Below are positions 1 to 64,000 of a stretch of 64,000 bases of DNA, in pieces; positions within the stretch are counted from its first letter, which is position 1, and every line of letters begins with the position of its first letter. The position numbers and the translations under genes were made by a program. The notes below the pieces were generated by a model. The model had not been told where the DNA came from. It did no database searches and saw nothing but the letters and a program-made list of their open reading frames with translations. This stretch comes from Pseudomonadales bacterium (lineage in GTDB: Bacteria; Patescibacteriota; Microgenomatia; UBA1400; PJMF01): the NCBI GenBank assembly GCA_020632255.1, contig JACKFX010000001.1, positions 58,734 through 122,733 on the forward strand. The letters run 5' to 3'.

Positions 1-6754: not shown

Positions 6755-7804
6755 ATGTTATCCTATAATTATATGGACAGACTGCCTAAATTACTACTTG
6801 TTTTGTTGTTTTTTATGGCCATTTTCCTTGGACCAGTGGTTAGTTCCGTTTCAGCAAAAACATCGATTCCGGCTGGAATCCATATTCTCACTCCAGAAGA
6901 AATCACCCAAGCTGCAGCTCTTACAGACGTACGAGAGAGTGAAACGTGGCGGTATGTTACTATTCCGTTTACATTGGAGGATGCGAGTGATCCAGAAAAA
7001 TGGCAGCAATTTTTTGATACTGCTCGTGAATTACACATTATTCCTCTTGTTCGTTTAACTACTCGATTTGAAAACAATGTTTGGACAGTTCCCTCAAAAA
7101 AAGAGGTTGTCGATCTGATTTCGGTTCTCTCTTCATTGGAGTGGCCGACTGATCAACGACATATTATTGTTTTTAATGAGGTTAACCATGCCAAAGAATG
7201 GGGTGGAACAATTAATCCTGAAGAATATGCCGATGTATTTGCTTTCACCGCCCAATGGGCACACACAGAAGGTAAGGGATATATTGTGTTGCCAGCGGCA
7301 TTAGATTTAGCAGCACCAAATGGTGGAACCACGATGGAAGCGTTTTCCTTTTTGAACAGAATGTATACTGCAGATCCCGAGGTATTTAGTCATGCCGATG
7401 CATGGAATTCGCATTCATATCCAAATCCTGGTTTTTCTTCTTCACCTACTCGTGTTGGTCAAAATTCGATGCGAGGTTTTAAGGTCGAACTCGAATGGCT
7501 CAAAGAAAAAACTGATCGTGATTTCTTGGTGTATATTACTGAGACTGGTTGGGAAGTTACTCCTTATTTGTCTCGTTGGATGCCTAATTATTACGACTAT
7601 GCTGTGCAGCATATCTGGAGTGATCCCTCAGTTGTAGCGGTGACACCATTTATTTTACAAGGATCCCCTGGTCCTTTTGAGGATTTTAGCTTTTTAGATC
7701 CAGAGGGAAAACCAACCCAACAGTATATTTCATATCGTAGTGCACTTTCAAAACAATTTTCTGAATCAGACTTAATTTCTGCAAAAATTGATGTAATTGA
7801 GTAA
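6755..7804 (+). CDS. secreted glycoside hydrolase (TIM-barrel, GH5-like NEVNH…ITETGW acid/nucleophile motifs)
   Basis: Signal peptide. NEVN (acid/base Glu) and ETG (nucleophile Glu) spacing is typical of clan GH-A. Confidence 0.45.
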   Translation: MLSYNYMDRLPKLLLVLLFFMAIFLGPVVSSVSAKTSIPAGIHILTPEEITQAAALTDVRESETWRYVTIPFTLEDASDPEKWQQFFDTARELHIIPLVRLTTRFENNVWTVPSKKEVVDLISVLSSLEWPTDQRHIIVFNEVNHAKEWGGTINPEEYADVFAFTAQWAHTEGKGYIVLPAALDLAAPNGGTTMEAFSFLNRMYTADPEVFSHADAWNSHSYPNPGFSSSPTRVGQNSMRGFKVELEWLKEKTDRDFLVYITETGWEVTPYLSRWMPNYYDYAVQHIWSDPSVVAVTPFILQGSPGPFEDFSFLDPEGKPTQQYISYRSALSKQFSESDLISAKIDVIE

Positions 7805-7833
7805 TTTTTTTCTGTTGAGTCATTGACAGAAGT

Positions 7834-8676
7834 GTGAAAAAATCATATAGTTGCGCTACCATGGGAAAACAACGTCTTACTATCACGCTTTCTGAATCAA
7901 TTTTGAAAAAAGTAGATAAGTATATTGATGGTGTTCAGATTCGAAATCGTTCACATGCAATCGAGAGTTTGCTCGAAAATAGTTTTTCTCCTTCTATAGA
8001 CACTGCAGTGATTTTGGCAGGGGGTCGCAAAGCGACTCACATTCCAGCCCTTAAAAAAATTGGCGAGCGTACGGTTTTGGCGATTACCTTTGAGAAATTA
8101 CGCGACTGTGGTATAGATCGTATCATTATCTGTGCAGGGACTGTTACTTCCTCGATCAAAAAAGAGTTTGGCGATGGGAGTGCGCTCGGTATCACTCTTC
8201 TCTACTCTCATGAGCCTGAAGAAATGGGTACTGCTGGTGCCTTGAAGTTAGCAGAGAACCTTCTGAGTGAAGATCCCTTTTTAGTGATTCATGCTGATGT
8301 TCTGAGCGATCTTAACTTGGCTAGCTTGATAGAATTTCACCAGCAAGAGAACACAGCCGCAACTATTGCGGTAAAGCCTGCTATGGGTACGAAAGAGTTG
8401 GGACACGTGTTTTTGAGCGGTAATAAAATTCAGGCTTTCTTAGATTCGAGTGAACAGCGAGGTATCAGTATTATCAATACCGGCATGTATGTTTTGGAGC
8501 CAAGTGTTCTAGGAAGCATTAAGAAAAACTCAAAATTATATTTAGAAAAAGACATCTTTCCCAATTTGGCAAAGCAGGGTGATCTTAGTGCCTTTGTATT
8601 TCAGGGTAATTGGTTTGATGTGACTAAAGATGAGCCATTTCAAGAGGCATCTGACGTCTGGGATTCTGATGATTAA
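7834..8676 (+). CDS. ribbon-helix-helix domain fused to a sugar-phosphate nucleotidyltransferase (NTP_transferase)
   Basis: N-terminus KQRLTITLSESILKKVDKYI… is RHH/CopG-like. AVILAGGRKATHIP…GTAGAL is the G-x-G-T-R nucleotidyltransferase signature. Confidence 0.55.
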   Translation: MKKSYSCATMGKQRLTITLSESILKKVDKYIDGVQIRNRSHAIESLLENSFSPSIDTAVILAGGRKATHIPALKKIGERTVLAITFEKLRDCGIDRIIICAGTVTSSIKKEFGDGSALGITLLYSHEPEEMGTAGALKLAENLLSEDPFLVIHADVLSDLNLASLIEFHQQENTAATIAVKPAMGTKELGHVFLSGNKIQAFLDSSEQRGISIINTGMYVLEPSVLGSIKKNSKLYLEKDIFPNLAKQGDLSAFVFQGNWFDVTKDEPFQEASDVWDSDD

Positions 8677-8785
8677 TTGTTTTCTTTTTTTCCGCATTGA
8701 TTGATTTGCCAAAGCATAGAAGTATGGTATACTGCCTCAATTTATATGTAAGATCTATGTATTTGTAGGTCTTAGAAAGGTAGAT

Positions 8786-8983
8786 GTGCCAATAGGAGGA
8801 AAAGAACGACTTCATGCCCAACGGCTTGACATGTACGGGCGATTGTGTACAGAGTGGCTAATTAAGAAAGTCACAGATGATAGAGCTGAGGCAGCAGCAA
8901 AAGCAGCAGCAGAAGCAGCAGAAGCAGCACAAGCAGCACAAGCAGCACAAACAGACAAAGACCAAGGTGAATCACAGAGATAA
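8786..8983 (+). CDS. possible small protein with an Ala/Glu/Gln low-complexity tail (GTG start); doubtful
   Basis: The ORF rides on a gcagca/gaagca simple-sequence tract (8883-8945). A possible promoter TTGCCA…TATACT lies at ~8714-8745. Confidence 0.15.
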   Translation: MPIGGKERLHAQRLDMYGRLCTEWLIKKVTDDRAEAAAKAAAEAAEAAQAAQAAQTDKDQGESQR

Positions 8984-9055
8984 GACCCCAAAGGTAGGCG
9001 CGTTTTTTGTCATTAAGCGATTTAGGACTAGCCACTTTTTACTTCTTGTCAAATA

Positions 9056-9084
9056 AAAAAACCCTATCAGGGTTTTTTTATTTG
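9056..9084. terminator. hairpin aaaaaaaccctatcagggttttttt downstream of tRNA-Gly
   Basis: Perfect stem ccct/aggg with a short loop between A- and T-runs. Bidirectional. Confidence 0.5.
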
Positions 9085-9157
9085 AGCGGGAAACGGGGCT
9101 CGAACCCGCGACCTTCTCCTTGGCAAGGAGACACTCTAGCCACTGAGCTATTCCCGC
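9085..9157 (-). tRNA. tRNA-Gly(GCC)
   Basis: Reverse complement folds as a cloverleaf: acceptor GCGGGAA/TTCCCGC, anticodon loop TTGCCAA, T-loop TTCGAGC, discriminator U. Confidence 0.85.
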
Positions 9158-9603
9158 AGATGTGACGATCTGATTATACAACGCGAAGCAAGATGTGTGA
9201 ATAAGAATATCGAGCTATTTCTCTGAGAAGGTTTTTTTAATTAAGTCGGACTTCTATATGATGCTTGGTCTTATCAAGCATGACAAATATACGTATTGCC
9301 TCTATTGATTATATTTAATCTGATTAAGTTGCTATCGATGAGAGGGTGCGCGCAGATAATTCAATCGGTGACAGAATTTCTTCGCAGACCCTTTATTTAA
9401 TGGATTGCGAGGGGTATGATTGCTGTATGTACAATTTTGGTATAACGTCTAATGATAAAAATAGAGTTTTAGGCAATGTTGCCGAAAAAAGTAGTAAGTT
9501 TCTTTTTAAGTGGTTTGGAATTGGTCTGGTTGGATTTATTAATTTTGTTAAATTACTTCTTTCTTCTGCTTTAGGGAAATAATTTTTTGTTCTTTTTTTA
9601 AAA

Positions 9604-9630
9604 AAAAGCCCGTGCCGTAGCACGGGCTTT
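9604..9630. terminator. bidirectional hairpin aaaaagcccgtgc-cgta-gcacgggcttt
   Basis: 9-bp GC-rich stem between A- and T-runs, at the 3' end of the lipoprotein gene. Confidence 0.5.
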
Positions 9631-9633
9631 GCC

Positions 9634-9936
9634 CTATTGGGGTTGGGGCCAGCACTGAGTGCTGATCCCCGTTCCCCTCATCTGCATACTTACCTCTCGT
9701 ATGCAGTTAAACTTTTGGCCGTTGGTCGTCGTAATCACGATCTCCATGGTGAAGACCGTGGCACACATCAGCGAACCCTCGCATATTTGTGTGCTCGTAA
9801 TGTTCATCGTCTCTACTACCAGCCCCCCGTCGCCCACTGCGACTGGGGGGGGAGTTGGGACTGAGGATGGCCCTCCGGCACATCCTGATATAACAAACAA
9901 AATAAAAAACAAAACAATCACCAATATGTTTCTCAT
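9634..9936 (-). CDS. small Cys-rich lipoprotein (lipobox VISGC)
   Basis: Signal peptide plus lipobox, Pro-rich linker, six cysteines. Confidence 0.45.
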   Translation of the reverse strand: MRNILVIVLFFILFVISGCAGGPSSVPTPPPVAVGDGGLVVETMNITSTQICEGSLMCATVFTMEIVITTTNGQKFNCIREVSMQMRGTGISTQCWPQPQ

Positions 9937-9962
9937 GTTCTTCTCCCTCCTGCTTTGAATTT

Positions 9963-9980
9963 ACGTCTATAAAGACGTAG
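9963..9980. promoter_or_regulatory. 18-bp near-perfect palindrome TACGTCTATAAAGACGTA upstream of the lipoprotein gene
   Basis: 8 of 9 positions self-complementary. Lies 27-44 nt upstream of the start codon at 9936. Confidence 0.3.
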
Positions 9981-10855
9981 AGCAGGAGTTAGCAACCAAT
10001 ACAAATTGATATTAGTTTGTAACTCCTGCCCTAAAACAAGAGAGAGAGGTTAAAATTTGCGATTACCCGAATTAATGAGCAATTACATACTGATGAGACG
10101 CAAGGTAGCAGTTTGTATGTAGGGGGTCATATTATATCATTATATATGTAAATATGTAAATATTATAAGTCATAAATGATGATGAATGTCGATTGGAGTA
10201 AGCACACAGAGTTAGAACTCTAGTATCCAAATGATTCTATGGGTTTTGCTATTACCTTAGTATACGAGTGAATGTATGAAAAACTCATTGTTACTCGTAG
10301 TGCTCAGGCTGTTAAGTTGCGTGTTAAAAGAGGAAACAACTCATACATCTTTTGTGTTTGTAGTACGGGAACAGATATTGATGAAGGATCTATGGCATCG
10401 GTTGTATTTGATTACAAAGAACACTAGTTTAGCTTTGTATGACGTGCCTTCTTCAGAGGGTAACAAAATAACTAAATCGGAAAGATTGCATGCCATCAAT
10501 GCATCTGTTTAAGGAGGAGTGTTTTTCAAGCAGTTGTTCATGTATTAAGTCTAGTCAAACACAACTGGCTCAGTGAGTACGGGATATCAGAGAGATTAGA
10601 GAGAAATATCATACTCACGGCCTTGTGATGGATGTGAGAATCTATTGCGCAATGAAACGTTTGTCATTTACCACACAATCAAACAACTCATCAGTTGTCA
10701 TTTTACTTGTGTTGAGCAAATAGTTGTTATTGTTGGGATTATTTTTGAGTTGATTTAGTTGCGTTCCCGATCTTTTCTGTACTCATAGGTAAAAAATCAG
10801 GACTTATTACAATGGAGAAATGTATTATCACGTTGAGGAAAGTTAAGTGATAGTG

Positions 10856-10928
10856 TGCCAAGCTGAGGAGTCGAACCTCAATCTCATGTTTTTCAGACAT
10901 GCGCCGTGACCACCTTGGCTAGCTTGGC
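10856..10928 (-). tRNA. tRNA-Phe(GAA)
   Basis: Acceptor GCCAAGC/GCTTGGC, anticodon stem catgt/acatg with loop CTGAAAA, T-arm GAGGTTCGACTCCTC. Confidence 0.8.
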
Positions 10929-10948
10929 TTAAGCATAACGAGCGAGTG

Positions 10949-11021
10949 TGGAATGTAAGGGACTCGAACCCCTGACCCTTCGGATGTAAGCCGAATGCTC
11001 TACCAACTGAGCTAACATTCC
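10949..11021 (-). tRNA. tRNA-Val(TAC)
   Basis: Acceptor GGAATGT/ACATTCC, D-arm GCTCAGTTGGTAGAGC, anticodon loop CTTACAT, T-arm AGGGGTTCGAGTCCCTT. Confidence 0.85.
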
Positions 11022-11055
11022 ACTTGTTGTTTTATGGTTTCAACCACAAACACTG

Positions 11056-11136
11056 TGCCCAGGAGAGGACTTGAACCTCCACACCTTTCGGCATACGCAC
11101 CTCAAGCGTACGTGTATACCATTTCACCACCTGGGC
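11056..11136 (-). tRNA. tRNA-Leu(GAG)
   Basis: Acceptor GCCCAGG/CCTGGGC, anticodon loop CTTGAGG, long variable arm, T-arm GGAGGTTCAAGTCCTCTC. Confidence 0.85.
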
Positions 11137-11283
11137 ATGTAATGTGTATGAGTCACAGCTAACGCGACTCAAGGCATACATTATAAAATATAATCCCTCT
11201 TTGGGGAAGTAGTATCTGGTGGGCATCTTCTCAAGATATGCTCATCATTAGTTCACTTCCTTATTGGAACTATGCAAACTCTG

Positions 11284-11367
11284 TGCCAGAGAAGGGAGTC
11301 GAACCCTTACGCCCGTAATGAACACTAGTTCCTGAAACTAGCCTGTCTACCATTCCAGCACTCTGGC
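11284..11367 (-). tRNA. tRNA-Leu(CAG)
   Basis: Acceptor GCCAGAG/CTCTGGC, anticodon stem ctagt/actag with loop TTCAGGA, long variable arm. Confidence 0.85.
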
Positions 11368-11449
11368 AATTTGTTTCGTAGCGACATGACAACAGAGGTT
11401 ATTGTACCGTGTTTTGAGGTTTTTTTCAGAAGAAAGACTAAAATATTGT

Positions 11450-12142
11450 TTATGTTTTGACTGAGTGTTTAAATTTTTGGAAAAAGGCTTCGATAATGAT
11501 GTCTCTGGCTTGATCAAAGTGACAGTATGTTGTGTTGATGGTCAAGTCGTACGAGTTGACTTTCTTGGGGTCTTTTTTAAAGTATTGTTTGACAAACTCG
11601 TTGCGTTCTTTTTCTACTTTGGCTATGATTTCCCTTGCTTTGGCCATGTTATGACCTTCGTAGTCGATAGCTCTCTGGACACGGATGTTGTACGGTGCAG
11701 TAATATTGACATGAAGTCCTTTAGCGAATGGGGTGATGAAGTTAGCTCCTCTTCCCAAAATGACGCATTTGCCTTTATAGGCATATGCCAGTACAACTTT
11801 GATGAGTTCGGTGATGTAGGCAGAATCATCAATGTATTCTGCATTCAAAACTGAATGAACCACATCCTCGATTTTTGTACGATGTTTCTCGTCGATCGCT
11901 TTGATGATGGCTTTGCGTTTTTTTGTAGATCGTGCGATTTCATCAATGATTTGTTCGTCTACAAACTCAAAGCCTAGCTTTTCCGCAATTGCTTCTGCAA
12001 TTGGGGCTCCCCCACTGCCGGGCTCACGAGCAATGGTGATAAAGGGGCGAGTGAAAGAATTTTCAGCTTGAACGGTAATGTCTTCTTTCAAGTTGAAAAA
12101 CGTTAAAGCTTTGTTGATCAGGGGATAGTATCGTGTATACAT
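11450..12142 (-). CDS. cytidylate kinase-like family protein (P-loop-like ITIAREPGSGG)
   Basis: N-terminal ITIAREPGSGG and the overall length match the cytidylate kinase-like family (Cytidylate_kin2). Confidence 0.5.
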   Translation of the reverse strand: MYTRYYPLINKALTFFNLKEDITVQAENSFTRPFITIAREPGSGGAPIAEAIAEKLGFEFVDEQIIDEIARSTKKRKAIIKAIDEKHRTKIEDVVHSVLNAEYIDDSAYITELIKVVLAYAYKGKCVILGRGANFITPFAKGLHVNITAPYNIRVQRAIDYEGHNMAKAREIIAKVEKERNEFVKQYFKKDPKKVNSYDLTINTTYCHFDQARDIIIEAFFQKFKHSVKT

Positions 12143-12262
12143 ACCCTATATTATACCGTCATATGGACTCTTTGTCTAGTTTTAGCTCGGGGCTTTTTTG
12201 AGAGTTGTGTGGAGTGGTATAATATAATTTGCGAATAAAAACTCGCCTCTTTATTTTGCCAT

Positions 12263-12336
12263 GCACCAGTAGCTCAGCTGGATAGAGCACCGGTCTTCGG
12301 AACCGGGTGTCGGGGGTTCGAATCCCTCCTGGTGCA
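12263..12336 (+). tRNA. tRNA-Arg(TCG)
   Basis: Acceptor GCACCAG/CTGGTGC, D-arm GCTCAGCTGGATAGAGC, anticodon loop CTTCGGA, T-arm GGGGGTTCGAATCCCTC. Confidence 0.85.
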
Positions 12337-12596
12337 CAGATTTTCTTATTTAGAATTACGCCGTTATCGCTTTTTTTTCTTTCCAAACAGGTCAGCGATT
12401 GCTCCTGTTGGGATTTCTGTAATCACAAAAGAAATAATCATGGTGAATTCAAGTAATCCGAAGCCCGCACAGTCAGTAAACCTCAGATAGAAGAGTGCCC
12501 AAATTGCTATCCAAAACCATGCATGATCGAGTGTAGTCAATAGGTATACGATTGGAATATTTTTTTGAAAGGTTTGATGCCTTTGTGTGCACTGCT

Positions 12597-13502
12597 CTAT
12601 TCTACTTCATTTGTTGTGCTCTGCCCCACTTTTCTTGCGACAGTATTGAAGCCAGTATCGAATAGATTCCAGATACTTGAAGCAATGATCGCGGCTAGGA
12701 TTGGTGTGGTAATCACAGTTGCTCCGGGAATGGAGAGGGCGCTGATGAGCGCTGAAAGTTCGAGGGTGTATTTGGGAACTCTTGCAATAAGTCCTGCGAG
12801 TAGTGGTGTAATTCCTAGTGCCAACAATGTTGAGTAGGGATTAAAGACAATGGATGATCCATCTTTGAGTCGTTTGTATTCTGAGTATGCAGCAAGTAAA
12901 GCCGTCCCACTATAGAGAACAAGGATTGCTGTGGTAAATGCTGGTAAATTAGCTGTCGCGGCCGCTGCAATGATACTGATGCGCATTGATTCATAGATCA
13001 GAAACATAGTTGGTAATGCCACTAGGCTGTAGGTAACTGCATGTTTAAACTCAGTTGGTACCCAGTTCGTACCGTGTTTTTTGCTGGTGTTAATGACTTC
13101 AGAAGCTGATTTTTTGGTTAAACTTATTTTGTGCAAAAATGCAGTGCCTTTGGTTTTCATTGCTTCCCAGACTGATTTTGATCCTTGCTCTTCTAGCGCT
13201 GCTTGGATGCCATCCATTGACATTGATTGGATATATCTGATGGCCTGCTGAATGAATGGTTCGAGCTCACCAAAATCGTTTGCAACTTCTTCGTTTTGGA
13301 GGCGATATGAGATTTCTTCATAGAGGGCTTCATTGTTATCTGCCACAAAGGTGGCAATTTCTGCATTCAGACTAGAATGAGTTTCGAGAAACGCATCAAG
13401 TTTGGAAAGACTGTGAGCAAGTTCAAAAAGTGAGGGTTTCTGTTGCTCAGACAAGTGATTCATATGTGTTTTTATCTTGGTCAAAAATATTTGAGATATC
13501 AT
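12597..13502 (-). CDS. membrane protein, unknown function (soluble N-domain, C-terminal TM helices)
   Basis: Hydrophobic C-terminal half. Confidence 0.45.
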   Translation of the reverse strand: MISQIFLTKIKTHMNHLSEQQKPSLFELAHSLSKLDAFLETHSSLNAEIATFVADNNEALYEEISYRLQNEEVANDFGELEPFIQQAIRYIQSMSMDGIQAALEEQGSKSVWEAMKTKGTAFLHKISLTKKSASEVINTSKKHGTNWVPTEFKHAVTYSLVALPTMFLIYESMRISIIAAAATANLPAFTTAILVLYSGTALLAAYSEYKRLKDGSSIVFNPYSTLLALGITPLLAGLIARVPKYTLELSALISALSIPGATVITTPILAAIIASSIWNLFDTGFNTVARKVGQSTTNEVE

Positions 13503-13820
13503 ACTGCATCTTTTTTAAATGTGCCAGTGGAATGGGAATGCGCGCCGCCAGGCGGCGCGCATACATCAATTACATCAATCCATGAGCTAAGGCTTGAAAT
13601 GCCTGAAAATATTCAAAAGTCTTTCCTTCTGCTATACCCATAATTACATGTTTATTATCTGAGTTCACAAAAGCTGTTTGAGAGTGTACGATTTGCGATC
13701 TTCCATTTAAAGCAGGATGTTTTTTGGTCTGTTAACAACAGTATCAAACCCTTTGATATCAAGATGTTTGGTTCTTCATATATATTTGCTATACTGACTG
13801 GGTAGTAACAAAAAAAGAAA

Positions 13821-14348
13821 GTGTGTATGACAGCATTATTACCTCGAGTTCACATGGTTGGCGACGAAGAAGCTAAGGGTAAGGTCCTAGAGTTATTTGA
13901 GGCTATGAAAGCAAGCAAAGGCGCTGTGCCAAAGTGGATGCGTGTCATGGCAAACTGTGACGACATTTTATTGGGTTTTTTTGGATTGTTTAAAGCCACT
14001 ATGGATGACGCTCCGCTTGAAAGCAAAATGAAGTGGAAGCTTGCGTATTATGTTTCTGAACTGAACAAATGTGAGTTTTGCGTAAGTGTTTCTGAAATGC
14101 AGCTCAAGCAGTTAGGTATGCAGCCAGAAGAAATGGGGAATCTGAAGGCAGCTGCAACAGGGCGTGAAGCATTGGCCTTTGAGTATGTTGAAGCCGTGAA
14201 CGATCATGCCTACAAAATGGAACCAGAATTGTTAGAGCGTGTCAAAGCCGAGTTCTCTGACGAAGAATTGGTAGAGCTGACCAGTGTCGTTGGACTTTTC
14301 AGTTTTATTAACCGATTTAATGACGCTCTTGGCGTTCTGCCAGAGTAA
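13821..14348 (+). CDS. carboxymuconolactone decarboxylase / AhpD-like family protein
   Basis: CEFCVSVSE and the helical repeat pattern are typical of the CMD/AhpD fold. Confidence 0.5.
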   Translation: MCMTALLPRVHMVGDEEAKGKVLELFEAMKASKGAVPKWMRVMANCDDILLGFFGLFKATMDDAPLESKMKWKLAYYVSELNKCEFCVSVSEMQLKQLGMQPEEMGNLKAAATGREALAFEYVEAVNDHAYKMEPELLERVKAEFSDEELVELTSVVGLFSFINRFNDALGVLPE

Positions 14349-14375
14349 TAAGAGTTTTTTCAGGTAACAAAAAAG

Positions 14376-14400
14376 GGCCAGGCTTTCAGCCTGGCCCTAA
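14376..14400. terminator. hairpin gggccaggct-ttc-agcctggccc
   Basis: 10-bp perfect GC-rich stem after the CMD gene. Confidence 0.5.
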
Positions 14401-14401
14401 C

Positions 14402-14638
14402 AATATTGCCATAGCTAACAGCGCCAAATTGAATAAATCCAACAATCTTTCCTCCTAATTCAGCTACAACAATTTCTTCTGTCCTAATTGCTTGTGAAAA
14501 ATAATCTTCATCTCTTGTTTTTAATGCTTTAGTCAAGTCTTCTGGTGACATTTCATCGCCAAAAGTTTGGGTATATGTTTCTTGGGCTAATATTGCTATT
14601 TGATTTATATCGTTTTCATTAGCATTTCGTATTATCAT
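14402..14638 (-). pseudogene. GNAT acetyltransferase N-terminal fragment (truncated before motif A)
   Basis: The 92-aa ORF has a GNAT-like N-terminus but no Q/RxxGxG/A motif. Its last codons run into the terminator hairpin. Confidence 0.3.
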
Positions 14639-14676
14639 GAGATGAATTATAGCTTTTACGTTATACTTTAGCTAAT

Positions 14677-15111
14677 ATGAATATCATTTTTAGAAAAGCA
14701 CTAACAGCAGAAGACATTAGCGGTTGTAAATTAGTAGATACAAAAATGGGTTTTACTACTAATGACAAGGTATTTGCTAAATCAATTGAAGATGGAAGAC
14801 TGCTTGTTGCTAAATTGGACAATCAAATAATTGGATATATTCGTTATGGTTATCTTTGGGACAATGAAGTTGCTGTACTACAAATGATTCGTGTTTTACC
14901 AGAAGAGCGAGGAAAAGGGGTTGGCAGAGAGTTAGTTCAATCAGTAGAAGAAGTACTTAAAAAACTTGGTGTTAGACAACTGCTAAGCTCTACTGATGAA
15001 AGCAATGACAATTCATATAAGTTTCACAAATCATTAGGTTTTAAAGAATGTGGTGAACTAGATATTAATGAAGACCAGTTGAAAGAAGTATTTTTTTCAA
15101 AAAAAATTTAG
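14677..15111 (+). CDS. GNAT family N-acetyltransferase
   Basis: IRVLPEERGKGVGRELV motif A. Confidence 0.65.
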   Translation: MNIIFRKALTAEDISGCKLVDTKMGFTTNDKVFAKSIEDGRLLVAKLDNQIIGYIRYGYLWDNEVAVLQMIRVLPEERGKGVGRELVQSVEEVLKKLGVRQLLSSTDESNDNSYKFHKSLGFKECGELDINEDQLKEVFFSKKI

Positions 15112-15118
15112 CTTTATA

Positions 15119-15391
15119 TATCAATAAAAGTTATCTTGTAGGTCAACTGAAACTTCTCGGACTTTGCCCTGCGAGGCTTTCGGCAGCGAACCAAGAATTA
15201 GACTCCAATAGCTAACTCATTTAATAAAAAAACCAGCCTGAGGCTGGATTTTTTGTATGTGGGGAAAGAACTCTGACACGGAACTCCCCTATTCCTTAAG
15301 TATGAACTTGGTTTTTTCTTATTACAACTTAGACATGATGCTGTTGAGGTGGAAAAATAGGTGGGTTGGCTAGAACTGTTATAATGAAACT
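15119..15391 (+). repeat. cassette-boundary unit K0 (diverged tRNA-Lys 3' copy ggtcaactgaaact + module B + terminator + promoter segment)
   Basis: Shares ttatcttgt.ggtcaactg, module B, a terminator hairpin and the acacggaactcccct…gtatgaac…ggtgga…ctgttataat segment with K1/K2 and with Pro-array unit P5. Confidence 0.6.
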
Positions 15392-15769
15392 ATGAAAAAT
15401 ATTACAACTGAACTAATGGTAGATAATATGGCCAAATCTATAAATTTTTATAGAGATATTTTGGGGTTTACTATTATTATTTCTGAACCTAAAGAAACCC
15501 CATTTTTTGTCATTTTACAAAATGGTTCTGTAGAGCTAATGCTTTACCATAGAAATCAATTTTCGCAGGAAATTCCAAAGTTCAAAGATATGTCAGTTGG
15601 GGGATCTATTGCTTTGTATATAGGTGTTGAGGAAGTAGAGGAACTTTATAAGAGTCTAAGTGGTAAAGTAAAAATTATCCAAGAACTACATACTACAGAC
15701 TATGGTTCTGTGGAATTTTCTTGTGAAGATAACTCTGGATATGTCTTAATGTTTAATGAAAGAAATTAA
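15392..15769 (+). CDS. VOC/glyoxalase/bleomycin-resistance family protein
   Basis: Length and the LMVDNMAKSINFYRDILGF N-terminus fit the VOC fold. Starts 6 nt after the TATAAT box (leaderless). Confidence 0.55.
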   Translation: MKNITTELMVDNMAKSINFYRDILGFTIIISEPKETPFFVILQNGSVELMLYHRNQFSQEIPKFKDMSVGGSIALYIGVEEVEELYKSLSGKVKIIQELHTTDYGSVEFSCEDNSGYVLMFNERN

Positions 15770-15771
15770 TT

Positions 15772-16266
15772 ATGAAAATAAATATTACAGTGGGTTTTCC
15801 TGAATCTAGATGGGAAGATTACAAAAAAATTAGAATACAAGCTCTCCAAGATGTTCCTCAAGCATTTCTAGATGATATTGACCACGCAGAAAGTGAGCCA
15901 GAATCATTTTGGGTTGAAAGAGCTAAAAAAGTTACCTTTGCTGAAATTGATGAAAAAGTTGTAGGTATTGTTGGATTTTACCAAGAGCAGAAAGTAAAAC
16001 AAAAACATATTGCTAATGTTGTGGGTGTTTATGTATTGCCAGAATACCGTGGAATGAAAATTGGTTATCAGTTGCTTGTTAAAGTACTAGAAGAAATTAA
16101 GAAGAATGAGGAAATCAAGGTAATAAATTTGGGTGTAGTGGATACTCAGAAGGCTGCCATGAAATTGTATAAATCATTTGGATTTATTGAAGTTGGAAAA
16201 ATTAGATACGCAGTAAATGTTAATGGACAATATTTTGACGAGTATTTAATGCAAATGTATTTGTAG
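15772..16266 (+). CDS. GNAT family N-acetyltransferase
   Basis: VLPEYRGMKIGYQLLVKVLEE motif A. Confidence 0.65.
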   Translation: MKINITVGFPESRWEDYKKIRIQALQDVPQAFLDDIDHAESEPESFWVERAKKVTFAEIDEKVVGIVGFYQEQKVKQKHIANVVGVYVLPEYRGMKIGYQLLVKVLEEIKKNEEIKVINLGVVDTQKAAMKLYKSFGFIEVGKIRYAVNVNGQYFDEYLMQMYL

Positions 16267-16283
16267 AATATATTGATAAATCA

Positions 16284-16586
16284 ATGTAATTTATCTTGTG
16301 GGTCAACTGGGACTGCTCGCTTGCTGTGCAAGCTGTGCGATGCTTGTACTGTTTGTGGCTATACAATTACTACTCGCATGGCGAACCAAGGGTTTGATTC
16401 CAACAATTATCCCAGCATATAAAAAAACTAGCATGATGCTAGTTTTTTTATATGTGTGACACGAACTCTGATACGGAACTCCCCTCTTTCTCAAGTATGA
16501 ACCTAGTTTTTTCTTATTATGATTTGGATATTAGGTTGTTGCGGTGGAAGAATCGGTGGGTCAGATAGTGCTGTTATAATCTAGTT
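16284..16586 (+). repeat. cassette-boundary unit K1 (exact 16-nt tRNA-Lys 3' copy tgggtcaactgggact + module A + terminator + extended -10 promoter)
   Basis: About 99% identical to K2 over ~270 bp. Terminator aaaaaaactagcatgatgctagttttttt. TGtTATAAT at 16572-16580, 6 nt before the ATG at 16587. Confidence 0.7.
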
Positions 16587-17363
16587 ATGCAAGAAAAGGT
16601 TCAAATTAAAAACAAAAAAGGATTACTACTTTCAGCAGTAATAGAAAGACCTGATGATACAGGCAAGTATCCTACAGTTCTCTTTTTACACGGTTTTAAG
16701 GGATATAAAGAGGAAGCTACTTACACTGACTTAGCTCAGAGATTTCTTGAGCATGGCATAGCAAGTGTTTGTTTTGATGCTTCAGGATTTGGAGACAGTG
16801 AAGGCACGTTAGAAGACGACTACCGATTTTCTAATTATATTGATGACACAGAAGCTGTATTTACTTGGTTATTAAAACAAGACTTTGCGGATACAAACAA
16901 ACTCGGTGTTGTTGGACAAAGTATGGGAGGAGCTCAAACAATTCTTTTTGCTTCAAATCACCCTGAGTTAAAAATAGCTATTTCTATATCTCCACCAGAT
17001 AAAATAGGCACAGATGATGCTTTGGGTGCTGTTAAAGATCAATGGAAAAATATGGGATATCTTCAAGAGATGAGTTCCAGGTATGGTAAAGAAATAAAAA
17101 TTCCTTATGTATATCTTGAGGACGCAATGCAATATGACTTTGCTAAGTTGGCAGCAAATGTCCAGTGCCCTCTCGTAGTGGTTCTTGGTGAAAAAGATGA
17201 TATTGTTTTGCCAACTCAAACTGAGCGTGTTTTCAATGCTGCAAAGGAACCTAAAATTCTTTTACGTTTTGAGAACATGGATCACTTTTATAAGCGAGAT
17301 AAGAAAGTTTTGAATGAAGTTGGTAGAAAAATAACAAATATAATTGTTGAATATTTACATTGA
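16587..17363 (+). CDS. alpha/beta hydrolase (GQSMGG nucleophile elbow)
   Basis: HGFKGYKEE, the GxSxG motif GQSMGG, and a C-terminal His region. Confidence 0.6.
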   Translation: MQEKVQIKNKKGLLLSAVIERPDDTGKYPTVLFLHGFKGYKEEATYTDLAQRFLEHGIASVCFDASGFGDSEGTLEDDYRFSNYIDDTEAVFTWLLKQDFADTNKLGVVGQSMGGAQTILFASNHPELKIAISISPPDKIGTDDALGAVKDQWKNMGYLQEMSSRYGKEIKIPYVYLEDAMQYDFAKLAANVQCPLVVVLGEKDDIVLPTQTERVFNAAKEPKILLRFENMDHFYKRDKKVLNEVGRKITNIIVEYLH

Positions 17364-17373
17364 TATATCAATT

Positions 17374-17646
17374 AAAGTCGTCTTGTGGGTCAACTGGGAC
17401 TGCTCGCTTGCTGTGCAAGCTGTGCGATGCTTGTACTGTTTGTGGCTATACAATTACTACTCGCATGGCGAACCAAGGGTTTGATTCCAACAATTATCCC
17501 AGCATATAAAAAAACTAGCATGATGCTAGTTTTTTTATATGTGTGACACGAACTCTGATACGGAACTCCCCTCTTTCTCAAGTATGAACCTAGTTTTTTC
17601 TTTTTATGATTTGGATATTAGGTTGTTGCGGTGGAGGAATCGGTGG
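17374..17646 (+). repeat. cassette-boundary unit K2
   Basis: Near-identical to K1 (exact tRNA-Lys 3' copy at 17386-17401, module A, terminator, promoter segment). Confidence 0.7.
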
Positions 17647-18549
17647 TTAAACTGATTTCTTTTTATTTCTTGAAGCAATTTGAGCTCCTATTATTGCTAA
17701 AGTTCCACCAATTATAAATGGAATTGTAATTCTTTCACCCAAAATTAATGCTGCTAAGCCTATCCCAGTAATTGGCTGTAAATAAGTAAAGAGAGATGCT
17801 GTTATAGCTGAACCATGTTTCAAAGCATATTGATACGATAAATAGAAAATACCCGTACCGACTAAACCAATATACACACCACTTAAAATATGTATTGAGC
17901 TATACCCCGTTGGAAATCCGAAAGTCATGAATTCATACCCTACAAAAGGTAAGCTAATTAAGAAAGTAACTAGACTAAAATAAAAGGTTAACGCTATTGG
18001 AGAAACACTCCAAGATTTTTGTTTTTCTTTACTGATTAGTCCATAAGATAAGAAAGCTAATGAAGCTAGAAAAATAAGCAAGTTGCCAAATACAGACATA
18101 GAGCCAAATCCTTTATCTAATAAAGGCAAAAGAACAATTATTCCCACTCCAAAAAGACCAATTATTATGCCCACTAACTTTTGGCTATCAATCTTATGTT
18201 TTTTTATGAACATAACATAAATAGCTGTCATAGCTGGCACACCTGCATAAATTAATGGAGAGAATGATGCCTGTGTAAATTGAAGAGCAATAAATAATAA
18301 AATGGGGTTAAGAGATCCAATTATTGATACTGGTAGCAGATCTTTGAATTTTTGAATACTAAATTCTTTGGATTTGATTACCAACGGCAATAAAACTATT
18401 GATGCAAAAAAGAATCTAAGTGCTACAACTGTGAAAGGTTTGAAAAAAGATAGAGCAAATTTAGCTGCAACAGGTACTGAACCACCTGTAATTGCTGCAA
18501 TTATTATGAAAATTAGTGAAGACGAAAAGATTTTTGAATTTTTGTTCAT
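17647..18549 (-). CDS. EamA/DMT family transporter (10 TM)
   Basis: Two repeated 5-TM halves with the G-rich EamA signature. Confidence 0.55.
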   Translation of the reverse strand: MNKNSKIFSSSLIFIIIAAITGGSVPVAAKFALSFFKPFTVVALRFFFASIVLLPLVIKSKEFSIQKFKDLLPVSIIGSLNPILLFIALQFTQASFSPLIYAGVPAMTAIYVMFIKKHKIDSQKLVGIIIGLFGVGIIVLLPLLDKGFGSMSVFGNLLIFLASLAFLSYGLISKEKQKSWSVSPIALTFYFSLVTFLISLPFVGYEFMTFGFPTGYSSIHILSGVYIGLVGTGIFYLSYQYALKHGSAITASLFTYLQPITGIGLAALILGERITIPFIIGGTLAIIGAQIASRNKKKSV

Positions 18550-18618
18550 GAGAATATTCTACCATCTATGATATAAATTATAACTTGATAAGCTAATTGA
18601 GGAAATAAGACTATAAAT

Positions 18619-18791
18619 CAATCTAAGTTTTCTTGTGGGTCAACTGGGACTGCTCGCTTGCTGTGCAAGCTGTGCGATGCTTGTACTGTTTGTGGCTATA
18701 CAATTACTACTCGCATGGCGAACCAAGGGTTTGATTCCAACAATTATCCCAGCATATAAAAAAACTAGCATGATGCTAGTTTTTTTATATG
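18619..18791 (+). repeat. cassette-boundary unit K3, directly abutting tRNA-Lys
   Basis: Exact tRNA-Lys 3' copy at 18636-18651, module A and terminator. The promoter segment is replaced by the tRNA itself. Confidence 0.7.
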
Positions 18792-18865
18792 TGGGTCAAC
18801 TGGGACTCGAACCCAGGACACCCTGCTTAAGAGGCAGGTGCTCTAACCGACTGAGCTATTGACCC
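18792..18865 (-). tRNA. tRNA-Lys(CTT)
   Basis: Acceptor GGGTCAA/TTGACCC, D-arm GCTCAGTCGGTTAGAGC, anticodon loop CTCTTAA, T-arm CTGGGTTCGAGTCCCAG. Confidence 0.85.
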
Positions 18866-18937
18866 TTTTAACATCACGTATTATACACCTGGTAAAACCA
18901 AAAAGCTACAACTTGCTGATGGCAGATGGAAGAGTTG

Positions 18938-19549
18938 CTATGGTAGTTTAAAACCCTCTGGAATTTCGATACCCTCCATTTGAGTTTTCATCTCATTGAG
19001 GGCATCTTTCGTTTTTTCTTCCATGTCAATAAAGTTCACATCTGCAGGAGGTGTGAAAATGTCATCGCTAAAGTTAGCTGGCTCACAGTTTATAGTGACA
19101 TCTTGCTCTTCGTAGCTGGCTAGTTCCTCTTCATTTTCGAAGTTGGGAATCTCGTAAGGTTCTGTATTTTCACTCATTTCTGCAAGTTCTTCTTCTGATG
19201 GAATGCGGTGTTTAATACCTTCTGTTGCGCCTTCTTCCCAGATATAGGTATACTCGCCATCAGCTATAACATTACCCTTCCCATTTCCCTCTGAGATATT
19301 TTGTCCAGATATGTTGGCTTTTTCACCTTTTACTCTGTACTCAACGACGTTACCATCGGAATCGGTCATAGTACAGAACATTGGTTTTCCTGCCTGCATA
19401 CCTGCAGAGAGTTCTTGTGTTTCTGTGATCATTTCTTGTTCTGATTGGGAAGTTGTGTTTGTATCACTGCTGTTTGGTAGACAAGCAGATAACAGTACTC
19501 CAGCACTGAAAATCATTCCAAAAGTACTAATCGTTTTCGAGAATGACAT
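18938..19549 (-). CDS. secreted acidic lipoprotein (lipobox LSAC), unknown function
   Basis: The most likely start is the internal Met (MSFSKTISTFGMIFSAGVLLSAC). Highly acidic, Glu-rich mature part. Confidence 0.45.
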   Translation of the reverse strand: MSFSKTISTFGMIFSAGVLLSACLPNSSDTNTTSQSEQEMITETQELSAGMQAGKPMFCTMTDSDGNVVEYRVKGEKANISGQNISEGNGKGNVIADGEYTYIWEEGATEGIKHRIPSEEELAEMSENTEPYEIPNFENEEELASYEEQDVTINCEPANFSDDIFTPPADVNFIDMEEKTKDALNEMKTQMEGIEIPEGFKLP

Positions 19550-19632
19550 ATGAGTTTCCCCTTTTTTACTAGAAAGTATTATATTGTGGGCAGTATAGCA
19601 AGGAACGTTCTCTTTGGGTAGCAATGCTCAAC

Positions 19633-20373
19633 CTAACGACACTGGGTGGTACTTTTTTCTCCATTGCAGCAAAAGGGTTTGGGATCCATTTTTCGGTATT
19701 TTTCCCAATACTCTTCATACCAGTACTTGCTGTGGACTGCGTATCTGCCGAGCTCAGGTGAGTAACAACCACAAGGTACGTTTTCAAGGATGTTTCCATT
19801 TGGGCAGACGCCGGCAACTTGTTCCCAGCATGATTTTTGAACTTCTCTGAGTTGAGCAGTTCTGGATGCTTCATCTTCTCCAATCAGCGAGAGTCTCTCA
19901 ACTCTCGAGGTAGTGATGTCCTCAACCTGGACATAGTCACAAACCTGAACCTGGCACTTTTCAGGTTCACTAATGAGATTACAAATTGCAAATGGGGTGT
20001 CAAAAGAGACGTCATCAAGTCGTTGATGTTGTGCAGCAGTCACGGCAGCGAAAGTATAACACTCACTTGGGGCATTAAGTAAAATGCATTTTGCGATATT
20101 CGAGGTTAATGGTGCACCTTTTTGTGCAAGTGTCAGTTGCAACATCACGACAGGAGAAAGCAAAAGTGCTATCCAGAGAATTAGGAAAGTTAGTACAGGA
20201 TGATACTTACGTTTGGAGCGCTTAATAAATGGAATTGCAATCACGGCAAGTCCGGCAGTGAGGGCACATAAAAAAATGAACAGTGCTAGCATAGTGCCGT
20301 ATTCAGTCACCAAGATTCTTGGTAGAGATGTACACACCCATGGTTGTTCTTGGCAGATAGAATACTCGAGCAT
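19633..20373 (-). CDS. membrane protein with a Cys-rich extracellular domain, unknown function
   Basis: Two TM helices, then about 10 cysteines. Confidence 0.4.
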   Translation of the reverse strand: MLEYSICQEQPWVCTSLPRILVTEYGTMLALFIFLCALTAGLAVIAIPFIKRSKRKYHPVLTFLILWIALLLSPVVMLQLTLAQKGAPLTSNIAKCILLNAPSECYTFAAVTAAQHQRLDDVSFDTPFAICNLISEPEKCQVQVCDYVQVEDITTSRVERLSLIGEDEASRTAQLREVQKSCWEQVAGVCPNGNILENVPCGCYSPELGRYAVHSKYWYEEYWEKYRKMDPKPFCCNGEKSTTQCR

Positions 20374-20411
20374 ACATCTAGTATAGACGAAGCTTCAAAA
20401 AAACACCATCT

Positions 20412-21620
20412 TTGCGGGTGTATGACTTTTTCCTGGAGTGGTACTATGCGTGTATGCAAAAAGTTCGTGAATATTTGAAGCAAATTTTGTTTTTTATTCA
20501 TCAGCACGTGCTTATTCTTGGGTTAGCCGGCATAGGAGTTGTGGTTACCGCCCTTTTGACGTTTTCGTTTTTCAAGTTTTCTTCTGTGTTTGTTAGTGCC
20601 CCTGTTCCACAGGTAGTTGAAGTTCCAGAATTCAGTCCATCTCCTACCCCACCACCAGACCCACTACGACCGTATTCAGTGCTGTTGCTTGGATATGGTG
20701 GAGGCACTCACGAAGGTGGTAGTCTGACCGATACGATGTTGTTAGTGTATGTTGTTCCTCGTGAGCAACGAGCAACCCTTTTCTCTATCCCTCGTGATTT
20801 GTGGGTGGAGTTGCCTACTAGTGAAGCAGAAAAAAAGTGGTCTAAAATTAATGCGGCCTTTGCAATTGGAAATGATGATAGCAAGTATCCCGATAAACCT
20901 GAACAGTTTTCTGGCATGGGTGGCGGAGGACGTATGGCAAAGGCTGTTGTTTCTGAAATTTTAGGTATTGAGGTTGATTACTTTGCAGCTATTAATTTTG
21001 CAGGTTTTGTTTCTGCATATGATTCTTTGGGAGATATTTCTGTGTATGTGCCAGTGACTTTTGATGATGAGTTTTATCCAATTGAAGGTTTAGAAAATGA
21101 AACCTGTGATAAATCGGAAGAAGATATTACAGCACTCACTGCCACGATGAGTGGGTACAAGTTGGAACAAGAATTTACCTGCCGGTATGAAAAATTGCAT
21201 TTTGATGCTGGTCTGCAAGTGATGGACGGTGAAACGGCATTGAAGTTTGTGCGCTCACGACACTCCGAGCAACATGGTGGAGATTTTGGTCGATCACAAC
21301 GACAGCAAGCGTTGTTAGCGGCTGTCAAAAATAAGTTGTTTACCCCAGCGGGATTATTGCAGCTCATTCCAACGGCTTTGCGGATGACAAACTATGTGCA
21401 AACTGACGTCACCCCAGAAAAAATTAAAGAGATTATTACTACCCATGAGGGTTTGAGTGAGTATGAACTATCGACTGTGAGACTTACAGATGATAAGGGT
21501 GATGATATTCTTAAGCAAACATATAGTGCGGATGGCCAGTACATTTTGGTGCCAACTTCGGGACAGGGAGATTGGACGAGTGTGAGGGAGTTTTTTATAC
21601 AGGAAGTAACTAAGCAATAG
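20412..21620 (+). CDS. LytR-CpsA-Psr (LCP) family cell-envelope phosphotransferase
   Basis: N-terminal TM anchor. LLLGYGGGTHEGGSLTDTMLLVYV…SIPRDLWVELP matches the LCP core. Confidence 0.6.
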   Translation: MRVYDFFLEWYYACMQKVREYLKQILFFIHQHVLILGLAGIGVVVTALLTFSFFKFSSVFVSAPVPQVVEVPEFSPSPTPPPDPLRPYSVLLLGYGGGTHEGGSLTDTMLLVYVVPREQRATLFSIPRDLWVELPTSEAEKKWSKINAAFAIGNDDSKYPDKPEQFSGMGGGGRMAKAVVSEILGIEVDYFAAINFAGFVSAYDSLGDISVYVPVTFDDEFYPIEGLENETCDKSEEDITALTATMSGYKLEQEFTCRYEKLHFDAGLQVMDGETALKFVRSRHSEQHGGDFGRSQRQQALLAAVKNKLFTPAGLLQLIPTALRMTNYVQTDVTPEKIKEIITTHEGLSEYELSTVRLTDDKGDDILKQTYSADGQYILVPTSGQGDWTSVREFFIQEVTKQ

Positions 21621-21630
21621 GTGAATTGAT

Positions 21631-22758
21631 ATGAATGAAAAAAACCATCATCTTTCAGAGTTATTAGGAATCGTTCAGAAAGAAAAGCCAACCAAGAGAA
21701 ATAATTACGATGTAGTTAGTATCCCCGAGTTTTTTACTCAGTTTCAAGCGGAGGCTCTTAATGCTGAAAGGAGGGTATGGCTAGAGACGATGTACGCGCT
21801 ACCATCCCATTTTACAGATTTGTTAGCTCACACTTTGATTGAATCAGCAAAAAATGACTTAGACGTTCGATTGTATACAGATGGCATTCAACGAGTACAC
21901 TATCTAGCTGGTGTAGTTGCCTCAAAGTTATTTGGTTCAAAAACAGAACGGGATTATCAACATGCTGCTGCACTGAATATGCAACAATCTTTTGATGCTT
22001 CGGGCGTGCAATATATTGAAACGAGGGAGTTTACAAAAAAAAACTGGTTAATCTTCTCATTACTTCGAAATCATTTTAAGCTTGCAGTTGTAGATAACAC
22101 TTTGTGGCTTGGAGGTCTTAATGCTGGAAAAGAATCTGATTACAATAGAATTGATTACATGATGAGATTTGATTCAAAAGAACTTGTTGATTTTATTGTT
22201 GAAGTTGTAAATTCACAATCAGAGCTCACAACAGATATCTCAAAACAGATTGGAGCTGAGACAGTTTTAGTTGATCGCGGATTTCCAGGAGAGTCTGTTA
22301 TTTATGATACCTTGTTGAAGCAATTAGCAGATATTAATAATCCAAAAACGACGAAAGTTACACTCTTGTCTCCGTGGGTTCCTGATGGGAAATTATTAGA
22401 TATGTTGGCACAGCTACAAGCTCAGGGTGCTGAGGTGAAGGTTCTGACGAGTTATCATCCCCTATCACTTTCACCAGTGGGTATTTATGCTCTTGTGAAA
22501 AACTATAATAGATTACTTATGAAACTCAAACGTAAAAAATTACAATTACTTGAAACTCCTCTTGAGGTACATGGAAAAATGGTTCTTATTGAGGAAGCCG
22601 AAAGATCTGTTGGAACAATAACTACTCATAACTATGTTTCTCAAGGTATAAAAATGGGAACCACAGAAATAGGAATATCATCAGTAGATCCTGATTTTTG
22701 TTCTTCATGTAAAGATTATTTACAAAAAGTTGAGTCTGTTTCTGAAATGAGTACCTGA
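21631..22758 (+). CDS. phospholipase D-like (two HKD motifs) family protein
   Basis: HFKLAVVDNTLWLGGLNAG (HxKx4D…GGxN) and HGKMVLIEE…GTITTHN (HxKx4E…GTxN). Confidence 0.5.
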   Translation: MNEKNHHLSELLGIVQKEKPTKRNNYDVVSIPEFFTQFQAEALNAERRVWLETMYALPSHFTDLLAHTLIESAKNDLDVRLYTDGIQRVHYLAGVVASKLFGSKTERDYQHAAALNMQQSFDASGVQYIETREFTKKNWLIFSLLRNHFKLAVVDNTLWLGGLNAGKESDYNRIDYMMRFDSKELVDFIVEVVNSQSELTTDISKQIGAETVLVDRGFPGESVIYDTLLKQLADINNPKTTKVTLLSPWVPDGKLLDMLAQLQAQGAEVKVLTSYHPLSLSPVGIYALVKNYNRLLMKLKRKKLQLLETPLEVHGKMVLIEEAERSVGTITTHNYVSQGIKMGTTEIGISSVDPDFCSSCKDYLQKVESVSEMST

Positions 22759-23111
22759 AAATAATGATGAGTTCTCAGTGCATATGGGTAAATTGTTCAT
22801 GAGGTGCAACCTTTGCATAATTGATCCATGCTGACGAGTGTCATTGATTCTATAACTTCAGAATATGCAGTTGGGTCGATAGAAGAAATGGTAGAAGCTG
22901 CATTTTGGAATGTATACATTAGCGGCAGAGAAGAAAACATTCCAATGCTGCCTATGTTGACTTATATCTAATCCGAATTACAATACATGTAATTTGTCTG
23001 CTTCCGCAATGTAACGGCTGGCCGTTACATGACGTGCAATTTTGCTTGCGGTTGCAGAAGAAACTGTTTTTTAACAGAACCCACTTCACAAGAGGTGGGT
23101 AAGGAGACACA

Positions 23112-23486
23112 GTGGGAAAAATCTTGTTCGCAATTTTAGCGATAATAGTTGTGGTTTATTTTGTGGTAAAGCTCTTTTTCGGAGCTTATCCACCGTTAAT
23201 TCCTAGAATTGAAACTAGGTTTACTACAGAAAATCAGGTGGTAGTAGAATTTATAAGACCACCTGAAAGAAATGAAACCAGAAGCATTAGTCTTGTTTCT
23301 GGTTTAGTTTTTGCACATACGATTGAATTTGTGAATGGTGATGAAATGGTAATAGTGTTACCCCCCTCAGTGGGTTGTGAAAATGTAACCCTAGAGGCTA
23401 AAGCATCAAAGCGTGTGCCTATAGGGGGGTACGTCTACAACTCTCAGAGGAGTACCCAAGTAGTCGTTAACATTTGTGCTCCTTGA
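23112..23486 (+). CDS. small membrane-anchored protein, unknown
   Basis: N-terminal TM helix. Flanked by GC-rich hairpins (22975-22995 and 23489-23530). Confidence 0.35.
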   Translation: MGKILFAILAIIVVVYFVVKLFFGAYPPLIPRIETRFTTENQVVVEFIRPPERNETRSISLVSGLVFAHTIEFVNGDEMVIVLPPSVGCENVTLEAKASKRVPIGGYVYNSQRSTQVVVNICAP

Positions 23487-24312
23487 GAAGTTTTTTGCCC
23501 CCCCCTTGGAATGCATACCTATCCGGGGGGGCATACATATACATCATGGTTTGTTGTGAACATCCTAATTCGTTGCCCCCTCAGTCTTAGTGGCCAAAAT
23601 GCATGAGTACTGTGCTAGCTGTTATTTGTTACTAGATTATCTGAAGCGAGGGCTATGTTTTGATGAGTGAGTTGAAATATACCTGGCTTTGTCCTTTGGA
23701 TTATGCGCTGGAATACTTTCAGAACCCCATTCATATTTCTTATGGGTTTTTTAGTTAAGCGGTTTTGAACGTAGCATTTATAGTAGAATTTGTAGATATT
23801 TTCGCTTCTGTGATTCCACCCGGACTCACTTTCCCATAAATATATCAAAAGTTTGGGAGAAAAAGAAAAAGTGTACAAGTTGCACCCATTATCTCATGTG
23901 TGTAGCAGGTTAGAAGTTATTATGTAACCAATGCATATTATTGAGATGCTAACCAATTTAAGAATTCAGTTGCATTACTTGCGTTCGCTCTATTCATATA
24001 TTCATCTGGAATTTGAATAGTTTCACGAACTCCCCCAACTATATGACCTTCAACTGGCAAACCAGGGTCATTTTTTGATTCGTATGTAATTCTACTCGGA
24101 TCAATTGACAGTCTTTCTCCCAAACCAGTAGACAAAAGACTCATAATGCTGTCATAAGTTTTCTTCATATTTAGTTTTTATAAGTATCTTTAATAATGCA
24201 AATAGTATAGCACCTTTCAATTCTTTTTGTATTTTTTGGGTTCTACAGTTTTTTCACTCATCCCAATTTCAACACACTTCTAATCTGGAGTTCTGACTTT
24301 GCGGAGGTGGTG

Positions 24313-24330
24313 CTGTTGGACTGTGTTGAA
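24313..24330 (+). repeat. boundary motif, diverged copy (ctgttggactgtgttgaa)
   Basis: Immediately downstream of the HD-domain gene stop codon. Confidence 0.5.
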
Positions 24331-24335
24331 ATTAG

Positions 24336-24908
24336 TTATTTAACAAATACTTCTTTTAAAGCTTCATATCTATATCGAACATCTTCTCTTACATCGTCAA
24401 AGAAAATCTTTTTGTGAAAATCTCTATCTAATTTTTCGGTAACCCATTCTAAAAATTCATCATATGTTTTATTTTCAGGAATGTGCAACCAAGTAAATTG
24501 AACATAAAAATCAGTTGTAAGATGTGCTAAAGCATCAGCAGTTGCCATAACTTTTCCTTCAAGTGATTCAGGTAAGTGTCCATTTCTACAAGAATGAGGT
24601 TTAATTACTTCATTGAGGATTCTAGATATCTCTATTTCAGAGTAGTCAGCCTCTTTAAGAACTTCAGTTGCTTTTTGCATTGATATTTCCTCATGTGCTT
24701 CAGCATGTCGATATATAAAAGCATCTCCAAAATCGTGGAGCAGAGCACCTGCAACCGCTAAATCTTCGTTCGCTCCATGTATTTTAGCTAACTCTTCAGT
24801 CCTCGCTACAACAATAGGAACATGATTTTTCCACACCCATTGCCCAAACGGTTCTATACAATCTAAATATGCTCTTTCTACTAATTCATAGACCTTTTTA
24901 TGCTTCAT
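24336..24908 (-). CDS. HD-domain phosphohydrolase
   Basis: H…HD…D motif (ALLHDFGD). Confidence 0.6.
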   Translation of the reverse strand: MKHKKVYELVERAYLDCIEPFGQWVWKNHVPIVVARTEELAKIHGANEDLAVAGALLHDFGDAFIYRHAEAHEEISMQKATEVLKEADYSEIEISRILNEVIKPHSCRNGHLPESLEGKVMATADALAHLTTDFYVQFTWLHIPENKTYDEFLEWVTEKLDRDFHKKIFFDDVREDVRYRYEALKEVFVK

Positions 24909-25218
24909 TACTTATTCTTTCTTCTAAAGAGTTCATTGTTTGACCAAATTCTTTTTCTAAATCAATATTGTACTGATCCGCAAGAATAATAATTGACCAC
25001 AAGCAATCTGATAACTCATGTTTCAACTTTTCATCTACATCATCTATCTCACGTACTCCACTTTTAGCTTGGATTAGTTTAGATAAATCACCAACATCCC
25101 CTACAAAACCACTCATCAATTCTTGTGGAGTCCATTCTCTTCCATATTTTTCTTTTTCAAGTTGAAAATATTTTTGTCTAACTGCTAAAGCTTTTTGAAT
25201 TATTTGCTGAAATGTCAT
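24898..25218 (-). CDS. MazG-like nucleotide pyrophosphohydrolase
   Basis: ELMSGFVGDVGDL…ELSDCLWSIIILADQYNIDLE matches the MazG/EEXXE helical core. Overlaps the HD gene by 11 nt (operon). Confidence 0.5.
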   Translation of the reverse strand: MTFQQIIQKALAVRQKYFQLEKEKYGREWTPQELMSGFVGDVGDLSKLIQAKSGVREIDDVDEKLKHELSDCLWSIIILADQYNIDLEKEFGQTMNSLEERISNEA

Positions 25219-25324
25219 AGATTAGCTTGAGTTTTTACTCTTGGGAAAATCATATCAGTCGAGATGCCATTTAGTAAGCATGAGTTATAGTAATTGACAG
25301 TGTAGCTCTTAAAGTGGATGATTC

Positions 25325-26446
25325 TTAGGTTTGAGACTGACTAACCTCTAAAAGAATTGCCTTAATGGATTTGTTAAATTCTCTGATTAACCTTTTCGAT
25401 TTTTTCCTAAATTCTGGCTGTACATTCGATTTTCTTCGAATCGAATGCAACATCTTGTTGTAGGGAATTGATGCTGGATTATCATCAATTTGCCAAGTGC
25501 CTTGTATGAAATGACTTAGGACATATCGTTGATCATTGGTAGTATTTTGTATGGAGTATTCGGAAAGTAACTCTTCCCATGCGGTCATATGACTTTGCCA
25601 AGCGTCTGCCAATTTATGTTCAATAGCATCCCTTAATTCAACTGACTTTTGCACTGCCTTTATCGCAGTGCAAGCATTCATTTCGTATATGCATTTTCTG
25701 ATGTAATCATTAAACCCAGATGGATTTTGAGGATTAAATTGAACAATTGGAAAGCTCCTCCATTCAACTGCTAATTTTTGGTCCTCTGTTTCATGCAAAG
25801 GAGTTATTTTACTTTCTGATCGGTTGGAAAAATATGGAAAGTGTATCTGTGTGTTTCCGTCTTTCAATGGTGTGAATCGACGATGAATTTCACAGCAATC
25901 AGTTGAAGGTGCTGAAGTGGCACTATTAATGATGCCACTTGCTTCAAGAATTGCTCGAGCATCCATAACTTCTGTATGCTCTGGTGAAAGTTTAATTCCT
26001 CCATATGTTTCATGAGCTACGGTTTCACCTTCAAATGCACTATTTCTAATTGCAAATAGTAGAGAGCGAAGAAGAGTGATATTACTGTCTGCCGGATATG
26101 TGACCCCTTCTCTAATTTGATACATATGTTCATTTGGAACAAATGTATCATTAAATGTTGTTACATCAGCTTGTTTTCCAGCTAAAGTTTGAGCTTGCAA
26201 TAGGATATTTAAACGAGTACGACTTCCAGATAAACGTGCATCTCTATAAGCTTTATACATTGCTGGATCAGTGTATTCTATTTCCAAGCCGAATGTTGGA
26301 GTATATGGATTACTTCTTAAGTTGAGTTCTTGGTTCTTTTTTCTTATACGTACAAGAAAATCGTAGATTGCTTCGACTTCTTGATAAAATTTGGCACTTG
26401 AAACATAAGCCTTCTCATCACCCTTTCTATACAACCACCCATGCAA
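25325..26446 (-). CDS. hypothetical protein (373 aa)
   Basis: Long ORF with no recognisable motifs. Confidence 0.45.
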   Translation of the reverse strand: MHGWLYRKGDEKAYVSSAKFYQEVEAIYDFLVRIRKKNQELNLRSNPYTPTFGLEIEYTDPAMYKAYRDARLSGSRTRLNILLQAQTLAGKQADVTTFNDTFVPNEHMYQIREGVTYPADSNITLLRSLLFAIRNSAFEGETVAHETYGGIKLSPEHTEVMDARAILEASGIINSATSAPSTDCCEIHRRFTPLKDGNTQIHFPYFSNRSESKITPLHETEDQKLAVEWRSFPIVQFNPQNPSGFNDYIRKCIYEMNACTAIKAVQKSVELRDAIEHKLADAWQSHMTAWEELLSEYSIQNTTNDQRYVLSHFIQGTWQIDDNPASIPYNKMLHSIRRKSNVQPEFRKKSKRLIREFNKSIKAILLEVSQSQT

Positions 26447-26502
26447 AGTAGACTCTACTTTATGGTGTACTAATAAAAAATGAAAGGCAACGATATCTTG
26501 AG

Positions 26503-26784
26503 TTAGTAGATTTTTTCTAATGGAGATAGAGATTCTAAATCAATGTGACATTGTTCTAAAGCTCGAAGAAAAGCAGTATGATCTATTACGAAGTCGGTAT
26601 CAGGTCTGTTTATCATGCGCGCATTTCGATGTTTGGAAAGAGGGTGTTGATGACTTGCTTGGTTTGTATAGATTTTAACGATATCGATAGCATCTTGATC
26701 GATGAGGGGGATTTCCATCTTCTCTCGCCTCGTTAAAAATGCTGCATAAATTTCTTTTACTTGTTCTTTGTCTAAAAAAATCAT
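26503..26784 (-). CDS. hypothetical protein (93 aa)
   Basis: ORF only. Confidence 0.35.
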   Translation of the reverse strand: MIFLDKEQVKEIYAAFLTRREKMEIPLIDQDAIDIVKIYTNQASHQHPLSKHRNARMINRPDTDFVIDHTAFLRALEQCHIDLESLSPLEKIY

Positions 26785-26917
26785 GTAGTAATCCCGATAT
26801 ATGTATTAATCATTGAGTAATTACTCTCATTGTACATGAAATGTTGATTTTTTTGAAAGAATTGCCATAACATTGCTCACTAGCAGGTATGTTTTATTCG
26901 GTGACTTTTTTTTATGT

Positions 26918-26943
26918 ATGACACTGTTGGACTATGTTGGAAC
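26918..26943 (+). repeat. boundary motif copy (atgacaCTGTTGGACTATGTTGGAAC)
   Basis: Exact core ctgttggactatgttggaac. Confidence 0.6.
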
Positions 26944-27229
26944 TTCACTCTTTGAATATTCAGGTGAAAACCAAAATCTAAGTTCTGTCTTTGAAGAACA
27001 AAAAAATCTGGAACACCAGTGTCATCTATGTTTACAGAATTATTGAGATAAATATTTGAATAACCAAAAGATACTTTTTTCTTTTTAATAAGGAAGCCAT
27101 CTTCTGACTCAAAGTTGCATTAGAAGTATTCTTTACTTCTGAATTACAAGCACATTAAAATATATATTTAGGTCTAGACCCCAACCTTTTCCTTTGTTTT
27201 TTCTTGAGTAATCTGTAATAATACTATTT

Positions 27230-28516
27230 ATGATTGGTAATAATGGAGAAACTACTAGTACAGGTATAAAGGAAAGAAAAACTGAAATTCAGGATGATCT
27301 TTTGAAAGAACCGACCGACCCCGTTGTCTACTTTAGGAGCATGTTTGAGGATGAGCTTAACATTGAGCGTCAAAATGTAAAGGAAATGATATTGGCTGCG
27401 GACTCGATTGATAAAAAAATAAACCTCTTACGATCATGGCGAAAAAGATATGCGAATATTTCGCAGGTTACTGAAAATGTTGAAGATGATCCTACAATTT
27501 TAAATTTTTCCTTGTCACAGTACTCTGAATATATTCCATTTTATGAAGTCATTGAAAAAAAATATCCTTGGATTTCAGCTTTAGAAAAACAAGATAGGAT
27601 TCACCTAATGGATAGGCTGATAGAATCATTTTTAGCGAGTGGGAAGTTTTCAGAAAATTTTTTATCACAAATTCCTCTCCTTTTCAAAAAGTATAAATCA
27701 CTTAAAAGGAGATTAGATGTAATTGATGCAAACCCCAGTTTAGGTGATTCTGAGGCGAGAAAATTAAAAGCTCTAGCTAGATATGAAGAATTTTCGTATG
27801 GAGGAAGAAGTGTTTTTGATATAGCAAGATCTAATTATGATGCGGTAAATCTTTTATTAAATAGTGGAATTTTACAAAGATCTGAATTGGGAAGATTATT
27901 GTTAAATCGCATACCAAATCTTGAAATGTATGCTAGTCATTTTAGTAACCGTTGGGGGTATAAATATATTTTAAAAACAGGAGAGCTAACTTGTGCTGCA
28001 GAACTACAAGAAAACCCAAATATCCCTTTTAAAAAGTTTACTTGGGTGAGTGATGCTGCTTTGAGGAATGATAGTATGTGCTTTTTTTGTCTCGGAAGCC
28101 ATGATTCACGTGACTACGGATCCAGAAATGACTCTAGAAATGGCACACCATTTTATTTGGATATTGGCAATAACCCAGGCTTGTTAAATGGAGCTTTAGT
28201 TAGAGTTCACATAACTCAATTTGATAGTAATGAGAATATTTTACCAACTGAAGCGGAGCAAATGAGTTTAGATTCAGAACTATATCCAGCAACAAATTAC
28301 AAAGAAATATTAATCTTTCAGTTATACAGAAAGTTTATTGGGAATGAAGACATGACTTCTTATGAAGAGTTAATTTTCAGGTTGAAAAATGATAATGATG
28401 AAGAGTTGTTACGTTACATAGATGACAACCAAGATGATTTGGGTGTATATCTAGAAATAATTGTTCCATCGCATGTAAAATTGTGGGATTTGATTGTTGG
28501 CAGTCCAGTGAAATGA
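27230..28516 (+). CDS. hypothetical protein (428 aa)
   Basis: Long ORF with no recognisable motifs. Confidence 0.45.
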   Translation: MIGNNGETTSTGIKERKTEIQDDLLKEPTDPVVYFRSMFEDELNIERQNVKEMILAADSIDKKINLLRSWRKRYANISQVTENVEDDPTILNFSLSQYSEYIPFYEVIEKKYPWISALEKQDRIHLMDRLIESFLASGKFSENFLSQIPLLFKKYKSLKRRLDVIDANPSLGDSEARKLKALARYEEFSYGGRSVFDIARSNYDAVNLLLNSGILQRSELGRLLLNRIPNLEMYASHFSNRWGYKYILKTGELTCAAELQENPNIPFKKFTWVSDAALRNDSMCFFCLGSHDSRDYGSRNDSRNGTPFYLDIGNNPGLLNGALVRVHITQFDSNENILPTEAEQMSLDSELYPATNYKEILIFQLYRKFIGNEDMTSYEELIFRLKNDNDEELLRYIDDNQDDLGVYLEIIVPSHVKLWDLIVGSPVK

Positions 28517-28533
28517 TTTATTCCTCATTTGTG

Positions 28534-28548
28534 TGATGCCCGAGTTGG
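28534..28548 (+). repeat. copy of the tRNA-Gln 3' end (tgatgcccgaGttgg, 1 mismatch)
   Basis: Matches the reverse complement of the tRNA-Gln 3' terminus at 32498-32512. Confidence 0.6.
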
Positions 28549-28742
28549 TCCTCAGCCTTTGCTCTGGACATTTCCTCGCAGAAGTTCAATCAGATTCGCG
28601 ATTCGCTACTATTTACATCTAATTAAGGAAGTCACATGCACTAAGCAGGAAGTTCGCAGGTGCTCACTTCTTGCTGGCGCGACGGGTTCAAATCAATACT
28701 GACAGCCACAAAAAAAGATAGCATGCTGCTATCTTTTTTCAT

Positions 28743-28770
28743 GGATGGATCTATTGGACTATGTTGGAAC
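28743..28770 (+). repeat. boundary motif copy (ggatggatctattggactatgttggaac), preceded by terminator hairpin 28713-28740
   Basis: Core matches 18/20. Hairpin aaaaaaagatagcatgctgctatctttttt is upstream. Confidence 0.6.
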
Positions 28771-28789
28771 CATTCTACTGATGTAATTG

Positions 28790-29161
28790 TCACTCTGTTT
28801 TAGCGAGAAGTGTATATCTATTGTGTCCATCCTCATCAAACTTTTTTGCTTTTGTTTGTGCAACCAATTTTTCCCAAACAATTTGTGCTTCAGGTGAAAG
28901 ATTTGTGCCAGAGTACAATGGAAACCCATACTTCTGTAGAGCGACTTGGTTCATTAGGTATAGTCTCCTCGTGGCAAGATTTCTTTTTATATGGTTTGCG
29001 TCAGTCCATGTCCAGTCGACAAAAGGCTTGTTTCGAAAATATTTTTGAGTTTCTGGGTTATTTGAATTTACATTGAATCGTAATGTCGAACATCCAATAA
29101 TATTGTCATTTTCTATGTCAACAAAGTATGTTAGCTCATCTTCATCTCCAGTGTCATACAT
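28790..29161 (-). CDS. hypothetical protein (123 aa)
   Basis: ORF only. Confidence 0.4.
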   Translation of the reverse strand: MYDTGDEDELTYFVDIENDNIIGCSTLRFNVNSNNPETQKYFRNKPFVDWTWTDANHIKRNLATRRLYLMNQVALQKYGFPLYSGTNLSPEAQIVWEKLVAQTKAKKFDEDGHNRYTLLAKTE

Positions 29162-29414
29162 TTTTATTTGTCTAGCTAAATATGTCTCTGTTCCGTCTGG
29201 ATGATGGTATAACTGGAACTCTTCAAAGTTGCCAGTTTTATAATCATCTGGATGTACTAGTGAAGCACTTTTTTTTCGAAGTGTTGCATTACATGCTGAG
29301 GAACATCTGCAGGTGTGATCTGTATAGGTACAAAAGATCTGGATTCTAAAATGTACCTTGGTGCTTCAGTCATGTTCAAAGTATATAGTAAGATATATAG
29401 TTCTATCAACAAGT

Positions 29415-29440
29415 GATTGCTCTGTTGGACTATGTTGGAA
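29415..29440 (+). repeat. boundary motif copy (gattgctctgttggactatgttggaa)
   Basis: Exact core. Confidence 0.6.
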
Positions 29441-29467
29441 GTAATCTTTCAGCTTTTCAGAAGTCTT

Positions 29468-29938
29468 TCACTCAGGAATTTTCATTTCCATAGTTGTGAA
29501 CTTAATTCCATTTACTTCTTTTTCATCTGAAACACTTTTAAAACCCAATGCTTCATAGGCTGTAACTGAATTTGGTGAAGAGTGAACGGTAATCATCTTT
29601 ACGGAAGAATTGTTTTGCTTAATTAATTTTATTGCTTGTACAAGTAATTGTCGTCCAATTCCTCGCTTTTGGTGTTGGGGATCTACGAAAAGCATTGAAA
29701 GATGATTATTTGATCTTATTTCAATAATACCCACTAATTTTTTGTCAATTTCTGCTTTCAATATCCAATGATCTTTTTGCAGTTGTTCTTCAATTGCTTT
29801 AGGAGTTATATATTTATAAAATTCTTCATTCCCTTGGTCAGAATAAAAATTTGCAACAGAACTATCAAAAACCATTTTTATAAATTGCGATAATTTAGTT
29901 GATTCAGATAAAACTGCCTTCGATATTTTCATATACAA
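29468..29938 (-). CDS. GNAT family N-acetyltransferase
   Basis: QHQKRGIGRQLLVQAI motif A. Confidence 0.65.
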   Translation of the reverse strand: MYMKISKAVLSESTKLSQFIKMVFDSSVANFYSDQGNEEFYKYITPKAIEEQLQKDHWILKAEIDKKLVGIIEIRSNNHLSMLFVDPQHQKRGIGRQLLVQAIKLIKQNNSSVKMITVHSSPNSVTAYEALGFKSVSDEKEVNGIKFTTMEMKIPE

Positions 29939-30042
29939 AAATTATATCAGGTTAGAACTTAATCCAGAAGAGAATTTGAGGTGTACTAATGAGGTATAAA
30001 ACCACGAGAAGAATTAGATTGATATATAAAGCTATATTTTCA

Positions 30043-30071
30043 GGGATGGCACTGTTGGACTATGTTGGAAC
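30043..30071 (+). repeat. boundary motif copy (gggatggcactgttggactatgttggaac)
   Basis: Exact 28-mer consensus. Confidence 0.6.
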
Positions 30072-30113
30072 TAATTTAATGTTTAATACAAATTCAAGTG
30101 ATATACTTCAGAT

Positions 30114-30842
30114 ATGTCAAAAATCATACTCAAAAAATATGGAAGTGGGAACACAGTTCTTGTAGCATTTCCTGGCTGGACACACCCAATTGAAAATGAA
30201 AAAGAATTTCTCAATTTATTAAGTAAAAAGTATACTGTTTACTCAGTCTGTTTACCTGGGTATGTTAAAAATAAAAACTCAAATAAATTTAATGATTTTA
30301 AAAACCTTGTTAGTGACATAGATAAAGAAATTAAAAAGATTAAAAGTAAAAACATTGTGTATATTGGTTTTTCAATGGGATGTAGACTAATTATGGAATT
30401 AGAAAACAAATATCCAAATAAATATAAAAAAATATTTGTTGGTACTCCTGTTCACAACTATAGAATACCACTATGGGCAAATTTGCTATTACTTAATTCA
30501 AATATTATTAATATTTTAAGAAAATCAAAATCATTCAAACTATTTATTGTTAACAAAGCTCTTAAAAATATATTAAATGATAATAAAGCAGTATTTAATA
30601 AAAATAGGAATGTCACTCTAACTGGTGCATTTGATTCTTTAATTGGCTTAATAAAAAGCGACAATACTTTCATAAAATATAAAAAAACAACTAATTTTAT
30701 TTATGGAAATAATGACAAATACTTATATGAAGCAAAAAAATATAATTTAAAAAGTTTATATATCATTGAAAACGCAGACCACAACTGTGTAAGAAATCAT
30801 GAGGAAGAGGTTGTAAGAATAATTGATAGGCTTGTTAATTAA
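30114..30842 (+). CDS. alpha/beta hydrolase-like protein, strongly AT-rich (GFSMGC nucleophile elbow)
   Basis: GxSxG motif and C-terminal DH. Composition is markedly lower-GC than the surroundings. A diverged 5' fragment of a homolog lies at 49288-49383. Confidence 0.5.
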   Translation: MSKIILKKYGSGNTVLVAFPGWTHPIENEKEFLNLLSKKYTVYSVCLPGYVKNKNSNKFNDFKNLVSDIDKEIKKIKSKNIVYIGFSMGCRLIMELENKYPNKYKKIFVGTPVHNYRIPLWANLLLLNSNIINILRKSKSFKLFIVNKALKNILNDNKAVFNKNRNVTLTGAFDSLIGLIKSDNTFIKYKKTTNFIYGNNDKYLYEAKKYNLKSLYIIENADHNCVRNHEEEVVRIIDRLVN

Positions 30843-30887
30843 AAATAATAGTTTAATTAAGATATGATATATAAAGCTATATTTCAT

Positions 30888-30905
30888 TGATGCCCGACTT
30901 GGATT
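30888..30905 (+). repeat. exact 18-nt copy of the tRNA-Gln 3' end (tgatgcccgacttggatt) followed by a conserved module
   Basis: Identical to 32498-32515. Followed by ...ggctcgcgcaggtgcgctcgtgagcccgtcgcgaac. Confidence 0.65.
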
Positions 30906-31056
30906 CACGATTCGCTGCTATTTGTATCTACTGTAGGAAGCTCATATGCACTAGGGTGGCTCGCGCAGGTGCGCTCGTGAGCCCGTCGCGAACGATTTCA
31001 AATAAAATTCTGGAACATATACAAAAAAAACAAGCGGATGCTTGTTTCTTTTGTAT

Positions 31057-31083
31057 GATGGCTCTGTTAGACTATGTTGGAAC
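31057..31083 (+). repeat. boundary motif copy (gatggctctgttagactatgttggaac), overlaps the last 3 codons of the LMW-PTP gene, preceded by terminator 31026-31050
   Basis: Core 19/20. Confidence 0.6.
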
Positions 31084-31500
31084 TTCTCTACCTGCAATCT
31101 CTGATAACAATAGTTCTATTTCATCTCTAACTTGTCTGACACCATCCATGGAACTTTCATATGGATCAGGAACCCCTTTATAAAGTATGTTCAAGCCACT
31201 TGAAACAATAAAGTCAGGTAAAATGCTTGGATCACAGAGAACAATTATTGTAGTTATATCCCGAAGCATTTCTTGAACTAAAACTTTTATTTTTTGCTCA
31301 GAAATATCGATGCCTTTTTCAAACATTGCTTGAATAATATCTTCTCTTGGATGAAAATTATATTTTTCCCTATAGTCATTAATCCCAGCACTTTTTGCAG
31401 AATCTTCACCAAACCAATGTTTCCAAAAACCTTCTGCCATTTGGCTTCGACCAACGTTGCCCTCACAAACAAAAAGAACTTGTTCATTTTCAATTTTCAT
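31072..31500 (-). CDS. low-molecular-weight protein-tyrosine phosphatase / ArsC-like (CX5R P-loop VLFVCEGNVGRSQMAEG)
   Basis: C-E-G-N-V-G-R-S P-loop signature. Confidence 0.6.
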   Translation of the reverse strand: MKIENEQVLFVCEGNVGRSQMAEGFWKHWFGEDSAKSAGINDYREKYNFHPREDIIQAMFEKGIDISEQKIKVLVQEMLRDITTIIVLCDPSILPDFIVSSGLNILYKGVPDPYESSMDGVRQVRDEIELLLSEIAGREVPT

Positions 31501-31580
31501 AGGGATATTGTATCAGAGAAAATCAGACGAGGAGTTCTAACCGTACTAACGAGGTCAAAATTTTCTTGAGGGAAAAACGT

Positions 31581-31608
31581 GGATGGCACTGTTGGACTAT
31601 GTTGGAAC
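31581..31608 (+). repeat. boundary motif copy (ggatggcactgttggactatgttggaac)
   Basis: Exact 28-mer consensus. Confidence 0.6.
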
Positions 31609-31725
31609 TGGGCTTAGAAAAAACGGAGCTATTTATTAGCAAGATTTCTTATATGCATTCATAGAATGAACTAGAACTTATTTCTTAAAAATTACGACAA
31701 TTCTATCAAAATATCTTTCAAAAGC

Positions 31726-32313
31726 TTATTTTATTTCATGTCCGTTGATTTCAACTGAATTATTGCCAAGGCGTATGTCATAGTTCTTTGCAATTCCAAC
31801 GATACCTCGTATTGCTTGGTCAGGACCGCCGACTTTGATTTCACCAGCCCAAGGGAGCTCTTTTTCTAGCTTTTCATTTACATTGACTAGCTTGTATTTA
31901 CCATCTCTCCAAATGTATATTTTTGTTCTGCCTCCTTCAGCAATCTTTTCAAATGCGTTGTACACTGAATTGGCATTAAATTGTTCGATAAAACGATGAT
32001 AGTCTTTTTCAGTAGTATTTATTATTTCTTCAAGATCTGAGTCTAACAGTTGTTCTACTTGAGACAAAAAACCCATTTCAGTTGGATCTAGCAGACTGGT
32101 TCCCCTGATAAACTCATTAAAAAAATTGGCTTTTTGTTCTCCTAAAAGTCGAGATATGCGTTTGTATTGTGTGGTGACACGTTGTGCATACGAGCGTGCA
32201 TTTTCGTTTGAGTGGGGTGTAGATTCAATCATAGCTAAAGTATACAGTATTTTTCTAAGTTGGAATATCTTTTTTAAGTAATTGAGCCTGTAACCATGGA
32301 ATCCAGTGAGCAT
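31726..32313 (-). CDS. hypothetical protein (195 aa; real start may be internal Met)
   Basis: ORF only. Confidence 0.4.
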   Translation of the reverse strand: MLTGFHGYRLNYLKKIFQLRKILYTLAMIESTPHSNENARSYAQRVTTQYKRISRLLGEQKANFFNEFIRGTSLLDPTEMGFLSQVEQLLDSDLEEIINTTEKDYHRFIEQFNANSVYNAFEKIAEGGRTKIYIWRDGKYKLVNVNEKLEKELPWAGEIKVGGPDQAIRGIVGIAKNYDIRLGNNSVEINGHEIK

Positions 32314-32390
32314 TGCTCATACTTGGCATGGAGGGATCATAATACTCTTCCTCACTTTGTCCGCCGTGAAGAATGATTGCGTTTTTCATA
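32256..32390 (-). pseudogene. possible N-terminal fragment of an RBBP9/YdeN-type serine hydrolase (MKNAIILHGGQSEEEYYDPSMPSMSNAHWIPWLQAQLLKKD)
   Basis: 44-codon ORF in a different frame from the 195-aa ORF. ILHGG…HWIPWL matches the N-terminus of the Ser_hydrolase family, then terminates. Confidence 0.3.
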
Positions 32391-32499
32391 TGTAAATTAT
32401 ATCAGGTTAGAACTGTCGCTCGAAGGGAAATTAAGGTGTACTAATGTGGTAGAAAGCATAAAGAGATTTAGATTGATATATAAAGATATATTTTAAGTG

Positions 32500-32570
32500 A
32501 TGCCCGACTTGGATTCGAACCAAGATTGACGGCTTCAAAGGCCGCTGTCCTGCCATTAGACGATCGGGCA
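32500..32570 (-). tRNA. tRNA-Gln(TTG)
   Basis: U1:A72 acceptor TGCCCGA/TCGGGCA, anticodon stem gcggc/gccgt with loop CTTTGAA, T-arm CTTGGTTCGAATCCAAG. Confidence 0.85.
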
Positions 32571-32690
32571 TTGGGTGACATTTGTCACAGGCAGATATTG
32601 TAACAAATTTTTTATGTTTGCTCAATCGGATTTTCTCTGGAAATATAGTGTGTCTAGTCAATAAATCTCAGCTGTGTATACTTAAGAAGT

Positions 32691-33203
32691 ATGAAATTAA
32701 AACAAACTCACCTTATTAAGCCTGCAGTTTTTGGTGCTACAGATGGTATTATCACCACTTTTGCTGTAGTTGCTAGTGTAGCTGGGGCAGGTCTCTCTCC
32801 TTCGATCGTACTTATCATGGGGATTGCAAATATGTTGGGTGATGGCGTAAGCATGGGACTTGGTGATTTTTTGGGTGAACGCTCAGAGAAATTAGCGATG
32901 AAAAAAAGTACCGACAGAGTTTGGGAAACTGGTGTAGTTACCTTTATAGCGTTTGTTCTTGCTGGTGGATTTCCGTTAATTCCCTACGTTCTTCAAGCTT
33001 TAGGATGGAACTTTGCAACTAATCATCAGTTCATGCTTTCATTGGTTTCAACCCTCTGCACCCTCTTTTTTGTAGGATCACTTCGCACAATAATTATTCC
33101 TCGCGCATGGTGGAAAAACGGTTTTGAGATGCTTTTTGTTGGTACAGCAGCAGCAAGTGCAGCCTATTTGTTTGGTTTTTTGGTAGAGAAGCTTGTCATG
33201 TAG
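32691..33203 (+). CDS. VIT1/CCC1 family protein (short form)
   Basis: GATDGIITTFAVVASVAGAG signature and multiple TM helices. Confidence 0.5.
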   Translation: MKLKQTHLIKPAVFGATDGIITTFAVVASVAGAGLSPSIVLIMGIANMLGDGVSMGLGDFLGERSEKLAMKKSTDRVWETGVVTFIAFVLAGGFPLIPYVLQALGWNFATNHQFMLSLVSTLCTLFFVGSLRTIIIPRAWWKNGFEMLFVGTAAASAAYLFGFLVEKLVM

Positions 33204-33204
33204 T

Positions 33205-34752
33205 TTACTTGTTCTTCAAATCAAGCTCACGGTTAATAGTTCCCATGACTTGTGGACCGTTAAACACCATGCCAGTAATCATTTGAAGTAAGTCTGCCCC
33301 GGCATCAAGTTTTGCTTGTGCAGTAGCGGTGTCAAAAATGCCTCCACAGCCAATGATAGTAAAGCGATCATAGAAGTTATCTCGAGTTAGTTTGATCAAA
33401 GCATTTGAGCGTGCAAAAGTTGGTCGGCCACTGAGGTTTCCTTTACGCGACTTCCAAACTTTTCTGTCTTCTGGTGTAACAGCAGGATTATTCTTATCCT
33501 TTGTCAGGTTCCCAAAAATGACACCTTGCACATTGTGTTCATCAGCAACCGCTAGCAATTGTAGGGTTTCTTTTTCAGACTGATCAATTGGCATCTTGAT
33601 GTACAAAGGTTTACTCAGTTGGAGTGAATCGGTGACAGTCAGTAGTTGTTCTAATCGTGCTGATGAAGTAAAAGGTTCACCCCCAAAGGTGTTTGGACAG
33701 CTAATGTTTAATTCATAGTAGCTATGGTTAACGTGAGATTTTTCAAACACTAAAAAACCTTTGACGATATCCATAATTTGTTCTTGGTCGCTGTCAAAGT
33801 GAGCGTTAGTTGAAGCAATACTAATACCCACAGGAACGGTGAATTGAACACCTGTAAGTCTGCGAGCAACTTCTTTAGCCCCCAATGTTTTGAGCCCTTT
33901 GTTTACAATCAGAGCCTTTGAGTTGGGTAAACGACCCAAACGGGGTTTAGGGTTACCCTCATATGGTTGGTAGGTAACAGTACCAATTGTGTGCCACCCA
34001 AAACCGACGGGTCCTAAAATGCGTGCCATTTCGCCGTTATAGTCGAAGCCAGCACACAGGCCCATCTTATTTGGGAACAGAATTCCATCCTTCACAACTG
34101 CAGTTGTAGCTGAGTTGTAAGAAAAAACGATTGATGTTAACCAACGTGTGATAGCAAAACTTCCGAGTAATTTTCCAAAAAAAGTAAATTGATTATGGAC
34201 AGCTTCTGGGTCAACTAAAAAAAGAATTCTTTTTAGAATATTTTGATATAAAAATCCAATAGTTTTTTGACTCACAGCTTTTAGCAAGGAATGGGGACTA
34301 TTCTGAGTCATTCTAAAGTATTTCCAAGAAACGAAAAAAAGTGTTGCGCTTGTTACTGCTGAAATCAGGCAATACAAACACCAACCCTTAATGAGAACGG
34401 CCATGATAAAGACTAAATACATGGAGAACAAGAGTCCGAATGAAGTGATCAAGGTGTAGAGCTGTTGTGTAGAGGTATATGCTCGCAGTTTTTTTGGCAT
34501 CCATTTGGAGACATCAATTTCGAGCAGCAGTAAACTACCTAAAATAAGTAGTGTCGCATAATACAATAATCCTAATATTGAGACAGGTATTGGTCCAATA
34601 TGTGAGTACTTACTCAGTAGCACTGCTCCACAATCAAAGCCTGTTCCACAGGGTGGAATGATTCCCTGCATTTCCTCGAAGGTAATGTATCCTGCATCAG
34701 TAAGTCCAATGAGTGGAAGTGCAACATGCAGAAGAAGGAGAAAGAGTTTCAT
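33205..34752 (-). CDS. fusion protein: N-terminal VKOR (vitamin K epoxide reductase)-like membrane domain + C-terminal class-2 dihydroorotate dehydrogenase
   Basis: N-terminal 170 aa: loop Cys pair PPCGTGFDCG (Cx5C), SKYSHIGPIPVSILGLLYY, and a TM CXXC (GWCLYCL). C-terminal: GLCAGFDYNGE, NISCPNT, IIGCGGIFDTATAQAKLDAGADLLQMITGMVFNGPQV (PyrD). Confidence 0.6.
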   Translation of the reverse strand: MKLFLLLLHVALPLIGLTDAGYITFEEMQGIIPPCGTGFDCGAVLLSKYSHIGPIPVSILGLLYYATLLILGSLLLLEIDVSKWMPKKLRAYTSTQQLYTLITSFGLLFSMYLVFIMAVLIKGWCLYCLISAVTSATLFFVSWKYFRMTQNSPHSLLKAVSQKTIGFLYQNILKRILFLVDPEAVHNQFTFFGKLLGSFAITRWLTSIVFSYNSATTAVVKDGILFPNKMGLCAGFDYNGEMARILGPVGFGWHTIGTVTYQPYEGNPKPRLGRLPNSKALIVNKGLKTLGAKEVARRLTGVQFTVPVGISIASTNAHFDSDQEQIMDIVKGFLVFEKSHVNHSYYELNISCPNTFGGEPFTSSARLEQLLTVTDSLQLSKPLYIKMPIDQSEKETLQLLAVADEHNVQGVIFGNLTKDKNNPAVTPEDRKVWKSRKGNLSGRPTFARSNALIKLTRDNFYDRFTIIGCGGIFDTATAQAKLDAGADLLQMITGMVFNGPQVMGTINRELDLKNK

Positions 34753-34782
34753 GAGGTCATTCTACACGCTCTCGACGTGTTT

Positions 34783-35532
34783 TCAAGATTGCTTTTGGTA
34801 TTTTAGAGGTGTGACAATGTAGTAAGAATTGACACTTTCTTCTTTGCCATCGGCGCGGTAGGTGCTTATTTGTGAGAGGTTGGTTGCGTGCAAAAGCTTG
34901 GCAACTTCTCCGGGGGTGAAGTAATGACAGTACCGAATCGCCAAGGGACCTCTTTGCCAGTCTAAAAAGTAATCTTCATCTTCGAGTTCGTGTGTTCGGA
35001 TGTTAATTTCATGTGGATTGATTGTTTTTTTCCTAAGTCTCTCAAACTCCATAAATTGCCAAGTTGTGAAAACCAAAGTTCCGCTTTCTGTTAACAGTGA
35101 TGAAGCAGCTTTTATAAGTTGAGCACGTAGTTCGAAACTCGGAATGTGATGCATAACGCCGAAAATAGCAATCAGATTAAACTTTTGATCGGTCGGTACA
35201 AGAGGTGAACCACTTAAAAAGTTAGAAACGATATCGTTTTTTAAAAAGTCTCCTGAAGGATTTGCTGTTTTGGCTGCATCGAGTAACTGCTGGTTACTAT
35301 CAATACCGGTGTAGTTTGCTAAATTATGAAAATGCTCTGTGGCAAACGATCCAAATCTGCCGTTGCCACACCCAATATCTAGAACTGATGAAATTTTTTC
35401 TGCATCAATATGCTCAAGCAGCTTAATCCACCCTGGCCAGTAGTGGTTTCGACTGTTATCAAAGTCTGAAGCTACAGTTGTGTAAAATTCTGAGTTGAGT
35501 TTATTAAGTTGTGCGATGGTACTTTTTTGCAT
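34783..35532 (-). CDS. class I SAM-dependent methyltransferase
   Basis: VLDIGCGNGRF motif I. Confidence 0.6.
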   Translation of the reverse strand: MQKSTIAQLNKLNSEFYTTVASDFDNSRNHYWPGWIKLLEHIDAEKISSVLDIGCGNGRFGSFATEHFHNLANYTGIDSNQQLLDAAKTANPSGDFLKNDIVSNFLSGSPLVPTDQKFNLIAIFGVMHHIPSFELRAQLIKAASSLLTESGTLVFTTWQFMEFERLRKKTINPHEINIRTHELEDEDYFLDWQRGPLAIRYCHYFTPGEVAKLLHATNLSQISTYRADGKEESVNSYYIVTPLKYQKQS

Positions 35533-35590
35533 GATGTTTACACATTAATTTGCGTTGTAAGGTATACTATACCAGACAGAAATTAAAATT

Positions 35591-37441
35591 ATGTATCAGT
35601 TCAACCCAGAAGACTATTCAGATCAATTGGTACCCCTGCTCAAAAAGCTCGAAACGTACAAAACGCTAAGCCCCAAAGAGTTGGCGCGATTGGTAAAGAA
35701 ACACACCAAAACAAATGGTGATGTGTTGTCGAAGGACGAAATTATCCGTGGGTATCGACACTTTGCTGGGACACATGGACTAGCTCCATTTTCTGAAAGA
35801 GTTGTGAAGTTGGTAGCGATGAAGCCGATTCGCACTCAATCTGGTGTTTCGCCGGTTACCGTGCTTACAAAGCCGTTCCCCTGCCCTGGTCAGTGCATTT
35901 TTTGTCCCAATGATGTGAGGATGCCGAAGAGTTATTTGGCGGATGAGCCCGGCGCGCAGCGTGCCGAGCGAAATTGGTTCGATCCCTACCTTCAGACATA
36001 CAACCGTCTGCAAGCTCTCCACAACATTGGGCACACAGTTTCAAAAACAGAAATCATTGTCTTGGGAGGCACATGGTCTTTTTATCCTGAAGCGTATCAG
36101 ATTTGGTTCATCAAAGAATGTTTTCGGGCGCTCAATGATTTCGGAACACATGATGGTCGCGATCAGGTTTTGAGATGGTACGAAAATATGTCCACAGAGC
36201 TCAAGAAAAAAAATATCCAAAGAACTTCGGAACCAGAAACAAACAAGCGATCACTTGCTGATCACCAAATCGATGGTGAAGCCATGAAGAAAACATACAA
36301 CCGTGTTATCTCTGAACAGTACACTGCTCCAGAAAAATTGGGTGGCTTTGATGGTTACCAAACTGCAACATGGGAAGAGTTGGAAGCTGCTCAAAAAGAA
36401 AATGAAACTGCTGCTGTTCGCTGTGTGGGGTTGGTTATTGAAACTCGACCTGACAATATTTCAGAAGCAGAAGTCATCAGGGTTCGGAGACTTGGATGTA
36501 CCAAGACACAAATCGGAGTACAGTCTTTGCAAGACGAAGTGCTTGATAAAAACAAGCGAGGTCACAACGTAGCCGCTACTCGTAAAGCATTCAAATTACT
36601 GCGCCAAGCAGGTTTTAAAGTACATGCGCACTGGATGGCAAACTTGTATGGATCTGATGTTGAAAAGGACAAGCAGGATTTTGAAGGCTTATTTTCAGAT
36701 CCTGATTTTCATCCTGATGAGCTTAAAGTGTATCCTTGCAGTTTGATTGGCAGTGCAGAACTCATGCAGTACTACAAAGCTGGCAAGTGGCACCCCTACT
36801 CTCGTGAAGAATTAGCTGAAGTGTTGGCTCATGTTTTTAAGGCGACTCCAGAATATTGTCGTCTTACTCGTGTGATTCGAGATATTCCTTCAACCGACAT
36901 TGTTGAAGGCAATAAACTTACTAACTTCCGACAAATTGTTGAAAAGAAACTCAAAGATGAGGGTGTGGTTGTTACAGATATTCGTGCTCGAGAAATTAAA
37001 AATGGCACGTTTGATCCTAAAGATATTGAGTTCAAAGTGATTCAGTACGAAACTTCTGTGAGTACAGAATATTTCTTGCAATATGTGGTTCCCGAAAAAA
37101 AAGTGCGTTTTGTCCAGAAACGTCAGCAACATACAGACGATATTATTTTAGGCTTTTTACGACTTTCAATTCCCAAAGAGAAAAATTTTATTGAAGAACT
37201 CACAGATGCGGCGATTGTTCGTGAAGTCCATGTGTATGGAAGTGTGGTGGCAGTTGGTAAAGATAGCAGTAGTAAGCCTCAGCACTTGGGTTTGGGTAAA
37301 AAATTATTAGATGAAGCTACCAGAATTTCGACACAGAATGGTTTTAAAAAGTTAGCGGTTATTTCTGGAATTGGAACTCGAGAGTACTACCGTATGCGTG
37401 GATTCAAAGACGGAAACCTTTATCAAGTGAAAGATATGTAG
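35591..37441 (+). CDS. ELP3-family radical SAM / GNAT protein (tRNA wobble-uridine modification, Elongator subunit 3 homolog)
   Basis: Radical-SAM cluster FPCPGQCIFCPND, an ELP3-type central domain and a C-terminal GNAT (HLGLGKKLLDEA). Confidence 0.7.
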   Translation: MYQFNPEDYSDQLVPLLKKLETYKTLSPKELARLVKKHTKTNGDVLSKDEIIRGYRHFAGTHGLAPFSERVVKLVAMKPIRTQSGVSPVTVLTKPFPCPGQCIFCPNDVRMPKSYLADEPGAQRAERNWFDPYLQTYNRLQALHNIGHTVSKTEIIVLGGTWSFYPEAYQIWFIKECFRALNDFGTHDGRDQVLRWYENMSTELKKKNIQRTSEPETNKRSLADHQIDGEAMKKTYNRVISEQYTAPEKLGGFDGYQTATWEELEAAQKENETAAVRCVGLVIETRPDNISEAEVIRVRRLGCTKTQIGVQSLQDEVLDKNKRGHNVAATRKAFKLLRQAGFKVHAHWMANLYGSDVEKDKQDFEGLFSDPDFHPDELKVYPCSLIGSAELMQYYKAGKWHPYSREELAEVLAHVFKATPEYCRLTRVIRDIPSTDIVEGNKLTNFRQIVEKKLKDEGVVVTDIRAREIKNGTFDPKDIEFKVIQYETSVSTEYFLQYVVPEKKVRFVQKRQQHTDDIILGFLRLSIPKEKNFIEELTDAAIVREVHVYGSVVAVGKDSSSKPQHLGLGKKLLDEATRISTQNGFKKLAVISGIGTREYYRMRGFKDGNLYQVKDM

Positions 37442-37449
37442 TTGAGTGA

Positions 37450-37779
37450 CTACTCGTCCATACCAAAACGGTCACGGGTGAAGTTAATTTTGCGTTGCAT
37501 GACTTCTTTGACGTCGATATCAAGCTCAATACCAAGCAGAATTAATGAGCCAAGAACATCGGCAAATTCATCTTCAACATTTTCTTTGCTGAATTTTTCA
37601 ATTTTTGTGTTTCTTTGCAGGTTCATTGATGTCAAGATTTCATCAGAAAGTTCACCAAGTTCTTCCATGATTTTCATTGTGCGTGCAAAGGTGCGTTGCT
37701 CATGATTTTTTAGGGGCCAGCGAGTGTTTAAGAAACTGCTGATTTCTGCATATTGTTTTACGAGTGAGTCTATAGTCAT
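37450..37779 (-). CDS. MazG-like NTP pyrophosphohydrolase domain protein
   Basis: IMEELGELSDEIL…EFADVLGSLILLGIELDIDV EEXX(E/D) helical pair. Confidence 0.45.
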   Translation of the reverse strand: MTIDSLVKQYAEISSFLNTRWPLKNHEQRTFARTMKIMEELGELSDEILTSMNLQRNTKIEKFSKENVEDEFADVLGSLILLGIELDIDVKEVMQRKINFTRDRFGMDE

Positions 37780-39191
37780 GCCTGTATTTTATCACTATCT
37801 GAGGAGATACTGAGAGCAATCTCTCTCTGTTTTTTTTGAAACCCAATCCCGAGACCTGGGATGTATTGTAATTGGTGTGGTTGAATCACTGAAAGGATTC
37901 GGGCAGAAACGGGTGGAAGTGGTGTATGAAGTTTTGATGAAATTGCTTGCAAACTTCGTAGAACATCACTGTTAATAGCTCTATCTAAACGTTTTTGCAG
38001 TTTTTGTTTTGGGATACACGAACTACAGTTGTAACAATGGTGGGTTTTTGTAGTGAAGTAGTGTGCGAGCTGTTGCGTTTTACAGTTTTTTGTTAGCAGT
38101 ATTGATTGCATTATTTGCGCATTTCGCTCTGTGTAAGCTTTTTTTTGTGCAGAGGCATTTTTTGTAACAAAAGAAAGCCGGTTTGAAAGATCTTTTTCTG
38201 AATAAAATGTGTAACACCACGATTGTTTTTGGTCTCTCCCTGCTCTGCCGATTTCTTGTGAGTAGTCTTCAACTGAGATAGGAGTATCAAAATGAACTAC
38301 AAATCGCACATCGGGTTTATCTACACCCATACCAAATGCATTGGTAGCAACTACGATGTTGCATGATCCTGCGATAAAAGCATCTTGTACACTTTTTCTT
38401 TCTTCTGGGGCTAGTCCGCCGTGGTAGAAAGAGACTGATCGGTCAGGAAAAAGTCGGGATAGCACGAGTGCGACATACTCGCATTGTTTTCGTGTTGCCG
38501 CATAAATAATACCATCTTGGTTTGAGTGAATCTTGAGAATTTCAAACACGAATAGTAGCTTGATGACCTGAGTCGGTGTGTTCATGATTTGAAGTGATAA
38601 GTTTTTTCGTACTGCGGCTTGAGTGAAGACTGCTGGGTCCTGGAGAGTAAGATGCCCAGTGATATCTTTAAGGATCCGAGTTGTTGCTGTTGCCGTTACT
38701 GCGAGTATTGGTGGACGGTTTTTGGTAAAATAAGAAATAATTTTGGTGTAGCTAGGCCTAAAGTCATTTCCCCAAATACTTATACAGTGGGCTTCGTCTA
38801 TCACGAGGAGTGAAAGAGTAAGAGATTCAAGAGGGATAGTGGCTAACCTTTCAGGTGAAAGATACAAGAGTTTTAATTCATTATTTTGGGCAGCTTTGAG
38901 CCGCTGGTTTTGTTCCTCTGTTGAGAGTGAGCTATTAATGAACGTCGCTGCGATATTTCTTTTTTGTAGTGCTTGCACTTGATCTTGCATGAGAGAAATA
39001 AGCGGTGAGATGACAATTGTTAAACCTGGAAGTGAAAGAGCTGGAACTTGAAAGCAAAGTGACTTCCCTCCCCCCGTTGGTAAGATTGCAACGGTATCTC
39101 TTTTTGAGAGAATGGAATCAATTATTTCTCTCTGCCCTTCACGAAAAGAAGAGTACCCCCAATATTTTTGCAGAATAGTTTTTGGTTCCAT
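37776..39191 (-). CDS. recQ: RecQ-family ATP-dependent DNA helicase (471 aa, short form)
   Basis: FREGQREIIDSIL, Walker A PTGGGKSLCFQ, DEAH (VIDEAHCIS) and C-terminal zinc cysteines CYNCSSC. Confidence 0.8.
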   Translation of the reverse strand: MEPKTILQKYWGYSSFREGQREIIDSILSKRDTVAILPTGGGKSLCFQVPALSLPGLTIVISPLISLMQDQVQALQKRNIAATFINSSLSTEEQNQRLKAAQNNELKLLYLSPERLATIPLESLTLSLLVIDEAHCISIWGNDFRPSYTKIISYFTKNRPPILAVTATATTRILKDITGHLTLQDPAVFTQAAVRKNLSLQIMNTPTQVIKLLFVFEILKIHSNQDGIIYAATRKQCEYVALVLSRLFPDRSVSFYHGGLAPEERKSVQDAFIAGSCNIVVATNAFGMGVDKPDVRFVVHFDTPISVEDYSQEIGRAGRDQKQSWCYTFYSEKDLSNRLSFVTKNASAQKKAYTERNAQIMQSILLTKNCKTQQLAHYFTTKTHHCYNCSSCIPKQKLQKRLDRAINSDVLRSLQAISSKLHTPLPPVSARILSVIQPHQLQYIPGLGIGFQKKQREIALSISSDSDKIQA

Positions 39192-39226
39192 GGAGAACAG
39201 TATAAAAAAGAAATCTGACGCGAAAC

Positions 39227-39793
39227 TTACATGAGTTCAGTGTGGCGAAAGCAATTTGTAGTGTGATCATTGACCATCCCCACAGCCTGCATGAATGCAT
39301 ACATGATTGTTGGCCCAACAAAATTACAGCCACGTTTTTTGAGGTCTTTGCTGAGGGCAACAGAAACACTGGTTTGAGCTGGAATGAGACAGAGTTTTTT
39401 GAACTCATTTTTAATTGGCGCATTTTCAACAAAACTCCAAAGATAGGCATCAAAACTGCCAATTTCTTTTTGAATAGCTAAGACGGCTTGGGCATTTTTT
39501 CGTGTGGAGTAGACTTTAAGTTTGTTTTTTACAATGCCAGAGTCTATAAGTAGTGCATCTAGTTCTGTATCGGACATCTTGGCAACTTTTGAAATCTCAA
39601 AATGGTGAAAGGCTTGTTGGTAGGCTGATCGTTTTTTGAGAATTGTTTCCCATGAGAGTCCAGCCTGAGCTCCTTCCAAAATCAAAAACTCAAAGAGTTT
39701 TTGGTCATCATGAACAGGAACACCCCACTCTTCGTCATGGTAGGTAACATACTTTGGATTGTCGAGATTTACCCAACCACAGCGTTGTTTCAT
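39227..39793 (-). CDS. tag: DNA-3-methyladenine glycosylase I
   Basis: CGWVNLDNPKYVTYHDEEWGVPVHDD and the overall Tag fold signature. Confidence 0.75.
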   Translation of the reverse strand: MKQRCGWVNLDNPKYVTYHDEEWGVPVHDDQKLFEFLILEGAQAGLSWETILKKRSAYQQAFHHFEISKVAKMSDTELDALLIDSGIVKNKLKVYSTRKNAQAVLAIQKEIGSFDAYLWSFVENAPIKNEFKKLCLIPAQTSVSVALSKDLKKRGCNFVGPTIMYAFMQAVGMVNDHTTNCFRHTELM

Positions 39794-40995
39794 TATTTGA
39801 GGTATTTTTTCTTTTTTAATTTGTCAGGCAAGAGTGACTTTTTTGCGTCAGGATACATTTCGTAGCCTTTGCCGTAGCCTTGTTGTTTCATCAGGTCAGT
39901 GGGAGCGTTTCGAAGCTCGAGTGGAATAGGTAGGTTCCCGTGTCGTTCGACATCTCTGAGAGCATCGAAATAGGCATCATGGGCACTGCGGTCTTTTTTG
40001 CATTTAGCTAGGTAAGCAACCCCATGTGCCAAATTAATTTGAGCCTCGGGATAGCCAATTTTGCTGACAGCGTCAAAGACGGCGTTGGCAACCACAAGTG
40101 CGGTAGGTGCAGCAAGACCGATGTCTTCACTGGCAAAGATGACCATCCGTCGAGCAATGAATTTTGGATCCTCACCTGCGCTGACCATGCGCGCCAAGTA
40201 ATACAGCGCAGCGTCTGTATTACTGGCGCGCATACTCTTTATAAAAGCACTAATGGTATCATAGTGTTCTTCTCCTTTTTTGTCGTAGTTAAGGTGTGAA
40301 GACTGCAGTGATTCTTTGAGGGTTTTGGTGGTGATTTCTTCGTAAATGGTGTGGGTTTGATCCAGTAAATTGAGGAGTTTTCGGGCGTCTCCATTGCTGA
40401 AGCGAATCAGCCAGTCTTTGGCTTCATCATCCAGTGAAAGTTTAAGGTGTTTTTCTGCGATGGTAAGTAATTTCTGTAAGTCATCTGCAGTGTGTTGTTT
40501 AAGGACAAAGACTTTACAGCGTGAGAGCAACGCAGAGTTGACTTCAAAGCTTGGATTCTCGGTAGTCGCACCGATTAGAATGAGGTCTCCACTTTCAACA
40601 AATGGTAGTAAGTAATCTTGCTGAGCTTTGTTGAAACGATGGATTTCATCCAAGAAAAGAATTGGAGCCTCATATGATTGTCCCAACTGTTTTTGACTTT
40701 CACTTTGCTGCACAATCTTGCGAATATCATCTTTCTTGGCAGACACAGCACTGAGTTCATAAATATCTCGGTTATGAGTGTGGGCAATAATGCGAGCTAA
40801 AGTGGTTTTGCCAACTCCTGGTGGTCCCCAAAAGATCATGGAAAAAATGTGACCCTTCTCAATGGCTATACGGAGCGGTTTGCCTTCATCAACGAGATGA
40901 GATTGGCCAATATATGTATCAAGTGAATCTGGACGAAGGGTAATTGCGAGATTGGGCATAACCCTAATGTAACCCAAAGATTGGGAGTGAATCAA
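39793..40995 (-). CDS. rarA: replication-associated recombination protein A (RarA/MgsA AAA+ ATPase)
   Basis: GPPGVGKTTLARIIA Walker A, LFLDEIHRFNKAQQD, ATTENPSFEVNSALLSR. Confidence 0.8.
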   Translation of the reverse strand: MIHSQSLGYIRVMPNLAITLRPDSLDTYIGQSHLVDEGKPLRIAIEKGHIFSMIFWGPPGVGKTTLARIIAHTHNRDIYELSAVSAKKDDIRKIVQQSESQKQLGQSYEAPILFLDEIHRFNKAQQDYLLPFVESGDLILIGATTENPSFEVNSALLSRCKVFVLKQHTADDLQKLLTIAEKHLKLSLDDEAKDWLIRFSNGDARKLLNLLDQTHTIYEEITTKTLKESLQSSHLNYDKKGEEHYDTISAFIKSMRASNTDAALYYLARMVSAGEDPKFIARRMVIFASEDIGLAAPTALVVANAVFDAVSKIGYPEAQINLAHGVAYLAKCKKDRSAHDAYFDALRDVERHGNLPIPLELRNAPTDLMKQQGYGKGYEMYPDAKKSLLPDKLKKKKYLK

Positions 40996-41012
40996 GAGGC
41001 AACTTTTGGGTT

Positions 41013-41990
41013 TTATTGGTTCAAGATCTTGATGAAATGGTCTTTGATTTTTTCGGTTACTTCAATTTCAACCCCACCTACTCCAGGCTGGCCATAATAG
41101 ACAAAGCTTCCAAGCGGTGCAGATAAAACAGCAGGAATGGCTAAGAGATCTTCTTCTCCATCTACCTGAATGTGACCATCTTTTTGATCGGTACAGAATT
41201 GGGATATTACTCTTGAGGCTTCCGATGAAATAGAGCCAGCAGGATTTGAAACGTTAGCAGAAACAGAAAGTGCATTAATAATATTTGAGTGATACGTTTC
41301 TCTTTCACAAATGCCGTCAAAAATACCCAGGTTATATTCCCATTCAAATGAGTTAAAGCGTTCGAGGGTTGAGTCGCCAACAACTATTTTATAGCTCGGT
41401 CTTGAATCAGGTTGGTTGACAATTTTTCCTTGCAGCTTAGAGAGTGCTTTTCGTTGTGGTTCAGAAAGAGTGATTGTATTTGCGAGTGCTGCGCTGTACA
41501 CAAATCCGCCTCGAGAAATCTCTCCAGCTCTGATTCGATCTGAATGAATTGGCTGACCATCTTCTGCTGGTACCATATTCACAATATGGACTGGAAGTGA
41601 TTTGAGTCCGAGTTGTTCACGCACCACGTTAATTTTATCTGCACCCGCAGCAGTTTCAGTCGTTACAAAGAGCGCATCTTGTTTGATATCTGGATCTATG
41701 GTTGGCCCATAGATGTCGTGAAGTTCAACGAGTTCAATAGAGTATCCTTGTTTTTTACAGTAATTACCCACACTTCGAAATCTAACCTTAAGCGGTTCAA
41801 TACTGAAGCGATACTTTTTGTTATGAAGCAATTTTTTTGAGCTTACCCCGATGATAAGTCGCTGGCCCATGTTGGCAGCGGCATCAATGAAGGCCTTGTG
41901 GCCATCATGGAAATGGTCAAATGTGCCACCTAAAACAACGGTAATGTATTTTTTTCGATTTTTCATAGTCTGCTGAAGTTTCAACACCAC
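41013..41990 (-). CDS. fusion of archaeal-type phosphopantetheine adenylyltransferase (cytidylyltransferase-like GGTFDHFHDGH) with a DUF359 GTP-dependent dephospho-CoA kinase-like domain
   Basis: N-terminus VVLGGTFDHFHDGHKAF. C-terminus VVGDSTLERF…GIFDG…VDGEEDLLAIPAVLSAPLGSFVYYGQPGVG matches the DUF359 hallmarks (GEEDL, YGQP). Confidence 0.55.
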   Translation of the reverse strand: MVLKLQQTMKNRKKYITVVLGGTFDHFHDGHKAFIDAAANMGQRLIIGVSSKKLLHNKKYRFSIEPLKVRFRSVGNYCKKQGYSIELVELHDIYGPTIDPDIKQDALFVTTETAAGADKINVVREQLGLKSLPVHIVNMVPAEDGQPIHSDRIRAGEISRGGFVYSAALANTITLSEPQRKALSKLQGKIVNQPDSRPSYKIVVGDSTLERFNSFEWEYNLGIFDGICERETYHSNIINALSVSANVSNPAGSISSEASRVISQFCTDQKDGHIQVDGEEDLLAIPAVLSAPLGSFVYYGQPGVGGVEIEVTEKIKDHFIKILNQ

Positions 41991-42111
41991 ATATTATACC
42001 TCGAAAAGGCATAAAAAAAACTCCCGGGGGTGGGAGTGGAAAAAGGGGGGGCCGCAGTCTATTAAGACTTTGGCCCCGATCAGATTAGATCGTTTTACCC
42101 TTTTTGTAATT

Positions 42112-42420
42112 CTAGCTGATGTCATTCAAGACTGCGGCATTTTCGGCCAGCTCAGCTTTCGCAGCTTCCACTTCAGCCTCAGCTTCTTTCAGCTCGGCTT
42201 TCAGTGCTGTGACGCGGGCTTCTGCTTTTTCCAAACGGCCGGTAGCGGCTTCAACAGCCGCCTGTACGGCGCTACGGATGTCTTCGATGGTCTTGTCGGT
42301 GGCGGTTGCAACCACAGATAACATCGATTTGATCTGGCGGTTGAATTTCGTCGTCAGACGATTTTCCAGTTCTGCCATTTCGTTTTCATGCGTTTCGCGT
42401 TTAATCCAGGGAAAGTTCAT
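42112..42420 (-). CDS. coiled-coil protein in a GC-rich islet, unknown
   Basis: A/E/K heptad-rich sequence. Local GC is about 52% against ~38% for the surroundings. Confidence 0.35.
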   Translation of the reverse strand: MNFPWIKRETHENEMAELENRLTTKFNRQIKSMLSVVATATDKTIEDIRSAVQAAVEAATGRLEKAEARVTALKAELKEAEAEVEAAKAELAENAAVLNDIS

Positions 42421-42644
42421 TTGCTTGCTCCTATAGGAAAAAATTGGTCCGTACGGGACAGGGTTAAAACAATCTGTTAAAGGTTGTGTTGCCGCTTTTC
42501 AGGGCCGAGAGCCTATTAAGGTCAGCCATAAGCGGACAACAATAGCAATTAATGTCAATAGTTAAAACTATTATGATATAATTACCCATCTTTAACAATC
42601 CCACTAGGTCAAGTCTTTACCTTGACACCCACAGGAGAGTTTGT

Positions 42645-43010
42645 ATGGGTTACGGATACGGAATAAACGATTCAGAACCGCATGCCACAGATCACGATCA
42701 GCTTTTTCGAGCGTTCATGATGTGGGCATCACACCACCAGGCCTTTCTTGGTGAAGATGGTGTTCAAGTGACATATGCTGATCTGGGCTATGAGCTACAA
42801 AGTCCAGACGATGTATTTCAGCTCAAGTCACGTTCAAGTGCGAGTAAACTGAGTATGGCTGTCTATTTACAGTCACGCTTTGTGGCCGATACGGTATTTT
42901 TGGTTGTGCCAGCAAGTCATCATGGCACGATCCAGAGGAAGTTGGGAATTACGTTTCACTATCGCCGGGGACCGATTATCATGGTCCTTCGAAAGAAAAA
43001 AGAGCGGTAG
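42645..43010 (+). CDS. hypothetical protein in the GC-rich islet
   Basis: ORF only. Confidence 0.3.
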   Translation: MGYGYGINDSEPHATDHDQLFRAFMMWASHHQAFLGEDGVQVTYADLGYELQSPDDVFQLKSRSSASKLSMAVYLQSRFVADTVFLVVPASHHGTIQRKLGITFHYRRGPIIMVLRKKKER

Positions 43011-43028
43011 TGAGATGAAGAAAGTGTA

Positions 43029-43058
43029 TTGGCCCGGACTTTCAGTCCGGGCCATTAT
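43029..43058. terminator. hairpin ggcccggact-ttc-agtccgggcc
   Basis: 10-bp perfect stem between convergent genes. Confidence 0.5.
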
Positions 43059-43885
43059 TGTTTAATCCGATAACCATCGGGAGTGTTTTCAATGAGCTCT
43101 TCTGCTAATAAATCTCCAAGCACTTTCTCAAAGTACTTCTTCTCACCTTTAATTTCTTGTTTCAACTCAACTTCAGTCAGGAGTGGGTGTTGTGTCAGGT
43201 ATCGAATGATCTCTCCCCTCACCTGTCGCGGTGAGCCTTCAAATCGGGATTGTTTGGTGTGATGTTTACTATTTCGACTGGGATTTGGAAAGATTTTTTT
43301 CAGGTGGCTGCCATAGTCCATCAAGGCAGCGTACCACTCTCGTGGGTTATTGGTATAAATAGTTGCTTCAATGAGAGGTAGTAGCTCAGCATCTTCAACA
43401 TTGGTCCGTTTAGGAAAAAAATGATAAATATAGATGGAGCGAATATTTGTTTCAATCACAACTTCTGGATTATTAAAGGCAAAAGTACTGATTGCAGTGG
43501 CAGTGTATGGACCAATACCAGGCAGTTTTTGCAGCTCATCAGCAGTACTCGGAAAGGTGTCTTCAAGTTCAGTATGCACTTTTTGAGCAGTTTGCCATAA
43601 AAACTTGGCACGACGGTTATATCCCAACCCCTGCCATAAGGATAAAACTTCAGCGAGAGATGCTTGGGCCAAAACTTTAGTAGAGGGAAACGTTTCAAGA
43701 AATGCCAGGTATTTAGTGATGACGCGTTCAACTTGAGTTTGTTGAAGCATGAGTTCGGAGACAAGAATCTTATAGGGATCGGTGGTGTTTCTCCACGGCA
43801 GTTCATAGCGGCCGTGTTTTGAGTACCACCACAAGATGAATTGCTGGAAGTTGGCTACATCAGTTTTTTTCACTTTTCCAAGCAT
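43055..43885 (-). CDS. MutY-like HhH-GPD adenine DNA glycosylase, no Fe-S cluster cysteines visible
   Basis: WWYSKHGRYELPWR N-terminus, LPGIGPYTA HhH-GPD loop. The C-terminal region lacks the Cx6Cx2Cx5C motif. Confidence 0.55.
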   Translation of the reverse strand: MLGKVKKTDVANFQQFILWWYSKHGRYELPWRNTTDPYKILVSELMLQQTQVERVITKYLAFLETFPSTKVLAQASLAEVLSLWQGLGYNRRAKFLWQTAQKVHTELEDTFPSTADELQKLPGIGPYTATAISTFAFNNPEVVIETNIRSIYIYHFFPKRTNVEDAELLPLIEATIYTNNPREWYAALMDYGSHLKKIFPNPSRNSKHHTKQSRFEGSPRQVRGEIIRYLTQHPLLTEVELKQEIKGEKKYFEKVLGDLLAEELIENTPDGYRIKQ

Positions 43886-44498
43886 AACACAGAGACGTAC
43901 TGTGTTTTAGATATATCTCTTAGCTTTAATCTCACTCTTGCATAAATAGTGCATGTGTCTAAGCAATATTTTTTGTAATTCACCTTCAAAACATATGTGT
44001 GCAGAAGCGATTTATTTCGGAAAAACTATGTGATGTTGTGAGTATTTTCAGCTACGAAATGTCTGTGGAAAGTTGTGTCTTCTTGTCTGGATTTTAAAAA
44101 AACTTGTTGTAGCCAGTGAGGAAAACTGAAAGCGACGTTTAGTTAAGACCTATGTTGTGCATCCGAGTGCGTGTAGCTAATACATTTCGATTGTTCTTTT
44201 TAAAACAATTATTAGTCGAGTATATGTACACAGTTGGGATGATATGTTTTCAATAACTTCTAGCTTTTTTTAATAGTCGACGCTTTTGTTGCACGGCTTT
44301 TTACCAAGAACGGCAGTGTGTAAATAAGCTCTTTATTGCTAAAGAGCTTATTAACCTTCACACATTGGGGCGAACCAGATAAGAATACTCCAATTACGTA
44401 GATCAAGTTTTTTTTGAAATATGCTATAATTAGCTCATATTTACTAAATTATCATTTTGTGCGCAATCACATACAAAATAATTTAAGAAAGGATAGCT

Positions 44499-44942
44499 AT
44501 GAGTTTGAAATATCTTATAGAAAGTGAACTGCCCATTATTAGTAAGGTCCCTGAGGATCAGCCCAATCTTGATAAAGCCATTCAAAATCCAGACAGTCCC
44601 GAAGTAAATGTGTTTTGGTTTGTTCACAGACTCAACTCCCTTTTTATGGCTTTGGCCAATTCTAATTTTTCTCCAGAACAGATTCAATTTGATAGTTTAG
44701 CTCGGTGTATCAGTGGTGAAGACAGTTTTGAAAATCTTAGTTTGTTTACTGATGATCCAAAGAACTATGACGGTAGTAGCCAGCCTACAGATGAATTTCT
44801 TAAAGAAAATCAACAAAATATTCAAGATGTTATCGCTGGTATCGAAGAGTTTAGTATTACAGTAACAGATTCTGGTTTATTGGCGAATCAATTGAAAAAT
44901 CAATACGATGATAGATTTTTTCAGTTGCGGGTTTTTGAATAA
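44499..44942 (+). CDS. hypothetical acidic protein (147 aa) in the segment inserted between the mutY 5'-end duplicates
   Basis: ORF only. Confidence 0.4.
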   Translation: MSLKYLIESELPIISKVPEDQPNLDKAIQNPDSPEVNVFWFVHRLNSLFMALANSNFSPEQIQFDSLARCISGEDSFENLSLFTDDPKNYDGSSQPTDEFLKENQQNIQDVIAGIEEFSITVTDSGLLANQLKNQYDDRFFQLRVFE

Positions 44943-45214
44943 GTACTTTTATTTCTTGTAACTTAACTTGCATACTTAAATCGTTATTGATTTTTGAGTG
45001 GACTATGACTTTGGTTGGCGTCTAGCTGCGCTCTTCTTTTGTCACAGATTTTTTTAATCAAAAAGAATACTCGCATATTTTATTTCGTTTGTGCTCAAGC
45101 TTGATTACATTTTCTATGGAGAGATTTTCCTAATATCTACTCATTGGTCTTAGGGCATTTGCGTGAGAAACAATTACTATGTTGATAGAATTGTTTTAAA
45201 TATCAGATAGTATC

Positions 45215-45523
45215 TCAAATCACTGCAATTATTCCTACAAATACTACTGATCGTCTTGAAGAATCTCTTTGTACGCTCTCTAATTTGAATGAACTCATTA
45301 TCGTCACTAGCTCTGTTTCCATCTTAAGTACCAATTGACCTGTGAATAATTTGGGTACAACTCTCTCAACTTGAGTCTGTTGGAGCATTAGCTCAGAAAC
45401 TAACACTTTGTAAGGATCTGTAGTCTTTCGCCATGGAAGTTCATATCGACCATGTTTTGAGTACCACCACAGGATAAAACGCTGGAAGTTATTACTATCG
45501 GTATTTTTCACTTTTCCAAGCAT
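45215..45523 (-). pseudogene. diverged duplicate of the first ~60 codons of the mutY-like gene
   Basis: MLGKVKNTDSNNFQRFILWWYSKHGRYELPWRKTTDPYKVLVSELMLQQTQVERV is about 85% identical to the N-terminus of 43055-43885, then diverges into nonsense. Confidence 0.5.
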
Positions 45524-45579
45524 AGCGCAGGATACTCTGATGAGTTGCTCGTAACACTAAAACGAGTTTATCACCACGC

Positions 45580-45897
45580 CTAAAATAAGCACTTACTCAA
45601 ATCAACTTTATTTTTTTTGAAGATGACGCCCTCAGCCCGAAGTTTTTGTTCTTGTACTTTGGCTCCACCAAAGGCGTACCCTGGAGCCAGTCTGCCATCA
45701 CTAAAAACAACTCGATGACAAGGAAACTGTGAGCTGTCAGGGTTTTGGTGTAAAATTTTACCAACTAACCGGGGAGTGGATAAAAACAGGTCTCTGGCAA
45801 TTTGGCCATAGGTTGTGACTTTTCCCTTGGGAATGGTTGTTAGATACTCAAAGACGTCGGGCGCAAACTTTTTGAGTGCAGATGGTTCATTTTGCAT
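45580..45897 (-). CDS. methylated-DNA–protein-cysteine methyltransferase (MGMT/Ogt C-terminal domain only)
   Basis: PCHRVV active-site motif and TYGQIA. Start taken at the internal Met (MQNEPSAL). Confidence 0.6.
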   Translation of the reverse strand: MQNEPSALKKFAPDVFEYLTTIPKGKVTTYGQIARDLFLSTPRLVGKILHQNPDSSQFPCHRVVFSDGRLAPGYAFGGAKVQEQKLRAEGVIFKKNKVDLSKCLF

Positions 45898-46981
45898 GAG
45901 ATTTGTTTGTAAGGTTCGTATGTAAATATAGTAGGTGTACAAAAATACCAAGGATTAGAAACAGCTCTGTTAGCTCCTCCCAAGATTTGAAGCGCCATGG
46001 GCCATGAATTTTTCTAAGCCATAAGTATAACAGGATGAAACTAAAGTTAAAAAAGAGATGGGCACCCGGAATTACAATTTTTTTCCAAGTCTGAATACTT
46101 TTGATCTTTGGTACGAGATCTTTTAGGAGCCACTCAACTACCCAAAGAAATGCTCCGTATACTCCAATCGCGGTGTAGCCAACATAGACAAATGGCCAAA
46201 ATGTTTCTGAGTTATGAATGTTGATCTCATCTTGATGATTTTGATCAGCGATGTGATCGGGTGTTTCAATGTTGAAAATACGTTGACCCCATGAAATTTC
46301 TTCAAGAGCAACCAATGTGAGCGCAACACCAACTGCAATGCAGCCAAGTTTATAGACTAGCTGGTGGTATTTATTTGCAAAAAGTTTCTTTCTGCTTAGG
46401 TTGAACGAGATTAACCCACTGACAAAAAACAGAAGAGCTGTTGCCATTTCAACAAGGCCATCCTCAACGATAAGATCTGAGTACTCAAATGGATGCATCA
46501 AATAATAGAGCCCAAAAGTGACAATAGACAATAGCGTTCCAGTTGCAAAAAGAGTTTGCCAATTATTTTTAAGAAATGATGGTGGAAGGTGAAGTAGACC
46601 AAACAATAATCCAGGAAAACTAAGTAATAGAATTGCTTCAAAATTGATTTTATAGATTTCTAAAAAGTAGTTTAGAAAAAGTCTCCCCTCCTCTAATAGC
46701 AGTACGATTACTGTGAGCAGAATACTCGTTGGGAGCAAAATAAATAGATTTCCAAATGAGAATTCTTGGGAGAAGCGGTGTTCTCTTTTGGTAGCGAAAA
46801 AGAGTGCTGCATGCAAGCCAAATAAGGCAAGTATTACTAATTTTGCAGACAGTCCGGTGTTGTTTAGAATGCTATCGTGGTAGGTCAAAAACTCAACTAA
46901 GACTACGAGAAGAGAAGCTACATACAAAACCTTCAGAAGTGTTTTTGCTGCAACTTTGTTTAAGGGTTTCTGTTGGAACAT
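45887..46981 (-). CDS. polytopic membrane protein, unknown
   Basis: About 10 predicted TM helices. Confidence 0.45.
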   Translation of the reverse strand: MFQQKPLNKVAAKTLLKVLYVASLLVVLVEFLTYHDSILNNTGLSAKLVILALFGLHAALFFATKREHRFSQEFSFGNLFILLPTSILLTVIVLLLEEGRLFLNYFLEIYKINFEAILLLSFPGLLFGLLHLPPSFLKNNWQTLFATGTLLSIVTFGLYYLMHPFEYSDLIVEDGLVEMATALLFFVSGLISFNLSRKKLFANKYHQLVYKLGCIAVGVALTLVALEEISWGQRIFNIETPDHIADQNHQDEINIHNSETFWPFVYVGYTAIGVYGAFLWVVEWLLKDLVPKIKSIQTWKKIVIPGAHLFFNFSFILLYLWLRKIHGPWRFKSWEELTELFLILGIFVHLLYLHTNLTNKSHAK

Positions 46982-47110
46982 GGTATGGATTCTAAACAGT
47001 AACTAGTATGTGGGCATTGTATATGATTTTGAGTTATTCGTCTAAAGAAATCTACTCTTATAGAATTTCAGCTGAAGTTTTTACTTAGTTTTGTTATAGT
47101 AACACCAGTT

Positions 47111-48328
47111 TTGCAGCAACAGAAGGAGGCACGAATGATATCACTTTCGGAAGAAACAATTGAATTACATAAGAAGCATGGAGGAAAACTTGGTGTCACT
47201 GCTAAGGTTTCACTTTCCAACTCACACGATCTTTCTTTGGCATACACACCTGGCGTTAGTGCTGTTTCAAAAGCTATTGCGCAAGATAAGAGTTTAGCTC
47301 GAAAACTAACCATAAATGGTCACACTGTGGCAATAATTTCTGATGGTTCGGCTGTGCTTGGATTAGGAAACATTGGCCCAGAAGCAGCCCTTCCGGTCAT
47401 GGAGGGTAAAGCTCTGTTGATCAAAGAGTTTGCAGGTCTCGATGCATTTCCACTGGTTATAAATACTCAAAAGCCAGAAGAAATTATCCAATTTGTCCGA
47501 CAGGTTGCCCCATCTTTCTCGGCAGTAAATCTTGAAGATATCGGAGCTCCAAACTGCTTTCTGATTGAAGAAGCTCTTCAAGACTTGGGCATTCCAGTTT
47601 TCCATGATGACCAGCACGGGACCGCTGTTGCGGTGACAGCAGCTTTAACAAATGCTACTAAGGTGATTGAAAAGCCATATGAACAACTTCGTGTTGGCAT
47701 TGTGGGTGCGGGAGCCGCGGGCCTAGCTGTTTCTAAAATGTTGCTGGCAGCTGATTGTAAAGATGAGCACTGTAATATTATCAAAGGACTTCCTCATGTT
47801 GCAGATGTGATTGTTTTTGATAGCAGCGGCGCACTCTATGCGGGCCGTGATGGCATGAATGTCTACAAACAAGCCATTGCTGGTATCAGCAATCATGAAA
47901 GACGTAGCGGCAAACCAGAAGAGGCCCTAAAAGATTTCGATGTCGTCATAGGGCTTTCGGGCCCTGGTACGATTACTGCCGAAGCAATCGGCGTGATGGC
48001 AGATAGACCTGTGGTGTTTGCCATGGCAAATCCAGACCCAGAAATTATGCCAGATGATGCTCTCGCGGCTGGTGCCTATGTGGTGGCGACAGGACGCAGT
48101 GACTTTCCGAACCAAATTAATAACATCCTGGCTTTTCCAGCTGTTTTTAAAATTGCACATGAATTTGGTTTAAAGACAATTACAACTGAGGTTAAAATTG
48201 CATTGGTGCGTGCGCTAGCATCCTTGCTGCCGAATCCGACCAGAGAAGAAATTGTGGTCTCCCCTTTTTACCCGAATTTGGTTGAGACGTTGGTTGAAAA
48301 GGTGGGAAAAGAGTTGGGGTTAAAATAG
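47111..48328 (+). CDS. NAD(P)-dependent malic enzyme (short form)
   Basis: LSLAYTPGV, malic enzyme NAD-binding motif VGAGAAGLAVSKML, FAMANPDPEI. Confidence 0.75.
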   Translation: MQQQKEARMISLSEETIELHKKHGGKLGVTAKVSLSNSHDLSLAYTPGVSAVSKAIAQDKSLARKLTINGHTVAIISDGSAVLGLGNIGPEAALPVMEGKALLIKEFAGLDAFPLVINTQKPEEIIQFVRQVAPSFSAVNLEDIGAPNCFLIEEALQDLGIPVFHDDQHGTAVAVTAALTNATKVIEKPYEQLRVGIVGAGAAGLAVSKMLLAADCKDEHCNIIKGLPHVADVIVFDSSGALYAGRDGMNVYKQAIAGISNHERRSGKPEEALKDFDVVIGLSGPGTITAEAIGVMADRPVVFAMANPDPEIMPDDALAAGAYVVATGRSDFPNQINNILAFPAVFKIAHEFGLKTITTEVKIALVRALASLLPNPTREEIVVSPFYPNLVETLVEKVGKELGLK

Positions 48329-48387
48329 TGATAGTATCTCTTTATAGTAAGTTCTTTGTAAGATATAAAATATAAGGTTAAAAATGT

Positions 48388-49242
48388 ATGCCAAGTGAGC
48401 AACATGAAGTTCCCCTAATAAATAATGCAGTAGAAACAAATGAGACAATATATAAACCAAGGGTTTTGAAACTTTCCGAGATGGCACTCTCAATTTCTGA
48501 TGATAAGGGAAATCACTATGTTAGTGAAGCAGGTAATTCACAATATGCACCCCAGGAAATATTTTCTGTCGAGCAGACAGCAGATGGTGAGTTGGTAGTT
48601 TTAGTCGAAGGGAAACGTGACAGAAATTCATTTCCAACTTGGGAGTTAACAAGTCAAGATGTTGTAAAATTAGGGAGTTTTTTGGGACATGTGCCTGTTT
48701 CTGATTTTTTTGCTAGTTGGGAACCTGGTTTACACGATGACCGGGAGTTAGTCTGGGAGTTCAGCCAAAAGGAAGAAGAAGTACGGAGACGTCTTTCATA
48801 TGTTTCAGTTTTAGCCAGGGCAGCTGGTACCACAAACATTCCTCAAGATTTTGATAGGGCTGTATGGGCCTTAACTGCGCAGGCAGACAAAAAGCTCTAT
48901 TCACCAAACGATTTACTTGAATCCTATACAGAGATTATTTTAGACAAGATTGCTTCAAATGAGGGTGCCGACCCAGCACTGGTACAACGAGTTAGAGAAA
49001 GTATCAATGCCTTAGGTCTTTTTACAAATAAGGAAGAAGAGTTTATTGTTCAGTATTTTTATTTGTACGCTTCACTACAAAAAGTTGATTTCGAAGATAT
49101 TTATGCAATAGTTGAGTCGCTCAGATATTTCCCATTTGTAGAAACACTTCTGAAAAAATTTAATGATCATCCTGACTCAAGTTTTGGTGATAATTTGTTA
49201 GGAGCGTTAAGTAGGTTTTCAAATGAATTTTACGAAGAGTAA
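48388..49242 (+). CDS. hypothetical protein (284 aa)
   Basis: ORF only. Confidence 0.45.
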   Translation: MPSEQHEVPLINNAVETNETIYKPRVLKLSEMALSISDDKGNHYVSEAGNSQYAPQEIFSVEQTADGELVVLVEGKRDRNSFPTWELTSQDVVKLGSFLGHVPVSDFFASWEPGLHDDRELVWEFSQKEEEVRRRLSYVSVLARAAGTTNIPQDFDRAVWALTAQADKKLYSPNDLLESYTEIILDKIASNEGADPALVQRVRESINALGLFTNKEEEFIVQYFYLYASLQKVDFEDIYAIVESLRYFPFVETLLKKFNDHPDSSFGDNLLGALSRFSNEFYEE

Positions 49243-49287
49243 TTCAGCTTTGGTGCGCATATGTCTTATGTCAGACTCAAAAAATAG

Positions 49288-49383
49288 GCAAACGGAAAGA
49301 CAATACTAGTTGCATTTCCAGGTTGGACCCATCCAATTGAGAACGAAAGTGCATTTCTTACATTGTTAAGTGAAAAATACTTA
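49288..49383 (+). pseudogene. 5' fragment of an alpha/beta hydrolase homologous to the cassette gene 30114-30842
   Basis: Translates …TILVAFPGWTHPIENESAFLTLLSEKYLV*, against the cassette gene's TVLVAFPGWTHPIENEKEFLNLLSKKYTV. There is an in-frame stop just upstream. Confidence 0.4.
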
Positions 49384-49986
49384 GTTTAAATTTAAAAGTG
49401 TTCTCAATTGAAAAACTGAGTCACGAGGATTTTCTTCATCAAACAAAAAAGTTTGCCAGCCAATTTTTTTAGCACCTTCAATAAAATTATTATTGTCATC
49501 TATGAATAAAATTTCTTCAGGATTTGTTTTTGCTTTTTCTGTGGCAATTTGGTATATTTCTATCTCTGGTTTTACAAATCCTATATCACAAGAGTGAGTA
49601 TGAGCATCCCAATTAATATCAGGCAGAATTTTCATTTCTAGTATTTTAGAATAAACTCCTTTGTAAATATTTGTTAGTATGCCAATTTTATATTTGGATA
49701 CACAGGAAAGCATTAATTCTTGAGTTTCTTTAATAGGTTCAAAATTGCTGACCCAATATTCAGCGAAGTCTTTTAACTTTTCATCAGAAAATGTAAGTTC
49801 ATTCTTATAAATTTCCCAGAGTTCTTGAGCTGAAATTTCCCCTCTACAAACCGTACCATCATATCTCTTATAAACATTTTCCAAATCTTGATATTGGATT
49901 GAATATTTTTTAGCTAATTCTTTTAATCCACCATGAAAGTGAAATGCAACTCCTCCCAAATCAAAATATACAAATTTTATTTTCAT
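49381..49986 (-). CDS. HAD-like hydrolase
   Basis: VYFDLGGV motif I-like and IDDNNNFIEGAKKIG motif IV-like. Start taken at MKIKFVYF. Confidence 0.4.
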   Translation of the reverse strand: MKIKFVYFDLGGVAFHFHGGLKELAKKYSIQYQDLENVYKRYDGTVCRGEISAQELWEIYKNELTFSDEKLKDFAEYWVSNFEPIKETQELMLSCVSKYKIGILTNIYKGVYSKILEMKILPDINWDAHTHSCDIGFVKPEIEIYQIATEKAKTNPEEILFIDDNNNFIEGAKKIGWQTFLFDEENPRDSVFQLRTLLNLN

Positions 49987-50079
49987 TTCAAAATAGTATA
50001 ACATATAGAAAAAAGACCTATAAATAAGTCTTTAATCACAGTGCCGACAACGTTGTACCAAATTAAAACCTTCTATGAA

Positions 50080-50961
50080 TTAAATACTCATAAAAATAAG
50101 GCCTACAACACTTATTAGTGAAGCAATAATTTTTATTTTCCAGTTATCAGTTTCTTTTAAGAAAATGAAACCTAATATAACGGTTAGGATTACAGATAGT
50201 TGTCCAACAGAAACAATTAAGGAAATTGAATTAGATAGAACAATTGCTTTATAGTACAAAATTGCTGCAATTCCCCAAATCATGCTCATGATAAAAAGTT
50301 GTTTGATGATGGCTCTATTTTTTTTGATAATTTTTATTTTTTTTATCTCGGTTGGTTTGACTAGAATAGCCAGTAATCCAGGAAGAATGAACAGTATTGC
50401 GAGAGTTGGTGAAAGCGCAAGTGTTTGGTAGATGCCTTTATCGTTTACTAAGGCTAATCCAGACAATAAAACCGAAAGAAAAGCAATTCCTTCGCCCCTT
50501 GAGAAATGAGATAGCTTTGTTTCTTTGTCGTGTACTACAGCAAATACACTGACTAAAATTAAAAGAGTTCCAAATAATTGTTGTTGGGTGAAAGTCTCCC
50601 CCAACAACAATAATGCTAAAACAATTGAGACTAGCGGAGAAAGTGTTTCAATAATTGAGTACTTCGAAGCAGTGATGCTGTTGAGTGCCTTAAATGAAGT
50701 AAATGTTGCGGAAAACCATAGAATAGCACCAATAAAAATTTTCAAGGTCATCTGTGGTGTTATTGTTGTAAAGTATCCAATATATTCATTGCCAAATCCT
50801 AATACTATTGAGAAGAAAATTACTGCTATTCCTCCTGCTATTTGGAAAAGAACGGTATACATATAGTTTAAGTTATCGTCATCAGCAGAAATTTTTTTAC
50901 GAATTATCGATGCTGCAGAGTATAAAAAAACTGAAGCAAGAGTTAAATATATCGGAGTCAT
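50080..50961 (-). CDS. EamA/DMT family transporter
   Basis: 10 TM helices in a two-fold repeat. Confidence 0.5.
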   Translation of the reverse strand: MTPIYLTLASVFLYSAASIIRKKISADDDNLNYMYTVLFQIAGGIAVIFFSIVLGFGNEYIGYFTTITPQMTLKIFIGAILWFSATFTSFKALNSITASKYSIIETLSPLVSIVLALLLLGETFTQQQLFGTLLILVSVFAVVHDKETKLSHFSRGEGIAFLSVLLSGLALVNDKGIYQTLALSPTLAILFILPGLLAILVKPTEIKKIKIIKKNRAIIKQLFIMSMIWGIAAILYYKAIVLSNSISLIVSVGQLSVILTVILGFIFLKETDNWKIKIIASLISVVGLIFMSI

Positions 50962-51346
50962 GCCTGAATTATATCAGACATTTTTAGGTTCTAGAGTTCA
51001 AGGTTCTGTGAAAAGAATCTCTCAAGGAGAGAGTTTTGTAGACAACGTTGTGTCAAATTAGAACCTTTCATCAACAAAAACTGTTAGATAATACTCATAC
51101 ATTGCTTCAATAGATCTAGGGATTGTCCTAGTTATTTGATATTCTGAAAAGTGTTGAGCATTCATTTTTATAGTTACTGATTCTGAAAGTTTACTAGCAA
51201 GACATGTTGTTATATCTTGTCCAATGCGCTCTGTATGAGAGTAAATACTGCGTGTAGATAATCTAGGGCCCACAATACGTGTTGACATCCCCTTATCAAC
51301 TGGCATATTATGAGATAATTAATATATTCAATTAGAAATTATATGT

Positions 51347-52984
51347 ATGAAGATACAAACATATGTTTGGGTGCTGTGCCTACTATATATTTTTTTGAGT
51401 TTTCCTACATTTGCATTTGCTGCTCCGGCCGATCTCGATTCAACATTTAACAGTTCTTCTGGAATCGATGGCCAAATTGTGCATACTGCAGTAGATTCAA
51501 GCGATCATATTATTATTTATGGATATTTTTCCACATACGATTCATTGAATTTTTCAGGTTTAGCCAGAATTGATAAAGATGGTCTGATTGATCCTTCCTT
51601 TGATCCAGGTACGAGCGCAAATGGAACTGTCGAAGCTCTTGCTGTTCAGTCTGATCGAAAAGTAATTATTGCTGGAGATTTTGACTCATTTGATGGTGAC
51701 TCAATTATTGACATTGCTCGCTTAAATGCAGATGGTAGTTTGGATTCAAGTTTTGATCCTGGGCTGAGTTCAAATGGCATTATTTATGATGTTGTGGTAT
51801 TACAGTCAGGAAAGATACTTGTCGCGGGGCAATTTTCATCATTTAATAGCATTTCTGCAAATAACATAGTTTTACTCAATCAAGATGGAAGCGTAGATAC
51901 AGCTTTTGATGTTGCAACTGGGCCTAACGAAAGTGTGAAGGCACTGCTCGAACAACCAGATGGGAAAATTGTGATTGGTGGAAATTTTACTACATTTAAT
52001 GCTCAGTCTAGACAATATCTTGCCCGAATCGAGTCCGATGGTTCACTCGATACAAGTTTTATTGTTGGTAGTAGCATTGAATTTCCAGTATATTCACTTG
52101 CTTTGCAGTCCACCAACAACATTATCTTTGTTGGACTTTTTTATAATGATTCTGGTGTAGAAGATATTCAAATCGGTAGATTATTAGCTGATACCGGTAC
52201 GCTTGATTCTTCATTTAATCCAGGTGGGGTTGCCACAGATCCAGGATATTGGAGCAATACGGTTTCTATAGAAGCTCTCAAGGTTTTAGATACAGATCAA
52301 ATTCTAATTGGAGGACAGTTTCGAGAATATAATTTGGTTACTCGAAACGGAATTGCACGATTGCAAGCCGATGGAACACTAGATACTGTTTTTGATCCCG
52401 GCACAGGTGTTGATTATGCTGTCAAATCAATTTCCTTGCTTTCAAACAACCAAATTATTATTGCTGGTAATTACTACACGTATAACGATAGTGCTTCTGT
52501 AAGCATATCTAAGCTTGAGGGAGATCCTCTAGTTGAGCAAGGTTCTGATGAGGAGATTGAGGTTTCAAGTGGTAATAATTCTAGTTCTGGGTTCACTAGC
52601 TCAATTTCGAATGTTAATACACCAAGTTGCAGTGATTCTACTCCTGTAGGAGTCCCAGATTTATTTCAAGTTGATGTTGCTTCGGATCGTGCCATACTTT
52701 ATTTTTCACCTGTAAATACTCCTGCTCCCAATTATTTAGTTTCATATAGTCAGTACGATAATGCATTTCAACATAGTGTCTTTACAAATCAGGGATACTC
52801 CTCTGGAGCTCTTGTATTTACCATTGATGAATTACAGCCTAATACGACGTATTTTATGAAAGTACGGGGACAGAATGGATGTGCTCCCGGGCATTGGGGC
52901 AATCAGGTAAAAATTACTACTGCTAAAAAGGGTGTAGCTTATTATCGCCCCGTGTATGCCTTTTCGCCTATTCGATTGTTCTAG
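51347..52984 (+). CDS. secreted beta-propeller-like repeat protein (reiterated DG(S/T)LD(S/T)SF(D/N)PG motifs) with a C-terminal FN3-like domain
   Basis: Signal peptide. At least 8 repeats of DGSLDSSFDPG-like units spaced ~45-60 aa apart (delta-60-type repeats). Confidence 0.45.
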   Translation: MKIQTYVWVLCLLYIFLSFPTFAFAAPADLDSTFNSSSGIDGQIVHTAVDSSDHIIIYGYFSTYDSLNFSGLARIDKDGLIDPSFDPGTSANGTVEALAVQSDRKVIIAGDFDSFDGDSIIDIARLNADGSLDSSFDPGLSSNGIIYDVVVLQSGKILVAGQFSSFNSISANNIVLLNQDGSVDTAFDVATGPNESVKALLEQPDGKIVIGGNFTTFNAQSRQYLARIESDGSLDTSFIVGSSIEFPVYSLALQSTNNIIFVGLFYNDSGVEDIQIGRLLADTGTLDSSFNPGGVATDPGYWSNTVSIEALKVLDTDQILIGGQFREYNLVTRNGIARLQADGTLDTVFDPGTGVDYAVKSISLLSNNQIIIAGNYYTYNDSASVSISKLEGDPLVEQGSDEEIEVSSGNNSSSGFTSSISNVNTPSCSDSTPVGVPDLFQVDVASDRAILYFSPVNTPAPNYLVSYSQYDNAFQHSVFTNQGYSSGALVFTIDELQPNTTYFMKVRGQNGCAPGHWGNQVKITTAKKGVAYYRPVYAFSPIRLF

Positions 52985-53386
52985 AATATTTTGGTATCAC
53001 TGTTAGGTTGCTGCGTAGCTTGCATAACAAATACTTTAGTATCTCTAAGTATTCTACTATTTGTTATGTGTGTAGTTATCAACTTCAATTACCATTACTT
53101 TTTCTAAAGTATTTTTATTAGCTAAAACAAATCCAATTAATTTTTTTATTGTTGTATTAAATAATTGGTATTCTCTGATATATTTCATATAAATAGTCAA
53201 CAATTTGCTAGTACGAAGGGAAAATGATGCAAAAAGAGTTTTCAATTGCTGATTGGGAAGTAGTTTATAACGAAGATAAATATAGAACTTTAGTTGCAAG
53301 TGGTGTAATGGGTCATTTTTTTTAAATGTGTAGATCAATTGGTTATAGGTTTGCAAGAAAGAGTTTAGATCATTTTGCTCAAAAAT

Positions 53387-54343
53387 TTAATCTGGTGCTT
53401 TTAAAATAGCAACGCATGCATCATCATATTTTGAATGTTGTGATAAGGTTGACATTATGTTTTGAGCTCTCTGAATAAGAGCTTTTGCTAGCATTCTTAA
53501 ATTACTTCTTTTGGAAGATCTGTCATAGCTCTTTTGATACTCTTCCGTTATCGCTACAGGTAATCCTGATGGGGATATATTATCAGGAATACCGTCAGAC
53601 ATTGCAAAATAAATATCGCCTGCTTGCAGTGGTATAACTAAAATATCTATATCTTTTGGAGCGTTAAGACTACCAACGGATTTGTAAATTTGATTTCTAT
53701 GGGGATGTTGATGAGCTTCCTGAATTGTAATTACGCCTGCGGCAAGAAGAGCTCCAACTAAGCTATGGTCTTTGGTTAATTGTATAAGGACTGCAGTTTC
53801 AGGATTATACTTATATATTCTACTGTCACCCACATGAGCAACTACCAAAAATCTATTTTTACCATCGGGACTGGCACAGACAATTCCTGCGCTGACAGTG
53901 GTATCAAGTTCGTCATTACCAGTTTCAGTCTGAAGGGATTTTATTTGATTTCTTGCTTTGAAGATGGCGTTTTTTAATTCTACGATTGCTTGGCTAATTG
54001 TTGGAGTTTTCTCAAATTTATCTAAACCCATTAGTTGAATTAGAACGAATTGAGCTGCTCTTGCAGAGTCCTTTCCACCCGAACCGACGCCGTCCATTGC
54101 TGCAATAATTCCACTTTTACCTCCAGCAATTTGTTTTGCTAAAGCTCTATCAGCAGAATAATCTGGGTGGCGAGGATTAGCCGCAACAGTTGAAGCTACC
54201 TCAATATTAGTTGAAGCTAACTCAATATTAGTTGATGCTACCTCATTATTAGTTGATGCTACCTCATTATCAATTGAAGCTACCTCAGTTTGGGGAGGTA
54301 CTAAATCTTTAGGTTGTATAAATCTGCTATCATCTTCAGACAC
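53387..54343 (-). CDS. PP2C-family Ser/Thr phosphatase with an N-terminal (E/D)(V/L)ASTN(I/N) heptad tandem repeat
   Basis: AAMDGVGSGG, VGDSRIY, LTKDHS, SDGI PP2C motifs. Five 21-bp tandem repeats at the 5' end. Confidence 0.65.
   Translation of the reverse strand: MSEDDSRFIQPKDLVPPQTEVASIDNEVASTNNEVASTNIELASTNIEVASTVAANPRHPDYSADRALAKQIAGGKSGIIAAMDGVGSGGKDSARAAQFVLIQLMGLDKFEKTPTISQAIVELKNAIFKARNQIKSLQTETGNDELDTTVSAGIVCASPDGKNRFLVVAHVGDSRIYKYNPETAVLIQLTKDHSLVGALLAAGVITIQEAHQHPHRNQIYKSVGSLNAPKDIDILVIPLQAGDIYFAMSDGIPDNISPSGLPVAITEEYQKSYDRSSKRSNLRMLAKALIQRAQNIMSTLSQHSKYDDACVAILKAPD
54189..54293 (-). repeat. 5 × 21-bp in-frame tandem repeat inside the PP2C gene 5' region
   Basis: Units read gttgaagctacctcaatatta / gttgaagctaactcaatatta / gttgatgctacctcattatta / gttgatgctacctcattatca / attgaagctacctcagtttgg. 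Confidence 0.7.
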
Positions 54344-54577
54344 GCCTTAATGATATTAAATCATTAATTAATTGTCTATAGCCGTAATTTCTTTTTCACA
54401 GGTAATTTTGTTTGAATTTGTAACTTTATAAGGTTTATAACTGAATTAGTTTTTGTATTCTGATGGTTGGAAAATTTAGAGAATTAAGAAAATATATGTC
54501 ATCTTTAACTACGTAAGATTTACTGGGATTATTTAATAAGTACAAAAATGGCCCACTAATAGCTCTTTAATTGCAGT

Positions 54578-54730
54578 GTCTGGCAAACAGGACTGCTCGC
54601 TTGCTCTGCTAGCTGTGCGGTGCTCATACTGAATGAAAAAAAAGTTATTTTTCATCCGCATGGTTAACTAAAGTTTCACACCAAAGCTTCATCAACACAC
54701 AAAAAACCCACCCAAAAGGTGGATATTATC
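54578..54730 (+). repeat. Pro-array unit P0 (diverged att gtctggcaaacaggact + module A-like + terminator-like)
   Basis: Shares ggactgctcgcttgct…gctgtgcg…catggttaacta and caaagcttcatcaacacacaaaaaacccacc with P4/P5. Confidence 0.55.
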
Positions 54731-54847
54731 TTCATGTTTAAATCATAGCAGGATAGATTCATTTCTACTACTTGTTTACTTCTCATTTAGAAATTGAAAA
54801 GTGAAAAGTAAAAACCCCTTAGATTCTAAGGGGTTTTATATGTAACA

Positions 54848-55132
54848 TTACTTTTTGCTGTTCCTTCTTGCAAGGATGAACAATCCCGCAGGGATTATCC
54901 ATCTGGCAAGACTGAACATTATTAGGGCAACCACTGCCCCACTTATCAAGAAGGAAACAATCGCGTTAGCGATGTATCCTCCGAATACGATCCATGCGCT
55001 TGTTTTGCAAGCACATAAGGAAATGAAAATGGGCAACACACTCCAATTTGCTACCGTCGAAACAGTAGCTATAGTTGCCCAAAGGATTATGGTGAGTACC
55101 ACCCACGTTTTTTTCTGAAGCTTGGTGATCAT
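54848..55132 (-). CDS. small membrane protein (3 TM)
   Basis: Hydrophobic ORF. Confidence 0.35.
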   Translation of the reverse strand: MITKLQKKTWVVLTIILWATIATVSTVANWSVLPIFISLCACKTSAWIVFGGYIANAIVSFLISGAVVALIMFSLARWIIPAGLFILARRNSKK

Positions 55133-55618
55133 CTTGCACTTACTCCTTTGATTTGAAAGTATATGTTAATGTTCATTTTCAAGACACAGATACATGTATC
55201 TGTGTAATGATAATGTTATTGTATACCACAAAAGTTAGTACGCAAGTTCTTATTGCTCTATAGTAATAAATTAAAAGTAGACATAATTTTTTTCAAATAA
55301 TTACACAGAAAATTATTTTTTCGACAGTATTTTATACAAGATATTTGTGGTCTGTACCACTTTTGGCATTTGATCTTATTGTAAACTAAACATGACTAAG
55401 TATTTTTATTTCGGCTATTATTATAAATAATATGAATAAAATAAATAACTACTTCTTATGCAGATGAAAGAAAAAGCCCGTGGGATGATTTAGAGCCTGA
55501 AAAAGATGCCTTCATGAAATAGCAAGGTTGTTCATTTATCAAATGCATTCCAGAATTTTCAAGTGTCTGGAAGGGAGTTAGAATATACAAATTGCGTGAA
55601 TTTAGTGCTGATCCTTAG

Positions 55619-56365
55619 TCAATCAGGTTCATTTGCCACCATCCTAATTTCTACTAAGTCAGACTCAGACAATAAATGTCCTACCTTAGCCATTTTCTCG
55701 ATAATTGCTTCAATGTTTTTTCTATCCTCATTATTTAGATTTCCTCTAACTTTTCTGCCATATAATGCAGCAGTATTGAGCATACATCTTACTAATGAGT
55801 GAGGTGATTCTTCATCTTGGTTTTTTGGTGATAAATCAATAAAAGTAAAACCAAGTGCTTCATCATAAAAAATATTGTCTGGCTTTGATGGATCAATGCT
55901 TAAGCCATTGTTAAAAAGAATTTGAATATCAGAAACTAATTTTCGAAAATGTTCTTCTGGGACAGATGCAATTAATTTAATCTTTTTACTCCAAGTTTCA
56001 TAATTATCATGACCGTTATGTATCTCTTGGCCTACTGCTCTCTCCATTATAGAAGCAGCTTTTCCATCAGGCATAAATCCAACTTTTACAATTTTGGGAG
56101 TGTTTACACCTTCAGGAACTTGATCTAAAGCCAACTTGAGCTCAGTTATCATTGGCATATTCCCTTCCCAAGTAGACCTGAATACACGGATTACTAAATC
56201 AGGATAACCTTTTATTTCGTAAACATTGCAATTACCACCTCTGCCAATCAATTGTCCTAAAGTAAGAGAGCAAAATTCTGGAATCTTTTTATCTTCGACC
56301 CCAACATTTTTGTTCTCGCACAGTGATCTATTTTCAGTTTCTATCATAGAATGATAATAGCACAT
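55619..56365 (-). CDS. protein-kinase-like fold protein (Gly-rich loop LIGRGGNCNVYEI, catalytic-loop-like IDPSKPDNIFYD)
   Basis: Motifs resemble ePK/APH-like kinases. The annotated N-terminal 25 aa run through repeat unit P1, so the start is taken at the internal Met. Confidence 0.45.
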   Translation of the reverse strand: MCYYHSMIETENRSLCENKNVGVEDKKIPEFCSLTLGQLIGRGGNCNVYEIKGYPDLVIRVFRSTWEGNMPMITELKLALDQVPEGVNTPKIVKVGFMPDGKAASIMERAVGQEIHNGHDNYETWSKKIKLIASVPEEHFRKLVSDIQILFNNGLSIDPSKPDNIFYDEALGFTFIDLSPKNQDEESPHSLVRCMLNTAALYGRKVRGNLNNEDRKNIEAIIEKMAKVGHLLSESDLVEIRMVANEPD

Positions 56366-56404
56366 AATAATTAGAAATCTGACAAAAGTCTGATTTTTAA
56401 TTAT

Positions 56405-56550
56405 GTCGGGGAGACAGGATTTCTCGCTAGCTTCGTTCACTTCAGATGCTCGTACTGCATAAGGCTAACGCAATTTGTAACTTGCATAGCGAACCAAAGA
56501 CTCAGCACTTTGCTTACTCCAATAAATGAAAAATAGCAGCCTGTTCAATT
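56405..56550 (+). repeat. Pro-array unit P1 (att gtcggggagacaggat + diverged module ending gcatagcgaaccaaag)
   Basis: Sequence similarity to P3/P4. Confidence 0.55.
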
Positions 56551-56758
56551 TGTCATTAAAAATGGCACACGATCTGGTGACTTGGAGTCATTTTTAAATG
56601 GCAACAACAGCAAGCCTAGCGAAAAAAAACTAAAAATATTCTAAAAAAAATTCTGTATTGCAATTTTAGTATAACAAAAACTATAAATGAAACCATTTTG
56701 ATGTAATTCAAAATGTAGTGTGTCGACAACCTTGTACCAAATTAGAACCTATTTCAAA

Positions 56759-57580
56759 TTATGCAGTATCAATCATAACTGCCATTTTCATTTTTAAAAA
56801 TTCGCTAAAGATAACATTGACACCTGTCTCATATTTATACCACTCACCCGGACTTAGTTCTTTTGATTTAGGATCTGAATTAACACAAATTATATCTACT
56901 TCATTAGTATATTTTTTAAGATGAACCCATGCCCTTCTTTGAGCAAACCAGGAAACCATTGTCGCGATATTTTTATATTCTATATTTAATGTATCTAATA
57001 AATTCAGTCCTGAACGAACATTATCTGCAATAGTAATTGATTCTGATTCAATAATAATTTTTTCTTTGGGCACACCCAATTTAATAGCTTCTTCTCTAAA
57101 AACTTTTGCTTCAGATTCAGATTTTTCTTGTGAATCGTATCTTGATCCTCCAGTGATTAGTATTTTGTTTACGTTGTTTTTTTTGTAAATAGTATTAACT
57201 GCTTTTTGTATTCTTCCTATGTCTTTACTGCCAAATACAAAGAGAATATCTATATCTTTTGGAATAGAATGTTCTTCGCTTAAGTAGTTTTCAATATCCA
57301 CTAAAATAGAAATTAATTTTGTATCTTTATTTTTTATGGCGGAAATTGTTTTTAGTGCCACTTGCTCTCTTAATTCATTCCCTTGTGCAATTAAATCTTG
57401 CCAATGTTTTTGATTTTCAAAAAAGTCAATATTAATATTGATTGCCTTCATCCAAGAGATAAATAGATCGAATCTAGGAAAATGGTCATAGGTAGAAATA
57501 GTTCGCTTTGCTTCAATCTCTAGAGCCTCTTCAAGAACATGACTATTTGGTAGATGGCTAAAGTGCTTTCTAGATTGCAT
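56759..57580 (-). CDS. DUF218/YdcF-like family protein
   Basis: ILITGGSRYDSQEKSESEAKVFREEAIKLGVPKEKIIIESESITIADN pattern. Confidence 0.5.
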   Translation of the reverse strand: MQSRKHFSHLPNSHVLEEALEIEAKRTISTYDHFPRFDLFISWMKAININIDFFENQKHWQDLIAQGNELREQVALKTISAIKNKDTKLISILVDIENYLSEEHSIPKDIDILFVFGSKDIGRIQKAVNTIYKKNNVNKILITGGSRYDSQEKSESEAKVFREEAIKLGVPKEKIIIESESITIADNVRSGLNLLDTLNIEYKNIATMVSWFAQRRAWVHLKKYTNEVDIICVNSDPKSKELSPGEWYKYETGVNVIFSEFLKMKMAVMIDTA

Positions 57581-57643
57581 TAATCTGATTATAGCAGCAA
57601 TGGAGAAGTTGAATATTTACTAAACTTGAATTAACTAGTATGT

Positions 57644-57687
57644 GTCGGAGTTGTGGAACGGTTTAATGACTCAGTTCTAGATCAAGA
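57644..57687 (+). repeat. unit P2' (gtcggagttgtggaacggtttaatgactcagttctagatcaaga); second copy at 58243-58286
   Basis: Two ~85%-identical copies, each containing the hairpin ggaacggtttaat.actcagttcc. Confidence 0.5.
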
Positions 57688-57715
57688 GTCTGATACTATT
57701 TGATTAAAATTAGGG

Positions 57716-58015
57716 TTAACAACCTGCATACTCAACCATAAATGTTTCTTCATCAGAATCCAAATCTCGTAAAGCTTGTTCAATCTTTTTTTGAGCTGCA
57801 AGTAATTGTGGTTTTTTACTAAAGTTTGGTTGATTCGCTATTTTTGCCCACTCCAAACGTAGTTGCCTGCGTTTGTTAGTGATTGCTTGTGTAATGTATT
57901 GATATTGTAGATGACGGTCTAGTTCTTGCCATTCTTTATATTGGCTTAAATAATCAATTTGGTATTTTCCAAGTTCAATTGATTCTTTAAATGAAATAAT
58001 TCTATTGTTAGTCAT
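57716..58015 (-). CDS. hypothetical protein (99 aa)
   Basis: ORF only. Confidence 0.35.
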   Translation of the reverse strand: MTNNRIISFKESIELGKYQIDYLSQYKEWQELDRHLQYQYITQAITNKRRQLRLEWAKIANQPNFSKKPQLLAAQKKIEQALRDLDSDEETFMVEYAGC

Positions 58016-58083
58016 GGAGTAGATTATATCAGAGAAAAGTTAATGAAATTGTTTGCTTTTACACTAATAATTGATATAGAACT

Positions 58084-58292
58084 GTCGGGGAAACAGGACT
58101 CTTCCCTCGCTCCGCTCAGTCCAGGGTGCTCAGATCTTTTTATGGAATAGTTATTTTATTTCGCACAGCGAACCAAAGCTTCATTCTATGGTTCACCCAA
58201 TAAACCAAAAAAACAGACTAAAAAGTCTGTTTCTCTGTTTTGTCGGAATTATGGAACGGTTTAATAACTCAGTTCCAGATCAAGAAACCTAT
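58084..58292 (+). repeat. Pro-array unit P3 (exact att gtcggggaaacaggact + module + terminator aaaaaaacagactaaaaagtctgttt + P2'-like element)
   Basis: Exact 17-nt tRNA-Pro 3' copy at 58084-58100. Confidence 0.6.
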
Positions 58293-58409
58293 AGAACTGG
58301 GATTATTTGATATACTTAGATATCTTAAACAAGAAAAACAGTACGAAAACGGAACTTAAGTATAATTTTTGAGAATAGAAACGACTACTCTACTCAGCAT
58401 ACTAGCCAA

Positions 58410-58967
58410 TTACCACAACTCATCACCAAAGAATAGTGGGCTACTTAAAAATTCATTTTTGTATTTTTGAGCTTTATCTGACACAAACTGCATAGCTACT
58501 CTTGATTTTGTTACTTTAGGATTAGACGCATCTCCTTCTAATACAGGAATATCATTAAAAATCCATCCACATTTTTGGTAAAAGGAACTATTTTCATCTT
58601 CACAGCTATAGAGAACAATATCTCTATCTACTTGTTGATCAATGTATTTCATTCCTTCTTGAACTATTTGAGTGCCAAATCCTCGCTTTCTGAATGATGG
58701 ATAGGTTAAGACACCTGTTAAACCATACAACGTAAACTCAGTACCTAAGTGTTTCATTACTCTTGAAACAACCTGAACATGTGAGATAAGCAGATTTCCA
58801 TGAGTTAAGAGTATTGAAATTGGATTATCTTCTGGTGTTGTGATCCAGTCGCGGTAGAGGTTCTCGTTCTCGAATCCTTCTGACCAAACAATCCGCTGAA
58901 AGGAAAGTATTTGGTAGAGCCATTTCTCAGGAAGATCGTTTTGTTTGTATATGAGTAGATCGGTCAT
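58410..58967 (-). CDS. GNAT family N-acetyltransferase
   Basis: FRKRGFGTQIVQEGMKYI motif A. Confidence 0.6.
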   Translation of the reverse strand: MTDLLIYKQNDLPEKWLYQILSFQRIVWSEGFENENLYRDWITTPEDNPISILLTHGNLLISHVQVVSRVMKHLGTEFTLYGLTGVLTYPSFRKRGFGTQIVQEGMKYIDQQVDRDIVLYSCEDENSSFYQKCGWIFNDIPVLEGDASNPKVTKSRVAMQFVSDKAQKYKNEFLSSPLFFGDELW

Positions 58968-58994
58968 GTTTCAATTATATCAGTAGAGGAATTA

Positions 58995-59333
58995 TTATGG
59001 AGTTAGTAACAGTGCCCAGGCAATCATACTTAAAATCCATACAAGCATTAAAAGGATATACTTATCTTGTTTGATAAAAGTTTTTCTTTTCCAATTTCGT
59101 ATGTGTATATATGGAATGAGAAGTTGGAAAAAAATGGCATTTATCCATCCCCAATGGTATATATAGATAAGCCATTCCGGTAAGGTTAATGTATCCTCAA
59201 CAATGTTTCCAATAGTATCCAGTGGAGTTGTAATTCCAAGCACATCTTGTGTTATATCTTTTATGAAATGAAAAAGTAGCACTACTGAAAGTAGAGAAAC
59301 AAACATTTTCCAGAGTGGGAAGATTTTTTGCAT
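58995..59333 (-). CDS. small membrane protein (3 TM)
   Basis: Hydrophobic ORF. Confidence 0.35.
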   Translation of the reverse strand: MQKIFPLWKMFVSLLSVVLLFHFIKDITQDVLGITTPLDTIGNIVEDTLTLPEWLIYIYHWGWINAIFFQLLIPYIHIRNWKRKTFIKQDKYILLMLVWILSMIAWALLLTP

Positions 59334-59397
59334 ATACCTCTTGAGTATAGCAGAGAGACAAGAAGTGTGTTTACTTTAGAAATAATTGTTGGTACAT

Positions 59398-59557
59398 GTC
59401 GGGGAAACAGGACTGCTCGCTTGCTTTGCAAGCTGCGCGATGCTCGTACTTGATGAGGTTGACACGATTTATAACTCGCATGGCGAACCATAGGTCTAGC
59501 CCATTGCTTGCCCCAATAAACCAAAAAAACAGACTAAAGAGTCTGTTTTTCTGCTTT
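59398..59557 (+). repeat. Pro-array unit P4 (exact att + module A: gctcgcttgctttgcaagctgcgcgatgctcgtact…actcgcatggcgaaccatagg + terminator)
   Basis: Module A is about 90% identical to module A of the tRNA-Lys array units. Confidence 0.65.
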
Positions 59558-59678
59558 GTCGGGGAAACAGGACTTCTCGGGCTGCGCCCTGCGAGGCCTT
59601 CGGCAGCGAACCAAAGCTTGACTCCAAAGCTTCATCAACACACAAAAAAACCCACCTAAAGGTGGGTTTTTTTATGTG
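59558..59678 (+). repeat. Pro-array unit P5 (exact att + module B: tctcgggctgcgccctgcgaggccttcggcagcgaaccaaag + terminator), abuts tRNA-Pro
   Basis: Module B matches module B of Lys-array unit K0 (15146-15210). Confidence 0.65.
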
Positions 59679-59752
59679 TCGGGGAAACAGGACTCGAACC
59701 TGCGACCTCACGGTCCCAAACCGCGCACTCTAGCCATCTGAGCTATTCCCCG
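59679..59752 (-). tRNA. tRNA-Pro(TGG)
   Basis: Acceptor CGGGGAA/TTCCCCG, anticodon stem cgcgg/ccgtg with loop TTTGGGA, T-arm GCAGGTTCGAGTCCTGT. Confidence 0.85.
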
Positions 59753-59815
59753 ATATTTTTAAGAACAATCTTGAATTATACCCCATCTTTATGATTATTT
59801 CGATATGAATTCCGG

Positions 59816-59983
59816 TTATAATTTTTGTTTCTCTTCTTTTTTCTCAGCTAAGTTTTTAAGTGGTCTGATAGGCAGAAGAGCGATTTTGAGCCAAAGAGCT
59901 TCAGATTTTTCCTGTGCAGATCTATTTCTTCTCCACTTATTTAGTTCTTCTTGAGTGATTTTTTCAGGTTGTTTCTCTGTCAT
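59816..59983 (-). CDS. small hypothetical protein (55 aa from the internal Met MTEKQPE); doubtful
   Basis: The annotated longer ORF overlaps tRNA-Leu(TAA), so only the part downstream of the tRNA is plausible. Confidence 0.25.
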   Translation of the reverse strand: MTEKQPEKITQEELNKWRRNRSAQEKSEALWLKIALLPIRPLKNLAEKKEEKQKL

Positions 59984-59987
59984 GTTG

Positions 59988-60072
59988 TGCCGCGGGTGGG
60001 AATCGAACCCACACGATATTGCTACCACGAGATTTTAAGTCTCGCGCGTCTACCAATTCCGCCACCGCGGCC
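59988..60072 (-). tRNA. tRNA-Leu(TAA)
   Basis: Acceptor GCCGCGG/CCGCGGC, D-arm GCGGAATTGGTAGACGC, anticodon loop CTTAAAA, long variable arm, T-arm GTGGGTTCGATTCCCAC. Confidence 0.85.
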
Positions 60073-60154
60073 CGTTCTATCTATTTGAACAATGAAATTA
60101 TATCACTAGAATAGTCTTACTTGAACTACGAGGAAATGGGGTTAAAATACAACA

Positions 60155-63100
60155 ATGATCAAAGAGTCGCTTAGACTGCATCCTTCGGAAGCGGATACTC
60201 GTTTTAATCCTAGCCAAGCAGAAGTACATCCATATACAGTTGGTGAGGTGTCAGGCAGCATTCAGATTAATAACAAAGGTAGCATCTTAGATGGAATGGA
60301 ACTGCCAATCTATAATGAAAGGCCTTGGTTTAGTCCTAATGAACCCTCGGCACTTCTATCGGCAATGCAAGATCCGGTACGCCGGCTAGTATTACTTGTT
60401 GAAGATGTCACAAATCAATCATTTACTCAAGGTAACCAAACATATCGGGGCGAAGGTCGAAAAGCACTTATTCATCGTATTCTTGTGAGTGTTACAGATT
60501 CAGAGGAGTATGCCAGATTAATTGATGGTATAGCCAGCCGTAGTAGTGGTATTTCTCAGGCAGTTATTAGTGCCACCATTCAGTTGTTAAGTAATACAAA
60601 TTATTTAGAAGCTGTCATAGGTTCTGTAGTTGATGGATCGACTAACTCAACAAGTCATCGTCGGAGTAGAAATTTTGAAGCGGCAATGCGCGCGGCCAGC
60701 TGGCAGGTACAACAGGAACGGGATCCAGGATTTAATAACCAGACACTCGAGGGGCACTACTCCGTTCAAACCGTCCTCGATTCTAAAATGATGGCAGATC
60801 TGGCAATGGATTTTTGGAAGAAACAACAGGAAAATCTATTGGCACAAGCTGAGAGTACCCCATTTGGTGCATCTGCCGAACAAGAACTCACCCTTTTTGA
60901 AGCTACTGGAAATAAAGCTTGGGAAATGAGCGATGAATCATTACATGGTAGCGAAACAACTCAGCGCTTTGAATTAGATTTCAGAGCTGCGGTGGTTGGG
61001 GTAACTATTTTAAATAAAATTGCATTAATTCGAGAAGCCACTGATTTTCTTAATTCAAGCGGTTGGGATCACACAACAACGCCAAATCAGGTGCGGCAAA
61101 ATGTATCCAGAACTCAGGCTCAATTTCAACAAGAACTGAGTGGCTCTGACCCAAATAGGGCTTTTCTTCGTCTACAAGAGGTATTTAGACTTGATCCGAG
61201 TGATCCAGCGGTACTCACATTCCTATTTACAGAATTTGGATTGGCATCAACCCAGATTTCTGAACTTACTCAAACACAAGAGGGTCGAAAAGATTTGGAG
61301 AAAATTATCAAACGAGCACGAGCAATAGTTACTCATGGTTTTACTAGAGATGAAAATCACCACTTTTCGGAGATTTCATTTGATAGTAAACCCAGACATT
61401 TTATTATTCTGGTGCATGGCTCACCATACAAAATTGAGTATTACAATTCGCAAGGTTTTGTTTCTCAAGAGGAGATTTTACGAATAGTTCGAGAGCTTGA
61501 GTATAGACATTCAACTCAAAGTACTGATCCCCAGGCTCTACAGCAGAGACAGACAGTCGCCGGTATTTGGACATCATTAAGTTATAATCCAAAAAAAAAT
61601 ATCATTTTATCAGATCCAGTATCTCTTGGAGCATTTATTAGAAAGTATCTCAAATCAGAATATAAGAATTCTTCTGATGTCGTGAGTCAAATAGCCTATT
61701 CTATTCGAGCATTAGCCACGGCAGATTTCTCTGTATCCATTGGTGCAAATGAAGTTCCTGCTTTTGGAAAAGATGATTTGGGTGGGGAGATGACTCCACT
61801 CGTATTTGGTGGTCACCACATTGATGTTTCCGAAATTTCCGGTAGTTTACAAATTAATTCTCAGTTTGACCATGGAATCCTGGACGGTCGCGAAGCTCAG
61901 GAAACAAACGCTGAATTAGTATTTAGATTACATCAAATCATGCTCGCTCCAGAAAGTGTGTTATCTAGCGCAACCAACGCATCTGGCGCATCTTTTGTTG
62001 AGAGGTTGTGTCTTGGTGAAAAAAATGGTGAGATGTTCTTTTCTGACTTAAAAATTCCTGGAAACACTAATGAGCATTGCGATACCTTACCCGATTTACC
62101 TGCGGCACTTGTGAATTCGCCCAAATCATTGACCGAAGAGCTTGGTAGAAGTCTTACTGAAACAGTAAGAAACGAACTTGAAGATCGATTGCAGGCCTTA
62201 GAGAAAATGACGCTTAAAGAGCTTTTTGAAGAGACTGGCAGTCTGATCGATGAGTGTATTGATACCGCTGTTGCCGTACAGACCAAAAACATTGCTCCGA
62301 GAGCGTGGGAGGAGCATTTACTTCAGAATCCGGATATCACTAAAAAAAGTCCAAAAGCGATTCAGGCTATTAAAAATGTGTTTTATGATGATTTAGAAGC
62401 ACATTTGTATCAGGCCGTGTGCGCATTTCTGAGTGGTGATCATGAGTTGATGGCCGAAATCTCAAATCATCTGAATTTAGTGGGGTATGATTTTTCAGTT
62501 CCCGTTGGGTTGTATGGAGGGACTGATCTTTCTCAATTATCTGCTGTAGAATATTCTTTGCTTACTTCCGAACTGAATTCGTTAGCAACTAAGACTAGTA
62601 AATATGACCTCCTCTCACAGTATGAACAAATATCTACGTTTGTTCAAAAACTGAAACAAAGATTAGTTGTTATCGAAAAACAAAGACAAGAAGCCACTAA
62701 TATCGTTGGATACCTAGATGCGATGTCATATCTTTCTCCAATCTATGACGAGACCTACGCACGACTCAGTTCAAATGAAGAAAACGATTTAGAACAATTA
62801 ATTTTGGATACCGAATGTGCACTCAAGCAAATTTCTACAGTGCTGATTCACTGTATGTATGACGTCGATTTTCTTGGTAGATTTTCAGTAAATCCATTTC
62901 CTATTCCAGAATCTAACCCACTATTGACCGAAATTTACAATCTACAATTACATAAAATCAGTTCGGTCACGGCGATACATTGGGCCCAAATTATGTCTGA
63001 CATGGTACGGATCAGACTTGGTGATTCGAGGCCAGCCTTATATCAATTGCCCACTTCTCTAAATATCGCAGAAATCGGTGGTAAAGGGAGAATTGATTTT

Positions 63101-64000: not shown

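Follow-up and report, generated by a model that had tools for sequence, protein, structure and literature searches.

We found that one gene in the stretch of DNA analysed here (64,000 nucleotides, henceforth referred to as 'the window') very probably encodes a bifunctional CoA synthase, built of archaeal-type parts and likely fed by salvage, in a Microgenomates-type bacterium of the Patescibacteria/CPR. The reading of its product as an archaeal-type PPAT and a DUF359 dephospho-CoA kinase (DPCK) fused in one bacterial ORF is supported by the agreement between profile HMMs, matches to solved structures, a structural model of high confidence and the conservation of catalytic residues. The gene, its domains and the signals that flank it are as follows:

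41013..41990, minus strand: maximal ORF, uninterrupted, 325 aa from GTG 41990
41013..41966, minus strand: predicted bifunctional PPAT/DPCK coding sequence, 317 aa plus stop, ATG at 41966
41502..41966, minus strand: N-terminal PPAT domain of the archaeal/eukaryotic type, aa 1 to about 155
41016..41501, minus strand: C-terminal complete DUF359/arCOG04076 dephospho-CoA kinase, aa about 156-317
41993..41998, minus strand: candidate -10 hexamer TATAAT, 26 nt upstream of ATG 41966, a consensus match only
42020..42037, minus strand: terminator-like GC hairpin and T-run from a terminator scan, a consensus match only

The gene and its flanking signals

An earlier reading of the window, made from the letters alone (henceforth referred to as the 'sequence-only reading'), had drawn attention to the ORF at 41013..41990, which we recovered and can now assign to the minus strand, the strand having gone unstated; the four motifs that it quoted (GGTFDHFHDGH, VVGD, GEEDL and YGQP) are all present in the translation. 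Since a perfect TATAAT box directly precedes the GTG at 41990, the identical protein in NCBI (MCB9800651.1) has a length of 317 aa and the alignment of 118 homologues starts at the equivalent of the ATG at 41966, the true coding sequence is most likely 41013-41966 with an ATG start. The hairpin at 42020..42037 is the single terminator match in the scanned region; it ends a small coiled-coil ORF (42112-42420) and thereby parts that ORF from the PPAT/DPCK gene. The product of the small ORF, which lies upstream of the fusion gene on the minus strand in a locally GC-rich stretch (42000-42450), is an alanine-/glutamate-rich coiled coil of 102 aa that has a weak FliJ-like Pfam match only and is kept in identical Logan contigs. 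On the other side come the genes for RarA/MgsA, Tag and RecQ, in this order and with the first of them beginning 18 bp past the PPAT/DPCK stop codon, and, given the hairpin upstream, the PPAT/DPCK gene probably heads a transcription unit otherwise devoted to DNA repair. The identical ORF, flanked by the same genes, recurs in six Logan contigs, for which four places from as many SRA runs are shown; because the identical locus is recovered from different runs, the fusion ORF is not an assembly chimera.

Domain identity and predicted structure

Comparison of the 325-aa ORF with Pfam placed PF01467 at aa 19-155 (50.4 bits, cutoff 21) and PF04019/DUF359 at aa 220-324 (89.7 bits, cutoff 25, E=1.5e-25), both above their curated thresholds; these are the two models with which the sequence-only reading had proposed that its domain calls be checked. 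In NCBIfam, the archaeal-type PPAT model NF001985 (cutoff 104) matched with 134.3 bits (E=3.8e-39; aa 13-164, model positions 2-152 of 157), whereas no more than 15.5 bits were reached by the bacterial CoaD model TIGR01510 (cutoff 103.3) and 26 bits at most by other nucleotidyltransferase models. NF001985, together with PRK00777 and COG1019, denotes the archaeal/eukaryotic-type PPAT (EC 2.7.7.3), and PF04019, together with arCOG04076, the DUF359 dephospho-CoA kinase, which is GTP-dependent in TK1697 (EC 2.7.1.237). Neither PF01121 nor any CoaE model matched the fusion protein in Pfam and NCBIfam. The Thermococcales equivalogs for PPAT and DPCK, NF041124 and NF041125, scored below cutoff (77.6 against 290 and 71.6 against 300, respectively), and we do not claim orthology to the Thermococcales enzymes at the equivalog level. 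A search of PDB sequences returned two matches only, the PPAT of Archaeoglobus fulgidus (3do8; E=1.4e-24, aa 10-155) and the DPCK of Thermococcus kodakarensis (8jvc; E=4.7e-14, aa 194-315). The N-terminal domain is thus archaeal-like (COG1019 type) and not a bacterial CoaD, as had been proposed, and the proposal of a DUF359 DPCK-like C-terminal domain is borne out by the PF04019 score, the 8jvc match and the conserved aspartates described below. One remark of the sequence-only reading needs to be divided: bacterial CoaD and CoaE, which catalyse the same two reactions, had been called unrelated to these enzymes, which is right for CoaE, since it and the DUF359 kinase are non-homologous, and wrong for CoaD, which shares the nucleotidyltransferase fold of the PPAT and PF01467.

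From the 118-sequence alignment, AlphaFold2 gave a very confident model (mean pLDDT 95.8, pTM 0.91), for which a Foldseek comparison with the PDB returned 8jvc, 8jvg and 8jvf on top and then 3do8. The predicted model has the fold of the solved archaeal PPAT and that of the whole solved DPCK, and bacterial CoaD structures were also matched (E about 1e-4, TM about 0.6). Since the DPCK alignment covers 167 columns of the 172-residue chain, and hence nearly all of it, the apparent linker at aa about 156-195 is, in the predicted model, the N-terminal part of a complete DPCK, and the protein so modelled consists of PPAT and DPCK with nothing left over.

Conservation of catalytic residues

In the N-terminal domain, the HxGH motif reads GGTFDHFHDGH where 3do8 has GGTFEPLHEGH, and IHSDRIRAGEI stands opposite ISSTRIKRGEI of the same structure; the motif positions of both are invariant in the 118 homologues. 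In the C-terminal domain, D198, D217 and D273 (317-aa numbering) correspond, in a HMMER alignment counted by hand, to D48, D67 and D125 of TK1697, where the substitutions D48A and D67A impair function in vivo and D125A does so more weakly (Shimosaka et al., PMC6650551). All three aspartates are invariant in the 118 homologues, and so are G13, G14, F16, D17, H18, H20, G22 and H23 of the HxGH motif, R146, G270-E271-E272 and Y291-G292-Q293-P294. Since thirty positions, all catalytic motifs among them, are invariant across 118 homologues that are only 36-66% identical to the window protein, the alignment indicates that the fusion protein is probably under strong purifying selection. The HxGH and xGD motifs were also universal (80/80) in a set that includes more distant relatives from Levy- and Roizmanbacteria, in which GEED[LE] (75/80 over the whole set) and YGQP (63/80) are not strictly kept.

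Host, gene order and distribution

The named close homologues of the window protein come from Woesebacteria and Pacebacteria. When one genome per GTDB species was scanned with the peptide pattern GGTFDHFH, 239 genomes were found to encode relatives, and the named ones among the best 80 of these 239 are Woese-, Pace-, Levy-, Roizman-, Cerri- and Yanofskybacteria, or carry the name 'Patescibacteria group'. Both domains lie in one ORF in 116 of the 120 homologues listed, two fragments having been set aside, and in every one of the 80 related genome loci. The window's species is not among the GTDB representatives, as the best GTDB relative is only 47% identical to the window protein.

Gene order tells of a bacterial host. 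The context genes in the window (RarA, Tag, RecQ, LytR_cpsA_psr) are bacterial and not those of an archaeal host, and the window shares with related CPR contigs the order fusion, RarA, RecQ, ELP3-like, methyltransferase and VKOR-DHODH. The fusion gene adjoins RarA in 28 of the 37 loci that carry RarA among the 80 best (MAGs of Pace-, Woese- and Patescibacteria). From the synteny with named Pace-, Woese- and Levybacteria genomes we concluded that the host is, in all likelihood, a Microgenomates-type Patescibacteria/CPR bacterium, and the guess of a CPR lineage made in the sequence-only reading was a good one. MCB9800651.1 carries the NCBI label 'Pseudomonadales bacterium', many TPA assemblies among the best 80 bear the name 'uncultured Pseudomonadales' or 'uncultured Gammaproteobacteria', and a few contigs that of 'Methylococcaceae', 'Limisphaerales' or 'Vitreimonas' (the oddly labelled loci include L001, L006, L010, L011, L012, L018, L029 and L033). 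Because the fusion on these contigs is of the CPR type and their gene order is that of the named CPR contigs, labels of the Pseudomonadales/Gammaproteobacteria type on fusion-bearing contigs look wrong and should probably not be relied upon.

Related fusions and the age of the family

A full-sensitivity search of 50%-identity representatives with an archaeal PPAT (P0122) gave 150 listed matches, 15 of which also carry a DPCK domain. Informative neighbours show two of the PPAT-then-DPCK representatives to be bacterial: trigger factor is encoded near P0391, and GreA, TsaD and VanW near P0383; P0342, of the same layout, has glycosyltransferase and DsbA-like genes as neighbours. A fragment of the A. 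fulgidus PPAT used as query returned standalone PPATs of Archaeoglobales only and no fusions. P0357 (L087:8001-8957, 318 aa), the one archaeal fusion that we placed in context, has the reverse order, with DPCK preceding PPAT where the window protein has PPAT and then DPCK; its neighbours (ribosomal proteins S24e, S27e and L37e, an eIF-5A homologue, LSM and CarS) identify it as archaeal, and its opposite domain order indicates that PPAT and DPCK were fused independently at least twice. PPAT-NTPase fusions of 300-350 aa account for about 35 of the 150 best PPAT representatives (for example P0256, P0269, P0278, P0279, P0283, P0373 and P0378 in alignment A2); they have an NTPase-like C-terminal consensus (...GVGIEAGL...GxLS...R...) of the PRK01170 'PPAT/NTP phosphatase' type, which looks like a common alternative fusion, presumably archaeal. 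In four Roizmanbacteria-type genomes, the ORF is 501-516 aa long and has an extra N-terminal NMN adenylyltransferase domain of the archaeal/NadM type with the motif GRFQPFHxGH (NF002243, 124-132 bits against a cutoff of 127; TIGR01527, 109-116 bits). These NMNAT-PPAT-DPCK ORFs, whose layout is also that of the 507-aa representative P0307, lie at:

L069:8723-10273
L071:7424-8944
L073:1878-3413
L076:3478-4983

Judged by its domains, such a triple fusion would finish both NAD and CoA.

Neighbour-joining trees were built for each half separately (200-500 bootstraps) from 45 CPR proteins, with 40 standalone archaeal DPCKs added. The 45 CPR DPCK halves formed one clade in the point tree with a support of only 50/500, the CPR PPAT halves were not monophyletic (36/45 in the best clade) and a sister relation to a group with Asgard sequences had a support of 7/500; as this support is weak, we make no claim about a donor. 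Identities to the window protein range from 33 to 77% (CPR) and from 22 to 43% (archaea) for the PPAT half and from 25 to 58% (CPR) and from 22 to 38% (archaea) for the DPCK half, and because the ranges overlap, the fusion family is old within the CPR. Its origin may lie in a single ancient transfer or in shared ancestry.

Other CoA genes and alternative explanations

We considered whether the fusion could be a redundant or relic copy, dispensable or regulatory, in a genome that encodes canonical CoaD and CoaE elsewhere. The window is part of a contig of at least 262 kb, on the rest of which, or beyond, such genes could lie, and some Levybacteria loci have a second small cytidylyltransferase near the fusion. 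The latter gene (for example L039:5611-6078, about 160 aa, with the motif GGCFDILHxGH) occupies the same position in about 20 Levybacteria-type loci, four genes upstream of the fusion and on the opposite strand; we rejected it as a CoaD since its product resembles RfaE domain II/heptose-1-phosphate adenylyltransferase (TIGR02199, 110 bits, below cutoff). The window has 52 ORFs of 120 aa or longer, and in the 50 that were scanned Pfam detected no CoaE, second PF01467 protein, CoaBC or PanK; the two left out of the scan (11465-11854 and 45580-45951) both overlap longer ORFs. Searches by tblastn with E. coli CoaE, CoaD and Dfp gave no match in the window and the 80 related loci (about 1.2 Mb) other than weak ones that fall on the PPAT domain itself. 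The absence of coaD and coaE that the sequence-only reading had expected therefore stands for the window and these 80 loci, which is compatible with the expectation without establishing it genome-wide. Together with the thirty invariant positions and the presence of the family in at least 239 species genomes, these results make redundancy very unlikely. The conserved neighbours in the 80 loci (RarA, RecQ, ELP3-like, MazG-like and MutY-like genes and, in Levybacteria, VanW, SBP, TsaD, DUF192 and GreA) include no CoA-related transporter, kinase or CoaBC; the neighbourhood is one of DNA repair and gives no pathway support for a CoA role. We regard it as improbable that the two folds are present and act on other substrates, the N-terminal domain as an NMN, FMN or sugar-phosphate nucleotidyltransferase and DUF359 as another kinase or pyrophosphokinase. 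What speaks for such a reading is the breadth of the PF01467 superfamily, together with weak matches of the protein to the NCBIfam models for RfaE, NMNAT and FAD synthetase. Thiamine pyrophosphokinases are distantly related to DUF359 (PMC6650551). The extra NMNAT domain in Roizmanbacteria implies that cofactor nucleotidyltransferases do mix in this fusion family.

It is extremely unlikely that the gene is archaeal and came to lie on a bacterial contig through mis-binning or chimeric assembly, even though the closest characterised relatives of both halves are archaeal and the Pseudomonadales label of the MAG is evidently unreliable. The short distance to RarA/MgsA and the Tag-RecQ run behind it, the presence of LytR_cpsA_psr in the same window, the recurrence of the fusion-RarA adjacency in independent MAGs, the trigger factor, GreA and TsaD genes that adjoin other PPAT-then-DPCK representatives, the assembly of the identical locus from several runs and the lack of a GC break at the fusion gene all argue for a resident bacterial gene.

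Comparison with known systems

The PPAT-arCOG04076 fusions of uncultured archaea join the same two domain families in one polypeptide for the same inferred consecutive reactions, whereas their hosts are archaeal and the fusion studied here is found in Patescibacteria. That architecture was a clue to the discovery of the archaeal DPCK, for which PSI-BLAST retrieved only members of arCOG04076, 'present in nearly all archaea' (Shimosaka 2019, PMC6650551), and a CoA role of DUF359 had already been predicted from domain fusions by Makarova et al. (PMC6393860). TK1697 (PDB 8jvc), the GTP-dependent DPCK of T. kodakarensis, is a standalone protein of 177 aa, whereas the DPCK of the window protein is a fused domain, and the window protein lies far below the Thermococcales equivalog cutoff. 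Archaeal PPATs (A. fulgidus 3do8 and TK2128) are 32-37% identical to the window PPAT by structural alignments, and related archaeal PPATs about 41% identical over gap-trimmed columns; the HxGH and ISxxRI(R/K)xGEI motifs are common to both sides and the fold matches, but the usual archaeal PPAT stands alone, with about 150 aa, or is fused to an NTPase domain (PRK01170 type), whereas that of the window is fused to a DPCK. Eukaryotic COASY also has PPAT and then DPCK in one chain, with a PPAT of the same non-CoaD subfamily (PMC6650551 and general knowledge), but its kinase is an ATP-using P-loop enzyme of the CoaE type, non-homologous to the DUF359 of the window protein.

The architecture is thus known from archaea and already domain-annotated in hundreds of CPR proteins: databases show both Pfam domains on these proteins, and the name given by NCBI is 'pantetheine-phosphate adenylyltransferase' only. 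We found no description in the literature of bacterial (CPR) fusion proteins or of CoA synthesis in CPR, and the fusion in CPR is widespread and domain-annotated, yet apparently undiscussed.

Other features of the window

Some further features of the window were recorded. A 515-aa ORF at 33205-34752 (minus strand) joins a VKOR membrane domain to a dihydroorotate dehydrogenase, an unusual fusion that about 15 related CPR loci have in common with the window (54-56% identity). The 616-aa ELP3-like protein (35591-37441, plus strand; Radical_SAM and Radical_SAM_C) is encoded next to a MazG-like ORF of 109 aa (37450-37779) and a class I methyltransferase gene (34783-35532), and its gene is syntenic with the fusion in 28 related loci, with identities of up to 64%. 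Positions 1-2733 contain a partial tRNA (1-76), a tyrosine recombinase/integrase gene (234-1046, minus strand), an ADP-ribosyltransferase exoenzyme-like ORF (1326-1892) and an HNH endonuclease gene (2215-2733); a mobile element that has integrated may have its edge here. Four tRNA genes cluster within about 500 bp on the minus strand (10856-11367), with further ones nearby at 9085-9157 and 12263-12336, and there are 11 tRNA matches in the window overall.

Proposed function and implications

On the evidence of domains and residues, the N-terminal domain would convert 4'-phosphopantetheine and ATP into dephospho-CoA and PPi, and the DUF359 domain would then phosphorylate the 3'-OH of dephospho-CoA at the expense of an NTP to yield CoA; by analogy with TK1697 of T. 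kodakarensis, the phosphate donor is probably GTP. The fusion of two consecutive steps and the confident inter-domain geometry of the model (pTM 0.91) suggest that dephospho-CoA may be handed directly from the PPAT to the DPCK domain. Since cofactor pathways are generally missing from Patescibacteria/CPR genomes, the likeliest starting material for the CoA that this enzyme completes is scavenged 4'-phosphopantetheine, or pantetheine once it has been phosphorylated. The CoA so made would serve the many acetyl-CoA-dependent enzymes encoded nearby: four GNAT acetyltransferases and the ELP3-like radical-SAM enzyme, ELP3 enzymes being users of acetyl-CoA, are found in the window. In one metagenome study, Patescibacteria were described as lacking cofactor pathways, yet as making acetyl-CoA via PFOR (PMC7426153).

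The fusion family appears to be the standard enzyme for the last two steps of CoA synthesis in Microgenomates-type CPR. A broader reading, which we put forward tentatively and towards which we would not yet lean, is that Microgenomates CPR are without coaD, coaE, coaBC and pantothenate kinase and make all of their CoA through this one archaeal-type and probably GTP-using fusion, from 4'-phosphopantetheine taken from hosts or neighbours, that the family goes back to a single ancient archaeal acquisition or is a shared relic, and that the NMNAT-PPAT-DPCK proteins of Roizmanbacteria finish both NAD and CoA.

The kinase step of these proteins is under-annotated, and reconstructions of the pathway that rely on CoaE would wrongly score the last step of CoA synthesis as missing. 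The systematic occurrence of a DUF359 DPCK in a large bacterial radiation qualifies the picture of 2019, in which the archaeal DPCK was an archaea-specific counterpart of CoaE, and adds to the archaeal-like housekeeping modules known in CPR bacteria. If the fusion is the sole CoA gene of its hosts, 4'-phosphopantetheine or pantetheine would be a metabolite that these episymbionts must get from their partners and, if this is true, a supply of either from the partner would be useful to know of in efforts at cultivation.

Follow-up and report, generated by a model that had tools for sequence, protein, structure and literature searches.

Cis-mobilizable elements (CIMEs), described in the streptococcal ICE families, are islands that have flanking att sites but no recombination module; they are recognised by the att sites that they have in common with a co-resident ICE, which supplies the integrase. 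A geometric precedent for a displaced gene end is given by prophage e14, which leaves an icdC fragment upon insertion into icd of E. coli (PMC13626634, where Hill et al. 1989 is cited). The e14 or phage 21 insert in this housekeeping gene brings a diverged copy of the gene end, the gene stays intact, the displaced native end persists as a pseudogene on the other side of the inserted DNA, and the copies differ mainly by synonymous or conservative changes (PMC13626634). Homology-facilitated illegitimate recombination (HFIR), and the displaced-fragment arrays that have been proposed to result from it, need no dedicated recombinase (PMC5361080; PMC3240628). In HFIR, in T6SS effector-immunity arrays and at Rhs/CDI orphan tips, diverged incoming DNA takes the place of part of a resident gene, of which a truncated remnant is left beside the new copy.

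The locus described here lies in a 64,000-nucleotide stretch of DNA (the window), in which the first 58 codons of an intact adenine DNA glycosylase gene (mutYX) are present twice. The copy that is part of the intact gene is designated copy B, and the orphan fragment is designated copy A (Table 1). The geometry resembles that of icd in each of the respects given above. However, the 5' end would have been replaced in mutYX, compared to the 3' end in icd, so a mutYX insert must supply a start codon and expression signals. Moreover, the mutYX insert is 1.46 kb long with a single ORFan, no integrase, att core or sign of excision was found with it, and the two copies are far more diverged (their synonymous sites are saturated). 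With the CIMEs the locus shares a small, integrase-less insert between direct repeats that stem from the end of a gene, although no partner ICE, att core or related element was found at mutYX. The T6SS, Rhs and CDI arrays share with it the truncated remnant; those arrays are under diversifying selection and are built repeatedly, whereas mutYX is a housekeeping repair gene with one scar and no recurrence in 168 relatives.

Table 1. Features of the mutYX region (window coordinates)
Feature	Position	Strand	Remarks
orf121	42645..43010	+	Convergent downstream neighbor of mutYX; conserved
GC-rich hairpin	43030..43054		Between convergent orf121 and mutYX; terminator scan
mutYX (copy B)	43055..43885	-	Intact 276-aa clusterless adenine DNA glycosylase; Pfam, TIGR01084, 8UUC
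Copy B(1-58)	43712..43885	-	First 58 codons of intact gene; putative imported replacement 5' end
Spacer (X)	43886..45349		Unique, AT-rich; 1,464 bp between copies; GC 0.337
Palindrome	44323..44352		Perfect, 13 bp, 4-nt loop; in spacer between mutYX start and ORF147
ORF147	44499..44942	+	Acidic 147-aa ORFan; strand opposite mutYX
Read-through tail of fragment ORF	45215..45349	-	Codons 59-102 and stop; non-homologous
Copy A(1-58)	45350..45523	-	Orphaned 5' fragment of diverged mutYX allele; putative displaced native 5' end and pseudogene
ogt	45580..45897	-	Ogt-type methyltransferase, C-terminal domain only, PCHR motif; PF01035, TIGR00589

The repeat and its surroundings

A repeat search of the window paired positions 43711-43892 with 45349-45530 (182 nt, 76% identity). 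Compared codon by codon, copies A and B were identical at 132 of 174 nucleotides (75.9%) and at 50 of 58 amino-acid residues (86%), and the similarity was far above chance (BLASTP E = 2e-36). The original prediction had given the identity of the duplicate as ~85%, a figure that holds for the protein and not for the DNA. It had also placed the recurrence of ~60 codons at 45215-45523; codons 1-58 do recur, at 45350-45523, and codons 59-102 of that ORF are unrelated. The boundary is abrupt: identity continues at 76% (nucleotides) and 86% (residues) through codon 58, after which the tail, aligned with mutYX in register, falls to a random 29% of nucleotides. The tail matched neither the rest of mutYX nor the relatives in blastn and tblastx searches, and a protein search with the 102-aa ORF yielded no homologue of it. 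Homology between the copies 5' of the ATG amounts to at most ~7-20 nt. The non-homologous part between the copies is thus the 1,464 bp listed in Table 1 instead of the 1.3 kb (43886-45214) proposed earlier.

The sequence comes from a metagenome-assembled genome, and the copies resemble alleles of different lineages; both would be expected of an assembly chimera of two co-occurring related populations. Fifteen contigs containing parts of the region were found to be 99.9-100% identical to the window; they came from separate SRA runs (Logan assemblies), from one ENA assembly and from a second NCBI MAG (GCA_020429005.1). Six of these (L082, L083/L093, L084/L096, L094, L097 and L098), from separate runs and the second MAG, spanned both repeat copies at 100% identity. 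Since six contigs do so, since assemblers do not merge sequences at 76% identity, and since an intact A-type gene was absent from every database searched, such a chimera is exceedingly improbable. No strain variation was present in the sampled contigs, all of which had the integrated form. The arrangement is real and fixed in the sampled population, and it is no assembly artefact.

The flanks were compared with related loci (designated by L numbers). The product of ogt was 64-76% identical to that of the gene upstream of mutYX in L089, L090, L092, L185 and L187, and ogt, a conserved upstream neighbor as judged from these loci, indicates where mutYX started ancestrally. On the other side, the orf121 product was 34-57% identical to that of an opposite-strand ORF located just downstream of mutYX in L089, L090, L091, L092, L185 and L187; because orf121 is conserved next to mutYX, the 3' side of mutYX is in its ancestral context (the ancestral downstream synteny being orf121, cc102, PPAT-DUF359 and rarA). 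The DNA-repair cluster that had been described around mutY was found, with Tag, RarA, a DEAD helicase, a MazG-like protein, the glycosylase and the Ogt-type methyltransferase.

An empty site, in which mutYX follows ogt directly, was observed in L092 (31 nt between the genes) and L187 (33 nt), bearing out the expectation of an uninterrupted mutY-upstream region in relatives. The MutYX proteins of these two loci are just 67-70% identical to the intact glycosylase, and copy A sits at the position of their mutYX start. All 168 related loci, the six closest among them, lacked a second N-terminal mutYX fragment; in the relatives that were sampled, this site is thus not targeted recurrently. The duplicate is likewise not a conserved, independent small gene among these loci, a result that leaves the proposed insertion standing. 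Other genes occupy the ogt/mutYX junction elsewhere: a fast-evolving, opposite-strand gene of ~400 aa in L089, L090 and L185, and a different gene of 496 aa upstream of mutYX in L088. By this comparison of gene orders, the junction is a hot spot of gene-content change in the clade. Four short "MutY" proteins (P0125, P0134, P0137 and P0141), which came up in the search for a parent of copy A, were rejected as parallel cases, as no full-length copy was nearby; on their contigs, many neighboring genes (CorA, LGT, MatE, SBP) were split, which is typical of frameshift-prone assemblies.

The intact gene and the divergence of the copies

The intact glycosylase had Pfam matches to HhH-GPD (PF00730, residues 42-161) and HHH. 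The match to TIGR01084 (mutY) was partial (residues 13-194 only) and below the cutoff; that to PDB 8UUC (MutYX) covered residues 28-245 and extended into the C-terminal region (E = 2.9e-69). The protein aligned at full length with 119 homologues and retained 72 of 73 invariant positions. The MutYX class is defined as clusterless MutY that has no [4Fe-4S] cysteines and in which a short X-type C-terminal domain replaces the NUDIX-like domain (PMC12631127). The intact protein has HhH-GPD with the MutY signature, contains no cysteine at all, and ends in an X-type C-terminus; by sequence, it is a clusterless adenine glycosylase of the MutYX type with putative activity, and its gene is the working one. 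Like MutYX of Eggerthella sp. (8UUC), it lacks Fe-S cysteines, has a short non-NUDIX C-terminal domain and conserves the SELMLQQTQV catalytic motif; the source here differs in being a Patescibacteria-type genome. This comparison concerns the affected gene and not the scar. The closest MutYX in the collections was 73% identical to the intact glycosylase.

The differences between copies A and B were distributed over the three codon positions as 9/3/30 (chi-square p = 5.8e-7), and most were synonymous (pS = 0.79, i.e. saturated; pN = 0.097). Copies A and B had identical synonymous codons at 21 of 45 sites, a share matching that between copy B and L088 (19 of 42), whose MutYX is an ortholog with 73% overall identity to the intact protein. 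Together, the codon-position pattern, the saturated synonymous sites and the L088-like synonymous identity indicate that the copies evolved as working genes in separate lineages, i.e. that they are xenologous. A decaying local duplicate (tandem or segmental) was ruled out because the differences are uneven and the divergence equals that to the orthologues of other lineages. A diversity-generating retroelement was also rejected: the 42 mismatches were not confined to the adenines of one copy (C18/A11/T8/G5 in copy B; T14/A12/G9/C7 in copy A), and no reverse transcriptase was found in the neighborhood.

Copy A lies 56 nt downstream of ogt. Within codons 1-58 it contains no stop codon or frameshift and retains every one of the 24 residues (P57 among them) that are invariant in this segment; copy A would thus have been a pseudogene for a short time only. 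The same features, with an ORF open for 102 codons, are those of a selected small protein (58 MutYX residues plus 44 new ones) encoded by an old in-genome partial duplicate and possibly co-expressed with ogt. A low pN/pS would also be expected under continued purifying selection, and the position behind ogt, presumably with its expression signals, would have been inherited. Nevertheless, the saturated synonymous sites would imply an age near that of the split from the related lineages, and none of the 168 loci has the fragment. In the HhH-GPD fold, the first 58 residues constitute no autonomous domain (the Pfam domain spans residues 42-161), and the tail has no homologue. A selected small protein is consequently highly improbable, and the ORF at 45215-45523 is better annotated as a gene remnant than as a gene. 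No parent of copy A closer than the intact copy was found when the 102-aa ORF was compared with 5.8 billion proteins, or when the 58-aa segment was compared with JGI metagenome contigs.

Origin of the arrangement

The arrangement is best read, with slightly less than even confidence, as the trace of a single recombination between mutYX alleles that had diverged long before, namely an insertion with replacement of the 5' end. In the resident state, ogt would have been followed directly by mutYX. Some 1.64 kb of foreign DNA, consisting of the 1,464-bp spacer with ORF147, xenologous codons 1-58 and a short leader, would then have entered mutYX after codon 58. The imported 5' segment would have been fused in frame to native codons 59-276, resulting in a chimeric working gene, and the displaced native codons 1-58 would have been left 56 nt behind ogt, reading into 44 unrelated codons; copy A would be a recently orphaned pseudogene. 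The agent may have been a site-specific recombinase, either supplied in trans or lost afterwards; another possibility is that a circular fragment integrated in the Campbell manner. The predicted empty-site junction (A codons 50-58, then B codon 59 onward) is ACTCAAGTTGAGAGAGTTGTACCCAAA/TACCTGGCATTTCTTGAAACG, and the predicted circle junction (B codons 50-58, then the A tail) is ACTCAAGTTGAACGCGTCATCACTAAA/TTATTCACAGGTCAATTGG.

Which copy is native was judged from three features: its position beside ogt, the retained invariant Pro57 and the GC content at third codon positions (GC3). These point to the ogt-proximal fragment as the native 5' end and to the 5' end of the intact gene as the replacement. 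Position 57 is Thr in the intact glycosylase, compared to Pro in 117 of 119 close homologues and an aligned Gly in 8UUC. T57 is the sole departure of copy B from the 73 family-invariant positions, and it lies one codon before the breakpoint (p about 0.027). In copy B, GC3 was 30/58 (0.52) over codons 1-58 vs. 78/218 (0.36) over codons 59-276 (Fisher p = 0.034). For copy A(1-58) it was 0.36, similar to codons 59-276 of the intact gene, and the mutYX genes of relatives had no comparable N-terminal excess. An N-terminal excess this large (at least 0.138) was present in 10 of the 43 window genes compared. The combined p of T57 and the GC3 step is about 0.007, post hoc; these two weak, post hoc clues suggest that the intact gene is chimeric, with its joint at codon 57/58. 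In a phylogeny, both 58-aa copies were about equally distant from every relative (the segments are short and the relatives distant), which favored neither copy as the native one. The original prediction had further proposed that disruption or replacement of the mutY N-terminus could affect the mutation rate. The gene is intact, and any such effect is speculative, hanging on one substitution (P57T).

As in elements that carry a replacement gene segment, a direct repeat of the gene end flanks the insert, copy B is continuous with the full-length gene, and L092 and L187 have the empty site. The search for machinery was negative: no recombinase was detected within the insert or close to it (no gene between 34 and 53 kb had a recombinase domain), and the only one found was a Phage_integrase match at 234-1046, 42 kb away. 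No identical att-like core was present at the boundary, where the copies share AAA(T) alone; the last 15 nt before it are identical at 8 positions, and the closest longer stretch of identity, 11 nt at repeat positions 148-158, stops 16 nt short of it. Neither the same element nor the same use of the target was encountered elsewhere (168 related loci; phage, plasmid, IMG/VR, JGI and protein collections). The proposal of an insertion bearing a replacement gene segment therefore gained the empty site and the xenologous copies in its favor, and lacks an integrase, an att core and a related element.

A strong rival to replacement of the 5' end, possible although less likely, is displacement of a whole allele by one-sided homologous recombination (HFIR or similar), with copy B a single, non-chimeric allele. 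DNA of a diverged donor would have paired by homology on one flank only, with an illegitimate join to the other allele at codon 58|59. In one direction, native codons 59-276 would have given way to the spacer, an entire foreign mutYX (B) and genes downstream of it; in the other, foreign ogt and A(1-58) would have replaced native upstream DNA. As in HFIR products, the donor and recipient segments would be diverged orthologues, given the pS and pN above and the L088-like synonymous identity; no collection contained either parental sequence. Displacement accounts just as well for the xenologous copies and for one sharp junction, and it requires no integrase, att core or mobile element, none of which was found. 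Recombination of this type has been documented, and comparable arrays of displaced fragments have been proposed to arise from it (PMC3240628; PMC5361080). The hot spot at the ogt/mutYX junction (empty in L092 and L187; extra genes in L089, L090, L185 and L088) makes a donor with extra DNA upstream of mutYX plausible. On the other hand, displacement would reduce T57 at the breakpoint and the GC3 step to coincidences. RecA-type anchoring between strongly diverged genomes is very inefficient, and would be so at ~24% nucleotide divergence even in a conserved segment. When ogt, mutYX, orf121, PPAT, rarA and tag were each compared with their counterparts in six relatives, the identities also showed no discordance that would mark either flank as foreign.

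The mutYX scar is real and of an ordinary type, and it leaves knowledge of how such scars arise unchanged. If replacement of the 5' end is the correct reading, the locus is a clean case in which deeply separated lineages of Patescibacteria have exchanged DNA; these bacteria are uncultured, have small genomes, and make recombination and gene flow difficult to detect. A housekeeping repair gene would have been rebuilt as an inter-lineage chimera that kept its invariant residues save one at the joint, and the ogt/mutYX junction would be a recurrent site of gene gain in the clade.

The spacer and ORF147

The spacer had been described as AT-rich, which it is, albeit mildly (33.7% GC, vs. 37.9% for the window and 40-44% for the flanking genes). 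Searches of the window itself, of the loci of relatives, and of phage and plasmid records gave no similarity to it. In phage, plasmid, IMG/VR viral-contig, JGI metagenome and protein collections, neither the spacer nor ORF147 had a copy or a relative, so nothing marks them as a mobile element. The suggestion that the spacer is an island remnant fared no better: no att core, nearby integrase or relative in the collections identifies it as one. An Rfam scan of the spacer returned no family above noise, and promoter and terminator scans of it were at chance level.

ORF147 lies 613 nt from the intact gene and is acidic, as predicted (pI 4.19; D+E 25 vs. K+R 10). It is preceded by an AAGGA ribosome-binding site, and its codon usage is gene-like (log-likelihood 0.19 per codon, the best of six frames). 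Searches of 5.8 billion proteins and of 1.84 billion representatives returned only ORF147 itself, and it had no Pfam, PHROG or NCBIfam match. The AlphaFold2 model was unusable (pLDDT 49). Derivation of the spacer by decay from the ~400-aa junction gene of L089, L090 and L185 was rejected: a six-frame profile search gave E > 1, and hhalign against ORF147 gave a probability of 0.2%. A short motif resemblance between the spacer and the junction gene (ENEDLPEV vs. QNPDSPEV) was not significant.

A far-reaching and highly improbable reading of the 1.64-kb segment makes it a minimal, non-autonomous integrative cassette of candidate-phyla-radiation (CPR) bacteria that targets the mutYX 5' end. The cassette would supply the replacement N-terminus and the expression signals, its only cargo, the acidic ORFan, would act on repair (ORF147 would, e.g., modulate the adjacent glycosylase or inhibit it as a DNA mimic), and P57T would alter repair activity and with it the mutation rate.

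Two structured elements were also noted. The palindrome in the spacer folds with -18 to -20 kcal/mol (z = -4.0 and -5.7); it was rejected as a canonical terminator, as no T-run follows it. The hairpin at 43030-43054 (-23.4 kcal/mol, z = -6.1) is likely a bidirectional terminator.

Extent of the repeat and gene order at the locus

The duplicated segment was delimited by a repeat search, which returned 182 nt at 76% identity, and by codon-by-codon alignment of the gene for a 276-aa glycosylase (the intact copy) with a 102-codon ORF. Over codons 1–58, 50/58 residues and 132/174 bases were identical (BLASTP between the copies, E = 2e-36). Beyond codon 58 the in-register identity was 29%, i.e. random, and similarity 5' of the ATG was limited to ca. 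7–20 nt. The original prediction of ca. 85% identity thus holds as a protein figure but not as a DNA figure; the duplicate, to which it had assigned all of 45215–45523, is confined to the segment here termed the fragment, and the insertion, placed at 43886–45214 (1.3 kb), is a spacer of 1,464 bp (33.7% GC). The catalytic and OG-recognition motif SELMLQQTQV falls inside the duplicated codons. Because 15 fetched contigs with parts of the region (Logan assemblies of separate SRA runs, one ENA assembly, and a second NCBI MAG) were all 99.9–100% identical to the window, six of them spanning both copies, an artefactual origin is exceedingly improbable; the arrangement is genuine and clearly delimited.

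Features of the locus, in minus-strand 5'-to-3' order, and of other regions
Feature	Position	Strand	Remark
Membrane protein	45887–46981	minus	364 aa
ogt	45580–45897	minus	Ogt-type methyltransferase
102-codon ORF	45215–45523	minus	fragment plus tail
Fragment	45350–45523	minus	homologous part of the 102-codon ORF
Spacer	43886–45349		unique DNA
ORF147	44499–44942	plus	147 codons; in spacer, 613-nt gap to glycosylase gene
Palindrome	44323–44352		in spacer
7-bp hairpin	43886–43906		directly upstream of intact start codon
HhH-GPD glycosylase	43055–43885	minus	276 codons; intact copy
GC-rich hairpin			between glycosylase gene and orf121
orf121	42645–43010	plus	convergent with glycosylase gene
cc102	42112–42420		coiled-coil ORF
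PPAT-DUF359 fusion	41013–41990	minus	325 aa
rarA			after the fusion
tag			after rarA
~400-aa ORFan, L089	3394–4614	opposite	related locus
~400-aa ORFan, L090	228–1418	opposite	related locus
~400-aa ORFan, L185	3722–4936	opposite	related locus
Truncated tRNA	1–76		window edge
Tyrosine recombinase	234–1046	minus	270 aa
ADP-ribosyltransferase ORF	1326–1892		exoenzyme domain
VKOR-dihydroorotate dehydrogenase	33205–34752	minus	515 aa; VKOR domain N-terminal
Low-GC segment	49400–50300		HAD hydrolase and EamA transporter genes

The top PDB match of the glycosylase was 8UUC (E = 2.9e-69, residues 28–245), the clusterless adenine glycosylase "MutYX" of Eggerthella, whose C-terminal domain is novel (PMC12631127). 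The window protein contains no cysteines and matched the mutY equivalog over the catalytic domain alone, with a score under the cutoff. Judged from its sequence, it is full-length and conserved save for P57T; the originally suggested influence of the event on mutation rate is speculative.

The spacer had no match in the window, relatives, phage or plasmid records, IMG/VR, or JGI contigs, and no Rfam family. Within it, the two 13-bp arms of a perfect palindrome flank a 4-nt loop (z = -4.0 and -5.7), downstream of which there is no T-run. ORF147 is a strict ORFan (only its self-match was found among 5.8 billion proteins and 1.84 billion representatives) but is gene-like, with an AAGGA ribosome-binding site, a pI of 4.19, and the top codon score among the six frames (0.19 per codon); its single-sequence structure model (pLDDT 49) was unusable. 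The 7-bp hairpin ahead of the intact gene had z = -3.0.

Divergence of the copies and the probable native 5' end

The 42 differences between the copies were distributed 9/3/30 over codon positions 1/2/3 (chi-square p = 5.8e-7), and the Nei-Gojobori proportions were pS = 0.79 (saturated) and pN = 0.097. Synonymous codons were identical in 21/45 cases, the same share as between the intact copy and its ortholog at the related locus L088 (19/42), which is just 73% identical over the whole protein. This codon-position pattern, the low pN with saturated pS, and the ortholog-like synonymous identity exclude a decaying local duplicate and argue for long divergence as working genes in separate lineages. 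The fragment has neither stop codon nor frameshift in codons 1–58 and retains 24/24 residues of its segment that reach at least 97% invariance across 119 homologues; in simulations, the chance of a stop codon was 41% at 5% neutral change and 63% at 10%. Its time as a pseudogene has therefore been brief relative to the age of the split.

Synonymous divergence was uneven within the repeat: 13 synonymous codons were identical and five different in codons 1–25, as against eight and 19 in codons 26–58 (Fisher p = 0.007, with the split point picked post hoc). Comparisons with L088 gave no such contrast. A larger number of two-fold-degenerate codons in codons 1–25 accounts for part of the unevenness. 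Gene conversion over a short stretch may have occurred between the copies.

Phylogeny of the 58 residues, proposed originally as a means of identifying the ancestral copy, was uninformative. The fragment lies 56 nt behind ogt, at the exact position where mutYX starts in uninterrupted genomes. Among 73 positions with at least 97% invariance in the 119 homologues, the intact gene deviates at exactly one, having Thr57 where 117/119 have Pro; this residue is one codon ahead of the breakpoint (the end of the repeat after codon 58), and the fragment has kept Pro57. Codons 56–60 hold 2/73 invariant positions, giving p ~ 0.027 for this placement. GC3 was 0.52 in codons 1–58 of the intact gene, 0.36 in codons 59–276 (Fisher p = 0.034), and 0.36 in the fragment; the N-terminal excess was absent in the four relatives compared. 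The combined p for Thr57 and GC3 was ~0.007. Since both signals are post hoc and an N-terminal GC3 excess of at least 0.138 occurred in 10/43 window genes compared, the intact gene is graded only as a probable chimera. Position, Pro57, and GC3 all point the same way, and from them we infer that the fragment is the native 5' end.

Related loci and origin of the arrangement

The nearest MutYX proteins were 67–73% identical, with none between 73% and 100%. The block conserved in relatives comprises ogt, mutYX, an orf121-like ORF on the opposite strand, PPAT-DUF359, rarA, and tag. The uninterrupted region sought in related genomes was found in L092 and L187, in which ogt directly adjoins mutYX (31 and 33 nt, respectively). 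In L089, L090, and L185, a fast-evolving ORFan family (mutually 21–33% identical; no match in a Pfam search) sits exactly between the two genes, and in L088 another gene (496 aa) is upstream of mutYX. Given these differing contents versus the empty L092 and L187, the ogt|mutYX junction appears, by sequence comparison, to be a hot spot of recurrent gene gain. A second N-terminal mutYX fragment occurred in 0/168 related loci (1.9 Mb), and the duplicate is thus no conserved small gene among them; it is improbable that the fragment is a selected gene, and the most fitting annotation for the 102-codon ORF is that of a gene remnant.

An insert that brought a replacement gene end, here for the 5' end, would account for the arrangement; we hold this reading tentatively, at a little less than an even chance. 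The e14 prophage in icd has the same geometry, with icdC left behind (PMC13626634). The likeness lies in the insert carrying a replacement gene end; the window differs in that the 5' end would be replaced. The scar is a fresh instance of an already known type. The defining traits of an integrative element were tested: neither the insert nor its surroundings contained a recombinase (the sole Phage_integrase match in the window is at 234–1046), the repeat boundary lacked an identical core sequence, and no related element was found in any collection searched. Of the island remnant predicted originally, the geometry stands and "island" is unproven. The chief alternative, rated somewhat less likely, is homologous recombination on one side with an illegitimate join on the other (PMC3240628, PMC5361080); either the ogt flank or the entire intact allele would then be foreign. 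Such whole-allele displacement requires no element, but it makes coincidences of Thr57 and the GC3 step and needs homologous anchoring between very diverged genomes.

Further observations

In each close relative examined, a counterpart of orf121 (34–57% amino-acid identity) lies convergently downstream of mutYX; orf121 had no match in family searches, and a functional link with the glycosylase is possible. cc102 and the corresponding small gene of L185 are homologous (E = 3e-17). The PPAT-DUF359 fusion joins a cytidylyltransferase-like (PPAT-type) domain to DUF359 in one protein and lies beside rarA in all relatives.

Short "adenine glycosylase" proteins (66–137 aa) retrieved with the fragment as query (L101–L104) were rejected as gene remnants; they look like frameshift artefacts, because many adjacent genes (CorA, LGT, MatE, SBP) are split in the same contigs. 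In public records the source MAG, like many related contigs, is labelled "Pseudomonadales", "Gammaproteobacteria", or "Spirochaetales" (P0121, P0122, L001, L008–L010, and others). Gene content and other relatives of these contigs are those of Patescibacteria (Woesebacteria or Paceibacteria labels), and the former labels are probably taxonomy errors in deposited MAGs.

The tyrosine recombinase (no other recombinase was found in the window) has Phage_integrase and SAM-like N-terminal domains, adjoins the truncated tRNA, and is followed by the ADP-ribosyltransferase ORF; positions 1–1892 may be an island linked to the tRNA, or the enzyme may be of Xer type. The low-GC segment has a GC of 0.27–0.30, below the 0.337 of the spacer, and a strongly negative GC skew.

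Follow-up and report, generated by a model that had tools for sequence, protein, structure and literature searches.

What assembled the series of tRNA-Pro 3'-end copies and small genes that lies behind the tRNA-Pro gene of this chromosome? We analyzed the locus within the whole stretch of 64,000 nt (the window) and against other contigs (numbered L). The host chromosome belongs to Candidatus Woesebacteria (CPR), not to a cyanobacterium, and its genome is tiny. The best reading, which we hold with middling confidence, is an integron-like cassette array made by site-specific recombination in trans.

Anatomy of the tRNA-Pro array

The array is anchored on tRNA-Pro(UGG) (59678-59752, minus strand; ARAGORN; Rfam tRNA, 61.7 bits), whose 3' end is position 59678, and extends downstream of it toward lower coordinates; all features of the array given below are on the minus strand. 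The last 17 nt, read in reverse complement as GTCGGGGAAACAGGACT, span the 3' half of the T-loop, the 3' strand of the T-stem, the 3' strand of the acceptor, the discriminator and 1 nt beyond. Besides the match at 59678, inside tRNA-Pro(tgg) itself, we recovered all the copies listed by the sequence-only reading, exact at 58084, 59398 and 59558 and with 2 mismatches at 54578 and 56405, giving 6 matches where 0.09 are expected (0 of 100 shuffles had as many).

Directly next to the tRNA, unit P5 (59558-59677; HMM E=7e-25) contains no ORF and consists of a hairpin terminator (~59640-59672), a module B (59575-59639) and the exact 17-mer (59558-59574); it shares 84% identity with P1 in the tail and terminator. 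Unit P4 (59398-59557; E=4.5e-44), also without an ORF, is made of a terminator (59522-59553), a module A (59415-59520) and the exact 17-mer (59398-59414). Spacer S (59334-59397, from alignment across relatives) carries a promoter-like TATAAT just 5' of an ATG and precedes cargo (58410-59333) coding for a 112-aa membrane protein (58995-59333) and a GNAT acetyltransferase (58410-58967). A cassette-end site, the D site at 58241-58285 (TGTCGGAATTATGGAAC...GTTCCAGATC), has TGTCGG in common with the tRNA end, is 91% identical to a second copy at 57643-57687 that has no adjoining module, and has a homologue in L045. Between the two copies lie the ORF-less unit P3 (58084-58240; E=7e-35), with a terminator (58206-58237), a module A (58101-58205) and the exact 17-mer (58084-58100), and a 99-aa ORF without family match (57716-58015; gene call in L001-L004).

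Further from the tRNA, we found spacer S2 (57581-57642) with a DUF218/YdcF gene (56759-57580), together 56759-57642, and at the 3' end of that gene a D13-type site (GTGTCGACAACCTTGTACCAAATTAGAACC; 56720-56761), which is also kept 3' of the DUF218 gene of L045. Unit P2 (56405-56560; E=3e-35) has the 17-mer with 2 mismatches (56405-56421) and a module A (56422-56530), and is 74% identical to P4. The next cargo (54848-56440) comprises a 242-273-aa ORF (55619-56347/56440) and a gene for a 94-aa membrane protein (54848-55132). Unit P1 (54578-54727; E=2e-37), with a diverged 17-mer (54578-54594), a chimeric module and a terminator (54706-54724), joins an A head to a B tail and a B-type terminator. 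It is adjoined by a PP2C-type phosphatase gene (53387-54343) with an in-frame tandem repeat of 5 x 21 nt (54188-54292). In the distal part of the island (50041-51077), an EamA transporter gene (50080-50961) is flanked by D13-type sites (50041-50082 and 51036-51077), and the D13 family thus has members at 50041, 51036 and 56720.

The idea that cassettes are bounded by the 17-mer is too simple, many of them ending in ~45-nt D-type sites; the boundaries at 57643 and 58241 (D) and at 56720, 51036 and 50041 (D13) were absent from the sequence-only reading. Its cargo calls of DUF218, GNAT and PP2C were upheld by Pfam search, and its cargo list lacked the 99-aa ORF. The product of 55619-56440, which it had called kinase-like, shows a weak resemblance to a kinase G-loop only, has no Pfam support and finds its best PDB match in the NleH1 kinase at E=0.7.

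The Pro island extends from about 42-50 kb up to 59.7 kb, and we interpret 54.6-59.7 kb, with a confidence near the middle of the scale, as that half of a hypervariable, integron-like array of cassettes which lies nearer to its anchor, the 3' end of tRNA-Pro(UGG). From tRNA-Pro to a conserved PPAT gene, the distance is 17.7 kb in the window and 3.1 kb in the relative L046. The order of the array is the same in the NCBI MAG contig and in Logan contigs of 4 other sequencing runs, and is therefore not an assembly artefact. Same-species contigs from these 5 sources were identical, and we saw no excision product, circle, empty site or within-species polymorphism among them. The Pro cargo is all in one orientation and consists mostly of a single gene per unit of 0.4-1.3 kb, whereas cargo of the arrays at tRNA-Lys and tRNA-Gln is in mixed orientation. 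GNATs, a glyoxalase, hydrolases, small membrane proteins and unknowns make up the cargo of the arrays; together with the one-gene units, we counted these kinds as typical of cassette arrays, in favor of the integron-like reading.

A module family joined to several tRNA 3' ends

An HMM of the module gave 9 matches in the window, each on the + strand (E-values 1e-21 to 4e-44), five at Pro (54577, 56404, 58083, 59397 and 59556) and four at Lys (15137, 16297, 17384 and 18634); in the window, matches to the family were confined to these two tRNAs. The tRNA-Lys(CUU) array (15137-18865, minus strand; HMM and repeat comparison; tRNA at 18791-18865) holds three identical units, each with an 18-nt tRNA copy, module A and a terminator, beginning at 16297, 17384 and 18634, besides one unit of B type at 15137, with GNAT, glyoxalase, GNAT, alpha/beta hydrolase and EamA genes as cargo. 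Its modules K1, K2 and K3 are 100% identical though they flank different genes, which we liken to the homogeneous attC sites of sedentary integrons, and the K1 and K2 repeat units are 97% identical over 291 nt.

Between the two arrays the resemblance is lower than the ~90% first proposed for module A: P4 and the Lys module are 73% identical over 110 nt and 83% over the best 81 nt, and reach ~92% over the first 36 nt only. The match proposed between the B modules of P5 and K0 is a similarity of 78% identity over 64 nt. Similarity within the family nevertheless spans ~95-110 nt of complex sequence beyond the terminator, and is thus not confined to low-complexity terminator sequence. Every copy of the 17-mer is joined at one T-loop position (...GGACT/KCTCG..., the slash marking the joint) to a module of ~100 nt and its terminator hairpin. 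Outside the window, homologues of the module occur on tRNA-Pro in L040 and on tRNA-Trp in L039, L043 and L044, with the same T-loop joint, which bears out the claim of one module family on several tRNA 3' ends. The module at tRNA-Gln is of similar build but divergent, and so are the one at Leu(UAG), also in the window, and that of L059 at Pro(GGG); all three follow the layout tRNA, hairpin, module and 18-nt tRNA copy.

The units of terminator, module and 17 nt are cargo-less and separable, and follow either the tRNA or a D site directly. Modules A and B are the conserved non-coding arm of these ORF-less site units. As to its role, the module is most likely a portable landing pad or an attachment-site arm (an attP/attR arm or an attC-like folded site), and most likely also supplies the terminator for the tRNA or upstream gene. 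The further claim that the tRNA-derived segment sets att specificity was not supported.

A candidate recombinase in the window

No recombinase was found by Pfam and NCBIfam within or next to the Pro array (50-60 kb), and none of the ORFs of the array matched a tyrosine or serine recombinase or hallmark replication or packaging genes. The shared trans-acting integrase called for by the sequence-only reading thus has one candidate in the window, none being in the array: a Xer/IntI-like tyrosine recombinase of 270 aa (237-1049, minus strand; Pfam Phage_int_SAM_4 and Phage_integrase), the only one in the window and 54 kb from the Pro array, to which we link it by inference. It sits in a fourth tRNA-linked array, at tRNA-Leu(UAG) (1-76), where its neighbours are a copy of the tRNA 3' end and an array of single genes with repeats between them. 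With NCBIfam models, it scored 218 bits against the integron integrase (TIGR02249; cutoff 265) and 215 against XerA (cutoff 220). The TIGR02249 match falls in two stretches, and since the protein has 270 aa where the model has 315, the IntI-specific insertion is absent. The family of this protein has been described as Xer-related (PMC8138268), and it may be a housekeeping dimer resolvase only.

The segment with the recombinase is flanked by a perfect repeat of 64 nt, which contains, next to the gene, the layout of a dif-type site, TATCCAGAT-ACGAAGTA-ATCTGGGATA. Xer/dif-type sites are 28-30 bp long, with two ~11-bp inverted arms and a 6-8-bp spacer, and lie at module boundaries. The 167-nt repeats next to the recombinase hold the attC-box-like GTTAGGC...GCCTAAC, in reversed order.

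Junction partners and the proposed mechanism

Comparison with relatives showed that one spacer can be followed by different partners. Spacer S with ATGTCGG continues into the tRNA body in L046, into a D site in L045 and into module A in the window (L046 344-417 and window 59414-59341 are 78% identical), and spacer S2 with TGYCGG continues into a D site in the window and into the 17-mer with module A in L040. As one spacer with ATGTCGG has alternative partners in orthologous loci, the breakpoints lie at the extreme 3' end of the tRNA. To judge from these alignments, the swapping of junction partners at TGTCGG would fit site-specific recombination at the tRNA 3' terminus, and supports it. Spacer S is kept in relatives beside differing genes and left-hand partners. 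Homologues of the DUF218 protein, at 57-73% identity, were found in five different neighbourhoods in relatives; neighbours of the DUF218 and EamA homologues differ among L045, L046, L057, L058 and L059, and the EamA homologue adjoins or is near DUF218 in L045 and L058. D sites are ~45 nt long and have only 5-8 nt in common with the tRNA end, beyond which the cognate tRNA is no closer to them than other tRNAs. The Pro D sites have arms 14 nt apart, and those at Gln and Lys have direct sub-repeats.

In the mechanism that we propose, a tyrosine recombinase acting in trans, putatively the Xer/IntI-like protein at 237-1049, would carry out conservative site-specific recombination between sites with a common tRNA end, their shared core being the ~6-7 nt with which the tRNA ends (CCGACA in the tRNA sense). 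Such sites would come as the tRNA gene itself, as D sites of ~45 nt that close single-gene cassettes at their 3' ends, in the order promoter spacer S, gene and D, and as ~120-160-nt ORF-less units (intrinsic terminator, module A or B, and the 17-nt copy, which spans the tRNA from T-loop to 3' end). Wherever two sites are directly repeated, recombination between them could then excise or insert the intervening DNA, which would yield stacked, reshuffled cassettes. The analysis shows the anatomy of the array, homologous modules across tRNAs and genomes, breakpoints at TGTCGG, an island of variable size and content, and covariation in one hairpin; from these patterns we infer the enzyme, the strand and form of its substrate, any present activity, the direction of events, the mobility of the cassettes and the role of the module. 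Units of 120-160 bp are very small as circular recombination substrates, a point against the integron-like reading. Also against it are the lack of a recombinase in or next to the Pro array, the uniformity of the same-species contigs, the divergence of P1 and P2, the absence of further likeness between D sites and their cognate tRNA, and, from the folding analysis below, the small alignment with its weak consensus energy and the pairing of distal end and 17-mer in P4 and K3 alone.

Displaced tRNA 3' fragments at island ends are also the classic mark of tRNA-integrating elements. Successive elements or prophages targeting tRNA-Pro might have lost their integrases and most of their genes, leaving decayed tandem islands in which the module is a leftover attR arm, nothing is active now and no cassette system exists; the divergence of P1 and P2, which could reflect an old, inactive array, and the uniformity within the species agree with this. 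We consider it unlikely, since neither an integrase pseudogene nor a phage gene was found throughout 50-59.7 kb by Pfam and NCBIfam scans of all array ORFs, the units measure 0.12-1.3 kb with one gene each (three have none), and the Lys units are fully identical. D-type sites are kept between species, one spacer occurs with partners of three kinds, and the module lies beside tRNA-Pro in another species, with compensatory changes.

Folding of the module and remaining alternatives

In an alignment of 8 module sequences only, with a weak consensus energy of -3.2 kcal/mol, 91.7% of cells were paired against 83.8% in shuffles (0 of 500 as high) and 16-42% in slid controls. Six pairs of the hairpin changed on both sides, and conserved U.G pairs favor the tRNA-sense strand, which also best fits the terminator-like hairpins (12 observed, 2.8 expected). 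The distal end of P4 pairs with its 17-mer at -19.6 kcal/mol (p=0.006 against shuffles), and this pairing is significant in P4 and K3 alone. With Rfam, the gathering score was reached by tRNAs only, and sub-threshold hits of a permissive search fell nearly all on terminator hairpins.

These features could also be read as those of a small structured tRNA-like RNA gene made of the module and its 17-nt tail in a tmRNA-like layout, duplicated together with its neighbours, the cassette look being secondary. Its 5' end would mimic the 5' strand of the acceptor and its 3' end would be the true 3' strand: the distal end of P4, UGGGG(C)AA, resembles the tRNA-Pro 5' end CGGGGAA, that of K3, GGGAUAA, resembles the tRNA-Lys 5' end GGGUCAA, both pair with their own 3' segments, and a T-loop-like GGTTCG is present in all copies but the chimeric P1. 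Compensatory changes and U.G pairs on the tRNA-sense strand would suit such a gene as well. We nonetheless give this reading little credence, less than decayed islands: it has no Rfam match and no predicted promoter, a terminator stands directly upstream in sense orientation, the T-arm, read off the sequences, is unable to form in most copies, and in 6 of 8 units the closing stem does not pair significantly. An acceptor mimic is missing from the Trp version, the B-type units at Pro and Lys have one common distal end, and the swaps at the TGTCGG junction are left unexplained.

Growth and shuffling by homologous recombination, unequal crossing-over or gene conversion between 120-290-nt units, with no dedicated recombinase, is the least probable origin: identity of the three Lys modules over ~110 nt, the K1/K2 repeats, the chimeric P1 and the 64-nt repeat around the recombinase-bearing segment speak for it, but D-type junctions have 6-8 nt in common with the tRNA, too short for RecA-type recombination, unrelated tRNAs are joined to modules at exactly one T-loop nucleotide, and short sites with sub-repeats, inverted or direct, are conserved at cassette ends. 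Homologous recombination of 160-290-nt identical units could still give some of the same patterns, which also weighs against the integron-like reading.

Comparison with known systems

Like Islander-type tandem tRNA islands, the Pro array has a displaced tRNA 3' fragment at each boundary, here from T-loop to discriminator+1 in three exact copies; the element arm and the tRNA identity block meet in the T-loop, and the tRNA gene is intact. Unlike such islands, which carry an integrase inside each island near one end, no element here had one by Pfam or NCBIfam; there are miniature cargo-less units, one arm family serves several tRNAs, and there are extra, non-identical D sites.

Small gene modules, short sites and a candidate Xer-type recombinase located elsewhere recall Xer-dependent IMEX and the pdif modules of Acinetobacter plasmids. 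A pdif site, however, is a XerC/XerD site of 28 bp, with successive sites alternating in orientation; it neither derives from a tRNA nor adjoins a ~100-nt structured module, and it lies on plasmids instead of in chromosomal, tRNA-anchored arrays.

Tycheposons of Prochlorococcus are kb-scale elements with their own integrase, a deep-branching tyrosine (or serine) recombinase, and hallmark replication or packaging genes, forming islands beside seven specific tRNAs that include Pro(tgg) (bioRxiv 10.1101/2020.12.28.424599). In common with these islands, we found a full tRNA and a partial copy at Pro(tgg), partial tRNA copies between successive insertions, most variation next to the tRNA, and adaptive flexible genes as cargo. 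The units here differ from the elements described there in measuring 0.12-1.3 kb and having neither integrase nor replication genes; the host phylum is CPR, and a module common to different tRNA sites is not described in the passages of the account considered here (bioRxiv 10.1101/2020.12.28.424599).

The likeness to integrons (sedentary chromosomal integrons and CALIN) lies in stacked, mostly single-gene cassettes, often poor in promoters or with promoters of their own, between structured 45-160-nt repeats, in a cargo where GNATs, glyoxalase-type proteins and unknowns are frequent, in near-identical repeats inside one array (Lys here) and in signs of strand-specific repeat folding. CALIN are clusters of attC sites without an integrase. 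Action in trans is a possibility here as in integrons, and the sole recombinase of the window scores best on the integron-integrase and XerA models. However, it has 270 aa, is without the IntI-specific insertion and stays under the family cutoff, and an IntI-type integrase with the extra domain was not found beside the array (50-60 kb). The anchor is a tRNA gene 3' end instead of an attI beside intI, several tRNAs of one genome bear arrays, and a tRNA fragment and a terminator are part of the repeats. In integrons, attC sites are imperfect palindromes located at the 3' ends of cassettes; their consensus boxes (R''/L''-L'/R', with R'' RYYYAAC and R' GTTRRRY) were not seen by eye in Pro D sites or modules. 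Instead of promoterless, same-orientation cassettes under Pc, cassettes here have their own TATAAT promoter spacers, with terminators between units.

Extending the integron-like reading, we tentatively suggest, as a rather doubtful proposition, that CPR possess their own integron-analogous gene capture, in which a highly conserved Xer/IntI-like 'Cand' recombinase would act in trans on folded, single-stranded ~45-160-nt sites with a tRNA 3' end, and the portable module (A/B and relatives) would turn any tRNA (Pro, Lys, Trp, Gln, Leu) into a cassette platform. If the reading holds, this would be an integron-style gene-capture site of a kind not yet described for CPR bacteria, and, if true, it would explain how ~1-Mb symbiont genomes hold large flexible gene pools.

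Host lineage and tRNA-linked arrays

The core genes carried in the window (Elp3, an archaeal-type fusion of PPAT and dephospho-CoA kinase, an LCP transferase and RecQ), in agreement with the names on identical proteins, point to a host in the Candidatus Woesebacteria, Patescibacteria (CPR). GC content and partial tRNAs had raised a Prochlorococcus/tycheposon origin, which Elp3, the archaeal-type PPAT/DPCK and LCP ruled out in favor of Candidatus Woesebacteria. How accessory genes are gained and exchanged in CPR is poorly understood; to our knowledge, these bacteria have very small genomes and no repute for integrons or classical mobile elements. The window comprises 10 complete tRNA genes along with one truncated at position 1, and at least four tRNA genes are associated with arrays of single-gene units, together accounting for about one third of the 64 kb.

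Organization of the tRNA-Pro array

The tRNA-Pro(UGG) gene is located at 59678-59752 on the minus strand, and the 17-mer GTCGGGGAAACAGGACT is its reverse complement from the T-loop 3' half to one base beyond the discriminator. We found this 17-mer exactly at 58084, 59398 and 59558 as well as inside tRNA-Pro itself, and with two mismatches at 54578 and 56405, in line with the three exact and two diverged copies of the sequence-only reading (6 matches in the window versus 0.09 expected). Next to every partial copy, reading along the plus strand, come a conserved module and, after it, a hairpin flanked by runs of A and T. We distinguish two types of these ~100-nt non-coding modules, A and B. In tRNA orientation, the array starts with tRNA-Pro, a unit of terminator, module B and 17-mer, and a unit of terminator, module A and 17-mer, followed by spacer S (a promoter-bearing spacer), a 112-aa gene, a GNAT gene and a D site (a ~45-nt cassette-end site). 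It continues with a further unit of terminator, module A and 17-mer, a 99-aa gene and a D site, then with a second promoter-bearing spacer (S2), DUF218 and a site of the D13 type, then with module A and a diverged 17-mer, a 242-273-aa gene, a 94-aa gene and a terminator. Last come a terminator, a chimeric module, a diverged 17-mer and PP2C. The DUF218, GNAT and PP2C assignments made earlier were confirmed, the "kinase-like" call found no support in profile searches, and the 99-aa ORF had been overlooked.

The D sites at 57643 and 58241 are 91% identical to each other and start with TGTCGG, as the tRNA end does, before diverging from it. D sites were also considered as diverged copies of the 3' half of the cognate tRNA, which was ruled out since past the first 5-8 nt the cognate alignment scores no better than non-cognate ones. 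DUF218 and an EamA gene are flanked by D13-type sites (56720, 51036 and 50041), so that the island reaches well past the limits first assigned to it. Terminator-like hairpins are enriched (12 versus 2.8 expected) with a best fit on the tRNA-sense strand; no enrichment of promoter-like matches was found. An NCBI MAG contig and the Logan contigs of four other runs show the identical arrangement, which is therefore not an assembly artefact.

Other features were recorded along this part of the window. Five in-frame 21-nt tandem repeats (54188-54292), in the N-terminal coding portion of PP2C, specify (E/D/I)(V/L)ASTN(N/I)-type heptads. A 182-nt direct repeat (76% identity) occupies 43711-43892 and 45349-45530, and a fragment of an HhH-GPD glycosylase gene (43055-43885) is duplicated in the ORF at 45215-45523, which suggests rearrangement within the island. 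On the other side of tRNA-Pro, an ORF of at least 1285 aa without a Pfam match (60146-64000, plus strand) starts 75 nt from tRNA-Leu(UAA) and runs off the window end.

The module at other tRNA genes and in other genomes

Searching the window with a module HMM yielded nine copies, which share one orientation relative to their own tRNA; the Pro array accounts for five of them and the tRNA-Lys(CUU) array for the other four. Three of the Lys modules are identical to each other, and a composite of ~290 nt (18-nt tRNA copy, module A, terminator and promoter-bearing segment) is repeated there between GNAT, glyoxalase, hydrolase and EamA genes. The two arrays share ~95-110 nt of complex sequence, more than a common terminator, so that the outcome named beforehand as refuting the proposal (likeness confined to terminator sequence) did not occur. 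Identity between the A module of Pro unit P4 and that of the Lys array, put at ~90% in the sequence-only reading, was lower when measured (73% across 110 nt, 83% across the best-matching 81 nt and ~92% in the initial 36 nt); the B modules of Pro unit P5 and Lys unit K0 are 78% identical. The tRNA-Gln(UUG) array (26909-32570) is built of six ~45-nt D-type repeats (CTGTTGGACTATGTTGGAAC core) separating single genes (GNAT, alpha/beta hydrolase, low-molecular-weight phosphatase and unknowns), and at ~28535 and 30891 two larger GC-rich modules are fused to copies of the tRNA-Gln 3' end; the ~105 nt 3' of tRNA-Gln recur downstream of one of its D sites.

To find homologues, we scanned a genome collection with a loose pattern, yielding 35 matches, about the number estimated by chance, only two of which (L039 and L040) were upheld by nhmmer. 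A stricter pattern applied to metagenomes retrieved three loci (two duplicates of L039 and one chance match), and the viral scan a single pattern locus with no HMM match. In L040, from an uncultured Patescibacteria, module A is present at the syntenic tRNA-Leu/tRNA-Pro locus in the order tRNA-Pro, terminator, module A, tRNA copy and APH-family gene; orthology between the kinase-like cargo of L040 and that of the window was rejected (only 23% identity over 61 aa). A Candidatus Pacebacteria genome (L039/L043/L044) carries the module fused to a tRNA-Trp 3'-end copy, two cassettes from tRNA-Trp. Immediately downstream of tRNA-Pro(GGG), another relative (L059) has a hairpin and a divergent module of ~115 nt that is joined to an 18-nt copy of the 3' end of this tRNA. 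In every case the module joins the tRNA-derived segment at the same T-loop position. The proposal of one module family on several tRNA 3' ends holds for Pro and Lys in the window, Pro in L040 and Trp in the Pacebacteria genome.

Proposed exchange at the tRNA 3' end

Orthologous loci were reached via homologues of the DUF218 cargo (57-73% identity). In L046, spacer S directly follows tRNA-Pro and precedes three genes and the conserved PPAT gene; in L045, a 154-aa gene and then a D site separate tRNA-Pro from S and DUF218; and in the window S is joined to the 17-mer and module A of P4. S is conserved in alignments up to and including ATGTCGG, followed by three unrelated continuations in these loci. 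Similarly, S2 with TGYCGG leads into a D site in the window, but into the 17-mer and module A in L040. These alternative partners place the breakpoints at the extreme 3' end of the tRNA and are taken to favor site-specific exchange. tRNA-Pro and PPAT are 17.7 kb apart in the window versus 3.1 kb in L046, and the neighbors of DUF218 and EamA differ among five relatives. The leading rival explanation holds that the arrays are fossil tandem islands: no within-species variation of the Pro array was seen across the MAG contig and the Logan contigs of the four other runs, and on the other side stand the alternative junctions of spacer S. Homologous recombination between repeats, the weakest rival, has the repeated modules in its favor and these breakpoints against it.

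Putative fold of the module

We aligned eight A-type copies in the tRNA sense, which are related sequences with a weak consensus energy. The hairpin adjoining the 17-mer shows compensatory changes among these copies; overall, 91.7% of cells are paired versus 83.8% in column shuffles (0/500 reached 91.7%) and 16-42% when the partners were slid. Read on the opposite strand, several of the conserved U.G pairs would no longer match. Moderate evidence of this kind suggests that the module folds on the tRNA-sense strand, as RNA or single-stranded DNA. A tRNA-like RNA gene is the rival explanation to which such a fold is relevant; the module matched no known RNA family in an Rfam search.

The module's distal end pairs strongly with the 17-mer in P4 and in Lys unit K3, in both of which it is similar to the 5' acceptor strand of the cognate tRNA; this pairing does not reach significance in the other units, and the B units at Pro and at Lys have one common distal end. 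Covariation of the distal end with tRNA identity, as the closure of a long hairpin, was demoted to a lead, being significant only in P4 and K3 with an unspecific cross-duplex matrix. Insertion into a pseudo-tRNA T-loop (a split T-arm) was ruled out because the T-stem, paired in K3 (4/5), fails to pair in the Pro and Trp versions. A retroelement-like primer site, suggested by the plus strand being complementary to the tRNA 3' end, was also ruled out, as a reverse transcriptase is lacking and a CCA-tailed tRNA would match the site only imperfectly.

The recombinase and the tRNA-Leu(UAG) array

The sequence-only reading had suggested a search for a shared trans-acting integrase. We scanned all window ORFs and found one recombinase, a 270-aa Xer/IntI-like tyrosine recombinase at 237-1049 on the minus strand, which we infer to act on the Pro array. 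The protein combines SAM_4 and Phage_integrase domains, scores just under the integron-integrase and XerA cutoffs and has no IntI insertion. Such proteins are classified as Xer-related (PMC8138268).

The gene belongs to a fourth tRNA-linked structure (window 1-5775), the only one with a recombinase, which begins with tRNA-Leu(UAG) (1-76) and a hairpin terminator. A perfect 64-nt direct repeat (166-229 and 5712-5775, 5.5 kb apart) ends in the tRNA-Leu(UAG) 3' end and holds the inverted repeat TATCCAGAT-ACGAAGTA-ATCTGGGATA. Enclosed are the recombinase (minus strand) and four single genes on the plus strand, one ADP-ribosyltransferase-like, one HNH and two unknowns. A 167-nt repeat holding GTTAGGC...GCCTAAC stands ahead of each of these four genes (1141, 2039, 3133 and 4134), a layout that looks integron-like. 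The stretch from the recombinase start to the first of these repeats contains the exact 13-mer ATAACTTCGTATA (1100-1112), which equals a loxP arm, and variants with 2 mismatches (ATTACTTCGTATC) are present in both 64-nt repeat copies (195-207 and 5741-5753). This 13-mer may be the binding motif of the recombinase.

Homologues of the recombinase number more than 6500 at E<=1e-30. Among the 120 best, identity is 72-83% and nearly all are ~270 aa long; they are spread across Woese-, Moran-, Portnoy-, Shapiro- and Gracilibacteria, a conservation that seems unusually high for such divergent lineages. In the inspected loci, runs of small genes, among them restriction-modification genes, lie facing the recombinase gene, and at those in other CPR genomes no tRNAs beside the gene and no module were found. 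Only a Shapirobacteria locus (L056) has 54-nt repeats ~1.5 kb apart (341-394, 1798-1851 and 3393-3446), which share CCGACAACGTT with the D13 sites. The D13 site at 50041 and the tRNA-Leu(UAG) 3' end have GTGCCGAC in common, and through CCGACAACGTT and GTGCCGAC the D13 cassettes may be linked to the recombinase-bearing array. At one end of an ENA contig (L053), a further homologue is immediately followed by a tandem pair of 150-nt repeats with 95% identity (7869-8168).

Comparison with known systems

The best-supported reading is that the Pro region would be an integron-like, tRNA-anchored cassette array whose module units would serve as portable site arms or landing pads. Searches of the available literature found no account of such arrays in CPR, the nearest systems being tycheposons and classical tRNA islands. 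If the arrays were mere decayed island scars, the finding would be ordinary. If the cassette-array reading is true, it would provide concrete testable sites (the CCGACA core, D sites and module A) and a candidate enzyme, and a trans-acting recombinase that uses one portable module, common to several tRNA genes, to build arrays at their 3' ends would constitute a compact platform for gene capture, different from both integrons and tycheposons.
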